Positions 1-64,000 of a DNA stretch of 64,000 bases are shown here, in pieces. Every line of letters starts with the position of its first letter. The first letter of the stretch is position 1. Position numbers and translations under genes: made by a program. A model generated the notes under the pieces. The model saw nothing but the letters and a program-made list of their open reading frames with translations. It did not search any database and was not told the origin of the DNA. This stretch comes from Marsupella aquatica (lineage: Eukaryota > Plantae > Marchantiophyta). Location of the stretch: NCBI GenBank assembly GCA_973895155.1, contig OZ316896.1, forward strand, positions 15,162,684 to 15,226,683, written 5' to 3'.

Positions 1-2600
1 ATGAGGGATGAGGCAAAGATGTACAAGAATAGCATTGGTACATTTTTTTTGCAAAAAACAAACTTGTCTTCATACCTATTTACGCTAGAGAAAGTGTAAT
101 TGGGCTAATAAAGCTTGATGCAAAGCTACTTTCTAAGGCTAGCATCTAGGGTGAAACCTCTAGCCTGTAACTCTCAATAAGGGACAAAAATGACAGTAAC
201 TAATAAATGACAAAATTGAAAAGAGAAGGGACCAAAATGAAGGGAGATAAATTAAATACAGGGTTGAGGCAAAGATGAAAAGGAAATAACATAGAAATAT
301 AGAATGTTCATTTTTGCAAAATTGTGTTTATCTTAATCTCTATGTTTGTTCAAGAAGGGGTAGTGGGGCTAGTACTGTCTACTCTAGTTCTTCCAAAGAT
401 AGTCCAATGGAACTGAGAGATTGAGGAAGTAAACGGGAATATCTACAACTACAATAAGGGATCCCACTTTTTTGTCGTTCTTTGTCCCAATACAAAAAGC
501 TCCTGGGCGGGAAAGATACACAACAGTTAGATTCGTTTGGCTGCTTTTCCTGATCATTGATGGAGGATAATGGGCACCCCTGGCACATATGTGCTTCCCC
601 ACGCTGCCCTGTAAATGTCCCGGCCCGACTCCCTACAGGCCGGCCCTCCTTGTGTCGTGCAACGCATAAGCATAGGGCTCATAAGAATATAACAGCTTAC
701 CTCCTCATTTCATGTTTATTGTTGCCGGTCTATCATAAAGGTGCCAAATGTCCAGAGTGTCCTTGTTATTTTGAATTATCATCAACATTTATTCATTGGC
801 ATGCCTTTGGTTCCTGAACAAGTGGTGTACCTAGTGTTGGGAAAGCTCAACTGGAATATTTTGCTTGTGTGTTTTTCTCCCTCTGGTCACCAGCTCTGCT
901 TTATCATCCAACACTTCCCTTGGCTTTCGTTGGAAGAAATATGCGACATTTGTGATAATTTGGATTTGACCCTACTGTCTTAGATTTTGCAGCATAAAGC
1001 TCTGCATGCAGGTCTGTTTGTTTTACCAGGGCTTTATTTCATGAAAAACTGAGCTGTTGAGATGTGGGAGGGGTAGCCAGTCTAGGAGCATTGATCAGGC
1101 AGTGGATCCTGAAGTTGATGTATGAGACATGGTTTCATGTGCATGTTTTGCCTCAGCACGGAACACGTTTCCTGTATTATTGCTGTAGGTCATCATGGAG
1201 CAAACGGACAATTTTTCTTGAGCACAAGTTGATTGAGCATTTTATCAGTTGTCATCCTACATATCTCAGGCCACAAATGTGGGGTCATTGTGGTAGAGAG
1301 ACACGGACCCTAGCAGAAGATGCCTTTCTTAGACAGGGACCTGGCAATAGATATGGGAGTACGACAAGAGATTTTTCTAGGGCTTTTAGGTTATTTCGCC
1401 GGCCACCTCATCTTAAGGAGCCGCAAGCCCAGCAGCAGCAGCCTCCAGTAGATGAGTAGCAGGAGCAGCAATGGCAAAGAATACAATGCAACCTACTCCT
1501 CGTTCGTGGAATTTATGGTACTCATCCGTGATAACAATTCAACTCAAACAGAGAAGAATTGTTTTGTTGCTGAATACCTGAGTTGCAAGATGAGGAATTG
1601 TGAGGCAACCAGCTCCATCCTGGACTATGGGGCGAGTCACTAACATTCTGATGGATTGCATTGTTCTAAGTAACATGATTTTGGCGACAAGAGATGGATT
1701 TTATTGTAGACCTTGCTGTTCCCAGTCTAGAGTTTTTAATGCTAGATAAAAATAATTCATTCTAGGCAAAAAGTACCAGAAAATTTGATACATAGCAAAT
1801 ATGGCTTCTACAATAAAATCCCTACGACTGATCAAAACTGTCATCTCCAAGCCGAAGAATTAATTCCCGAGAATGAAACAGCTACATGATGCATATGAAA
1901 TATAACGAGTCCAATTATTTTTGGAGCAGATACAAGAACCATCAACACGATAAGTTGCACCAGGGCTCTAAACGGAGTCCTCTCCCCAAATAGACTGCTA
2001 GAAATTACAACATAATTCCTTTTTTGTTAGGTTAACTACACTTGCATACATCGCACTGCCAGGGTATAATTGCTCAAACGAATTGAAAGACACTCCAAGA
2101 CCAACTATAATAATCATGCCAACGCTGCCATATAGCTCCCATCATAAACCTAAATGTAACCAACGTCTTTTTTTCTTTAAGTCCTCCATGGACACCTGGC
2201 TTGTACAAACTGATAAGAAACCTTTATTAATTCTGCTTAGAAACTAATCTACAGCAAACGCCACTGACTTGGAGCAATACAGTAGCTATTAATGCATTTG
2301 CAGCGAGAGCAAATGTGACAACAAAATCTCATGGACAATAAAAATAAGGAACCGCCAAGCAGAGCCTCAAAATCTGGGTAATCTTACACTCATTATCCTT
2401 CCTGATGATGATGCGATCGGGAATGACTCCACTGGTGGAACGTAGTCTTCATACTTTCAAAAGAGAATCAGACAAAAAGTCTTGTACTCGCCCTCGAGCA
2501 AACAAACTGTACAATATGCCTTAATAAGTTGTCATGTTCTCTCTGTTTAGAACAATCCTTAAAAAATCGACAATTTTGGGCAGCCCTCTGTCATCACCCT

Positions 2601-5357
2601 TCAAGATTCATGGGCAACTCCTGATTTCAAAGCAGGGGCCTTGTTGGTAAGCTGACTGTAGTTGCCCTTCTCCTTGAAAAGCTGAGAGTAATGATGTTTG
2701 CAATAAAGTCGGCCTTCTAGAGCAGCATAGTTTGAGGGGCTAAGCACACATCCACCATGAACACATTTGAAGCAATTCTTGTGATACGATAACCCCTCCA
2801 CGCTAGTCTGCAGGCAAAAAGGACGTCGTCAGAGAGGATCCAAGAAGTAAAGAGTGCACTGACACTTCAACATGGCACCTCCGCATGATTCATTCCTCCT
2901 TCCTTTAAGAATTGACGAACGGATGTGAGTAAAATACATTTAACCACTAGTTTTCCGCGTCACCATGGCGAGACCAGTATCGACCTCGTGAGATTCACCA
3001 CAATAATTCAAGCCTTAAGAGAATATTTTCGCTAATCACATGACCATATAAACTTTTCAAATAGTATCCAATTGTCTCCGTTTAGAGTAGTTCATCAATC
3101 ACCTATCGCAATATTTGCTCTTTAGACGTGTTACCCTTCTCCAGTTTATTATGGTCGAAGAATCATTCAACCGTCATAGAAAAACTTGCTCTAAAGCTTT
3201 TACACATCCGAAGTCTCTCAGTATCATATTTGAAATTTATGAATGACCCCCCGCGTATCCTCAACCTAATTTCCCCATGGCAATGCTTCTGACGTGAATT
3301 CTTAAACCCATGACCAAAGATTTGTCAATATCAACCCATGAAGCAAACCAAACAAATTCCTACCTGGCAGTCATCAATGAACACTTTCAGTCTCAGAAAA
3401 AGCCAGGAACGACGCACCTTCTCAATGGGATATACGGTCTTTTGACATGCCACGCACTTGTCTTGAGTACCAGAAAAATGCGACGCAAACTTAGATGGAG
3501 CTTTCACCTGCCCGAAATCATACGATTAAATGTCACGACCAAGCCCACCTGATCTAACAACGCAGAAATGTTTGCGACTTAAGAGCTCGGATTCATGTAG
3601 GACACAATCATTCATTTTCGGCGAGTTTCAGACGCGTACATCAGTAATCTGCAGATGCGAGACCCTCAATTTAAGTAATCTCTTGAGTCAACTAAACTAC
3701 ATGAGGCAATGGCACCACCAGCCGTTTCGCCAATCTTTCTAGTGCTCCTAAGGCTGATCAGATAACATGGTAAGGATCCCTTTTGAGGGAAATTTTGGAG
3801 AATGGAGAATTGAGAATTGAGAGCGGGTTCCTAATCGACTAGAGTGAAATAAGGAGAGACTCCATGACAACTGAGGAGATCAAACAAAACTGTGAAATCT
3901 ATTACAAGCTGCCACGACATATAGGTCAAAGTAACGTACCTCGTCTTGCTTGCCGTCAGCACTTCCTGATTTCGTCTTCACTATGCCTGCAATGTCATGC
4001 GCAGGTAATCTCAGCAGCTAGATCATTAATAGAATGTAACACATCCTCCTGCCCTACCCTCCCTCCGTGTGCCTGTGTGCGGAAGGTACAACGCAATTCG
4101 AAACACTTACCATCTTGAACGTTAAATTTCTCGAAACTCTTCTCATAACTTCCGGTCCTCTTAAACAACTGATTGAAATGAGGCTTGCAGTACAAGACTC
4201 CTTCCAACGAAGCATAATTTCCAAGCTGTGTCAACATACAGCAATGCCAATGGTAACGTCAGTGCCACTGCCTCAGCGCCAAGACGTGTCCCACTAGAAC
4301 ATAAACCTCGACCACCTCTCTGGCCACAGACAACATGCCCAGAAAGCAGCAGAAAACTGGCGAGGACTCATGGCCCAGTAGGAGCCAGTGAATCCATCCA
4401 TTTCCCATGCATTGGAAAGGAAGGTGCAGATCCAGGTAGATCAGGAACGATTTCAAGAAGAAATCAGTTCATTCAACTGTTTCGTTCGTATTCATTAAAC
4501 CCCGATCGCCACACTATACCTTCACATGATTACATAAGTCCAAGAAACCTGTCTCAATCAAAGTAATCAAACCCCACCGCTCCACGCACAGTTAGATCTG
4601 CCCGTATCCCCAGCTGCCGCAATCTTTACGACTAGATCCTACCGATCTTGATACTTTCAAGAAGCGGTCATGTACGTTAGAAAAGAACAAACGTGACCAG
4701 ATCCGTAGGAGCCCGATCGGTGATAAGCTGGAAAATCTAGAAATAGCTGAAATCTCCCTCCATCCCATCGTCCTTCGTCATGCAACATTCACGAATCTCT
4801 GGAGAATCTAGAAATGGCTCACATCTCCCTCCATCGCTTCGTCCCTCGTCATGCAACATTCACGAATCTCTGACACGGACCCACCTTCCGATCGCAAATG
4901 CGGAGCAAGATCACGAGAGAGCACGAGTCCGATCACGAGAGAAACTACTACAACAACAGGAAGACTACCGAATTGGAACCGGAAGGAACTCCAGCAGACA
5001 CTTCCAGTTGCGGTGACGGACATTTCTTCGAAATGGAAAACAACATTATACGTCCTGGCGCTAGTTGACATTGTAAGACAACCCAAGGCCATGACATCTC
5101 TGGAGCAAGGGAGGGAGACGCTACGAATCCGCCGAGAAGATCATTCGCCCCCCGAGAAAACGTACAAACAGAGGGCAATGGCGAATGTACACACACAACG
5201 CATCGCGAAACGCAACACACACCTTGAGAGTGCTTTTGCAGTGAGCACATCGGAAGCAAGCCTTGTGGTAGATGACACCATCCGCTGTCAACTGATCCAC
5301 GAGGTACACAGTCTTATCGCACGCCTTGCACTTCTGCTGAGTTCCCTGAAACGCCAT
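2601..5357 (-). CDS. Plant two-LIM-domain protein (WLIM/PLIM family actin-bundling protein), 5 exons: 5357-5223, 4225-4111, 3986-3940, 3507-3418, 2807-2601
   Basis: Spliced translation [71 protein letters not shown]...[39 protein letters not shown]...[19 protein letters not shown]. All introns are GT-AG and phases are consistent. Confidence 0.95.
4752..4872. repeat. ~70-bp-period imperfect tandem duplication in LIM intron 1
   Basis: atctccctccatc...cgtcatgcaacattcacgaatctctg occurs twice. Confidence 0.8.
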
Positions 5358-6075
5358 CGCTGCCCGCCGCTACCCCCACTCAACCAATCGATCAAACAAA
5401 TCAACCTTCCAATCAATCACCCAATGAATCAAGCCGAACCGCCGAATCTGACCGAAGTCGAGCCGCGCGACCACTTCAACGTCTCAGTTCTATGTCAATT
5501 ACAAACCCAGATTCCCAATGCCAAACACGTCGTCCCTTCTCCCTGGCTGCTCCTGTCTTTCCTCAAACACGTCGATCGATAGATCCGCAATACCCGCCTA
5601 GATCCCTCCACTCCGATCGCTCTCTCTTTCACTGCCCCCTCCTCCCCTGTCTCCTTTCCCAGTATCGCTCTCTCGCCCACCTCGACTGAAAACACGCGCA
5701 CATGCGCAGTCAAGCTGACAGAAACTAAGGCTGAAATGCTGGCGAACGCAAGACCAAGCCTCAACAACTACAAGAGCTACAACAATGCCAGCCCGGCGAT
5801 AAGATCGCCTCCTCACAAAGAAACACTCGAATCGAGCGAATCGAGTCGAGGAATCGAGGTGGTAGCCCCGCCCGCGTGGAGGGAGGAGGATTGGAGAACG
5901 ATATGGGGAGGGGAGGGAAAGGGAAAGGGAGTGCAATGTTGGGAGTGCAAAGGGACCAGTGACGGCGGACTTCATACACTACTACACTACTTATTACTGA
6001 TGTGGAAGGACCTCGATGCTTCGTATTTCCAAATCTTGCTCTGCAGCGACAGAGAGGCTCTTTATAGTGGTCGAA

Positions 6076-6157
6076 TCATTCACTGTCCTCTGCCCCGAGA
6101 GAGAGGGGACGGAGCTCATTCACTGCCCTCTGCCCCGAGAGAGAGGGAACGGAGCTC
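6076..6157. repeat. 40-bp tandem duplication upstream of the LIM gene
   Basis: tcattcactg(t/c)cctctgccccgagagagaggg(g/a)acggagc x2. Confidence 0.85.
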
Positions 6158-7754
6158 CGGTACACGGGTACAGTACTACGGTAGTGCAGTCATTCGTTTC
6201 CTCGTTTTGGGAAACGAGAGTGAGTGGTGAGTGGTGGAGTGCCTGAGTGGCGACTTCGCTCTCTTCCCCAGGGAACTGACTTTTGTCAGACAAATTCGTG
6301 GGGGTTTTTCCCCTTGTTTTCTTCGCATTTTATTTTTCTCATTTCGGGAATTGATTGTGATTGGCTACTTCGCTGGTACAGGGACAAATTTTTGTCTCAC
6401 AATTTTTGGGGTTTTTGGGGTTTTTTTCTAGTTTTTCTTCGTTTTATTGGGTCACTTGACTTTTGGATCTTGCCCCATGTTTTGGCCATTTTTTTTGTTC
6501 TTTGGGATTGTCATATTTAAGTAGGAACTCACGTTAGCATGCAATTTATGAGTGTGTGTAGGTGAGTTGTTCAGTTTCTCTAGATTAAAGGCGAGCCATT
6601 AGATCTGGTGCTAAAACCCTAGTAGTTGGATCACAACTTCAAAGCAGAAGAAGAAATTTTTACTTTAGATATTTGGCTAGTCAAACACTCTAATATCCAA
6701 TCCAGCATTTGTCTATGTACAAAATGTCATTTGGGCAGTAAAAAATAGTGGCCATTTCCCAAACAATTGTTTTTGATCACAGTTAGATAGGCCAAAAACA
6801 CCCCCCTTCGATCTCCTATCTGTGCCTTGCCCCCATCTTGCCCTAGCTAGTTGTGCACTGACATATGTCAAGTTATATTTGATTTTCGTCTCATGTTCAC
6901 GTGCCCTACACTCACCATTTTTTTTGTCATCTGTACATAAGTCAGGCTCAGATTGAAATATATACTTAAGTGGTCATGCAAAATTTTACTGCGTACTTAC
7001 CCTAAATGTCAACAGAAGCAAAATTGGAATATTTTGCTTGCATTTCATTGAGTTTTGCTTACTAGCCAGAACACCTATGAATAAGTAAGGGAAGGGCTCC
7101 ATTTGCACAATTTCCTCGTGCCTATCCTTACTCACAAGCATAGTCTAAGTATTTTAAAAATCTATCTTGTTACCAGGCAAAGTATGGCCTGTAGATTCAC
7201 TCTACCAAATATGCCAAGGATTATGGCATGAACTGTTGATTGCAACTTGTACTGTAGAAACCATTGTACTTGTCGAGGTATGCAAGCTACTTGAGAAATG
7301 GAGTAACTCTTAACCTTGCATATACCGAGGGTTATCATTTAACGAGGTTGCATGCATACACGAAGTGCCAATTGTAGTCCCACCCTCACTGCTCATTCCC
7401 TCCCCATTCTGATATATAAGATAAGACTATGCACCTTTAGTCCAGCCCTGCCTAATTCTGCCCCACTCTAAAACTACTAGGCTCCTTGAACTTTATTAGA
7501 AGGACGTGTCCATATTAGGCATGATGGCTCAAAAACCAGCAAACTACAGCTCATTTTTGTAGATTGGTCTACCGAACCCATCGACACACCTGAAAACTTA
7601 CACTCAAGACCTTGGATTTTAGTTGGTTGTCACGGGGGAGATTTGTACACAGAGTTTCTGCACTTTCCACAGAAGACATGAGCGCCTATTAATAGATGGC
7701 ATCCATGTACAATGAGAGTGGCCCTCAATTCTGCCCATCATTATCTATTTCTAA

Positions 7755-8800
7755 TACTAACCCTGATCATTGTGCATTGCTCAAAAGATGTTGAGGGTGA
7801 GGACAAGAATTGATATATAGATGTCAAGGTGAGAAAAAGACAGTGAAATGAAAAAGTAAAATAATGTAGACAATCGAGGATGTCAAGATGAAGGAAAAGT
7901 TCAAGCCAGGTGACAAAAGATCTCAAGGTGAGATAAAGATGTTGAGGAGATAAAAATGGCAAGGTGAGAAAAAGATGTAAAGATGAGGAAACGATGTTGA
8001 GGAGAGAAAAGATGTTGAGAGAGAGCAAAAGATGTTGTGGTGAAATGAAGATGTAAAGGTGAGGAAAAGATTATGAGATGAGAAAAGAGATACAATGTCA
8101 AGGTGAGAACTCAGGTGAAAAAAGATGTTGAGGTGAAGAAAAGATGTCAAACCAGGTGAGAAAAGATTTGAGGAGAGAAAAAGATGTCGAGAAAAAAAAG
8201 ATGTCGAGTGTGAGAAAAGATGTCATGGTGAGATAAAGATGTCAAGACAATCACAATAAAGATGTTAAGGAGAGATAAATATGTAAAGTTTTAAAAATAT
8301 ATATAAACTTTGCAATGTAGTTGCTTAGGCATGTTATGTGTGATTCTAACCATATAATTGTTACGATTGTGTTCAATAACCCATGCATTGCACATAAAAA
8401 TTGGAGACACGAGATAACGGCCACTGCATCATAGAACCCCAGCACAACCAAAACAGAAAAAAAAAAAATTAAGTTTTAAATTTTTAGAGAAACATTTATA
8501 TTCATAAGATCTTAAAATCCAAATTTTTTCTTACAAATTTTTAGATTTAAATAGATTTAAATATTTTTTATTAGGTTTCTATCCTCGGGCCGGTGTGGGC
8601 AGGCTAAAGGGCACCAAAAGTAGTGACCAATTTAGAGTGAGGTCTCCTTGATCCCCCTACATTGTTAGAGGCCCTCACTTTTTTCTTTGTCCTATTGGAT
8701 TCCTTCTTGCTCGGGAAATGTGCACTTTTTAATGTCATTCACACTATATTAAATTCTCTTCTTGCTTTATTGCTTCTCTTTAGCTAGATTCCTTCTTTGG
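7755..8800 (-). mobile_element. Degenerate non-autonomous Helitron-like repeat with an internal 'aaagatgtcaaggtgag' minisatellite
   Basis: Minisatellite at 7785-8280. A degenerate tgtgcattgc hairpin and actaa end resemble the better-preserved end at 39620, and the downstream AT-rich sequence resembles 44324-44800. Confidence 0.45.
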
Positions 8801-9444
8801 GGGCATTGTAAGTTTGAATGACAACCATGTTATATCATGGCGCAACCTTGTATTATAGCTTTTGATGTTTATGTTTGTAAATATTGAATTCCAGAACAAT
8901 CAGAGGAGGGTCATCTTGTTTCTTTGATTAAAAAGAATCCTGGAATGTGAACTAAGTTGTTTGCCCACGATTCCAATGGACCAAGAACTTTTTGACACCA
9001 AATTAAAAGGTGAGCTTTATATATGTAGAAAGCAATGTTTTATAGTGGGTTGCAGAATGTCACCAGACATTTGTCAAACTTGATGGTTTATTGTCTCCAG
9101 CCTTTGGGATCCTTTCTCCCAATTAGGCATTTTAGGTTTTGGCAGCATTAATCAAATATTATTCTATTCAGCAAACTCTTGTCATGCATTTTATCACCAG
9201 CTTATAAACTTTGTCAAATCACTTTTTTTCCATCATGATTGTGAAGTAATTCATGGGCGTCAGTCCATCCCATATCATGTGCGGAGTTTTGAAGTAAAAA
9301 AGACCCTAAAACTTAACAAATAAAGTAAATTTTAATTATTGTTTAAGCACTTACTTTATGGAATACTCTAGGAGTATTCCCAAATTTGGTATTAAAATCC
9401 CTATTCGTCTTATGATTCTCAGACCCTGGGTGAAGCAACATCAA

Positions 9445-12400
9445 ATTTGATGAAGAGAAAACATCATTTATGGAATATACACATACTTTATACAGAAAAA
9501 GGCCAAATAGAGTACAAAAGAATAAACAAGAGAGGTCCCAAGTGGACAAAACCAAACGCAAAAGAAGTGAGCAAAAGGAAACCCTAAAAACCAAGAAAGA
9601 GGAACTAAAAGAAGTGAGCAAAAGGAAACCCCTAAAAACCAAGAAAGAGTAACTAAAACTACCGCAAATGGACCGAGGTCCTCATCATACCTAGCAAATG
9701 TGGCTACAAGCTAGTGGTCTACATCAAGTGTCGAAACTAGATCGGCAAGTGGGACAGGAATGTCCTCTAGGGGGGCTAGCCGCTGCGGAGTCACACTAGC
9801 ACCCACTGTCAGAGATCGACGATAGACGGCCCGAGCTTGAGCACGCTGTAAGGTGACTGAAATGCGTTGGCGAAAGTGCGTGGTTAAAACAGATAACGGG
9901 GGCCCGGTGGGACCCATCCGGCCGTGAACATCCCGAGCAGCTTGGCAAAGAAGCCCGTCGAACTGATGATGGAGACGCCCAAATATCTCAAGAGCAAGGG
10001 GCACGAAGCTATCAGATGAAGCTCGTGCAGCATATTTGGCCTCCTTCGTTTGTGCTGCTCGTGATGCTGCTGCCCCTGCCGTTGTTGCCGCTGTCCCAAT
10101 GATGTCTTGGCGCAATGGGTTTGCCACCACTACATCTGCCAAAGTACGGTGACCGTCACGGACCATGGTAAGATCCACCCGTAACCGCTGTGATGGAGGA
10201 CCAGGTAACTCGAGCACCACCTCCCGCCGCGCGCAGACCAAAGAGCCAGAGAGAACCTGAGCAGTCGCATCTCTCACAGCGTCGTGAACAAAAATGGTTT
10301 CGCCGCCCAAACTGCATCGAAGAAGATGGACACCTGTGGCATCACAAGGCTTCCCACAAGTGCAAGTAGGAGGTAAACCAGCAAGAAGTGGGTGGGGCAA
10401 GCCCATACGAAGACGCATGGCTGTCGCAAACTCCGCTGAAGACATCCGCAGGTGAGGAATGACTGGATTGGCCTGAAGCCAGCCTCCTGCGCCCTTCCCT
10501 CCGGAAGAAAGAATCCGAGCTCGGTCCGTGTCAGGTGCCTCGGTGAGGATGCTGGAGAGGGTGAAAGCGTGCATACGCCCAGCAAGGTCTGCCTGAAGAC
10601 GGACGGGGTCCAAGGATAAAAACTCCTGGAATGAAGGTAACGCAGCTCGAACAGGATCGGGTAATGATGACCGAGCCGTGCGCAAATGAACCTGAAATGG
10701 GGAGGGAACCCTCCTCAACCTCCATGAGAGATGAAAGTAAAAAAGGTCAATCCTCAGTAAGGAAACGATCTGCCAACAATGAGAAGGCGGCCGCCCACGC
10801 GCCCAAGAAGGCCAAAGGTGCAAGGCGCTCAGTGGAAGTAAGCCCAAAACCACCGTGAGAAATAGGAAGACTGAGCTGTCGATGAAGCCACGGAGATGAG
10901 AGTAAAGTACCTGGCCCTAAAAGAGAGGCCAAAGTCTCACGAATGGAGACATCAAACGCTCGGAGGTGTAGAGAAAGATCCTCGGTAGGGGGATGTGTCC
11001 GAGCCAAATAGGACGCACGAGGGTGGATGCATCTCAATAACAACCCAAATGCTGCCTGAGAGTCTGCTAACTTAGGGAGCATAGGAGTAGGGGCTAAGGC
11101 AGCCTGGAGAGCGTCAGCAATGAAAGATGAGCAAAAGGAGGCGGTACCGACTGGGGAGCCAAGGACCCGAAGACCGTCGGCAGGACGTAAGAACCCAGGG
11201 GGAAGCGCAAGATCAGAGGGTAACCCAGCTGGACTCCATGCACGACTCTTCACCGGCTGTACTCGTAAACCGAGGCCCAACAAATGGGTGGAAAGGGTGG
11301 CGAGGGCAGAAGTAACAGCAAAAGGTGGACCAATGATGTGGGTGTCATCTGAAAGGGAGGGGAAGATACTGGGGGTGGGCCACGGAGGCTTCTCGTAAAG
11401 CAGTAAAATGGGCAATGGCAAAAAGAGGCCCACCCAAAGGGTCACCCTGACGTGTACCTTCTGCAGAAGAAAGAGTGGTATACACTCCTGTAGAGGTGTG
11501 ATGACTATAGAAGAGGGGGGCCTCACACCCATAAAAACAACGGACAAAGGGGATAAGGGACTGGATGTCTGGATCCGCTGCCCTCAAAGCACGAAAAATT
11601 GCTGCCCGAGAAACCGTATTGAAAGCATTGGAGACATCAACCTGGAGGATAACCCAATCAGGGTGGAGGTCCAAGGTAGTACGAATACCCGCAATAACTG
11701 TCTCACAACCGCCAGGAACGCCCACTGCAAACTGATGTGGAGAGAGATGATCCGATAGTGCAGAGCGATACTGCGATGAAAGTGCGCGAGACACCAGACG
11801 AAGAAAAACCTCTCCAATAGCTATGGGCCGAACACCTGGTGAAGACTTAGCCATGGCCAATAAACGAGAAGCACTCAAAAGCCGAGAGACGGGAGGAGGC
11901 AAACGGCCGGCAGCAATACACTGGCAAAAGGAGAAGAAAACTGGAAAACCAGACTGAGGATCCTCAGGGGGGAATAAATCACGAAAATGCTCAAAGACAT
12001 AGCCAGAGGGGCCACCAGCCACGCAACGCGGAGCATGGAGGAAAGCATAGGTGAAGTGGTCCCTACTAAACTGAAGATCCTCCTCAGGCTCAAAATCCTC
12101 CACGAACAAAGGGAGCTGATCATAGGGCTGCGGATGGAGATCCTGAAGGGCCGTCAAGGTGACCTCGCCAGGGGGGGCTGGTGTGGTGGGAGAAAGGGCC
12201 TGGACCGCACGACGATATTCACCAGCCTGGGCCAAACGACAAGAGCGACGAAGGCGTCTATGCTCTGGAGGATGAGAGTGGCGAGCTGGGTCAGACAAAG
12301 CACGGGTAGTAAAGGAACGGGCTCGAAGAAAGTACTCTTCCTGGAGCTGTTCCCAATCTCCCCGCAGAAAACGATGGATACGAGAGGCAGTCTCACGATG

Positions 12401-14090
12401 ACCCACGCGACCACCGTGACTAGGGAGGGTAAGAGTCCACTGTGGAAAAAAGCATGAGTAAAGACCAATAGGATGGACCTCGATAGGATGCGCCAAGATA
12501 AGCTGCATGAGTTGCAACAAGGATGACTGAACTAATGGGCGCAACGCTAGTGGGATGTGGTTATAAAGGCGAGGTCTAATGTACCCTGGATGGTAGGCTG
12601 GAAGGGGGTCTAGAGAGCGAACCCAACTCCATGCCTACTCGGAAGCCTCCAAGGAAGGAGGGGCAGAGCTAACTGGGTCAAGAGGGGGCTGGGGCTGGGA
12701 TTGGGCTTGCTGGCGACATTGGCACCGGCCCCGCCCGCGGTGATGAGGAAGGGAGAGGCCAACCCAGCCACACTCAAGACAAGTATGCAAGGGACGCTCG
12801 TCTGGGGAGGGAGCAGGGAACGACTGGACAGGAGGTGGGGGGGGAACCGACGTGGATGAAGAGGCCGGAGGGGGATGCTGGAGGGGTGGAGGGGGAATGG
12901 GCTGGGGAGAGGAGCCAGGGCGTCGATGGGGTGGGCAGTAGACTGGGGGGACTGGCAGAACATCGGGCATGGGGTCATCACGAAGATGAGAGAGATCCAA
13001 TGAAGAAGAGCAAACACGAAGGCGACCACGAGGCGGGGGGGAGGAGGGGGGAGAACTGTGTGGGGGGGCTGGGCGCTTGCCCCGCGCCAACACTCTCAAC
13101 GTAGACATGACAGGTCGCAACCCGATAAAAGCAAAAGCGCATCAAGAAGCGACAAAAGGCCCAACCAAGACATGTGAAAAGAAAGGGAAGGCTATGGAGA
13201 GAGCCCACCGCGTCAAAATTCGAGAAGCGGCGCCCCCGCTAGCCTAGAAAACCGTTAAGCACGTGCAGGCACAGCCGGGAACAAAGCTGGAGCTCTCGTC
13301 GATGTGTCCGTTGAGGAGTCGATGCGAGTGAATATCTCTCCGCTGATTTGAGCGTGCTGCTACAGCTCCCAAAGATGGTGGAATGCAAACTGGTCCACTA
13401 AACTTGGCAAAAACCACCTTATCAGAACTGAAGAAGAAAGGCAACCACCAATCGGAGGAGAAACGTGGCAAGCCAGGAATGCTCCAAAGCTGATCAAGGG
13501 AAACCGTCACCAAAAATGGAGGAGTAAATCAGAATCGTAATCGGAGCCGAAAGTGGTTGATATGTCACCAAAAGGACCGCGGTAGGGATAGATGTTGCAC
13601 TCCCGGACAAGAGCTGGCCAAATCACATGAGAATGCCGGATTCCGTGAACGAGGAACTGCTACAGAACCCTAAAGCTAATTGAAAGTGAGAACGGTGGAA
13701 ATTGAAGAAAAAACGTGAGAGCTAATCAAAGTCCAAGCGGGGCAATAGGAGACCAATTGGATCGCTCTTGGGATCAATCTGATGCTCCCGGAGAAGAGCT
13801 ATACAAAGCACTTGAGAAATCTGAAATCCGTGAAAGATTGACCGAGATATGACCGTCGAAAGGAAGATGAAAATCGCAGAAAAACGACTGAAAAATGGCG
13901 AAAATGAATGTGACCATAAGTATGTTGATACGACACCGTTTTGGACGTGTTTTATATCGATTTGATGCGCCTCGGCAAGAGCAAGCTAATGCAACTGAGA
14001 AAACTGGATTCCGAGAAAAACTGAGTGCAGGAGGGTAATCGAAATGGCGCGAAAACTGTGCTACAGTTTGACCTCCATAGCCAGGAGCTC
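9445..14090 (-). mobile_element. RLE-type (CRE-clade-like) non-LTR retrotransposon, near full length but frameshifted
   Basis: RT and restriction-like endonuclease ORF, T-rich 3' UTR (9450-9660), long 5' region, and a candidate 9-bp TSD caacatcaa at 9436-9444 and 14091-14099. Boundaries are tentative. Confidence 0.8.
9711..13120 (-). pseudogene. Single ORF of the CRE-like element (Pro-rich/Zn-finger N-terminus, RT, CCHC, RLE), broken into four frames
   Basis: RT motifs GVRPIAIGE, HQFAVG, DVSNAFN, QGDPLG, SDDTHI, LGSPVG, LPISHGGFG. RLE motifs CTCG..HLLRC, HDAVRD, RVDL, DVVVANP, KEAKY, PLALEIFG. Confidence 0.9.
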
Positions 14091-15909
14091 CAACATCAAG
14101 ATCATTGGCCCAATGTTGATGAATTTTTTTGGTTCTTGGACTTTTTGGCTAATTGGTTTTCTTGGGTGCCCCCATGTTTTTATTACTGCCTTTTGGATCC
14201 TGTTGTATGGTATGTCACTTTTTGTTCTCTGGCAATGTTGTATAAGTTGAGAAGCTAGACCTTTGTTTGTTTAGAGGATGTTGGTCAAAACCTCAGTTTA
14301 GAAGGGTGACAGACACAATTTTGGACTAACCAAGTGACTTTTTCAAGACTCCTGAGAGAAGCGGAGGAGGGGCCAATGTGAGGAATGCATTCCAAAAGAC
14401 ATGTGGGCAAATTAAAGCTTGGACCCCATCACAAGGTAATCTAAACTTTGGCCACAATTCAAAAACAGAGGTAAAAACAGTGATCAAGTAACAATTGGCT
14501 CATTATGTAGACCCACCAACTGCCATGTAAGCTCGAGCAAACCAGAGCTGCAACACCTGCTACAAAGTCAAAATGAGAGACAAAGATAAGTTAATTTGGA
14601 ATGAGGCCCCAAAACCAAGCAATGTGGGTCCGGAGGCCAAATCACCTAGCAACATCAATTTTCCCCACCCCCAAAGGTAAAACCAAAAATCTGCCCCACC
14701 TCCAAAATAGCAGGCAAGGTGCAATTGGGTGGGGGAGGAGAGTGCGGCTAAGGGACTCACCTTGGCCTAATGAATTCACCCCGATCCCCAAAGAAAATCA
14801 AAACCTAAAAACAATTCCGCCTGGCCCTTCAATGCCTGCTCCAACATAATCTTAAAAAGGAGAGGCAAACAGTAAGGAAATTAAAAAATACCATAGAAAA
14901 TAACCAAAAAATCAAAATTTGCTTTGAACGCATGCAGAATCCCTCACCCTCCCATATACTAGGTAAGGCACTGCTAGGGAAAGGGGTACCATATCTACTA
15001 TCCATTTTTCTATATAACTAACAACTATTATACTTGGCCCCGCCTGTTACTAATCTTTGTCCGCTTACAAAAAGGAAAAGGGAAAAGGCGGGAGCAAGAT
15101 CTGACTGCAGGTTAATAAACAAGTTTTCCTTGACAGCTCAATCAAGAAACTATTCTCCTTGCAAGCTTTTGTCTACACATTTATCACAATACTCAGACAC
15201 ATTACCATTGGAGCACACATCTTACCATTGTACTGATGTAGGACAAAGTATGTTTGCGTGAGTACTATATGTGAGCAACTATACCAAGGACCTGGATGTA
15301 TGTACCCCTATAGGTAATCACACATCAAAATATGGTAAATTAAGGTCTGCATTTGTTGATTTAAAGAAAATAATAAGGTTTATCATGGTATAGAAGGATG
15401 TCATTCTCATTATATGTCACATTTTGATGTGCAGTCACACAGACCCCAAGCATAATTGGGCTAGTGCTTGATAAATTACACTCATGAAACAAAAAACTAA
15501 ATTAGTTTTGGGATAAATCTAGACCAAAAGAGATAATGTGAACACATGTGAACAACGTCCATACTCCGACATCGAAAGTACGTGGTTGACCCCGTTCGGG
15601 TTACATCCACCGTTGTGAGGGAAATCCAACAATACAAAACTATTACACTTACTCCATAGCCAACATGCTAGAGTTCCTCCTCTCACCCTCTCACTCTTCT
15701 CTCTTCGAAAGTGAACCTTCAAGCATGAGCACAAATTTATGTTCTCCTTGGGTATACCCTTTCCATATTCTATGGGAACCTGAAACTCAAAACAAGTGTT
15801 ATCCTAGTCCACTGAAGCCTAGCTAGTACTATGAAAGTATATAGATTATAGTAGAGGCATAACCTAACAATTAGGGCCCCCTTTCACCTAGCCTTGATGT
15901 GACCATCAG

Positions 15910-17354
15910 GAGAGGTATATGCTCAATCGACCCCATTTGGACTGTTTCTTACTTAATCAACTCCCTATGTTGAGATCTGCCCCAATCGACCCCCTCTGAC
16001 AATTTCTTACATATAGTTCTTGGGAAGAGCAGTATAGGGAGACTTTACCACAATGAACTCTAATTTTCTAGCATAGGAGCCCATGGTCTCATCCGTGGTA
16101 TGCTGCAATTATGTCGAGATAAGAGTCGGCCCACAATCCATGCCTGATAAGATCGAATGACACCGGATGCAGTCGTGGATACTTTTGTGTTTGAAGACAA
16201 AACTAGTATGGTCTTCAAACAGTTAGGGGCCTCCAGCAGGGTCTCCATTTGTCTGAAGTTTAGAGGTAATAAAACTGGGCTGCTATCTCCATAATGTTCA
16301 TATATAGTTGCTTTGTTGAGAATCTGTGCATTCCACTAGAGACAAATGTTTGGATCTCCCTCACAGAAAATGCTTTGCTGGATCTCTTTGACACTGATTA
16401 ATTTGCTAAAGCAGCACACTTGCATTCAGAAATTATTAAATGTTCTCAAAATGTTTCCAATCTTTATACTGCAAGACCATTATGACAGCCAAGAATCCAA
16501 ACACTTGTAAAATTCTCCAAAATCCTTGAAGTGTTTGCCATTTTGAATTTGAGTTGCCGTTGCTTCCATTACAAGCAATTGAACTAAGACACTTTGCATT
16601 ATGCACTCTCAACAAAGTGTATTCACTAGAATAAACATATCAACAACAATTGATGACAACATCAAATTCTTACACACTTTCTTATAGGCTTTTCCATCAC
16701 TTATCTTGAACACATCCTAAACCCATGTACAATTGCGTCTTGTTTTTGGGCAAGCTCTATCTTGTAGTGATAAAATGTCACATTAAAGAATGTCCACTTC
16801 AAATAGATCCCCTGTATGCCAAAGATGCACAATGACATCAAAATCTCCAACATTGATATCCCTAAGTGTACCTCAAACCCCTACAATGTCATCTAGATTG
16901 CATGTAAACTCTAATAAAAAGAGACTAAGCTTCCCAATAACCCCCAATATAATAGATTCCCCCAAACGTCATGACCAACAAAAGTCATCATGACAGAATG
17001 TGAAACAATGAACATTTGGACCAAGTTATTTGAAGATAATTCAATAATGAACATCTGAAGACATAACACATATTGTCTTCACATCATTTCTGAAATCCTT
17101 GATCGTCGTCATCGTGGCACGGCTGACCCTAAATGAAGCATTTGACGGTTTGGTCAGTCGCTTGCACCCACGGACAGGTTGAGGTAGACTGCAATTGCAA
17201 TACACAGAATGTCATTATCCATAAACTATATATATCAAAGGGGGTTGATTGGGTAACAAACATACTTTGGGGGGTCGATTGGCGCAGATATGAACATCGA
17301 GGGTTGATTAAGCAAGAAACAGTCCAAAGGGGGTTGATTAAGCATATACCTTTC
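15910..17354. mobile_element. Non-autonomous long-TIR (Mutator-like) element
   Basis: ~85-bp imperfect inverted repeats: aggtatatgctcaatcgacccc.tttggactgtttctt..ttaatcaac at 15913 versus its reverse complement ending at ~17352. No TSD found. Confidence 0.65.
16250..17083 (-). mobile_element. Probable solo LTR nested in the TIR element
   Basis: TG...CA ends (minus strand starts tgtgaagac), 5-bp flanks ccatt/tcatt matching 4/5, and an internal TATA-like cctataag. Confidence 0.45.
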
Positions 17355-18786
17355 ATGTAATAAGTAATTAACAACATACTCTGTTATGAAGTTGAACTAT
17401 GACCACTCTTCGTTGTGAAATGTTGCCCTTACAATAATAGTATGTACACTATGGCCATCATGAGTCTGGACAAGTCAGACATGCCATCCGTATCTTTCAA
17501 GGTTCTCAAGGTGAGTTTCAGTCTCTTGTTTGAAAAAGCTCAATCCAAAGCTAGATAAGGGCATATGGTCTATAGGGTGAAGGCTCTAGGGGGGGCATAT
17601 GGTCTAGGGTGAAGGCTCTAGGGGCACACCTACAGTTCAGGGTCGACCTAGCAAAATGCCATATTGACACTATCTATTTATGAGCAAACTCGTGCATTGC
17701 GGCTAGTCCGTATTATTGCAAAAAGTTGTAATCTTCTTGGAGGAACCAATTACCAAATTGCAATATGGTCCAGTAATCGTGACCTGTGCAAAACTTGTGA
17801 CCAAGCAATGAAAGAACAATGCTCCATCAGCTTAATTCATATGGTATTTTCTTTTTCACCATGGCTAATGTTACCTTGTGTGAAATGAAAATGCTAAGGA
17901 CTCATCTTCATTAAAATTTCATAGATTAATTTTATGGCCATCAGATCTCCCTAGATCTAAGGATGACAGTCAAATAGTGGCTAAGGGGTTTGTGGAGGTG
18001 GGAAAGTGGCTTATAGAAGACAGAAAACTTAGGAATTTTTTTTAGAGGGGGAATCTAGCAAATCTTTGCCACTAAAAAACGATGCATTTCAATAGCAAGG
18101 TACCTTTCTGAGTTTTTGCTTTTTGGCACTGTAATACAGCGTTTCTTGGTGGCAAAAACAAAAAATCAAGAATTTTTTTTAGAGGCAAAAATTTACCTCC
18201 CCAAAAAGCTTTGGCCACTTTTGGCTAAAATTAGCTAGTAGTTTTCTGCCCCATTAGCCAGTGTCACCTAATCACAGTCCCCATTAGCCAGAATCTAACA
18301 GTTACTCTTAAATCTAGGGAGATCTGACGGTCAGGAAAATAATCAGATAATTAATTTTTTAAGCATCTTCTCCTTCAACACACTTAATATTCGCCACTCT
18401 GGCGAAAAAATAAAACCCTTAAAAAATACGCGGGTCTTATGTATATTTCTCTCGTCTCTCTCGTGTTGATCACTTTCCTGTAAAGTAGAATAGACAAGAA
18501 ATTGCTGTTTGTCCATAGCCCGCCTGCCCTCGCAAAGCTCCCGCGCATCTTCTTCCATTTGAAATTTGTGGAGAAATTACGAACAGAGCAATGCAGAATT
18601 TGTGACCTAGATGGAGTGGAAGGTGAGCTCGAGGTCGCCATGAATTTGCTCACCAAGGTGCTCGTCGTGCCTCGAAAGCGTTGTCCTTCAAGGCAACGGT
18701 GACGTCCAATGACTTAAGGTTGGCAGCTCTCATGGTTTTCTAAATCAAAGTTCGTGATGCGGTATGGTCGAGACCGTGCGTCAGAG

Positions 18787-27656
<8,870 letters not shown>

Positions 27657-28235
27657 ACGACGGACGGCCCCGACCGACGTATGTGGGACAGGCTATTCGC
27701 GGCCATTACATGATCTTGGCGGCATTGCTGATTGTTCCTCAACATGAGTTACTGATCACCTTTAGGAAGAACTTGCTTGATCGGGGAATACTTCTATGGT
27801 GAAGGTTGTCTTCGTTACGATGCCAAGTGCGTTCGGGCAATTACGGAAGGGAGGGAGCAAAGTCGTGAAAAGCACCTGGGCTTGTTTGGGTGCTCTGTGC
27901 TTTTCCCGTGCAGGTTAGCTCACCTTTTTCTGATTTCTTGCAAGCTCTCTTGTCTGCTTGTTCTTGTTGTCCCTTGCCCTGTGTGCCTTGTGTGGGTTTC
28001 CGGACTCATCTTTATCCAGGGCGATTCAGTCGACCTGGATTTCCACAGAACAGGCTTTATTATTACAATTTCTTCAACTTGGGAAAGCAGTAGATCCAAT
28101 TGAAACTGTTTACCAAATTAGTTAGAGATGTACAATAGGTGCCCTACGCACATTAATTCTACGAGTGTACGACCATAGATTATTATGGTGATTGACATTT
28201 TAAGTTGGAAATGATGCTGAGGTTGCGGAACTCAC

Positions 28236-28940
28236 ACTGAAGCGCGACGGATCAAACACGGTGGGATTTGAAAAAATGGATGGATCCTGGTGATTAAATG
28301 TGAACAGGTTGATTACTTCCAGCCTTTAGGAATAATACAGCCTGCAATCATGATTCATCCAGGGACGCTAAGGCTCTAACTTATCAATTATGTCCTGAGC
28401 CACTATACATTGAGTTCTGCACATTCTGGGTTGCCGATACGCAGAGGACCGAAGTCGGCCTCCAATCCCATCATGTCTAAACTGAGCAGGAATATTCTAC
28501 AACCAACAAAGTACTTAAGACGATACGAATTTCGGCTAGTGCCTGAGATGGCCGAGTGGTAAGTTAGAGCTCTGGATTATGAGTACAGTAGTTTGATCTA
28601 AACATACTTCCCGAAAACGATCAGGAGGAGGAATGTTCATCTTACCATCGATTTCATGATGAATGTGCGCTGATTGTCGGAAGGAGCAAGGAACAGGTCC
28701 AGGAATCCTCAGCGTTTCATGAAGCACCTGTGTATACCAATGTGCATTGGTTTGATCGATCAATCGTACACCATAATGCTTTGGATCGTCTCCTACAAAT
28801 CCTGTCAACTTTGGGAGAACGGATTTTTTCCAACTAATGCTCCATATTCAGATCGCAGTTCTACCTGATCCGTGTACATCATATAAACCCTTATTCCTGT
28901 ACCGGATCATGTCCAATCAGTAGGACCATTGTAACAAACT
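28236..28940 (-). pseudogene. Cytochrome P450 (CYP85-clan-like) pseudogene fragment, copy A
   Basis: Exons give ..MYTDQ / VLHETLRIPGPVPCSFRQSAHIHHEIDG (ExxR, 28646-28727) / CIIPKGWK*..HQDPSIFSNPTVFDPSRF (PERF region, 28236-28341). Contains a stop and frameshift. Confidence 0.8.
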
Positions 28941-30218
28941 GTAGCGCTGATCAGCAATCCGACTGCACCGATCACAATTGTCCATGCTATGCTTACTATA
29001 CTATCCTCCATTGTCCGATAGATTGATTCAGCCGTCGATCGATCGGTATTGACAAACGGTTTTCAGAAAGCTTGCCACCTAGCTGTGAAAAGGGATAACA
29101 CTAGGCAGGACGAGAAACATCCTCAACGTTGATCGTCGAATTTGTGTCGAAGCGATAACACTGGACAAGAATGGAAGCATCTTGAACGTTAATCGTAAAA
29201 ATTGTGTCGATCTTGAATTTGTGACTCTGAATCCAAGGATGACGTTGATGAAGCAGGCTCCTCTATAAACTAAATGTATAGCCTTAGCTTGCAACCATAC
29301 ATAGAGTCCTGCGCTGGGAATTTAGGCTTTCAAACTGAAGAAAACGAAAATATATCAATCTCGACAGAATTATATAAATGATGTCAACGTACGAATCATT
29401 GACAATCATCATGACCAACGATCAGTGATCACATGACGTGAAAACGTAGCCTGGCAATTTAGTCAGAGAAGATACGCCTCTCGTACCAACTTGCATTGAC
29501 CGATTCCAACATTACAAAATATCCAACTCAACGTATCCGCTTTTCAGATTTACGTTGGCAGTACCTACCATAAACTTTAAATGCCAAGTAATGCGGTGGA
29601 CGGGGGGACGGCCATGTACGTCATTCGGAGGTCCAAAATCCGCCCAGCGTTGAAGTTGCACCAGTTGATTGGACTCGTTACCACCGAAACTATCGCAAGG
29701 TGGATAGACTTCGCCGACAGTAAGGCATTCTTTTGATTTCAGTTTCAACATATTCTTGGATTCACCCGATCGATCAGAGACATTTGCTTGACGGACCGCG
29801 AGGGCAAAACGTAGGGCGAAACTGTTATTCTCGGTGACAGGCCGAAACTACTGTTGCCTTTTCGAGTGCAAACGAGTGTAGTCACCACGGACCTTTTCGA
29901 GTGCAGTTGACAATTTGCAAGTTCACCTTTGCCTCCATCACATTTGCGGACCGACCGGATTCAAGAGTGTATTAAATTAAACTAAAGACTGTCGAGCTTT
30001 CGTCTGTTCCCCTCAGTTTAGATTATTTTTATATTAGACTAAAACGTAAATAGAGACGATCGACGACAAAAGAACTCTCCTAAAAGAAAGATGCTCTTGT
30101 TCATCTTTGTCTCCATCCTCTTGTCAGAGTATGGAGTTGTCAGTTTTGTTCATCTTTGGTCCCATTCCTTGTTTTGGGTTCACTGTGTCACTTTTAAGTT
30201 TTGTCCTATTTAGAGTTA

Positions 30219-30368
30219 CCGTTTATGGGCTTCACTCTAGACAACAAGTCTTTGAAAGTAGCTGTTTGCGTTGTCCTTTATTGGTAAAAACCTCCGTTTA
30301 TTGGCTTCACTCTAGACAATAAGTCGTTGAAAGTAGCTCTTTGCATTGCCCTTTATTAGTAAAAACCT
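30219..30368. repeat. 75-bp tandem duplication
   Basis: ccgtttat.ggcttcactctagacaa.aagtc.ttgaaagtagct...gtaaaaacct x2. Confidence 0.85.
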
Positions 30369-32095
30369 CTGCTGACAGAGATTACTTCGCCGTTGCAATG
30401 GTTTGTGTCGCAGTTCTCGTCAATGCATAATTCTGTACAAGGATGGGCGTACGTACAGCTCAATCATGGTTTTGTCTTTACACCTGATTATGATTACCAT
30501 AGGGTAAGTTGGAGATCGCAACCGTTCAGGTTCGTGTCTGCTTCGTTACTAGCTACGGAAGCTGCTGTTCAATTAAAGTTTATCCGTTTGAGGCCAAACA
30601 AGCTCCGGTGGCGGTTTCAATGCAGGCTCTCTCCGTCCTGGTCGAAGGTGTCCGAAGAATCGTTTCGCAACCTTTGAAACTCTAGCGAGTGGCCTTTGTG
30701 GCATTGTTTTCCCTCGCCCCCGAGGATAATTCATGCCCATGTGGCTCTTGGAAAAGGTGGGGAAGCTGGGGAAACCCCAACGAAGAGCACAGGGCCCGCA
30801 ATTGGATTCTGATCTAGCTTTGGGAAAGGTCTAAGCTGCAGGGGTCTAAGAAAAACAATTGTGCACGACCCTGCGGTCGGGTCAAACAACGTCGTCGAAG
30901 GAACCATCACACTACACAGGCCCAAACTCCAGGTCGAAGCGAATTAATGGAGACTTTCAAACTAAAAGAAGGAGAAACAATGTGAATGTCTTCTCCTACT
31001 TGTCTATGGATCAATAGCCTTAGTTAGCCTGACTCTCCGCCTATAGAGAGAAGAATAGAGAACCGAAATATGAAAACCCAATGAAAGCTGTAATTAATCT
31101 CGAAAAACGAGGAAAGGATGCAAACTGTGTTTTGTAAATGAATCTTGGATCTTGTTCGTCGGTCAATAGATCCAGGTTTAGGCTTGTATAGCAAAATGCG
31201 TTGCTTCAAAGATGGAGATGCCGCAGTGTCCACCGAGCGACAGTCACAGAAGTACCAGGCTCGTGGGGAGGTGCAAACTGAGACCCACGGAAAACCACAT
31301 GAACTGGCAGGCTGAACAAGAAGCTGTAGCGAACGGAAGGCGTCCTGGAAAGCCCTTGACACCAGACGGCCTGACGACATGACGTACACGTACAGATCAG
31401 GTAGAACTGTGATCATACGGATGGAACATAAAATCTGTAATCGGAGTTGACAGGATATATATATACGAGAAGACGTAAAGCAGGACTATCATCCCCGGTA
31501 TCATCGTCATCCCCGGTATCATCGTGTGCTTTCTGATCTGCTTTGTGATCATACTATCCACATACTGTTGACAATCACTTTCGCTTAGACACTCAAAGCA
31601 AAGTGTGCTGCGCTTCTAAGTGTAAAGAATGATTATAACCGACTGTATTGCTGTGTCCACCTCCCGGATATCACGGCTTGATTTCAGCATCTCTATATTG
31701 ATGATTTGTATCAACGTGCTTGATACGTTGTTTGCTTTACCGTTATCTTTAGGTCACTGTATTCTACAGCTAGATGGATCAGTATCCATCTGTATCTCTG
31801 GTGTGTATTTATGTGGGCCCCCGCCTCACTTTCTCATTCATCGAAGAGATTAGTAAAACAGTTTTCTTCATGGTATCAGAGCCTTCCCAGGATAGTGCCT
31901 GCGGGTTGTGCTTCTTTGTCTTTAGCTTCGAGTTGGTAAGGATCACTCGCACACTTGCTAATTAAGTCCTCGTTTGTTTAGTGATAGTCGCAGGTGATAG
32001 ATCCCTGTGCATTCTCAGTAGTACTCAGGAACGAATCCTTGATTATTCGTCGCAGGTGATAGCTCCCTGTGTATTCTCCGTAGTACTCAGGAACG

Positions 32096-35000
32096 ATGAA
32101 TCAAGACATGAATTTCTCAATGTCCAAGGACGAGAAACTTAATGGGAACAACTACCCATTATGGTCCTACAAGATGAAGCAGAGTTTCATCAAGGAGAAG
32201 ATTTGGTATGTCGTGAGGGAGAATCTTCCAGGTGTGATCTTTGATCCCAACGATCCTGTGAATCCTACTCCCATTGAGCGACGGACAGCTCAGAGCAAGG
32301 CTTTGTATATGTTGACTAAAGCAGTTGAAGATAAGATGCTTGCTCGTTATGTTTGGATTGACGATCCAACTTTTCTCTGGGCAGAACTATGACGTGCTTG
32401 TGCAGGCAACACCACATCTCGTCGTGCTGTACTCAAACGGAAACTATTTAGTCTGAGATTTCCCGAGTCTGCTTCCATGGCTACTAACTTCAGCACTGTC
32501 AATGAGTTACTTAATGATCTTGCTGCCGTGGACGTCTCTTTTACTGATGAAGAATTGCAGGGAGTAATCATTGATGCTCTTCCTCGCAGTTGGGAGACCT
32601 TTGGAGCTATTCTTGCAGGACAAGAGAACATGCCTTCCTTCTCAGAACTAGAGAATCTTGTTCGTGAAGAAGAGAGTCGTCGCGGTGCTCGAGCTTATGC
32701 TGGTGAGGAGGCCCTTTTTGCTCGTGTTTTTTCCCCTCCTGCTCCTTATGGCAGATTCAATAATGCAGGGGGCCGAGCTCGTGGACGTGGAGGTCCCAAC
32801 TATGGAGGAAGAGGTGGCCGTGGACGCTACCCAACTCCTATGAACGCTGTCAACAATCGCGGAGTTTGTTTTACTTGCAACGATCCCAGTCACGTTGCAC
32901 GCAATTGCCCATTTCGTGGCCTTGAAACAGAGCTCTAGCGCCTCACTGCCCGAATGAGTCAGGCCAATCTTGGAGCCGGACGTGGACGTGCTGCCAACCT
33001 TGTGGAAGAAAATTTTGGTCCCAACCCAAATCCCCTGGTTTGACCTTGCCAGTCAAACTGGCCGAAAATCGTCGGCAAATTGGCAACCCGGCACCCGGGT
33101 TTGGGAGCAGTCCGGGCCGGGACAAGTTCGGGAGACATTTGGGCCGGGTTCGGGCAAGGTTTGGGGGAGGTCGGGGGAGTTCGGGGGAGTTCGGGCGAGG
33201 GGGAGTCTGGGCCGGGTTCGGGGGAGTTCGGGGGAGGGTCGGGGGAGTTTCGGGGGAGTTCGGGGGAGGGTCGGGGGAGTTCGGGGGAGTTCGGGAAGGG
33301 TCCGGGTTTGGGTCCAGGGGAGTCCGGGACTCTAAACCCCGCCCTCCTTCCCCCAGCCCCGACCCCAGACCCGGCCCCGGCTGGCTGCCACCCCGAACCG
33401 GGGTCCGGGGGAGTCCGGGTTCGGGTCTGGGGGAGTCCGGGAAGGGTCCGGGTGAGTTCGGGATGCGTCCGGGAAGGGTCTGGGAGAGTCCGGGTGAGTT
33501 CGGGAGAATATTGTGGAATATCCGTCAAATTGGTCATTTTTGAGCCGTCATTTGACAGTTTGACGTGCCCAGCAAGCCGTCAACTTGCCCGTCAGGTTAA
33601 ACCGGGCCAAATCCTAACGTTGAGGAGTATTTTGATGCACCTGAGATCAAAGATACGATTACTGCTGACCAGATTCTTGAGGCCAATTTTTCTGAAATTA
33701 CAGCACCTCAGTCTGATCATTCGGCATGGATCTTCGACTCTGGTGCAAACACCCACCTCACTAGTGACAAATCTGATCTCACAAATTTTGTAGCTCTTGC
33801 CCCTGGATCCCCTGTGGCAACTGCAGGCGGGGCGGCCTTGGATATCAAGGGCAAGGGTACTCTCTCTCTTGATCAGAATAAAATTTCCAATGTTTTGTAT
33901 GTGCCGAGTGCCCGACGTAGCCTACTTTCCGTTGGCAGCCTTGCTGATCTAGGACACACTGTATGCTTTGATTCCTCATAGTGTATGGTGTTAGATGACA
34001 AACGTCAAGTTTGCATGCATGGAACTCACGATCCTGTAACTCGTCTATATACACTAGTTCGAAAGCCTCCACCCAAGCTTCCACATGATCTCTCCTTCCC
34101 GATAGGTTCTAAATGTCACGTTGCCACTTGTTCTTCATCTGACACGATACTTTGGCACAAATGGCTTGGCCATATTCATTTCCAGAAATTATTGCACATG
34201 AGCTCCAACCAGTTAGTCGATGGCATACCTCATCTTTCTCCAGTCAGCACCATATGCAGCACTTGCATTGTTGCCAAGCAAACACGTGAAAGAATTCTGA
34301 AGCACTCTCGAACTCAGACAACCAGGCCCTTTGCACTGGTTCACTCTGACGTCTGGGGACCAACATGTGTTCCTTCCTTGCAAGGTTCTCGCTATGTCCT
34401 GACTTTCACGGACGACTTCACACGATATACGTGGACGTTCTTTCTTTGTTTCAAATCAGAAGTGCTTGCTACTTTCAAGATTTTTTGTGCTTCTGTCACT
34501 AGTCAATATGGCTATAAGGTTGGATGTCTACGAACTGATCGAGGTGGGGAATACATTTCCCAGGATTTTCAAGAATTCTGTTCCACCAATGGAATTTTTC
34601 GACAACTCACGGCTGCCTACACACCACACCAGAATGGTGTCTCTGAGCGCAAAAATCGCACTTTAATTGAAGCAGCTCGCAGCCTTTGCTTTGGGGCTCA
34701 ACTTTTGGCTCCCCTCTGGGAAGAGATGGTTCGAACGGCTACTTACATTTTGAATCGCTATTCCACTAGATCGCTCTACAAAACGACCCCTTTTCAACAT
34801 CTCCATGGCACCAAACCTGATGTCAATCACTTAATTTCGAGTCATTGGCTGTTCAACATATATTCACATCCCTGCTCCCTTACGATCTAAACTCGAACCA
34901 AAATCCCTTAAAGCCGTATTTGTTGGTTATGATGAAAACACCAAGGGTTATCGTTGTTATTCACCCCTTAGACGCAAGATTATTATTAGTCAGGATGTCC

Positions 35001-36965
35001 GTTTTGATGAGTCTGAACTGGGCATTTCAGCAGTTGCTGGTCCTGAACCCACTTCCATTGACTTTGGGGACTTATCACCCTAGCTTTGATTCAATTGGTC
35101 TGGCTGAACCTACTCCCGATACTGACATTGGACCTGCAGATGATAATAATCCCGATCCCGATTTCACTCTACAGGATAATGCTGCCCCGCCTGAACATAT
35201 TCCTGTTGTTCTACCCCCAGCTCCCTTTGAACCTCGACGCTCCAGCAGAATCCGCTCACATAATTCTAAGCTTCTTGGATTCTATGCTTAACCTCCTCCT
35301 TTGGAATTCTTGGCTTGTGCTATTGAAACTTCTGATCCAACTATCACTGACAATATTTCTCTTCATCAAGCGCTCACTCACCCCGGCTGGTCTGAGGCTA
35401 TAGATGAAGAGTTGGACTCCATTCGTAAGACCAACACTTGGACGCTTATGGAGTTACCCCCGGGCAAACACACAATTCCATCTATGTGGGTTTTCAAGAA
35501 GAAACCTATCTCTTCCACCCATGCACGTCTCAAAGCTCACCTCGTCGCCAAAGGCAATTACCAACAACATGGCATTGACTACTTCGAGACTTTTGCACCA
35601 GTGGTCAAATGGGCAACTCTACGAACTGTCACTGCCATATGTGCTTCTCGTGGCTGGAAAATTACTCACATGGATGTGGACACGGCTTTTCTCAACAGCA
35701 AAGTCTATGAAGATATTTATATGCATCAGCCTCCTGGACGTCGCATTGCAGGCAAAGAGCATCTTGTATGTCATCTCAACAATTCTCTTTATGGCCTCCG
35801 ACAATCCTCCAAAGCTTGGTATGACACTTTACATGCATTGTTAACAAAGCTTGGTTGGATTCGCAGCTTGCTTGATAACAATCTTTATTACTTTCTAGAT
35901 GGACCAGACATCACTGTACTCCTCACTCATGTTGACGACTTCTTTCTCACCGGAAGCAACGACACTCTTATTAGCTCACACAAAACTGAACTTCGTTAAC
36001 ACTTTAGCATGAAGGATCTTGGCAATATTCAGAAATATTTAGGCATAGAATTTGTTTCTTCCTCTACGGGCATAAAAATGCATCAACGCAGCTACTGTGA
36101 CGAAATTCTTCAAGAATTTCATATGGACTCTTGCACTCCAGCCCTTACTCCCTTACCAACAGGCACAGTTCTATCGGCGCGCTGATTCCACCAGTCCTCC
36201 CGTTGATGCTCATTTGTACTGCCGTATGGTCGGGAAACTCATATACCTTACCAACACTCGCCCATATATATCTTTTGCTGTAAGCCTTGTTAGCCGACTC
36301 ATGCAAGATCCACATGAGGACCACATGCAGGCCACCAAGCACATCTTCAGATATCTTCGTCACACCCTTCACTATGGCATTTTTTACAGACGCCATGCTC
36401 CACTCACTCTCTCTGCTTACACCGATGCTGATTGGGCTACATGCCCTACGACTCGCCGATCTGTAGGGGCTTATCTACTCACTCTTGGTGACAGCCCTAT
36501 TTCTTGGAATGTACAGCAAGCGACAAGCCACCGTCAGTAAATCTTCTACCGAATCTGAGTATATGGCTTTATCCTCGGGTGCACAAGAAGCTGTATACAT
36601 CCGCCGTCTGCTCCTTGAACTAAAACTCATTCCTGATATTGAAGTCACACTGAACTGCAAGGCGCTGCAAGGACCCTCACATTCTTGATGTCCTTCCTTC
36701 ATATCGACCAACTCTTCACTGCAACAATGAAGGTGCCATCAAGCTTGCACGAAATCCGGTTTTTCATGCTCACACCAAGCATATCGAAGTCCATCATCAC
36801 TTTGTTTGGGAACGCGTCCTTGAGGGGGAATTACACCTTACGTACATACCAACAGATCTACAACCTGCAGATGTACTCACCAAGGCCTTATCCCGACCTC
36901 ACTTCGAACGACATCGATCTGCTATTGGAATTCTGGACTTGAGCTGCATTCCCGATACTAAATCA
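32096..36965 (+). pseudogene. Copia gag-pol (gag, CCHC, protease, GAG-pre, integrase, RT, RNase H) with stops and frameshifts
   Basis: EKLNGNNYPLW, CFTCNDPSHVARNC, WIFDSGANTH, WHKWLGH, VHSDVWGP, RTDRGGEY, QNGVSERKNR, ETFAPVVK, MDVDTAFLN, LYGLRQS, HVDD, YTDADWA, TESEY, TKHIEV. Confidence 0.95.
33034..33606. mobile_element. 573-bp GC-rich non-autonomous TIR element (MITE) with 8-bp TSD, inserted between gag and protease
   Basis: TSD ccaaatcc at 33026-33033 and 33607-33614. Ends cctggtttgacc / ggttaaaccggg (10/12 inverted match). Excision restores the frame ENFGPNPNPNVEEYFD...WIFDSG. Confidence 0.9.
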
Positions 36966-39619
36966 CATTGAGTACCAACATCTCTCTTCTGTCTAGTCCT
37001 TACGATTTCAGACACGCAATCTCTTAAGCTCCTCAATACGGATATTTCTTGGTTTTCAATCTCCTCTCGAATATCTCTAAGATTGAACTAGTACTCTCAA
37101 ATTTGTTGCTGTCTGGTTTCACATTTGCCATACGATACTTCTCGGTGCACCCATTCAAAGGCCGTCCACTCTGGTGTATGCTTTATTGCTTCACGCCAAG
37201 CTCTATTGATCAGTCTGTATGTCCACAGCTCTAGCTAATGGACCTACCTGCTTTCTCAACCTTCTGAGAATATGATCTATTACTATTTCATCAGTCACTG
37301 GATACAACATTTGTTTGTTCTTATCTGATCAAACATCATAGCCAGCACGGCCAATTTTCTTTGCTAGCTCTTTATGAAGCTGAACCAATTTACGATCCAC
37401 CATACGTATGATTCCTATCAGGCTTGTGATCATCAACCACATCCCTGTGTACACCCATGTGGACCACGTAATTTTTTCACCTTCAGAATCCATTCGATCT
37501 TCTCCAAGCGGTACTTGTGTTCGCCTCTACACTTAGAGCAAGGGAGGGTGTTGACAATCACTTTCGCTTAGACACTCAAAGCAAAGTGTGCTGCGCTTCT
37601 AAGTGTAAAGAATGATTGTAACCGACTGTATTGTTGTGTCCACCTCCTGGATATCACGGCTTGATTTCAGCATGTCTATATTAATGATTCGTGCTTGGTA
37701 CGTTGTTTGCTTTACCGTTGATCTTTAGGTCACTGTATTCTAATGCTAGATGGATTAGTATCCATCTGTATCTCTGGCGTGTATTTATGTGGGGCCCCCG
37801 CCTCCCTTTCTCATTCATCGAAGAGATTAGTAAAACAGTTTTCTTCACATACTGTACGCAGGCGTTCATGAAACGCTGAGGACTCCTACCGTAGCCTCTA
37901 CCTGCTACGGTAGCTTCTCCGTCAGACAAACAACTCAGGAGTTTAAAATCGATGGTAAGATGAATTCCTCCCTACTGTTTTGGTGAATAGGCAGGAACCA
38001 TCCAGTATGTTTGGAACCACCGTACTCGGAATCCAGATCGAGGTCTACTTCAAGCTTAAAAAGACTTTCCACCAGGAACACAATAATAGTCTGAACTTCT
38101 TCAGTAAGAGTGTATTTTCATTCACACCTTTTGACGGCTGTAGAACCTCTGCCCTGGTCGTGAGAGAAGGTCAACTTTCAGGTTTTAAAGCATTGCTTGC
38201 TTACCAAGTGCTGAAATGGCAGTAAAATAATAAACCAATGCTTGGATTGTAGGTACTGTAGGTAGGGAGGACAGTCAAAAGTTGGGTCTCTGAAACTGCA
38301 CATGAAGATATGACATATAGGGTAAAGGTGTACCACATCTCTCCATACCATGATAAACCTACTTGTTTTCTTGTAAGTACTGAAATTTCAGTATATTACC
38401 ACATTTTGATGTGTGATTAAGGCAGGGCAAAAGTTGCAAGGATGTGTATGAGAGTGCAATCAATTTTCTCCCACCCACAAAAGAGAAAAAAGAAATGAAG
38501 GCCTACCTTAAAAAAGAAAGAAAGAAGGCAAGTTGAGAGGGGGGGGGGGGGGGGGGGGAGGGGGTGTAACGGTTCACCTTGGCCCCATGTTTCCTCCAAC
38601 ACTATTAAATAAGGTAGGAGTTGGACAAGGAATCTGAACTCAGATGGACCCAGACTTTGTGACCGAGACTTTGTCCCTGCCCATCTTTGGACTGCAATTA
38701 TAGCATGTTAGTTCTAAGACACAACTATTTGAACTTATTGACAATAATGTCAATTGTACCCTATGTAAACTACCAATTAATTTAAATGGTTTATCAAATA
38801 GCAGCTATAGCATCATATTCAAATGTATTAAAAGAATGATTCAAAGAAATAAATGGAATAAAAATGCTGCACACCTTTAAAGTGAAGAAACAACCGTACT
38901 TTTTAAGTAAAAGACAAGTACATAATGTAACCTTTAAATTGAAAAAATCACCTTACTTTTTAGGTGAAAAACAAATACATCATTTATAAGTCAAAGTACC
39001 TTAGGATATAATACTTTGTGGTTAACAGAGAAAGAATGATAGAATAAAAATCTCATTAAATATATGATAAGCTATCATAGTAAACCATAACATATGAAAT
39101 AAAAATCATGGACTTGAAATAATTAAAGTGGTTACAAAAATTGTTGAATTCAAACCGAAGTGAAATGATAGACTATGTACATTTAAAAGAAAATTTAAAA
39201 GAAAATTCAGGATTTATTCTTGTAATAAGACAAAATAGGGTAGAAGGTGTTCGCCATATAGCAGCTTCAAATGACTGCATAAAGTAATCACTTATTTTAC
39301 ACCAAAAAAGAAAAGGAAAAAGAAAAGGAACAGGTCGCGGGTCCAGGTCTCCATGTCCCCCCTCTTTTGGGTCGCACTGTGTGGCCTTGTTGTTCTTGCA
39401 TTCCCTGGGTGGTTTTTGCGCACTGGTTGCTATAAAACCACCTCTTAAAAAAGAAAAAAAAGGAGTGAGGAAATATAAAATATAAAATTAACCCAAATAA
39501 ATCAAAATCCCCTCCTGCCACCTCTCACATTTGTTGTGGTAAGGTACAGCCAGGTACGAGGCCAGGTACAAGTACAGATGCACCATTATAATTTATATGC
39601 ATTGATTTATTATTAAATA

Positions 39620-40087
39620 ACTAGCTCAATACCTGTGCGTTGCACAAAAGAAGTTGTGTCGGCCAAGATGTTGTTGAGAAAAAAAGATCTCATGTCAGCC
39701 AAGAGGTCGTTGAGAGAAAAGAAGTCGTTGAGAAAAAGAGATGTTGTGTTGGCCAAGAGGTCGTTGAAAAAAAAGTTGTCATGTCGGCCAAGATGTCGTT
39801 GAAAAAAAGATGTCGTGTTGGCCAAGACATCGTTGAGGGAAAATACCCGTGCATTGCACAAAAGATGTTAAGAAAAAAGATGTTGTGTTGCCCAAAATGT
39901 CATTAAAATAAAGATATCGTGGCACTCAAGATGTCGTGTCCCCCAAGATGTCACTAAGAAGAAAGTGTTGTGGCACCCAAAATGCTCTTAAAGAGAATTC
40001 TATGTTGTGTTTCCCAAGAATGATCATGTTCTTATATGAAAGATGTCATGAAATAAAAAGATGTTGTTAAGAAAAAGAAGTCATTTT
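39620..40087 (-). mobile_element. Helitron-like 3' end plus internal minisatellite; probably continues at 44324-44800 beyond the copia
   Basis: The minus strand reads hairpin tgtgcaacgcaca, then ~9 nt, then CTAG|T. Followed by an aagatgt(c/t)gt-type tandem array. Confidence 0.6.
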
Positions 40088-43000
40088 GCCCAGTCTGATT
40101 CTCAACTTGGGCTTTCCACTCCTTAAAAGTGGCAAAAACATCAAACTTATTGTGTAAAAAATATATCCACACATACCTTGAGTAATCGTCAATGAACGTG
40201 ACATAGTAAAACCGTCCAGAATGTGAGGGAGTAGGGGCTGGACCCCACACATCACTATGTACATACTCAAGTACCTCCTTGCTGGTGTGAGTTCCAACTC
40301 CGAAGGGTTTCTTGTGCTGCTTCCCTAGCACACAGTGCTCACAAAATTCTAACTTACAAGATAGCAAATTAGAAAGTAATCTTTTCTTCTGAAGAATAGC
40401 CAAACCTTTTTCACTCATGTGGCCCAAACGGAAGTGCCACAACCGGGCCGTCTCCTCATGAGATAAGGTTACATTGGCTTCATCACAAACTACACTGCCC
40501 TCCAAAACGTATAGATTGCTGTCTCTTTCCCTTCAATACAACTTTAGTACCAGTTGAAACCTGAAGGACACCATTAGCAGAGTTCCACTGATGGCCATTT
40601 GCTTCTAAAACTCCAAGTGAAATGAGATTTTTCATCATGCTGGGAATATGTCTCACATTCCTCAACGCTCTCACAGCACCATCAAACATATGAAATCTTA
40701 CAGATCCAAGTCCAACAACTTGACATGGGATTCCATTTCCCATCAACACTGACCCGTTGGAAACCATATAAGAACTGAAAAAATATCTCCTAGAGCAAAT
40801 GTGAAAAGTACATGCACTATCTAGAATCCAATCATCACTACCTGGATTTGACACTACGTTGAGAGCATAACCTTGACATCACAATATGTCATCATCATTG
40901 AGTAAATCTACCTCATGCGAGCTCGATGCCGCGTTAGCAGAGGCAGTAGGGACCTTTACTCGACAATCCCTTTTCATGTGGCCAGGCTTGCCACAATTCC
41001 AACATGCAAGAGGCTTCCTCTCTTGCGATTTCCCTCTGGATTTAGATCTCCCCCGTGATGTAGATCTAAACCTGTTCTGCCCATTCGTGTGCTGCGCTGC
41101 TCTTCCCCTGTTCACATTGAGCGTAGTGCCTGAAGAAGATGCTGTCTGTGATTGATCCAGCTTCTTCTGAGCATCATCAGATAGTAATGAGCTCACCACC
41201 TCATTATACGAAATGGACTTCAGATCTCTATACAAGAGCACCTGTTTCAAGCCCTGATATGACGGCGGTAAGGAGCTTAGCAGAAGCAAGGCCTTATCCT
41301 CATCTTCAACTCCTTTTCCCAGGTTTGACAGATCCACCGCAAGACTGTCAAACTCATCCAGGTGATCCTGCATCTTGCTCCCTTCCTTGAGCCTGAGGCT
41401 CATCAAGAGAGACTTCTTGTACAACCGGTCTGATCACCCTATTCATTAAAAGTGTATTTTATTTTGTTCACTTTTAGGCCTCTAAATGTTCACTTTTTGG
41501 TCTCTAAATGTACACTTTTTGAACCCAAAAGGTACACTATGGTATAATACTCTACACCTAAATGATCAATTGTAAACTTGAGGTGACAAAAATGATCTTG
41601 ACTAGAAGGAGTCTCATCCTAGTTCATTTACAAAAGATGAACCTGGTGGTACATGTGATGGCCATCAACTTTGTTTCTTGCCTAATTGTACACTTTTTGA
41701 AGGCCAAATGTACACTTTCTGTTGCCCAAATGTTCATAAATTGAATAATAATTCACTTTTAATGAATAGATTGATTCTGACGCATCTTCTCGGTAGTACT
41801 TCTCTTAGAGCCTTGAACAGTGATGCGCAATCCGCATAATCATCTAGCTGCTTGATGATGTGCGGCTTGAGATATAGCATCACTGCGTTGACAGCAATCA
41901 CCTGCTCTTGTCTCCACTATCTCACATAAATCTCCTCCTCTCCATCATATTTCTCTCGCGAAGAAAGCAGATGAGCTAAGCCCATGGCCCATAGAACACC
42001 ATTCACTTGCTTCTCCCACAACAAGTAATTAGTACGACCATCGTACTTCTCCACCTCAAACTTCACTCCTCCAAATCTAGCCATCTCCCTCTTCTTCCCT
42101 ACTACCGATAGCTCTGGTAGTAATACAGCTTCCTCCACTGCATGCCGCACCGGTGATTGTACCGGTGACTAGTTCCTCCTCAAACGGTAGCAACTCCTCC
42201 TCAGACTCACCGTCTGATCGGCGCAATCCTGAAGCTCCACCGATGCCAATTCTTCCAGTATCCTCCGAGTCACTCATATGAAACAATCACGAAAAAATGT
42301 CTTTTTTCAAAACTTCTCATAAAACTCAAAACTCAACACCGCCGCGTAGCCCACGAAGCTAGGAGTCCAATACTGAAAGCCGAAATCAAAATCAAAATTC
42401 GGCGGAAAAGTTATTCAAATTTTGGTCGGGGTGGGTAAAACCTTGGGAAACTCCCCCGTTTTGACCACCTCGGAGAATAACCAAAATACCTAGTACAACC
42501 CATCGTCGGAATCGCGATGCGATTGGTGCGCTGCGTTGCTAACTCCAGTGGCAACGTCCTCACCAAAAAGAACCAAAAAAGTTACTGTTTGGCGAACAGA
42601 ATCTTTGTCGGACAACCAAAAAACAGCTCTCTGTTTTTTGGGAATATTCCCGCACAGTCCGACAGGTCTCACAGGGGGCCGTTCCCCCTGTCCAAGTGGT
42701 TAAAATGGAGGGCGGCAGGTCCCGGCACAAGAGGAAACAAAAGGAAAAAGAAAATGCTTAAAATAGGGCCTTAAGGGGGTGCTAAAGCCCCTTATCACTA
42801 AATACAGTGTATAAAAAAAAACAAAGGCGCATCCAGGCGGGCCAGGGGGCATACAGGGTATCATGGCGAGTGTGTACAAAGGAAATAAGCAAGGGCAGGG
42901 CAAAAAGCGCCGTGCACCGGGGATGGACGCAGGCGGTAGGCGAGGGTTGCGGGAGGGCGAAAGGGAGGTGCTAGCGGCCGGCAGGGCGCATGAAGGTGGG

Positions 43001-44323
43001 CAGGGCCGCTGGGTCGTGAACGGGGTGTCGAAAGAGGGGGCGGGGTGCCACCGGAAGGGGCAGCAAGCCCCAGCAAGGCTCGGGCACGCAAAAAGCACCG
43101 GCCGGCGCTGCGTGCCGCGGCTGCGGCGACCCACTACTCTGGTGCGGGGGGAGAGTCTTACACGTAAAGGGGGGTGGCGGTAGTACGAGGGCCGTGAATG
43201 GGGTTACGGGGTGAGTATACACACCTCGTGTGTGTATACACACACCAAAACCCCTCTAAAAACCTAATTTTTTGCTACAAAAATTAGACGGCCAAGTTAC
43301 TTACAATGCCGCCACCATGTTGCTTGAGAGAAGTGATGACTGCCGACGGGAAAAGTTGTCGAATCACACCGGCGCCGTCTGCAACTCCAGCACTGTAAAA
43401 GCTTCCGCCTCGACGCCTTCACTCCGCGTCAAGTGCCAATCCCGGGCTCAAAACGACCGCCTCGCCGCGATCAAATTGTTGAGCCGTAGCACTTCGCGTT
43501 TCTTCCACCGAGTTGCACGTCACGAAGAGAAACCCGTTTCAGATGAGAACAAGCTCCATAGCTTGTGAAAAAACCTGAATGCCTCCGTCACTCGTCACGT
43601 CACACTCGGTAACAACTCGGCAATAGTCAAGCTACCAAAATGACCAGCTCGCTTCAACCTTCAACTTGAGCTAAAATGTGAGATCTCCCAAACACCGCAT
43701 GGCTCACACCGTTGAAAAATGCGATCTCTGGTCTCTCCCCCGAAAACCCGTTGAACACGGATAAAACCTGAACGATGCAAACTTTGATTCCTCCGCACCA
43801 TGGATACCGATCAGCGAGTTCTAACCACTGTTAGAAAGCCCTCTCACTAACCTATCCGCACAGCCACACACATTCGAGTTTCATGCGATGAAACTTTGAA
43901 TGTACCATCGACAATGAAAGCTGGAAAAAACCTGTCACGAAAAAATCTCGTCACCTCCCAGGCATGCTCTGATACCACTTGTTGAGCATAGACGACATTC
44001 GTAACGGCAAGCCCATGAACCATCCAACGCAGAAGAGTCGACACAGAGAGATACGTGGTTCACCTCCACATGAGGCTATGTCCACGGCAACACACAAGAG
44101 CTTTACTGCACTCTAGGCCGACCGGCCACACCAAGCATCCACAGCACAAGCTCTCCCTATCTCTCAACTAGCTCCGTAACAATGAGCCTAAGTTCCACCA
44201 GGGTCTGGCATCAGCCCTGGCTATATACACAACAGCACTACCGCTAACAATAGCTAAGTCCTAACCCGAGTTAGCCTAACTGTAGTTAGCTCATGAGTCA
44301 CAAGACTAGAGCAATATCTAACA
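40088..44323 (-). mobile_element. 3'-truncated Ty1/copia (Tnt1-like): 5' LTR, long leader, gag-protease-partial integrase
   Basis: LTR 43980-44323 (TG..CA), PBS tggtatcagagc at ~43966-43977. Motifs KFEVEKYDGRTNYLLW, CWNCGKPGHMKRDC, WILDSACTFH, LWHFRLGH, CEHC, VHSDVWGP. Breaks off after VENQTG; no RT or 3' LTR. Confidence 0.92.
41433..41775. mobile_element. 343-bp AT-rich TIR element (MITE) with 4-bp TSD in the copia gag
   Basis: 22-bp TIRs atcaccctattcattaaaagtg / atcaatctattcattaaaagtg, TSD tctg at 41429-41432 and 41776-41779. Excision restores gag ...EDASDRLYKKSLL. Confidence 0.88.
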
Positions 44324-45460
44324 GAGGTGAGAAAATATCTCAAGGTGAGGAAAATATCTCAAGGTGAAGAAAATATGTCAAGATGAGCAAAGATCTTGAG
44401 GTGAGAAGATCTTAATATGAAGAAAAGATGTCAAGATGAGAAAATATTTGAAATTATTTTTAAAAAATTAGATTTATTTATATATGAATAAATTTAATTA
44501 AAATTTGATTAATTTTTTCATTGTGGCAGATATGGGAAGGTTAAAGGGTAGCTTGGGCAGGAACTTATTTTTAGAAGGGGTGTATGGATAGATCTGACAC
44601 TGTGGAAAAAATTATGTTTTGATGAACATTCAAGATTGATTGTCACTTTTTTTAGGTTGTAAAGGGAGAGGCATGATTATAGTGGTACATGGTAAAGGGA
44701 GTTCTCCTTGATACTCTTGCATAGAGACCCTCATTATTTTCTTTGTATTATTAAATTCATTTTTTGCTTGGAAACATTGCTCTCCATTTTCATTCACATA
44801 GGAAATCATTCTTTCATGTTTTTCATTTTTGGGATATGACTACTATAAAAAAAGTAACATTTTATTATAGATTTTGACATTATCCTTGTCACGTAACCTA
44901 TTGTGTTTAATTAACCTATTTAAATTAAATTAATATAATTATTATATTTTACAATATTATAATACTTGCAATAATACATAGTATCATATATATTATGTAT
45001 TTTTATATTTCATGTATATGGGTTAGGAACCTCCTTGATACTCATGCATGTACATTCTCTCTCTTGTTTTGTGTGCCCCATTGGCTCTCTCCTTTTGCGT
45101 CTCCCATTTGATTCTCCTCTTGTTTAGAATGCATTTATTACTTTTTTGGTGCACACTAAATTTAATGTAACCTTTATTCCTTCTCTTTGACATGATTAAT
45201 GCTTTTTGGACTCTGCAAATTTGAATGACGACCACTTCATAAAAAGGCGCAACCACTAGAAGGAAATCGGGATTTTATCACTACCTAATTCACTTGTTTC
45301 AGAGTGATAACGGACAATTTACAACTCAATGGTTTGAGTGCACTAATGTCAGTCGCTTTAGACAACTAGTCGTATTGAGCATGAAGTCGTTTATAACAAG
45401 TACTCAAAATGTATGAGTGGTTTATGTCACCATCGGTTTCAAACCCAACGGTCTTAAATA

Positions 45461-45997
45461 ACTAGAAAAATAACAGTTATTTAAATTTTTCCCAAAACAA
45501 CTACTATGGTGACTTTTTTTGACAAATGATACTTAGACATGTGGCGGTCTCCACAATCATTGGGGGTGACATTTGCCAAAAGTCAATTGTGGTCAATGCA
45601 CCTTGAACCTCAAACAACTTCTTTCATGACTAGAATTCAAGTAGAAACTATATAGCCCTTGCCACTATATGACTAGATTTTGAGTCTTAAAGATACTTTG
45701 TGTCAAACTTTTAATACTAGTTATATGACTAGAAAAATAACAATTATTAAATTTTGCCCAAAACGATTACTATGGTGACTTTTTTTGACAAATGATACCT
45801 AAACATGTGGCGGTCTCCAGAATCATTGGGGGTGACAATTGCCAAAAGTCAATTGTGATCAATGCACCTGAACCTCAAATAACTTATTTCATGACTAGAA
45901 TTCAAGTAGAAACTATATAGCCCTTGCCACTATATGACTAGATTTTGAGTCTTAAAGATACTTTGTGTCAACTTTTAATACTAGTTATATGACTAGA
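45461..45997. repeat. ~268-bp near-identical tandem duplication in the left subterminal region
   Basis: actagaaaaataaca...tactatggtgac...ctagttatatg unit at 45461 and 45728. Confidence 0.9.
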
Positions 45998-46703
45998 ATT
46001 GAAATCATAACCAAATTACATTTACAACTTGTAGTGTCACTAAATTTAAAGTGATAACATGACATATTAGACACATGTAGTACTTGCAGCTATATAACTA
46101 AGTTTAACGTAATAAAGATATTATTTTACAATTTAGTTCTTGATATATGTCTTAAATTGAAGTAGTAATTGTAAAGCTTTTGTTATTTGTTATATATGAC
46201 TGTATTTACAGACCTATCATTCAGTCCATTATTACTTGCTATATGACTACATCTTAAGTGTTATAGATTGCTACGTTACAACTTTAAAATGGGTGATGAA
46301 CATCATATCTTTGATAACTATAGTTGCAGTAGTATGGCCACAGTCTAGTATTGATCACTTCAATTGTAGTGATTTGGGTGTACTATAGAACTTGAATGAT
46401 AGTACATTGGAATGTCGAATCACTAGATGTAGAGTCATTAGTTTTAAAGTTCTAAACCCTAAATAGCAATAGCAAAAACCTCAAATGTCTCACATACACA
46501 TTCAAATAAATTTGAGAAATGACACAATCTTAGTAAGTCATCATTTCAAACACCAACAAAATTCCAGAGTGATACACATCTGGGAATCCAAAAACTGAGA
46601 GCCATAGTTGCACAATAGTATCCATGCTACCTATATGGGAACCTACATACTTCTTCAATCACATGGATTCTCTATTGCAAGCTCTACTCCTCAATTACTA
46701 ATC

Positions 46704-49676
46704 CTACTTCCTCATTAACTTCTGCCTCCACAAAAATGGGTGCCCCTTCACATGTTTGAGGGCTACCAAGCCTTCTGGGTGCTTTTCTTGGAGAGGTGCA
46801 TCTCCATTCAAAATAGAAACAGCTTTGACAATCAAGAAGCCAGTAGGAACTGGGTTGTCATAATATCGATCAAGTCCACATACTCCATCGATTCTGGCAA
46901 TAGCAATCACCTGCTGATCCACTGGTGATTTCAATTTCACCATGTCTCCTACTTTAAACTGTCACACATCAACAACATAACACAGCCATTTCATTACTTA
47001 GACTTGTTAATGATAAGTTACAGCAAATAAACGAATAGGACATGTCTTGAAAGCAATCATTTGCTTTTGCTCACCTTCAAGACAAAAGGTGAAGGGATCG
47101 ACTTTGAAAACTCTGTAACAATGGCTTCTTCAGATGACTTTGTCAAAACAACTTCAGGTGTCAAAGCTTCTATTATCTCCTGCAAAACAGATTAGGGTGA
47201 GACAACTTACATAAGCATGCCCTACCAGGTTCACATTACAAATTCATGGGATAATGAACATATTAATAGTACAAAGTTTAGGGTTTAGATGGTATTCCAA
47301 CCTTATCTTTGCCTGCTTGATCATGCTGCGCAGGCGAACTGTATACCACCTCTGTTTCTTCATTGATCTCTTGCTTCACAATCACTGGGTCATAATTGTA
47401 TTCCACAGCAGCATTGAGATCAATCCCCTGATCATCTTCAACTGCCCATTAACATTTCAAGACATTAGAAAACATTCACTAATCCAAGTCATGCATGCTT
47501 GATTACACATACTTTAACTGTCCTCTGTAAAGAACATACCTTCTTTGGTCAAGTCCACCAAAAAGTCTAGTTTCACAGCTGAAGTACTACGGCCTGAATG
47601 ACTTTTTGGAACTGAACTCATTCGTGAGGGCATTGAAGACTATCCCGGCCCAACTGGGATAGTTCTGGTTTCTTCCACATCTTGACTTAGGCTAGGTTTT
47701 ATCAAAACAGTTAACATTTGCTTAAACCCAACACTCATCACTGTACTTATTGCATTCACAATTATACTCAACATATGCTCATCACGTCCTTCCTCGTCTC
47801 CCATCATAGCCCTAGAACCTGGTGTCTGCAACCATTGAACAATCATACAAAAGTTAGTGGATATCACCTAGACTTGGCAATTTGGAAATCAAAAATTGGA
47901 CTTGTGAACTAATACTCACAATTGACTTTCTGCCTCTCCGATGAGATGGTGTGGTCTGTCCTGTGACAGATCTCACACTTGATACTCCAAATCTATCATC
48001 TTTTGAGCGTAGCTCAGACAGAGGTGGACTTTCCCCTCTTTTTCTCTTCTGAGCAATGAAACCAAACAATACATATTAGAATGAAACTTCTTGCTTCTTT
48101 GCATACCAATTGCTAAAACAAAGGAAGACACATGCTGTAAGCCTACTTGTTGTTTACAAACATTCATAATAACTGTAAATGAATCTTGTATACTTACAAA
48201 GTCAGACTCCTTCCCACGGTAGCCACCTCGTCCAACCCTTGATGGATTAATGACTTTAGATCTTGCATACTTCATCTTGTCAATGCTAGACATCCCTTCT
48301 GGAGACAGCCACCACTCACACAATGCCTTCCAATGTTCAGGCTTCACATTCTCAGGGGGCTTCTTGTCCAAGCGTCTTCCACCTTCCTGAAAATGTTTGT
48401 GGAGTCTTGCTCGCTGTGCTTTCATTACTGCTGAACAATGAGACCTGAACTTCTTCATTGACAGAGTCCCCTGTACATACTCCCAATCGTTCTCCAACAC
48501 AGCATAAACATGAAGAAGAACCCCTGAGTCTTGCTTCTTAATCTCACGGATAGAAGGATTCAGTTTACCCATACACACAGCACGAAGATCATCTCCCCAA
48601 CGTGCCCGATATGGATCATTGGGATCAACATCATTGTTCCAAATCTGCACACAATGCATCATAAGAGACCAATAACAGAGGACAAACAATAAATCACAAG
48701 CATGATCTTTCACAAGCAACATACAGTGATTGCAGCTTTCTTCATGCCCAACTTGCGACACTCGCTTGTGTTCTCTTCCCATTGTTTCTTTGCAGCACGA
48801 GATGATTGTCGTACGTGTGTCTGTTCTGATCTTTCTATGACAATTCCATCATCCAGATCATGAGCAGATGCTCTAGGCAGGGTGTCACTACCACAACCAA
48901 CCAAAGAGATTCTGTTAGCAAGTCAAACATTAATGTAACTTGTGACAATCAATCTGCAACTGTGAGAATCTCTGAACTCAGGATTCACTTGGCAAGTCAA
49001 AAACAAGTTCATGGCAAGTGAGGTAATGAATAAATTACTTACACACACTCACTTCCTTTGTCCTAGGATCCACATAATATTTAAGCCCTGACTTTCGGGG
49101 AGCCTGAGGATAACAGTGTGCACATTCAAGTAATTAGTAATAGTAGCACCAGATTGAGATATACAGAAATTGGACAATTAATGCAATTAGCTTCAAGTGA
49201 AGTAGAAAATGACAGTGAGTCTTCTCTTACCTTACGTAGCTCTTGAACACCATCTGATTCGTGATCATCACTTAAACCTGCCCCATAATTTGTGTCAGCT
49301 GATTTTTCAGACTCATCACTCCCACTGTTGTCACTCTCCATGATTTTCTCCAGGTGCCTGCCAAGTAATCGTGAACTCCTACGCTTTGCTATAGACGGCT
49401 GATTCTGTTCAGTCTTCTTTGACAACTTAGATAGACGCTTGACCCTTGCCTCACCCTGTAAACTGCAATCACCCTGGCAATGTCATGAGTGTGAACCATT
49501 AATTAGTAATAAAGTCAGGGCATAAATTCAAAACTATATAGGGATAGAGTACATACTTTAAATCTCTTGCAGCAGTTCCTACGAACTGGTCAAGTATAGC
49601 TTGGTTGGCTGCTATGTTCTTATTCCTCTGTGCCTCATAGGCATTCTCAGAACCTTTCACCCCAGACCGATCATGC
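46704..49676 (-). CDS. Multi-exon CACTA TnpA/Ptta-like protein; exon boundaries approximate
   Basis: N-terminal AYEAQRNKNIAANQAIL, RRSSRL, and a Transposase_24-like block PPENVKPEHWKALCEWW...ARSKVINPSRVGRGGY. C-terminal exon VKLKSPVDQQVIAIARI...HPFLW. Many GT-AG introns. Confidence 0.7.
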
Positions 49677-49751
49677 ATTTCAATTCAAAACTGCATAAAA
49701 AACACTATCACCAAAGAGCAATCAGTACTTCCTGCCCCAAGAGGCACATTC

Positions 49752-52700
49752 TCACTCTTCATCTGAATCTTCTTCACCTTCCCAGACATCATCATCATCA
49801 CTATCACTTCTTGTCAACACTGCCATCTCCTGAAAAACTACAATTTCTCCTTCATCCAAGGGCAGTCGTCTGTTAGCTGCTGCAACAAGCTCAGCCTCAA
49901 CAGCCTCATGACGATCCACAAGATCATTAAACTCAAGGTCATTTATACCCTCAACAACTCGTCGAGACCTCCCTTCCTTATGGAGGACATGTCTCCAAGA
50001 GGCCCTGGCTGTGTTTGGGTAAAAGAAAACCTGCTCAATCTGACTGGGCAAGACATAATCTAATTTCTCAGCTGAGGGATAAGGCATATTAAAATTAGCA
50101 AGCCATAGGCCAGTCTCATCATGTTTCATTGATGGATTAGACCTCTCCTCTCCCCACTTAGACCGCACCCACTTTGCCTTCAAGATTATGGCTGGTTCAG
50201 AATGTAACAGAGGTCCATAGTCAAGCACAAGTATCTGTGTCATAACCCCCACATATGTAAGCTTGGCCAAATTCACTCCAGTTTCTTCCCTGATCTGCTC
50301 ATGGAAAGTTGTGGCCACCCCTGAATCGAATGTAGCATATCCTTGACAATCAGTGTCCCTGAGAGTGGACATCTCACGCCATTCACCATTCCTATCTTTG
50401 CAGCGCATCACTCTGTAATGGTTCCCAAAAGCCTTCATTGAATTGTAAGACAAAGCCTTCTGGCTTGGTGGAAAAGAAATTGCAGTCAACAACAACTTGT
50501 CCTCATTGTCATCCAGGTTAGCCTTGTGTATTGTATCCCTGAACCACACTCCAAAAGGAATGGAAGCAAATTCAGCAGGACAGGCCATTGCTTGACGTCT
50601 GCCTCGTCGTCGTTCTGCATTATTTTGTCTTACAACAGCTTCCCTTTCTATCCTTCGCTCCTCCTCTTCTGACTCATACAACCTTCCAAGCAAGCAAAGA
50701 ACAATGTCAGATATCATAAAAGAAATACTGTCTTATTGTGAAAGCGCATTTAGAACTACATTACTGAACACTGAGACAGCCATAAACAAAATGAGCTTAT
50801 CATGTACCTGAGCCATGGTGCAACCTGTACATGGTTCTGTAGGTAATAGGTGTGGGCAGCATCTCGATCAGCAACAGTTAGAGACAGTTTACTTGAGGCC
50901 CCTTCCAGGACCACACCTTTAACCCCTGCCTCTTCTTCAGAGTCCCAGACCCGCTGCCAAGTTACTTTGCACTGAACCATATACTCTGTGAGAAATCCCA
51001 ATGCCTCCTCTAGGATATAACCCTCAGCCATAGATGCCTCTGGTCGTGCCCTATTTCTTACAAAAACCCTTTAGGTTTTTCAGGTATCTCTCGATTGGAT
51101 ACATCCACCGTTGTGATACAGGTCCACATATATCTAGCTCTTCCACTATATGCACCATCAAATGTGTCATGACATCAAAAAATGAAGCTGGAAAATGCAT
51201 TTCCAGAGCACACAAAGTATGTGCCACATCTGTCATCAGTTCATCCTTAGTGCTAGGGTCCCAGACCTTACAGCAAATTTTACGCCACACACGACACACA
51301 CTAATGATAGCCATTCGAGGTCCTGTTGCTATCAAGTCCTTCAATGCCAAGGGAAGTATCTGCTGCATTTGGCAATGGTAGTCATGAGACTTGAGACCAG
51401 CCAACTTATTGCTGGCTCTCACACACTTTGCCAATGAGCTACCAAAATCTGTGGGAACTTTCAAGTTCTTCAAAGTGCCCAGAAACTTCTCCAACTCTGG
51501 TTTGCTCATCACATAGGGCGCCTTGGGCTTCACAAAGTGATCCTTCTTATTGTTTGGATGAGGCTTCATCCATAGCTGCTCGTGAATGCCTTCAGCCTCC
51601 ATATCATTCCGCACAGCAATGGTATCCTTCTTCCCAGAAGTAGTGTGAATCAAATTCTGAGCAATGTTCTTCTCTGTGTGCATGGGATCCAGCACATGGT
51701 TGATCAGAAGTTTCTGTATGCAAACAACAAAAAGCAAATCAGTCCAACTGCAAATTGACATGTGTGTACAATGCTGGTTGCAATATCTTCAAGTAAAAAA
51801 CGTGAATGCAAGTGTGATTTTACTCACCGACCAGTATGGCAGCTTTGCAAGCCCTTGTGTCCTCTTCACCCCATGAAGCTTCGAAGGACAGTTCTTGCTT
51901 CCTTGTTTGGCCCCAGGTGTTTTCAAGTACTCTTCCACCTCAGCAGCAAAGGCTAATTTTTGCTCACAAGTCATCCTTGGGGGAGGCCCCTGTGGCTCGC
52001 ACTCCCCATCAAATTTTGCTGCATAACTTTGGGAGCGGTACTTATGGTTCTCCTCCAACCACCTTCTACTCCCCAGAAATACATTTTTGGATAGAGCAGC
52101 AGACCTTCTGCAGCTCACATTGGGACCACACACAATGCATCCATGATATCCTTTTGTGACTTGACCCGATATGAGACCCAAAGCTGGATAGTCATTCACT
52201 GTCCACAATAGAATGGCCCGCAGATTGAACCACTTATTCAGGCCAGGCCTATCAAGTGAATCAAAGCATGGAACTCCCTCCCAGAGCTCCAAAAGCTCCT
52301 CCAACAATGGAGCCATGTAAATGTCAATGTTGCGGTCAGTCACTGAATCAGGCCCAGGGATCAGCAAAGATAACATAATGAAGAACTTCTTGGTGGACAA
52401 CCAAGGGGGCAAATTGTAATTCAACAATACCACAGGCCACGTAGAATGCTTGAGGTTGTTTTCCCCAAAGGGATTCACACCATCCAGAGCCAATCCAAGG
52501 TGTACATTGCGAGGCTCTGCTTCAAATGTTGGATCAATTGTTGTATCAATCTCCTTTCATGCCCTAGAATCTGCAACATGCCGGACCTTTCCATCTGTGC
52601 TTTTACTGTCCTTATGCCATGTCATCAACTCTGAAATAGCCTTGCACCTGTACATTCGTTTCAACCTGGGTATGAGGGGGAAATGTCGAAGGACTTTCAT

Positions 52701-53593
52701 AGGTGCTTTGATTGCCCAACCTGCTTATACCTAGGCTTTTTGCACAGTGGACACTCATCGCAATCAGCATGCTCCTTTCTAAATAGGACACATCCATCCT
52801 CACAAGCATGAATTTTGACATAATCCAAGCCAACATGACTGATTAGCTTCTTGCATGCATATAGGTTTTTAGGCAGCAGATTCTTAGCAGGCATCAACTG
52901 TTTCCCCATCAACGAAAGCAGTTCATCAACTCCAGAGTTGGTGAAACCATGATTATGGCATGTGTTTAGAAATGTCAACACAAATGACAATTGGGAAGTA
53001 GTGGACCCCTCATACAAAGGGGCACACGCCTCTTCAAATGCTCGCATCATCTTCTCCTCTGCCTGTTGGTCCCAAATCTGAGATGTTGCTTCTCCAGATG
53101 TACTGTCCGCCTCCAGAAGATCATCCATGTTGAAGAGACCCTCTTCACTTTCCTGCAAAGTGGGCTCCTCTGCAGTGGTTTCTTGGACGGGTTCACTGGC
53201 ACTAGCAGTTTCACTTGGTATTGCTAGGTCCTCTAGTATCCCAGGGATATCTATGCCACAATCCATATCATTGGCAAGTTCCTCTGCACATCTTGCATTG
53301 TCCACAGGGCCCTCAAATGCACCATCCCCCTCCATGCATCGTGCATTCCACTCATCATCAGAAGAGTCACAGTCCTCTCCCCACCAATACCTTTGCGATG
53401 GGTGGCGAGAATTCTGAATGAGGTGCTTTTTAACAGTCCCTAGACTAACACGATTACCCCTACAGTTGCAAATGTAGCAAGGACATTTTATCTTTGTCAT
53501 CCCAGCAGCTCTACAGGCTGCAGTCTGTCGACGCCACAACTTGTCATCCCTCCTATTCAAGTCATCTTGACTACCACGAAAGTTCCTCAACAT
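49752..53593 (-). pseudogene. CACTA TnpD/Tnp2 transposase, 3 exons (~53593-51828, 51715-50808, 50682-49752), with lesions
   Basis: KIKCPCYIC, YVKIHACEDGCVLF, RHFPLIPRL, LALDGVNPF, YNLPPW, NDYPALG, DPMHTEKN, GLKSHDYH, FFDVMTHL, GPV..RWMYPIERY, MAEGY. Frameshifts at ~52700 and ~51055 and a TGG>TGA stop at ~52558. Confidence 0.95.
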
Positions 53594-53845
53594 TGTTTCA
53601 GGCACTTCAAGTCAATCCAATCAATGTCTTCCACTCAATTTGCCAAAATGCAGAGGACCCACGTACCTTGCAACCTCTGCAAGCTCTCTGGATACTGCAA
53701 TCCTCCACTCTAATGGTACCAGCACTGGACTCCACACCTCTAGGCTACTCTGCATGTACATCCATGACCATATCAGAATACAATGGTGTGTAGTCATAGA
53801 AACCCACTCCACTAGAGTGATATCAGATCTGTGAATCTTATCAGA

Positions 53846-54370
53846 TCAGTACAAATACCACTCCTGTGCTCGATTATAGTCAACCCTCAGGTACTCAGGC
53901 AAGTACATTAAGTCATCTAAGTCTAACCCAAGATCATGCCATGGTGGTCTACGATCTGTGCCTACAAGTAGTAGTTTCAATGCCTTCCATTGTGGGGACA
54001 TGGCTACCAAGTCCCTCCATTGGGTACTAATGAGTCGATATTGGCTAATGTCCTGCGCTGATGACATGGAAAGAACCCTAGGCCATACATTTGTGACTAC
54101 TAAATCATATGGCAAAACATGTAGCAAACTACTACATTCCTCATCATCCTCTTCACACCCGGCTTCACACTCATCTGCCGAAAAGTAAACCTCCTCCTCA
54201 TCTGCCTTACAATACTGTACAACAGATTCAAGGTTGACAATGGTTCTGCCAGGTGGGGGTACAAATTGTCGGATTACCAAACCAACCAGCCAAACCACCA
54301 CAAAATACATCCATGTAGCCACCCGTATGAGGAGTCTACATATGGTGTGGCGGTCTGGAATAAATGACAT
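53846..54370 (-). CDS. CACTA cargo ORF: hydrophobic/TM segment, acidic FFAT-like motif and F-box-like domain (174 aa)
   Basis: WMYFVVVWLVGLVI; EEEVYFSADE; LHVLPYDLVVTNVWPRV...YRLISTQWRDLV. Uninterrupted ATG-started ORF. Confidence 0.6.
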   Translation of the reverse strand: MSFIPDRHTICRLLIRVATWMYFVVVWLVGLVIRQFVPPPGRTIVNLESVVQYCKADEEEVYFSADECEAGCEEDDEECSSLLHVLPYDLVVTNVWPRVLSMSSAQDISQYRLISTQWRDLVAMSPQWKALKLLLVGTDRRPPWHDLGLDLDDLMYLPEYLRVDYNRAQEWYLY

Positions 54371-54996
54371 ACCGAGTGTAGTGTTTCACCTCCAACATTC
54401 ACTGGTGAGAACCTACAACATGGACATGACAATAAGCTCAGCTCCCTCATAATTTGTACTTGCCACTCCATAGTTTTCTCTTTTGAGTTCATACTGTGAA
54501 TTTTTATTTGCAGAAAAGTTTTACGTTTTATGTCTTTGTTTCATGTGTTTAGGATGCTTCTTTCAAACCTGAAACTCTATTGCTACCCACAGACAGCAGG
54601 TTGAAGAAAATACCCCATTGACAATGCCCCATCCATGACACCCAACAAACAAGACAACCAGATAAACACTGGGTCCAAACAATTCAATCACATCCACAGT
54701 ATTGACATCCATAAACATCAACTAGGATGGACCTCATACTGGTATACAAAATAATTACCAAATAAATAAGTAGAGTTTGAGTACTTTGATTTTCTAGACA
54801 GCTGGCCTTAGTCAATTAAACCCAAAGCATTGTCTCCATGCTCGTGCTAACCATTCACACAGTGAATAAAATGTGTGAACAAAATGTGTAAACAAAATGT
54901 GTGATGCGGACAAAACGTCATTGTTCCATTAACTAACTAAGTGTATCGATGTCTATAGTAGTATTGATGTATTTGAACCAAAATGGACCACGTCAA

Positions 54997-55650
54997 TCAA
55001 AGCCAGGAGATGTGATCATGAGCTGCTGTGCCTAGAGCAGGGTCAATAGGATGGTCAGGACAGTAAATCATCCAACGTCCCTGGTCATGTGCAGTATGAT
55101 GCCAGGGCACTCTGTCCGGTGCAAAACCTTGACGCTGGCTCTCGGCTAGGCAAGTACGATGCCAAGTTTTGGGACATCTCAAACACTGCACGGCCTCTGC
55201 CAGATGAGGGTCACGATGGTCTTGCTGGCATGCAACACATGTATGGATGGGGCAAGACTCCACATCAAGTGGCAAGCATCCATGACAATAAAAACGAACA
55301 CAATATGGCTGGGGGCACTGCCTGGCTACAGCAGAGACAATGCCACACTGAAAACACCTGTATGTCTTATCCTTACACTCTGGACAATACCAAGGATCAT
55401 CATCCTTGCCTGGTGCAATAAATACGGCAGGGCACGTGCCGACAACTTCACCAACTTTGGAAACATGGTGGAAGTGCCGATGGCAAGCCCCATCACACAT
55501 GGCCAGATCTCCATGCCAGTCACAAATGCCACAAAGCTGGGGACTACACTGACGTTTCTCAATGTCTGACCACAATTCAATCATCAACACATCTTCCTCC
55601 TTTCTCGTTCGAGTATCATTCTTTCTGGCTTTATGCTTGGTCCTAGCCAT
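54997..55650 (-). CDS. CACTA cargo ORF: H3-tail-like N-terminus plus EDM2-type PHD finger cassette (217 aa)
   Basis: MARTKHKARK; CGICDWHGDLAMCDGACHRHFH..WYCPECKDKTYRCFQC..CPIHTCVAC..CLRCPKTWHRTCL..IYCPDHPIDPALGTAAHDHI. Collinear with the EDM2 PHD region as I recall it. Confidence 0.85.
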   Translation of the reverse strand: MARTKHKARKNDTRTRKEEDVLMIELWSDIEKRQCSPQLCGICDWHGDLAMCDGACHRHFHHVSKVGEVVGTCPAVFIAPGKDDDPWYCPECKDKTYRCFQCGIVSAVARQCPQPYCVRFYCHGCLPLDVESCPIHTCVACQQDHRDPHLAEAVQCLRCPKTWHRTCLAESQRQGFAPDRVPWHHTAHDQGRWMIYCPDHPIDPALGTAAHDHISWL

Positions 55651-56481
55651 TAAGACCACTGGACATTCATGAACAAGAAAACTTGAAGAGTTATTACACT
55701 GCTAAATTGGCTGTCATAAAACACGTACTACCACTTGCATATTGCAATCCAATATGGGGCCAGGATGCAGAGGACTCACCAACTGTACTCAACCAAGAGG
55801 AAGGCACTGAAATTTGGAGATTGTCTTGATCGGTTTCAGATGTCGATCTCAATCCCCTCTCACGTCACAAGATGTAAAACAAGGATTCATAATCTGCAAC
55901 AACACAAATGTGACACAAAATAGTCATTGGACTACTGTATACATGCATCTGATGTTTTGTTTCAAACTCCTTCTGTAACTAAAGGTTGCCTCAGACTCAT
56001 TCAATACTATTCCAATTATGCAAAGGACAATAGGCTTGCCATTGAACTCAGAAAAATAATTGCATAGACACTCTTCAACTTTCTTCATTCACTGTACCCG
56101 ATCTAGAGCCATAAGGCATATGTGCGAGGGGGGAGTGGGAGTCATTGACAGAGACTTTAACTATTGGATTCAACTATCAGTTAACAGTAGATTGTGGGCC
56201 TTCTGGAACAGAGTCTTGAACAGAGATGTTGAGTGGACTGGTGACATCTTAGATTAAAATGTTGTGCTTAGTAGATAGGATTTTTGCAATATACTTCAAA
56301 ACTTTAATTCCACTGAGGTGTTCAAACCCTCAATCCAAAATTGTACAAATATAGAAAAAGTCAGAGCAGTTCAAGTTATTTCTCAGTGTTTAAGTTACTA
56401 TTTCATCCAAAAATATGCCTTATCTCATTGCATCCTGGTACGTGCATATTGTGTTAGAATTCCTGCAGCTGTAAACTAACT

Positions 56482-56934
56482 TCAAATCAAACATGATGTG
56501 TTCGAGAAACCCCCAATAGCGGGGTTGGGCAGGGCTGGACACCCAAGATCACTATCCACACCATTCAACAATGCAAAGTGATTCCAAAGGATGCACATCC
56601 TCCTACTTTGTTTAGCGGCTTTGTCAGCACCGACCAGGGTTTTTGGGTTGACCACCCTACAAGCAACGCAGTCATACTGGCAAGAATGGATACATCCATG
56701 CGCTAGGATGGCCTTGACGTGTGGCACTTTGCCAATAAGTGACACATACACCACGGATGTGGGAAAGGGTAATGCCACAGGTGGAGGCTGGCTGTAGTCA
56801 TTCTGGACTACAACTGGATAACGAAAATACCATGCAGAGTGGGCTGGCCATGTGCCACGTCTGACAAACTCCAGACGCAATCTCTCTGCGGTGCCTGCAA
56901 GACTCTGAGAATGAGCGCTGCGAGTCCTCACCAT
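56482..56934 (-). CDS. CACTA cargo ORF, 150 aa, unknown function, with a Cys/His cluster
   Basis: Intact ORF with good start context (gctATGG), preceded by a tttcag acceptor. HGCIHSCQYDCVAC motif. No family recognised. Confidence 0.45.
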   Translation of the reverse strand: MVRTRSAHSQSLAGTAERLRLEFVRRGTWPAHSAWYFRYPVVVQNDYSQPPPVALPFPTSVVYVSLIGKVPHVKAILAHGCIHSCQYDCVACRVVNPKTLVGADKAAKQSRRMCILWNHFALLNGVDSDLGCPALPNPAIGGFSNTSCLI

Positions 56935-58957
56935 AGCTTTTCTCGATCATGTCCTGTGCTGCTTTGCTCACGTCCACAGCAAGTCCACTCGCTCCTGAAA
57001 CTATAAGACCATGGTTAAAAAACTGGAGATTTCATCACTGACCCAGAATTTCAGTTTATATACAGGGATGAATCCCTGAACGTTTTAAAGGACAAGCTCA
57101 GACAGGCTCAAGACTTTCCCAATGCCAACAGTTGGTCATTCTATGTACCCCAAACACAAACAAGACTCCATTAACCATAATAGAGTACCAAATAGGATTC
57201 CAAGATTCATAAAAGAGAAGCAACAGCAGGAGACAAGATGAAGAAACTCAAAACATACCATTGACCATACCAGAGTTTTCAATCGGACGGCAAGACCGAT
57301 AGTAGGCCTAGCATTGATCAAGACAGACAAAACTCTGATACTAGTATAGCAAGTAAAGAGCTTCTTCTCTGCAACAAAACCAGTTTGTCTCTATTTCAAC
57401 TGTGAACCATTAGTCTCTATTTAAACAGTTAACCCGGGACGTGGAGAGGACAAGACTATTAAATGACAAGACTATTAAATGACAAGACTAAAGAGTATTT
57501 CATTCTTCCATTCTGTACTCATCTATAGCAAACAGCAAGCAATATGTGACCAGTATGCTTCTGTAAGCCTTACAGACCAGCAATATGTGACCTTAAAGAG
57601 AGGCTTTTGACAGGAATTCCGGTGAACACGGCCATCCACCAACGAGGGATAGGGGTAGTCCATACAATGAGCAAAACTGCAGAGAAGAAGGCAATGACAC
57701 GGATGATGGGAATCCAAAATAGCCAATAGGTACAGAGGATGAGATTCTGAAGCCCAAGCAACAAAGCGGAGTAGCTAGCAACCTAAACCTTGCTCTCGAC
57801 CGCCACTCAAACTTGCAGCTGATCGAATCCTGACTCTCAAAGTTGTAGCTGAGTCTTGCCTCTCAAACTTGCAGTGGCCCTCAAACTCGTACCTCACTCC
57901 CAACTCTCAAATTTGCACCTCAATCCCAGCTCTCAAACCTAGCAAGTCGATCGCTGATCACTCAAACACCTATATAACAAATTCTAATGAAGTTCTAGCT
58001 AATAAAACTCACAGCAACTTGCAGCGCAAGTGAACTCACCGTCGTAGCAGTTGGCAGGCGTCAATTGAGTTCACCTCAAATCTTGCAGCATTACAAGTGT
58101 AGCCCAACTCAAAGGTTGCAACAGAATTTTAACTCACTGTTACTCAAACTTGATCAGCAGCAGCAAGTCACTTCTTGAAACTGATCTTGCTGCACCTCCT
58201 AAAACTGCAAGTCGCATGTCAAGTCGTCTGAGCCTCAAACTGATGTTGCTGCGCCTCCTACAACTAATGTTGTTGCGGCTCCTCAAACTGCAAGTCGCAT
58301 CTCAGATGCCCAAAGCAGCAATGTAAGCGCAGCCCAAACAGTCAAACTCAATTGGAGACAACAACTTACCAGCTCAATCGGAGACAGCAACTTACCAGCT
58401 CAATCAGATGCAACAACAGCATGCGCACATCCCAGACTCAGTTGCAATTGATAACCCTTGCACAACCTCCTCAGTGAGAGAATATGCAAGAAGCTCCCTA
58501 ATATAGCTAAGGATCGAAGGTTTTTGCAATCAACGGAAGTGAGAGGAGTTACCGTAAGTCTTCACAAAATGAACCCAAGTTGGGGCTGGCTGCCGCTCGC
58601 TCAATGATAGCAAGTACAGTTGGGCAGCGATTGGAGGAGCCGAAGCCCGATGGATCCCGCAGCCGTGACCTCGTGCAGCTAGGGCAGCGATTGGAGAGGC
58701 GAAGCCCGATGAGTTCATCAGCAAAAGAAAGAATTCCGCAGCGGTGAGCTCACAGTCTCACATTCTCACAAGGCAACAGACCACATTCAGACCTAGACTG
58801 CCTGCAGATCCAACTCCCGTTTGGAAAAAGTGTTACCCAGGTTGAAGCTCAACTCAATGAAGTACCAGCTCACAGTTGGCAGACCCTAAATCGCAGCTTG
58901 CAATGATTGAGAACTCTATCAAAGCCCGTAGCTCGCTCCAACAGCTTGTAGCTGGAG

Positions 58958-59206
58958 CCGCACAACACAACACTCCTGCGCAGCCCTCCCGCAGCGCTCC
59001 GCAAAGCACTCCCGCAGCACACTGCACAACACAACACTCCTGCGCAAATCTCCGTGACCCACTGCCGAGAAGAATGATAATGGACCCAGCTCAATCGGAT
59101 AACAGTGAGCTAGCTTGGACGCGCAGCTCCGCACAGCACAACACTCCTGCATAGCCCTCCCTCAGCGCTCTGCAAAGCACTCCCGCAGCACACTACACAA
59201 CACTCC
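58958..59206. repeat. CpG-rich imperfect direct repeats (~171-bp period) in the putative CACTA leader
   Basis: ccgcaca.cacaacactcctgc..agccctccc.cagcgctc.gcaaagcactcccgcagcacact x2. Confidence 0.8.
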
Positions 59207-59280
59207 CACAGCTCCACGAGCCCTGATCTGATTGCAAACTCTTTGGGCAAAACAGAAGCGCAACTCTCGGGTATGCAACT

Positions 59281-59296
59281 CCCCTTTTTATAAGGC
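59281..59296 (-). promoter_or_regulatory. Putative TATA box of the CACTA transcription unit
   Basis: Minus strand gccttataaaaagggg at the boundary between the AT-rich upstream DNA and the GC-rich leader. Confidence 0.5.
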
Positions 59297-61099
59297 AAGT
59301 TTTTAATTCCTTATAATGGCCTTATATCCAATTGACCATCTTAGATTTCGTTTTAGTCTACTAAAGTCTTGTACCTCTGAACTCAAGGAATCCAAAAATG
59401 TAACTTAAAAAAAAAACCAAACATGTTTTGATGTACAAAAAATTGATCAAAACCAAGTTATATGGGTTTTTTTTAATACAGGGGTCTACAGCAAAACTAG
59501 CCAGCTTTTTAGGATTTTTATTAAAATTTTAAAAATATTTTAATAAAAATTACAACATGTATAGGAATATTTTTTAATTTCATATGGAAAATGAAGAAAA
59601 CCAAACCTTTTATATGACTTGAAAATTTTTAAAAGTGGAAAACCCAGGTTTTTTCAAATTTTAATTATTTTGTATAGCCAACTTTTTAGTCCATATAAAA
59701 ATGTAGACCCCTGTCTATTATATAAGACTTGCGTACCCGGGGCGCAACTTTGCTAAACCCGGGGCTAAACCCCTCGACTCCCTCGCCCTAAACGCTTTGT
59801 GGCAGACACACAAACACAACATTCAACGTTGAGTCTCGATAGTTTGTGGGAAAAATAAAACTTGACTCACAGGCCTGCGGGTGCAAAGGGTGCAAAGAGC
59901 CGTTTGGCGCGAACCTAACTGACATGTCAGCCGGCCCCTAGAGTGATCTCAGCCGTCCGGATGAAATGAGACTGCCTTGAGTGATCTCAACCATCAATGA
60001 GGCTGAATTTGATGTTAAGCCAAGGCCCCCAATCCCTCTACTTCAAGTGTCTCAATTACACTCCAAGCATTGTCTAACCCCACAAAATAAGTGCTAAGTC
60101 ATGACAACTCTGCCCTCTCAATGTATAGCAAAAAACCAATAATTTCCAATATGCCACCAACAATATTAGGTGGTATAATTAGGTACTAGTAAGTATTGTC
60201 ACATGCACTAGACTTTCTTTGTGTGAAAAATGACATCATCCATATGGACTTTTTTGTGTCATTAATGAAATGATCTAATACGAGTCTGACTAATATAATG
60301 CCAATTCAAACATTTGTCCTAAACCCATATTTTATTTTATAGAGTACCCAATGAGCTATCACTTTTTGCCTATTACCAATTTTAATACCCTAGTACTCCT
60401 TTAAAGTGTGTTACAAATCACACAAAGCTTGAGAAGAAATGTAGGTGGTGCCATGTCACCAAACAATACTTTTTCTATGACACTCAGTTGAGAGTTACAT
60501 AAACCATCCGGAAACCCCTCGCTTCTACGTGCCCTAAACCCTGTACTTCATTTAAATTGCTATCATATTCTCTGGATATATTATTATCCCTTGGCACCAT
60601 TCACTTAACTTCTCTGGTAATTTAATTATCCACTCCGACCTTCAATCACTATGTTTTTTGTCAATGTTAAGTGGTATATATGTAGTCTTGCAGGTATAAT
60701 CCTTGGGAACCACCACATCCAAAGTGGTTTTGGCCAATCCTAAAAAACACCCCACTACTTACTTGATTGCAAGTTGTTAAAAAGAAACTATAATTATTGT
60801 ATCACAAAAATGGGGAACCAAACCACCACATTCAAAGTGCTTTTGCCAGCCCTCAAAAACCCACTACCTCTTTGCCAGTGGTTTCAGCAGTCTATCACTA
60901 AAATGTTGGTGACATTGTTACTGCACTGTGGTGAGAATCCGGTATGACATGATCTGTAGTGGTATTTACAAGATCTCTGTCCCTTACTTGATTGTCAGTT
61001 ATTTGTAAATTACAACATTATGTCATTTATCACTCAAGACTAGGTGATGGTACTAACACTAGAATACATGTGAGAGTTTGGAACCACATTGTTATTGAA

Positions 61100-63180
61100 A
61101 GTGTTTACACACAATTTACCCCATTCCACTTACTTCTCCACTAAAATAACGGTGATATTCTAAGTGGAATTTCCCTACACCCTCAAACTACCTCTTTTGC
61201 AGTGGTTTGGGAATTATGGCCACCCTACGACTACCACTACATCAGAAGTTCTTTGGAGGACTGCGTCATGTACCACATAAGTTTGAGTGAAAGTTTTAGT
61301 CACAAGAAATGAGGGCTTTGAAGCATATTATTTTGAGTGCTTTGGGGGGTGACAACCTTACAAAGAGAATATGTAGGCCATCTAGCTTTAGGCAAGTCTC
61401 GGAGGGCCATCAATAAAGGAGGAGGATTGGGCCCGCCGCCATAACAATTCCTCCGTGTTAGCCCCCCCATGGTGAAGCCGTGGGACACCCCCATCATGTG
61501 CGCCAACAAGTTATAGCAACGACAATGAGGTTGTGACGCATAAATTGCCAAGGTGGAGAGATTTGAGGCACCCAAGTGATGCAACATCATGAACTCCACA
61601 CAAATCACTCCAAGACTCTACGGAATTACAAATATGGGGCTTATGTGATGCATCCACACAATTCACTCCTTTTAGCACTAGTTCATGGCAAGTGGTGGCA
61701 CCAATGTGTGTTGCATGACTCAAATACGGGTGCAATTTGAACCCTAAAACCATCTCATTTGTAGTGGTTTGGGAACAACAATCACCCTCAAACTACCACT
61801 TCATGAGAAGTTGTTTTGAGAATGGATGATGTACCACCCCAACCTGAGTAACAATGTTAGTCGCTAGAAATGCGGGCTTTGAAGAACAGAGTTTTTAGTG
61901 ATTTGGGGAGTGACAAACTTACAAGGGATAATGAGAAGTGGATCCACCTCGCGACAATTGTCATAGGGCCGCGATTAAAGGAGGAGGGTTGGGCTGACGC
62001 CATAACAATTCCTCCATGTTAGCCCCCCAATGGTGAGGCCATGTGACACCCCCATCATGTGTGCCAACTAGTTATAGCAACGACAATGAGGTTGTGACGC
62101 ATAAATTGCCAAGGTGGAGAGATTTGAGGTACACAAGTGATGCAACATCATGAACTCCACACAAATCACTCCAAAACTCTACAGAATTATAAATATGGAG
62201 CTTATGTGATGCGTCTACACAATTCACTCCTTTTAGCACTAGTTCATGGCAAGTGGTGGCACCAATGTGTGTTGCATGACTCAAATACGGGTGCAATTTG
62301 AAGTCGCCAGAAGGCGAGGGCCCAAAACTACCTTATGTCAAGTGGTTTGGGCTGGTACTTACAAATGCACTTCATTGCAAGTGTTCATACCCAATTTACT
62401 TCTCAACTCAAATAACGGTGGTATCTTGAGTCGCATTTCCCCTAAACACTAAAACTACCTCATTTGTAGTGGTTTGGGAACAACAATCACTCTTAGACTA
62501 CCACTTCATGAGAAGTTGTTTTGAGGGATACATGATGTACCACCCCAACCTGAGTGACACTGTTAGTCGCTAGAAATGCGGGCTTTGAAGAACAGAGTTT
62601 TTAGTGATTGGGGAGTGACAAACTTACAATGGATAATGAGAAGTGGATCCACGTTGCCGCAATTCTCGGAGGGCCAGGATTAAAGGAGGAGCGTTGGGCC
62701 CACCGCCATAACAATTCCTCCTTGTTAGCCCCCCCCATGGTGAAGCCATGGGACACCCCCATCACGTGTGCCAACTAGTTATAGCAACTACAATGAGGTT
62801 GTGACGCATAAATTGCCAAGGTGGAGAGATTTGAGGCACCCAAGTGTTGCAACATCATGAACTCCACACAAATCACTCCAAGACTCTACGGAATTACAAA
62901 TATGGGGCTTATGTGATGCATCCACACAATTCACTCCTTTTAGCACTAGTTCATGGCAAGTGGTCGCACCAATGTGTGCCTCATCACTCAAATATGGGTG
63001 CAATTTGTAGTGGCAAGAAAATGAAAGCCCGAAAGGACCTTATGTTAAGTGGTTTGGGCTCGTATTTACCAATGCACTTGATTGGAAGTTCAAACACATA
63101 ACTTTCCTAAGTTAAAACATGGTGGTATTTCAAGTGACAGGTGCCCAAAACCCTCAAAGCACCTGTTGTGTAGTGGTTTG
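61100..63180. repeat. Three long imperfect tandem units (~560-710 bp) in the CACTA right arm
   Basis: Core atagcaac.acaatgaggttgtgacgcataaattgcc at ~61513, 62074 and 62781. Recurrent gtagtggttt/aaactacc motifs continue to 64000. Confidence 0.9.
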
Positions 63181-64000
63181 GGTACAATTTGTAAATAAAA
63201 AAATTGTTTGTCGCTATAATTCCGGCGGCATGCATATTGTGACTGAAAATGTGTGTTGATAATGACACCATGGGGAGAGGTTTTGGACATCACAAAATAA
63301 TCTGTTTAATTTTTAGTCATTTATCAAAACTGTTTTGACACTCTAATGTTGGTGGCATTTGCAGTGGCAAAATGTATTTAAAGAATGACATTACTTGAAT
63401 AAGAATGGAAAATGATCTACTTTATTTCAAGTCATTTGCAAGGTCCTGCATTGACACTCTACTCTTAGTGGTATTTGGAGTCACTAAAATGTGCGAAGAG
63501 AATGACATTCTTTAGAGTGATTTTGGACTAAGGAGGATGTGGCACTTGGTTTGAAGTTGCATCAAATAATATTTATTGGACTCTAATATTAATGATATTT
63601 GTAGTCAGACAATTTGTGATAATAATGACTTTATTAAAGAAATTTTGTACATTGAGAATTAATTCACTCAATCTTAAGTTGTTTGTAAGAATTTCCTTGT
63701 CACTAAAATATTTTAAATAATTTTGCCAAAATTCATTTGTGACTCCACTATTGGTGATATTTACAGTAACAAAAGGTGTGCTCACAAATGACATTATTTC
63801 AAGTAATTAAGATCACTTGGAAAAGCTTCACTTGATTGGGAGTTGATTGAAAAAGCACCTTTACCATTCAAATATTGGTGGTACTTGTATTTGTAGTGGT
63901 TTCGGTCAGTAGTAAAATCTTAGTTGAAAATAGAGTTGTAAACATCAACGGTGGAGTGAACGGTGGATTGTAGTGATTTGTAAATTTGTGTAATATACAA

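Follow-up and report, generated by a model that had tools for sequence, protein, structure and literature searches.

An EDM2-type PHD protein and a likely F-box protein encoded upstream of the transposase in a CACTA element of Marsupella aquatica

Introduction

A 64,000-nt stretch of the Marsupella aquatica genome, here called the window, contains a transposon with several genes ahead of its transposase, which raises the question of what these genes encode and how they are expressed. The original prediction described a multi-gene cargo cassette between a CACTA promoter and TnpD, with the genes possibly expressed by alternative splicing from one leader. Coordinates below are counted from the first letter of the window.

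The element and its transposase genes

The element is a multi-copy plant CACTA/EnSpm transposon encoding a TnpD-type transposase, which matches Transposase_21 (E 5.6e-38) and DUF4218 (E 4.7e-22) in Pfam. Its downstream part consists of the following.

45254..45258, plus strand: CACTA terminus, the 3′ end of the element, with CACTAG at 45254; inserted in another repeat
46704..49678, minus strand: TnpA-like multi-exon gene; frames checked to 47640, last exons placed by eye
49752..53593, minus strand: TnpD-type transposase with Transposase_21 and DUF4218; two frame-checked introns

The CACTA terminus is backed by loose contig ends at 45253/45254 (20 and 40 contigs) in X2, one of four unlabelled, DNA-like contig sets (X1–X4). 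No second CACTA end was found in 57000–64000, where the best match to the first end (10/14) is not CACTA, and the other end of the element probably lies beyond the window. Duplicated units are found at 45481–45976 and 61170–63029. Two metagenome scans, one using an alignment of the PHD protein described below and one using a segment of TnpD, returned no related locus. The TnpA-like gene matches Transposase_24 at E 0.077, under the Pfam cut-off. A strong acceptor at 49691, 61 nt past the TnpD stop codon, precedes the TnpA-like ATG by 13 nt. This copy is dead, with four lesions across the two genes: frameshifts near 52700 and 51062 and a stop near 52558 in TnpD, and a frameshift at 48878 in the TnpA-like gene. 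The 1.6 kb of cargo has 0 lesions where we estimate that ~1.3 would be expected, a shortfall that is not significant alone.

The cassette and its proteins

Between the presumed promoter and TnpD there is indeed a cassette, made up of three intronless ORFs of 150, 217 and 174 aa.

56934–56482, minus strand: ORF150, intronless, 150 aa, a candidate ORF with its cited acceptor at 56995
55650–54997, minus strand: stand-alone EDM2-type triple-PHD protein, intronless, 217 aa, from homology and predicted fold
54370–53846, minus strand: F-box-like protein, intronless, 174 aa, from homologs and a sub-threshold F-box match
53797–53621, minus strand: 58-aa ORF whose ATG is in the predicted exon 53667..53828, its open frame being its sole support

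The ORFs exceed chance in the case of the PHD and F-box-like proteins, both of which have conserved homologs, and only moderately in that of ORF150, for which 2000 shuffles give a P of ~0.01. ORF150 is overlapped by a 50-aa upstream ORF starting at 56950, its GC content is flat across codon positions, and searches found no Pfam domain, homolog or Atlas match for it.

Four homologs of the PHD protein were recovered among 49 candidates, with 46–79% identity and starts and ends identical in position. Against Arabidopsis EDM2 (residues 224–432) it shows 29% identity (E 4e-23), and a profile search returned 425 proteins at E ≤ 0.001, many of them 1,000–1,600 aa long and matched near residues 220–430; five of the ten clusters looked up from these matches are named EDM2. 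Homology to the EDM2-type cassette spans the entire triple-PHD unit, which begins at the first pair of cysteines and closes with the His-containing motif at the C-terminal end. Unlike host EDM2 (~1,300 aa), the protein is 217 aa long, intronless and within a transposon, with a basic H3-like N-terminus. It contains the PHD part only, missing the DNMT1-RFD domain and the long C-terminal region, and is therefore an EDM2-derived module rather than an EDM2. In a tree of 145/156 sequences, ten short PHD proteins form one clade (SH 0.96); this stand-alone clade of ~220 aa is diverse, and among host proteins the EDM2-like paralogs of liverworts are nearest to it. The AlphaFold model has a mean pLDDT of 86, and its predicted fold resembles the H3-binding PZP and NSD PHD domains.

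The 174-aa ORF is likely an F-box gene, to judge by its sequence matches. Its F-box motif scores 15.1 bits against a curated Pfam threshold of 20.5, the Pfam F-box is matched in three of the four family members (best E 0.0011), and its best PDB match, a weak one, is an F-box protein (E 0.4). The layout comprises a hydrophobic N-terminal stretch, an acidic linker, the motif at residues 89–129 and a short conserved C-terminus, with only ~45 residues after the motif. Three homologs among 26 candidates share 61–68% identity and a common end point. A premature stop at 53846, with the ORF running on to 53621, was considered and ruled out, as the three homologs end alike. Of the chromatin and ubiquitin effectors that had been proposed to travel with the transposase, the first is supported by the EDM2-type PHD protein and the second only weakly, the F-box match being below the Pfam cut-off.

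Splice sites in the cassette

Each ORF had been described as closely preceded by a plausible acceptor, below strong donors far upstream. All of the named sites are present: the acceptor AGs end at 56995, 55659, 54413 and 53829, the donors are at 58395, 58369 and 58039, and the TATA is at 59292. The acceptors nevertheless argue little for splicing, as YAGs are common near ATGs. The four rank 20–33 of 405 AGs, which is moderate; a YAG lies within 65 nt of 281 of the 332 ATGs on this strand, and an equally good acceptor within 65 nt of 22–44% of the region's 126 ATGs. In three of the four cases the first ATG past the cited acceptor is not that of the ORF, and from acceptor 53829 to the TnpD ATG there are 236 nt with five intervening ATGs, one of which opens the 58-aa ORF.

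Donors were scored with a model built from eight frame-checked introns of the element (80–155 nt), applied to the 297 GTs in 57300–53500. The four best donors, at 57258, 55779, 54372 and 53666, fall one just upstream of each ATG and score 4.5–5.4, the next best being 2.8. These same four topped all four donor-scoring rounds, and the set was unchanged in six of eight leave-one-out runs. Permutation gave p 0.002–0.005 for their placement, with windows picked post hoc, and a model-free U1 count backs only 55779 and 53666 (7/8 each). The TnpD exons hold two to three equal-scoring donors in 3.6 kb, so it is only the position of the cassette donors, and not their density, that stands out. Such a layout points to a series of short non-coding exons in which every ORF would lie within the intron behind one of them, repeating the logic of Spm TnpD/TnpA.

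57141..57258, minus strand: predicted intron, 118 nt, above ORF150; donor in the top 4/297, acceptor rank 2–4/405
55780..55893, minus strand: predicted non-coding exon, 114 nt; acceptor 55894 rank 1/405, donor 55779 with a U1 count of 7/8
55659..55779, minus strand: predicted intron, 121 nt, ending 9 nt before the PHD ATG
54373..54412, minus strand: predicted exon, 40 nt, between acceptor 54413 and donor 54372; the F-box ATG follows the donor immediately
53667..53828, minus strand: predicted exon, 162 nt; acceptor 53829, donor 53666 top of the 297; five ATGs

Acceptor 53829 follows the F-box stop by only 17 nt. Among the 15 joints listed of the 128 in the four DNA-like contig sets, none is a GT-AG on the minus strand.

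One promoter or several

Upstream of the cassette lie the presumed main promoter, the leader and a second candidate TATA.

59285..59292, minus strand: TATA-like box, presumed main promoter
58958..59203, minus strand: duplicated units of 75 nt, GC-rich and 92% alike, immediately past the presumed start site
58364..58395, minus strand: two G/GTAAGT donors (58395, 58369), both copies of a single 26-nt tandem unit
58034..58039, minus strand: G/GTGAGT donor, the leader's top scorer in splice-site scoring
57055..57062, minus strand: second TATA-like box, TATATAAA, followed 128 nt further on by the ORF150 ATG

The bins flanking the upstream TATA have CpG o/e values of 0.99 and 0.78, the highest in the element, compared with 0.27 around the TnpD start. 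Three G/GTRAGT motifs in the leader would be significant (P = 0.008, 1000 shuffles), but 58395 and 58369 are one duplicated site, and two independent motifs give P = 0.067. A leader forming a single exon, from the TATA to 58395 or 58039 and spliced to each ORF, would carry 6–9 upstream ATGs. In addition, the depth over the leader of this copy (57181–58821) is ~4- to 40-fold below that of the adjoining lower bin in X3 and X4, and therefore its donors may not be family-wide.

We lean slightly towards a CACTA element that carries an EDM2-type PHD protein, a likely F-box protein and an orphan ORF, and that likely transcribes them from one upstream promoter, with the separate mRNAs likely arising through alternative splicing and a choice of 3′ ends. 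The donor positions, and the lack of room or CpG signal for a separate TnpD/TnpA promoter, favour one promoter upstream of everything, followed by short exons in a ladder, and we infer a common-leader scheme of this kind. The chain of short non-coding exons would comprise 55893–55780, 54412–54373, 53828–53667 and one ending at 57258, with an ORF in each next intron. Use of a donor would skip the ORF behind it; if the donor were read past, or a local acceptor spliced, and a proximal poly(A) site used, the mRNA of that ORF would result. Upstream ATGs may hold transposase output low.

It is possible, though we consider it unlikely, that the cassette is functional with its genes arranged head to tail and each, or some, having its own promoter and an ordinary 5′-UTR intron. 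The second TATA at 57062 is near the edge of the well-covered region, the predicted 118- and 121-nt introns before ORF150 and PHD resemble 5′-UTR introns, and CpG o/e reaches 0.56–0.60 in the bins at 57100 and 55000. There is also precedent in Arabidopsis SPM2/5/6/9; several EN/SPM families there have separate genes, arranged head to tail and each transcribed from a start site of its own (PMC13547354; bioRxiv 10.64898/2026.08.24.746577). Against such an arrangement, the top-ranked acceptor 55894 opens an exon above the PHD intron, which implies a donor further upstream, and a promoter would find no space either ahead of the TnpD unit, behind the F-box stop, or between the TnpD stop and TnpA, where CpG is low.

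The single-promoter ladder has its nearest relative in maize En/Spm, in which TnpA and TnpD are alternatively spliced from one gene (cited in PMC13547354 and bioRxiv 10.64898/2026.08.24.746577). Both have a CACTA end and a TnpD with a multi-exon TnpA-like gene behind it, and in both a strong donor lies directly above TnpD and a strong acceptor directly below. Unlike maize En/Spm, this element has three additional ORFs, all intronless, ahead of TnpD, with a similar donor before every ATG, and splicing here is predicted. If the ladder is true, one promoter would yield five products, extending the two-product scheme of Spm. The closest mechanistic analogy for the exons of 40 and 162 nt, in an unrelated element, is HIV-1 vif and vpr, whose mRNAs are flanked by short non-coding leader exons with the start codon in the adjoining intron (PMC4163160).

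Possible roles of the cargo proteins

Host EDM2 belongs to the ASI1-AIPP1-EDM2 complex (PMC7529245, PMC3632883); it associates with chromatin marked by H3K9me2 and represses the use of proximal poly(A) sites (PMC7529245). As a reader of H3K9me2 on intronic transposons, EDM2 lets transcription pass their poly(A) sites. By analogy, the cargo PHD protein may bind H3 tails, likely those with H3K9me2. Lacking the other ~1,000 residues of EDM2, it would work alongside the host ASI1-AIPP1-EDM2 system as a small adaptor, or compete with it, and its likely purpose would be to sustain transcription across the element's own heterochromatin, so that full-length transcripts reach the transposase. The F-box-like protein may engage SKP1 as an adaptor or decoy.

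The N-terminal tail of the PHD protein is basic, disordered and resembles histone H3 residues 1–9. Measured against the H3 1–9 motif, residues 2–10 match at 7/9 both here and in the 46%-identical homolog P0004. A role as a targeting or decoy factor instead of one in RNA processing, in which H3 marks guide insertion or the tail titrates host H3K4/K9 readers and writers, would suit this tail and the H3-binding folds that the model resembles; we nonetheless find it rather doubtful. Among the 15 stand-alone PHD proteins nine more score 4–5/9 and four reach 3/9 at most, one or more of the four being a fragment. Residues 1–22 have no match in the PDB, the tail is undocked in the model with pLDDT <50 for residues 6–24, and a basic tail is also plausible as a nuclear localisation signal. 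This alternative concerns protein function only and fits either expression scheme. A more elaborate history seems to us improbable: an old bryophyte-type CACTA lineage would have captured the EDM2 PHD module, fused to an H3-mimic tail, and made of it a dedicated accessory factor, expressed from a retrovirus-like ladder of short leader exons with every gene in an intron. The PHD factor would then decide which splice and poly(A) sites the element uses, its reading of the H3K9me2 silencing mark turning on full-length transposase mRNA.

VANDAL elements of the Mutator superfamily encode VANC, an anti-silencing protein that binds DNA motifs. The cargo here is similar in being a transposon-encoded accessory protein that plausibly acts on the element's own chromatin state, and different in belonging to another superfamily and being a histone-reader homolog; Pfam matched no VANC-type domain. 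VANC and TnpA counter silencing via DNA demethylation. The PHD cargo, in contrast, would let the transposon itself intervene in the host machinery that reads silenced chromatin and, if true, would be a new type of counter-silencing tool, working via RNA processing or histone-mark reading. Transposon exploitation of the ASI1-AIPP1-EDM2 pathway thereby becomes directly testable.

EnSpm elements with three-gene chromatin cassettes are already known from red algae, where the accessory genes PAG1–3 of giant Plavaka (EnSpm) encode a DNA methylase/SET protein, a 2OG-oxygenase and a protein of unknown function (bioRxiv 10.1101/2025.02.11.637652). Both are large, high-copy EnSpm-type elements in which three accessory genes, some of them for chromatin-related proteins, form a fixed cassette; unlike the PAG genes, the cargo here is a land-plant EDM2 reader module plus an F-box-like protein, and the word PHD is absent from that text. 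A CACTA-borne EDM2/PHD or F-box gene was not described in the literature searched, and neither PHD nor F-box occurs in the main texts of PMC13547354, PMC13317346, PMC12730594, bioRxiv 10.64898/2026.08.24.746577 and 10.1101/2025.02.11.637652, although domains of this sort may be present among the 962 Spm proteins from Repbase in the 2026 preprint. Even if only the cassette holds, this accessory-gene set is one that we did not find described for land-plant CACTA elements.

Conservation of the cassette among copies

Cover of the cassette is like that of the transposase in all four contig sets. In X3, seven contigs run from 47891 to 55814 at a word depth of 2309–2703, two of them, which overlap, connect the 5′ end of TnpD with the F-box ORF, and the 46–50 kb part, outside the query, is similarly covered. 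The copies are young (~1–3% apart), so intact ORFs need not mean selection. Together with the lack of an ORF150 homolog and the frequency of YAGs near ATGs, this leaves some room for passive cargo, that is, unused retro-copied host fragments in a recently amplified family with splice-like sites by chance. Host-derived sequence inside a CACTA element is also seen in Pack-CACTA and Tgm-Express1 (PMC1947982; PMC13317346), the latter splicing its captured fragments indiscriminately (PMC1947982). Those elements are non-autonomous and carry gene fragments, unlike the whole conserved ORFs and transposase-coding family here. Read cover and conserved homologs support a cassette that has not decayed randomly, and passive cargo is very unlikely given that the PHD and F-box-like proteins are intact with fixed ends in other assemblies, that the stand-alone PHD proteins form a deep clade separate from host EDM2, and that loose contig ends in X1–X3 look, on manual reading, like divergent PHD and F-box paralogs.

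The cassette and its conservation

The following genes and ORFs of the CACTA element are discussed here.

56934-56482, minus strand: ORF150
55650-54997, minus strand: EDM2-type PHD ORF (217 aa)
54370-53846, minus strand: F-box-like ORF (174 aa)
53593-49752, minus strand: transposase gene TnpD
49678-46704, minus strand: TnpA-like gene

We consider it very probable that the three-ORF cassette upstream of TnpD is a conserved, functional feature of the family. Four DNA-like contig sets contain about half of the sampled words, and in set X3 seven listed contigs extend from 47891 to 55814 at a word depth of 2309-2703 (a measure that gives no copy count, on runs picked using this region itself), two overlapping contigs linking the F-box ORF to the 5′ end of TnpD. 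The 46-50 kb part, which lay outside the query, shows similar cover, indicating that the cassette travels with the transposase. The leader piece 57530-57988 of the present copy has a word depth of only 117 in X3, and the leader (57181-58821) therefore appears to vary between copies.

When read by hand, the loose contig ends found at 55028, 55073 and 53880 look like divergent PHD (similar to the short homolog P0004) and F-box paralogs within the same runs, which suggests several cassette-bearing families per genome.

State of the element

TnpD was identified by its Transposase_21 (E 5.6e-38) and DUF4218 (E 4.7e-22) Pfam domains, and a TnpA-like multi-exon gene lies downstream, with the reading frame preserved across six TnpA-like and two TnpD introns. 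The present copy is a dead element, carrying these lesions:

near 52700, minus strand: frameshift in TnpD
near 52558, minus strand: stop in TnpD
near 51062, minus strand: frameshift in TnpD
48878, minus strand: frameshift in the TnpA-like gene

A CACTAG terminus at 45254 is supported by contig ends that diverge at that point; the second terminus was not found inside the 64-kb window. A unit of 560-700 nt with many CACTAC motifs is repeated three to four times at 61170-63029, with up to 90-96% identity between copies. This is probably the 5′ subterminal array, in which case the element would exceed 18.7 kb and run beyond the window end.

The cassette proteins

Homologs of the PHD ORF were found in 4 of 49 candidates from other assemblies (46-79% identity), with the C-terminal end at about the same residue. 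A profile search with these homologs returned 425 proteins at E ≤ 0.001, many of them 1,000-1,600 aa long and aligned near residues 220-430; the ten looked up comprised five ENHANCED DOWNY MILDEW 2 (EDM2) clusters, three liverwort PHD proteins, one hypothetical and one unnamed. The ORF matches residues 224-432 of Arabidopsis EDM2 (29% identity, E 4e-23) but differs from long EDM2 proteins in having no DNMT1-RFD domain. In a midpoint-rooted FastTree phylogeny built from 145 of the 156 sequences (11 were left out for short cover), the cassette protein falls in a clade of ten proteins of 166-304 aa (support 0.96) adjoining Marchantia, Riccia and Calypogeia paralogs. The named proteins nearest to the cargo come from liverworts. 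With its midpoint rooting and long branches, the tree does not establish the donor of the gene. Other short EDM2-PHD proteins elsewhere in the tree (P0047 from Marchantia, 280 aa; P0038, P0041, P0053, P0123, P0044 and P0079) may represent fragments, or else stand-alone forms of independent origin.

The AlphaFold model of the PHD protein has a mean pLDDT of 86 (residues 6-24 below 50), and the folds it most resembles are those of PZP and NSD PHD domains that bind H3, a single one of these matches reaching E ≤ 0.001. Residues 2-10 agree with the histone H3 1-9 motif at seven of nine positions, and P0004 scores the same. Scoring the best position ahead of the first finger in each of 15 stand-alone proteins gave two scores of 7, six of 5, three of 4 and four of 3 or less. 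The tail is a candidate mimic, or else a candidate nuclear localisation signal.

For the 174-aa ORF, 3 of 26 candidates were homologs (61-68% identity, identical end point). Pfam F-box matches occur in three of the four family members, all below cut-off (best E 0.0011), and a hydrophobic stretch at residues 15-33 is less marked in the homologs. ORF150 is the least certain gene of the cassette: none of 23 candidates was a homolog, neither Pfam nor Atlas gave a match, its GC by codon position is flat, and a frame of its length occurs in about 1% of 2000 shuffles.

Expression of the cassette

The original prediction had the cassette and TnpD alternatively spliced from one leader, and its three ORFs, four acceptors, three donors and TATA were all found where claimed. 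As originally cited, the splice signals are weak evidence. A YAG lies within 65 nt of 281 of the 332 minus-strand ATGs, a model built from introns of the element itself ranks the four acceptors 20, 24, 22 and 33 of 405, and donors 58395 and 58369 belong to a single 26-nt unit that is duplicated. Counted as two independent motifs, the donors give P = 0.067 in a comparison with 1000 dinucleotide shuffles. From the TATA to 58395 there are six ATGs, up to 58039 there are nine, and another five fall between acceptor 53829 and the TnpD start. In this last interval a 58-aa ORF (53797-53621) extends over donor 53666 and could act as an upstream ORF that limits transposase translation.

Single-promoter splicing is a modestly favoured reading. 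With a donor model built from eight frame-checked introns of the element, 57258, 55779, 54372 and 53666 score best among the 297 GTs in 57300-53500; they precede the start codons of ORF150, PHD, F-box and TnpD by 324, 129, 2 and 73 nt, respectively. This set was unchanged in six of eight leave-one-out runs, and its placement against random gave p = 0.002 (330-nt window) and 0.0045 (130-nt window, three of four donors), with windows picked post hoc. Counting against this pattern, TnpD exons contain donors of equal strength, and when the model is set aside just two of the four are conspicuous. Acceptors 55894 (rank 1 of 405), 54413 and 53829 are predicted to open short exons ended by three of the top donors. 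Acceptor 53829 lies 17 nt from the F-box stop; the strong acceptor 49691 lies 61 nt from the TnpD stop and 13 nt from the TnpA ATG. CpG o/e is 0.27 by the TnpD start versus 0.78-0.99 around the upstream TATA. On the reading we infer, a single upstream promoter would serve a series of short exons, each followed by an intron that contains one of the ORFs. TnpD of Spm likewise sits in an intron, and we propose this layout for each cassette ORF; HIV vif and vpr (PMC4163160) are an analogy for the ORF-in-next-intron layout only.

Separate promoters for the cassette genes are a real rival, favoured by a TATA at 57062 and by split-gene EN/SPM families in Arabidopsis (PMC13547354 and bioRxiv 10.64898/2026.08.24.746577). 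In the four contig sets, no minus-strand GT-AG intron was seen among the 15 listed joints (of 128).

Just before the PHD acceptor, at 55664-55667, all four runs have a form shorter by 4 nt, the present copy having a small duplication; the acceptor AG itself is not one of the differences listed between the runs and the present copy. The N-terminal extensions of homologs P0002 and P0005 match the window's translation just upstream of the start codons (C-P-V ahead of the PHD ATG, across the position of the acceptor, and N-x-G-G ahead of the F-box ATG), which gives a weak indication that the 5′ segments preceding these ATGs may be constrained.

Proposed function

Host EDM2 binds chromatin marked by H3K9me2 at proximal poly(A) sites that derive from transposons, and it represses the use of these sites (PMC7529245). 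An element transcribing through three potential gene ends to its transposase would benefit from EDM2-like activity or from its blocking. We propose that the PHD protein would act as a small adaptor or competitor of the EDM2 system on the element's own chromatin; a cargo role in silencing or RNA processing is put forward tentatively. EnSpm-superfamily multi-gene cassettes (red-algal Plavaka; bioRxiv 10.1101/2025.02.11.637652), anti-silencing accessory proteins (VANDAL; Spm) and captured fragments (Pack-CACTA; PMC13317346, PMC1947982) are already known. No paper on a CACTA-borne EDM2 module came up among the literature matches listed.

Other elements in the window

By eye, ORFs at 9711-13141 (minus strand) resemble a non-LTR retrotransposon, with reverse-transcriptase motifs and an apparent restriction-like endonuclease. 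Likewise by eye, two decayed Copia-type LTR retrotransposons, at 31566-37800 (plus strand) and about 40000-44330 (minus strand), retain gag, integrase and RT fragments, the former with repeats 5.98 kb apart.

Follow-up and report, generated by a model that had tools for sequence, protein, structure and literature searches.

Gene content of the locus

The window, i.e. the whole 64-kb stretch of DNA analysed here, carries on its minus strand a stop-free 217-aa open reading frame (ORF; 55650–54997), whose translation starts with MARTKHKARK and combines a tail resembling histone H3 with a cassette of PHD zinc fingers. This PHD gene is most likely part of a CACTA (En/Spm) element, the CACTA linkage being known from this window alone. 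The annotated features are as follows:

8765–8866 (+): empty-site-like paralogue of the left flank, outside the element, fixing the insertion point (73% over 82 bp, E 4e-8)
45251–45253: candidate target duplication, 3 bp (AAC)
45254–45271 (+): CACTA terminal inverted repeat (TIR), downstream end of the element (TIR match, loose ends at 45253/45254, empty-site-like paralogue)
47973–48782 (−): TnpA-like exon region (Transposase_24, E 0.077, weak)
49752–53593 (−): CACTA TnpD/tnp2 transposase region, broken (Transposase_21, PF02992, E 6e-38; DUF4218, PF13960, E 5e-22)
53846–54370 (−): accessory ORF in the interval between PHD gene and transposase, weak F-box similarity (PF00646, E 0.022)
54997–55650 (−): intact 217-aa ORF, H3-like tail, linker and EDM2/NSD-type PHD cassette (translation, Pfam, PDB, AlphaFold2)
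55012–55533 (−): PHD cassette, residues 40–213, EDM2-derived; PHD2 shortened, ligand His replaced by Cys (Pfam, tree, alignment, structure matches)
55534–55551 (−): family-specific Q-x-[SA]-[PA]-H/Q motif in place of the acidic patch before PHD1 Cys1
55621–55647 (−): H3(1–9)-like motif, residues 2–10, family core A/S1-R2-x-K4-x-x-A7-x-K9 (alignment)
55659–55779 (−): predicted intron of 121 nt (GTGAGT...CCAG) in the 5′ leader, a candidate from splice-signal inspection alone
56482–56934 (−): accessory Cys/His-rich ORF upstream of the PHD gene, no Pfam family (ORF translation, Pfam)
60700–64000 (no strand): array of repeats that are probably subterminal to the upstream end (7-mer sharing)

The ATG at 55650 is the first in-frame Met of its stop-to-stop frame, and a candidate splice acceptor is found 8 nt upstream of it. 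With the nearest strong donor (55779), 31 open codons but no upstream Met are obtained, which predicts an intron in the leader; donors farther upstream could add coding sequence before the ATG. A first-pass annotation of this DNA had described the ORF as intact and intronless, of which the former stands and the latter is qualified by this candidate intron. All four runs compared showed a 4-nt indel at 55664. The CpG observed/expected ratio of the PHD ORF was 0.37 vs. 0.24–0.36 for the transposase ORFs.

Pfam matches of the 217-aa protein comprised PHDvar_NSD (E 2e-5), PHD, PHD_NSD and PHD-1st_NSD (E 6e-3), all below the gathering cut-off, and its PDB sequence match was NSD3 (E 2.4e-5). AlphaFold2 returned a model with a mean pLDDT of 79.6 (<50 for residues 1–25), whose best structural matches, at middling Z scores of 6–7, were the PHD-C5HCH domains of NSD proteins. 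Profile search and structure prediction, both proposed at the outset as checks, hence agree on a cassette of NSD/EDM2 type. As had also been claimed, the other domains of EDM2 are missing: Pfam detected neither an RFD nor a methyltransferase-like part, and the ORF ends with the cassette. A sequence-specific DNA-binding domain was found neither by Pfam nor in the AlphaFold2 model.

Probable position within a CACTA element

The PHD gene is located 1.4 kb upstream of the transposase and on the same strand. The transposase is interrupted by a frameshift near 52720, a stop at 52559 and a frameshift near 51062 (three of four runs lack a base near 51062). With three such breaks in the transposase of this copy, the intact 654 bp of the PHD gene are not themselves evidence of selection.

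The downstream end of the element is marked by a TIR 18-mer at 45254, the only match in the window. At the adjoining position (45253/45254), 59 records of run X2 depart from the window sequence, and their continuation matches the flank paralogue at 8765–8866. As this continuation is absent from 45254–64000, the ORF resides inside inserted DNA, the other end of which lies beyond the window or was lost. A second TIR was not present within the 64-kb window, nor did a general inverted-repeat search yield a TIR pair around the ORF within it; the first-pass concern that the ORF might fall outside the element is addressed from the downstream end. The number of 7-mers shared with the TIR-proximal 217 bp amounted to 118 and 128 per 2 kb at 60.7–64 kb, as compared to 36–91 in the other 30 bins, a count with no formal null. 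In four runs bearing three organism labels, all 30 bins of 44.1–64 kb were covered at 85% likeness, which denotes co-occurrence rather than physical linkage, and in the four runs ORF and transposase had summed contig depths of similar order, a measure that gives no copy number. A nested insertion within the CACTA element is a possible alternative arrangement.

Of the two accessory ORFs, the one at 53846–54370 (174 aa) contains an acidic stretch, and the one at 56482–56934 (150 aa) starts with MVRTR, which is basic and loosely H3-like, making it a possible second accessory gene of the element. A 265-bp tandem duplication (45481–45976) lies just inside the CACTA end. Elsewhere, the window harbors a broken non-LTR retroelement (9711–12634, minus strand; RVT_1, E 8e-8, plus a C-terminal Cys/His and nuclease-like part), which we take to be CRE-like; an exon with an MCM P-loop match (22495–22770, plus strand, E 4e-8), representing a host gene or a remnant in the 14–31 kb region; and two copia-type LTR retroelement remnants (32393–36540, plus strand; 40032–44300, minus strand), the second of which is interrupted by a 343-bp element with 26-nt inverted ends (41433–41775).

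A family of stand-alone PHD cassettes

A full HMMER scan, together with three word-index searches, collected 35 short relatives; five were near-duplicates and two were fragments that lack PHD1, and their removal left 28 rows. Members are stand-alone EDM2-derived PHD cassettes of ~210–245 aa, encoded on Logan, JGI and ENA contigs of 0.6–5.7 kb and unannotated or labelled 'hypothetical' where looked up; no member occurred among the named proteomes in the matches examined, and no relatives were found in viral or prokaryote contigs. The family includes >20 full-length open frames with conserved zinc ligands, and pairwise cassette identity ranges from 22 to 78% (median 43%; 226 pairs, alignment A3).

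A length-free scan revealed no closer fused (longer) form. The nearest named matches outside the family were liverwort proteins (Riccia, Marchantia, Calypogeia; E 3e-20 to 1e-13), followed by EDM2-type proteins with a DNMT1-RFD (present in the long matches P0028, P0029 and P0033). The family is closer to EDM2-like proteins (E 3e-20 to 8e-16) than to NSD chains (E 2e-5, from a different library); next after NSD, the PDB relatives of the family profile were PHDs of AIRE, CHD4, TRIM24 and BHC80. In a quick-search tree built from 23 family cassettes and 51 of the 113 others, which was midpoint-rooted without an NSD outgroup and does not prove the donor, a long branch (SH-aLRT 100) separated the family from the rest, and the liverwort proteins lay closest to it. 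A bryophyte is accordingly the probable host. Sequence comparison thereby supports an EDM2 derivation of the cassette. Liverworts also possess extra truncated EDM2-like genes (P0025–P0027, P0031, P0036) with an RFD-like region and a PHD cassette, but without the C-terminal part; these branch nearest to the family and may represent the donor lineage.

A JGI contig of 1.9 kb (L001) bears a family copy at 529–1200 that has an in-frame stop after codon 21 and is 48% identical to the window copy; over its 1.9 kb, there is no similarity to the window beyond this copy. Two further contigs (L002, L003) showed 27–39% identity over short stretches. At position 55028 of the window, a loose end in runs X1 and X2 encodes what looks like the C-terminal end of a divergent, P0005-like paralogue, and one organism therefore likely holds more than one subfamily.

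Conservation of the H3-like tail

Following Met removal, the window copy starts with ARTKHKARK and is identical to H3 at seven of nine residues, with K4 and K9 in register, as stated in the first-pass annotation. That annotation had listed a lack of conservation across copies among the outcomes speaking against its proposal; conservation was found. Among the 25 of 28 family rows that reach far enough upstream to be evaluated, 22 carry [AS]-R-x-K in the leader and three lack it, compared to a mean of 1.33 carriers and a maximum of six when leaders were shuffled by composition (5000 shuffles). In long, host-type matches, the motif was absent both from the same window of anchored sequences (0/76) and from the start of the protein (0/118). 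It should be considered that the pattern was chosen after viewing the alignment and that positions 1, 2 and 4 set the register; moreover, the members are related, so that binomial P values for motif conservation are too strong.

Of the positions independent of the register, A7 is found in 17/22 and K9 in 14/22 members (K or R at position 9 in 19/22). Other H3 residues are mostly lost (T3 in 3/22, Q5 in 3/22, T6 in 0/22, R8 in 5/22; S10 absent), and residues foreign to H3 recur (K6 in 12/22, P3 in 10/22), with K or R at position 8 in 14/22 and ARPKxKAKK as the commonest form. Linker columns 10–16 are unconserved, with no residue in >6/22 members. Identity to H3(1–9) amounts to three residues in two members, four in nine, five in nine and seven in two (median about 5/9). 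This distribution marks the 55650 copy as a peak of the family and A1-R2-K4-A7-K9 as the conserved core; the 7/9 identity was consequently rejected as a family signal.

The motif directly follows the Met in ten members, comes after two residues in six and after six or seven in another six, such that a Met is located 0–7 residues ahead of it in 22/22. MAFFT placed the motif in register unaided, and the two rows with a called start at motif position 5 (P0007, P0016) continue in register. The motif occurs in every main subclade, at a median cassette identity of 43%. Searches with the 25-aa N-terminus alone (no PDB match at E 10) and with the family profile (no histone among 35 PDB matches) were negative, the motif being too short for such searches. 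Taken together, the alignment supports the tail as a conserved family feature in the H3 register.

Remodelling of the PHD cassette

The first-pass annotation had likened the cassette to EDM2 in both its Cys/His spacing and its tail. The tail comparison stands, as IYC..H.ID...DH matches EDM2-type proteins. The spacing is not identical: the His ligand of PHD2 is replaced by Cys in 26/28 family rows (His in 108/118 long matches), and a helix of ~10–20 aa is missing from PHD2. PHD1 has changed, too. An acidic cluster, defined as D or E in the last four residues before Cys1, is present in 77/82 long matches vs. 0/28 family rows, where a Q at −6 from Cys1 is invariant (28/28) and mostly followed by [SA][PA]H. 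The aspartate of the CDG motif is kept in 28/28 family rows.

PHDs that read unmethylated K4 use an acidic cluster ahead of their first Cys and depend on the Ala1 amine being free (PMC3241642, in excerpt), and EDM2 is reported to bind H3K9me-containing tails (excerpts of PMC6208443, PMC7472560 and PMC7529245). Given the loss of the acidic patch and the altered cassette, EDM2-like reading of H3K9me2 cannot be assumed for the family, and the case for docking on H3K9me2 chromatin in the manner of EDM2 is weaker than originally proposed.

Possible functions of tail and cassette

The reading we prefer, and to which we give an even chance, is that of a transposon-encoded H3(1–9) decoy, i.e. an accessory gene that a bryophyte CACTA element likely carries and that joins a conserved H3 mimic to a captured and remodelled EDM2-type cassette and would tie up or redirect host H3-tail binders. 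The more specific scenario, wherein bryophyte CACTA elements captured and retuned an EDM2 reader cassette and fused it to a false H3 tail, sequestering or misdirecting host silencing complexes by virus-like histone mimicry, falls just short of even. The starting points are the intact ORF, the family-wide conservation of A/S1, R2, K4, A7 and K9, the EDM2 ancestry and one CACTA end.

Mechanistically, the disordered tail would enter the H3-tail pockets of host factors reading R2/K4, with PHD readers, MSI1/RbAp48-type subunits of PRC2 or deacetylase complexes, and K4 writers or erasers as candidate partners; this step is modelled on the binding of unmethylated human H3 mimics to NuRD. The zinc-finger cassette would constitute the docking or scaffolding half, its specificity presumably having drifted from that of EDM2, and the net effect would be to relieve silencing of the element. 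MSI1/RbAp48-type pockets accept internal basic motifs. For this reason, and because PRC2 represses transposable elements (TEs) in bryophytes (10.1101/2022.10.24.513474, in excerpt), these subunits are our first guess. Chemistry at K9 (SUVH/CMT) would likely be secondary. H3K9-methyltransferase preferences disfavour substrates with a weak R8 and no S10; as R8 is mostly lost from the family and S10 absent, the tail is less likely to serve as a substrate of these enzymes, and its methylation by KYP/SUVH, as initially suggested, has lost ground.

A decoy role would be in line with the H3-reader-type fold beside the tail. In addition, the iM-Z-R-X-K start (Z, small residue) that defines proteins mimicking the H3 N-terminus (H3TMs), and that 48 of about 21,000 human proteins fit (PMC8166343, in excerpt), is shared by the window copy (M-A-R-T-K, given a start at 55650) and by the 10/22 family members whose motif directly follows the Met. 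The following observations count against it: with two to seven residues between Met and motif, 12/22 members lack the free Ala1 amine that canonical PHDs need (excerpts of PMC3241642); the motif is missing in 3/25; the K4-binding acidic cluster is missing from PHD1 (0/28); and ARPKxKAKK would also be plausible as a nuclear-localisation signal or DNA-binding arm.

Alternatively, albeit with much lower probability, the tail could be the cassette's own ligand, folding back or chaining head-to-tail via the PHD groove to form an autoinhibitory or polymerising switch, perhaps released by modification of K4 or K9, that senses chromatin state. Tail and PHD1 did change together, inasmuch as the motif was gained and the acidic patch replaced by the invariant Q-x-[SA]-[PA]-H; besides, a variable linker places the motif 29–45 residues before PHD1 Cys1, every family row retains the CDG aspartate (28/28), and the non-H3 residues at positions 3, 5 and 6 could fit a private pocket. 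On the other hand, the usual contact for K4 disappeared with the acidic cluster (PMC3241642, in excerpt), and half of the family is without a free N-terminal Ala. Structure prediction favours neither outcome: the tail was undocked in two uninformative AlphaFold2 models (pLDDT about 33–49), and complex prediction for tail (2–31) and cassette (21–217) scored 0.00 and 0.02 against a mark of 0.34.

Equally unlikely in our judgement is a tail that merely acts as a basic nuclear-localisation signal or DNA minor-groove arm and resembles H3 incidentally, the cassette working alone, for example as an adaptor that directs the transposase to chromatin of a given type. Many DNA-binding proteins have N-terminal (M)xRxK arms; K6 (12/22) and K/R8 (14/22) bring in basic charge that is missing from, or dispensable in, H3; P3 is frequent (10/22), and T3, Q5 and T6 are not retained. 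This notion, however, does not readily account for a non-basic Ala at exactly H3 position 7 (17/22), the small residue at position 1 and the fixed spacing. Nor are Lys and Arg interchangeable at positions 2 and 4 (the count of 22/25 is reached without KxK or RxR forms), and basic residues further on are unconserved.

We regard it as improbable that the mimic recruits rather than blocks, so that the element or transpososome would gain host repressors (or activators) and thereby restrain itself or choose its targets: there is precedent in the human N-terminal H3 mimics FOG1, SALL1 and BCL11, which recruit NuRD via their R2/K4 motif (excerpts of PMC8166343), but Pfam and AlphaFold2 revealed no sequence-specific DNA-binding domain in the protein. 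Finally, although CACTA elements do capture gene pieces (PMC13317346, in excerpt), the L001 copy is a pseudogene and the CACTA context stems from one copy, a neutral Pack-CACTA fragment, or a host gene with no connection to the element, is very improbable, given a single clade on a long stem (SH-aLRT 100), >20 full-length frames at 22–78% identity, conserved zinc ligands, a motif absent from host donors and no member in the named proteomes examined.

Novelty and significance

Should the decoy reading hold true, histone mimicry, so far a matter of viruses and host proteins, would also be a strategy of selfish DNA. To our knowledge, few transposon proteins that counter silencing have been described, and the characterised plant example, VANC, acts through DNA motifs; imitation of a histone tail would be a different route, via the host's chromatin readers. 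The protein is small (217 aa), and >20 natural variants mark R2, K4, A7 and K9 as important residues. In Marchantia, PRC2 and H3K9 methylation both silence transposons, and the protein would be directly testable there. Irrespective of the role of the tail, the retuned cassette offers a natural comparison for ligand recognition by EDM2/NSD PHD1–3 cassettes.

The family is real, conserved and apparently undescribed, combining an H3-tail mimic with EDM2-derived zinc fingers, and is most likely transposon-borne. Among the top-ranked matches in the open full-text literature searched, neither a transposon-encoded H3 mimic nor a CACTA-borne EDM2-type PHD gene was found. A 2026 gene-capture review (PMC13317346) yielded no match to histone, mimic, PHD or decoy; a 2025 TE meeting report (PMC12859917) yielded none to mimic or PHD, and an Arabidopsis TE-product atlas (10.1101/2024.04.02.587720) none to PHD or histone.

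Comparison with known systems

EDM2 and its liverwort relatives (Marchantia MARPO_0005s0286 and MARPO_0028s0116, Riccia R1sor_003797) share the PHD cassette with the family, including a tail of the YC..H...TP.RDH type. In contrast to EDM2, family members have no RFD or C-terminal region, lost the acidic patch, shortened PHD2 with a His-to-Cys exchange and gained an H3-like leader. Assignment of the 217-aa protein to EDM2 itself was rejected, as Pfam found no DNMT1-RFD, the C-terminal methyltransferase-like region described for EDM2 (PMC3632883, in excerpt) is absent, and so is the acidic cluster.

That MARTKH is the start of plant CENH3, as stated in the first-pass annotation, is borne out in print (excerpts of PMC9842635, PMC11288735 and PMC4814585), and the first six residues of CENH3 are identical to those of the 55650 copy. 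With T3 in 3/22 and H5 in 2/22 members, this match is particular to this copy; mimicry of CENH3 was rejected, since neither residue is conserved and Pfam and AlphaFold2 gave no histone fold.

The short H3-like motifs of influenza NS1 (ARSK) and G9a (ARKT) likewise engage H3 readers, NS1 being a parasite protein, but as described in excerpts of PMC8166343 they are four-residue, non-N-terminal motifs without a fused reader cassette and are not transposon-borne. VANC of VANDAL (MuDR) transposons (PMC5735166 and 10.1101/2024.04.02.587720, in excerpt) resembles the present gene in being a TE-borne accessory gene that arose from a captured host chromatin domain and has a proposed anti-silencing role. 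Whereas VANC binds DNA motifs and causes hypomethylation, anti-silencing is here proposed from sequence; fold and transposon superfamily differ as well, and the 217-aa protein has no VANC/MAIN-like DNA-binding domain, its Pfam matches being to PHD families only and its folded part consisting of zinc fingers.

A close parallel is provided by the H3TMs (VRK1, BCL11, FOG1, SALL, PCLAF; excerpts of PMC8166343 and PMC9898751), which have in common with the family an iM-small-R-x-K start, a disordered tail and a chromatin-related protein. Several human H3TMs bind NuRD when unmethylated, and PHD or Tudor readers once K4 is methylated (PMC8166343, in excerpt). Unlike these host proteins, the family extends the likeness to A7 and K9, carries the motif internally by two to seven residues in 12/22 members, and presents it fused to a PHD cassette in what is most likely a plant transposon. 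By comparison, the protein would act as histone mimics do and, plausibly, in the manner of a TE anti-silencing factor.
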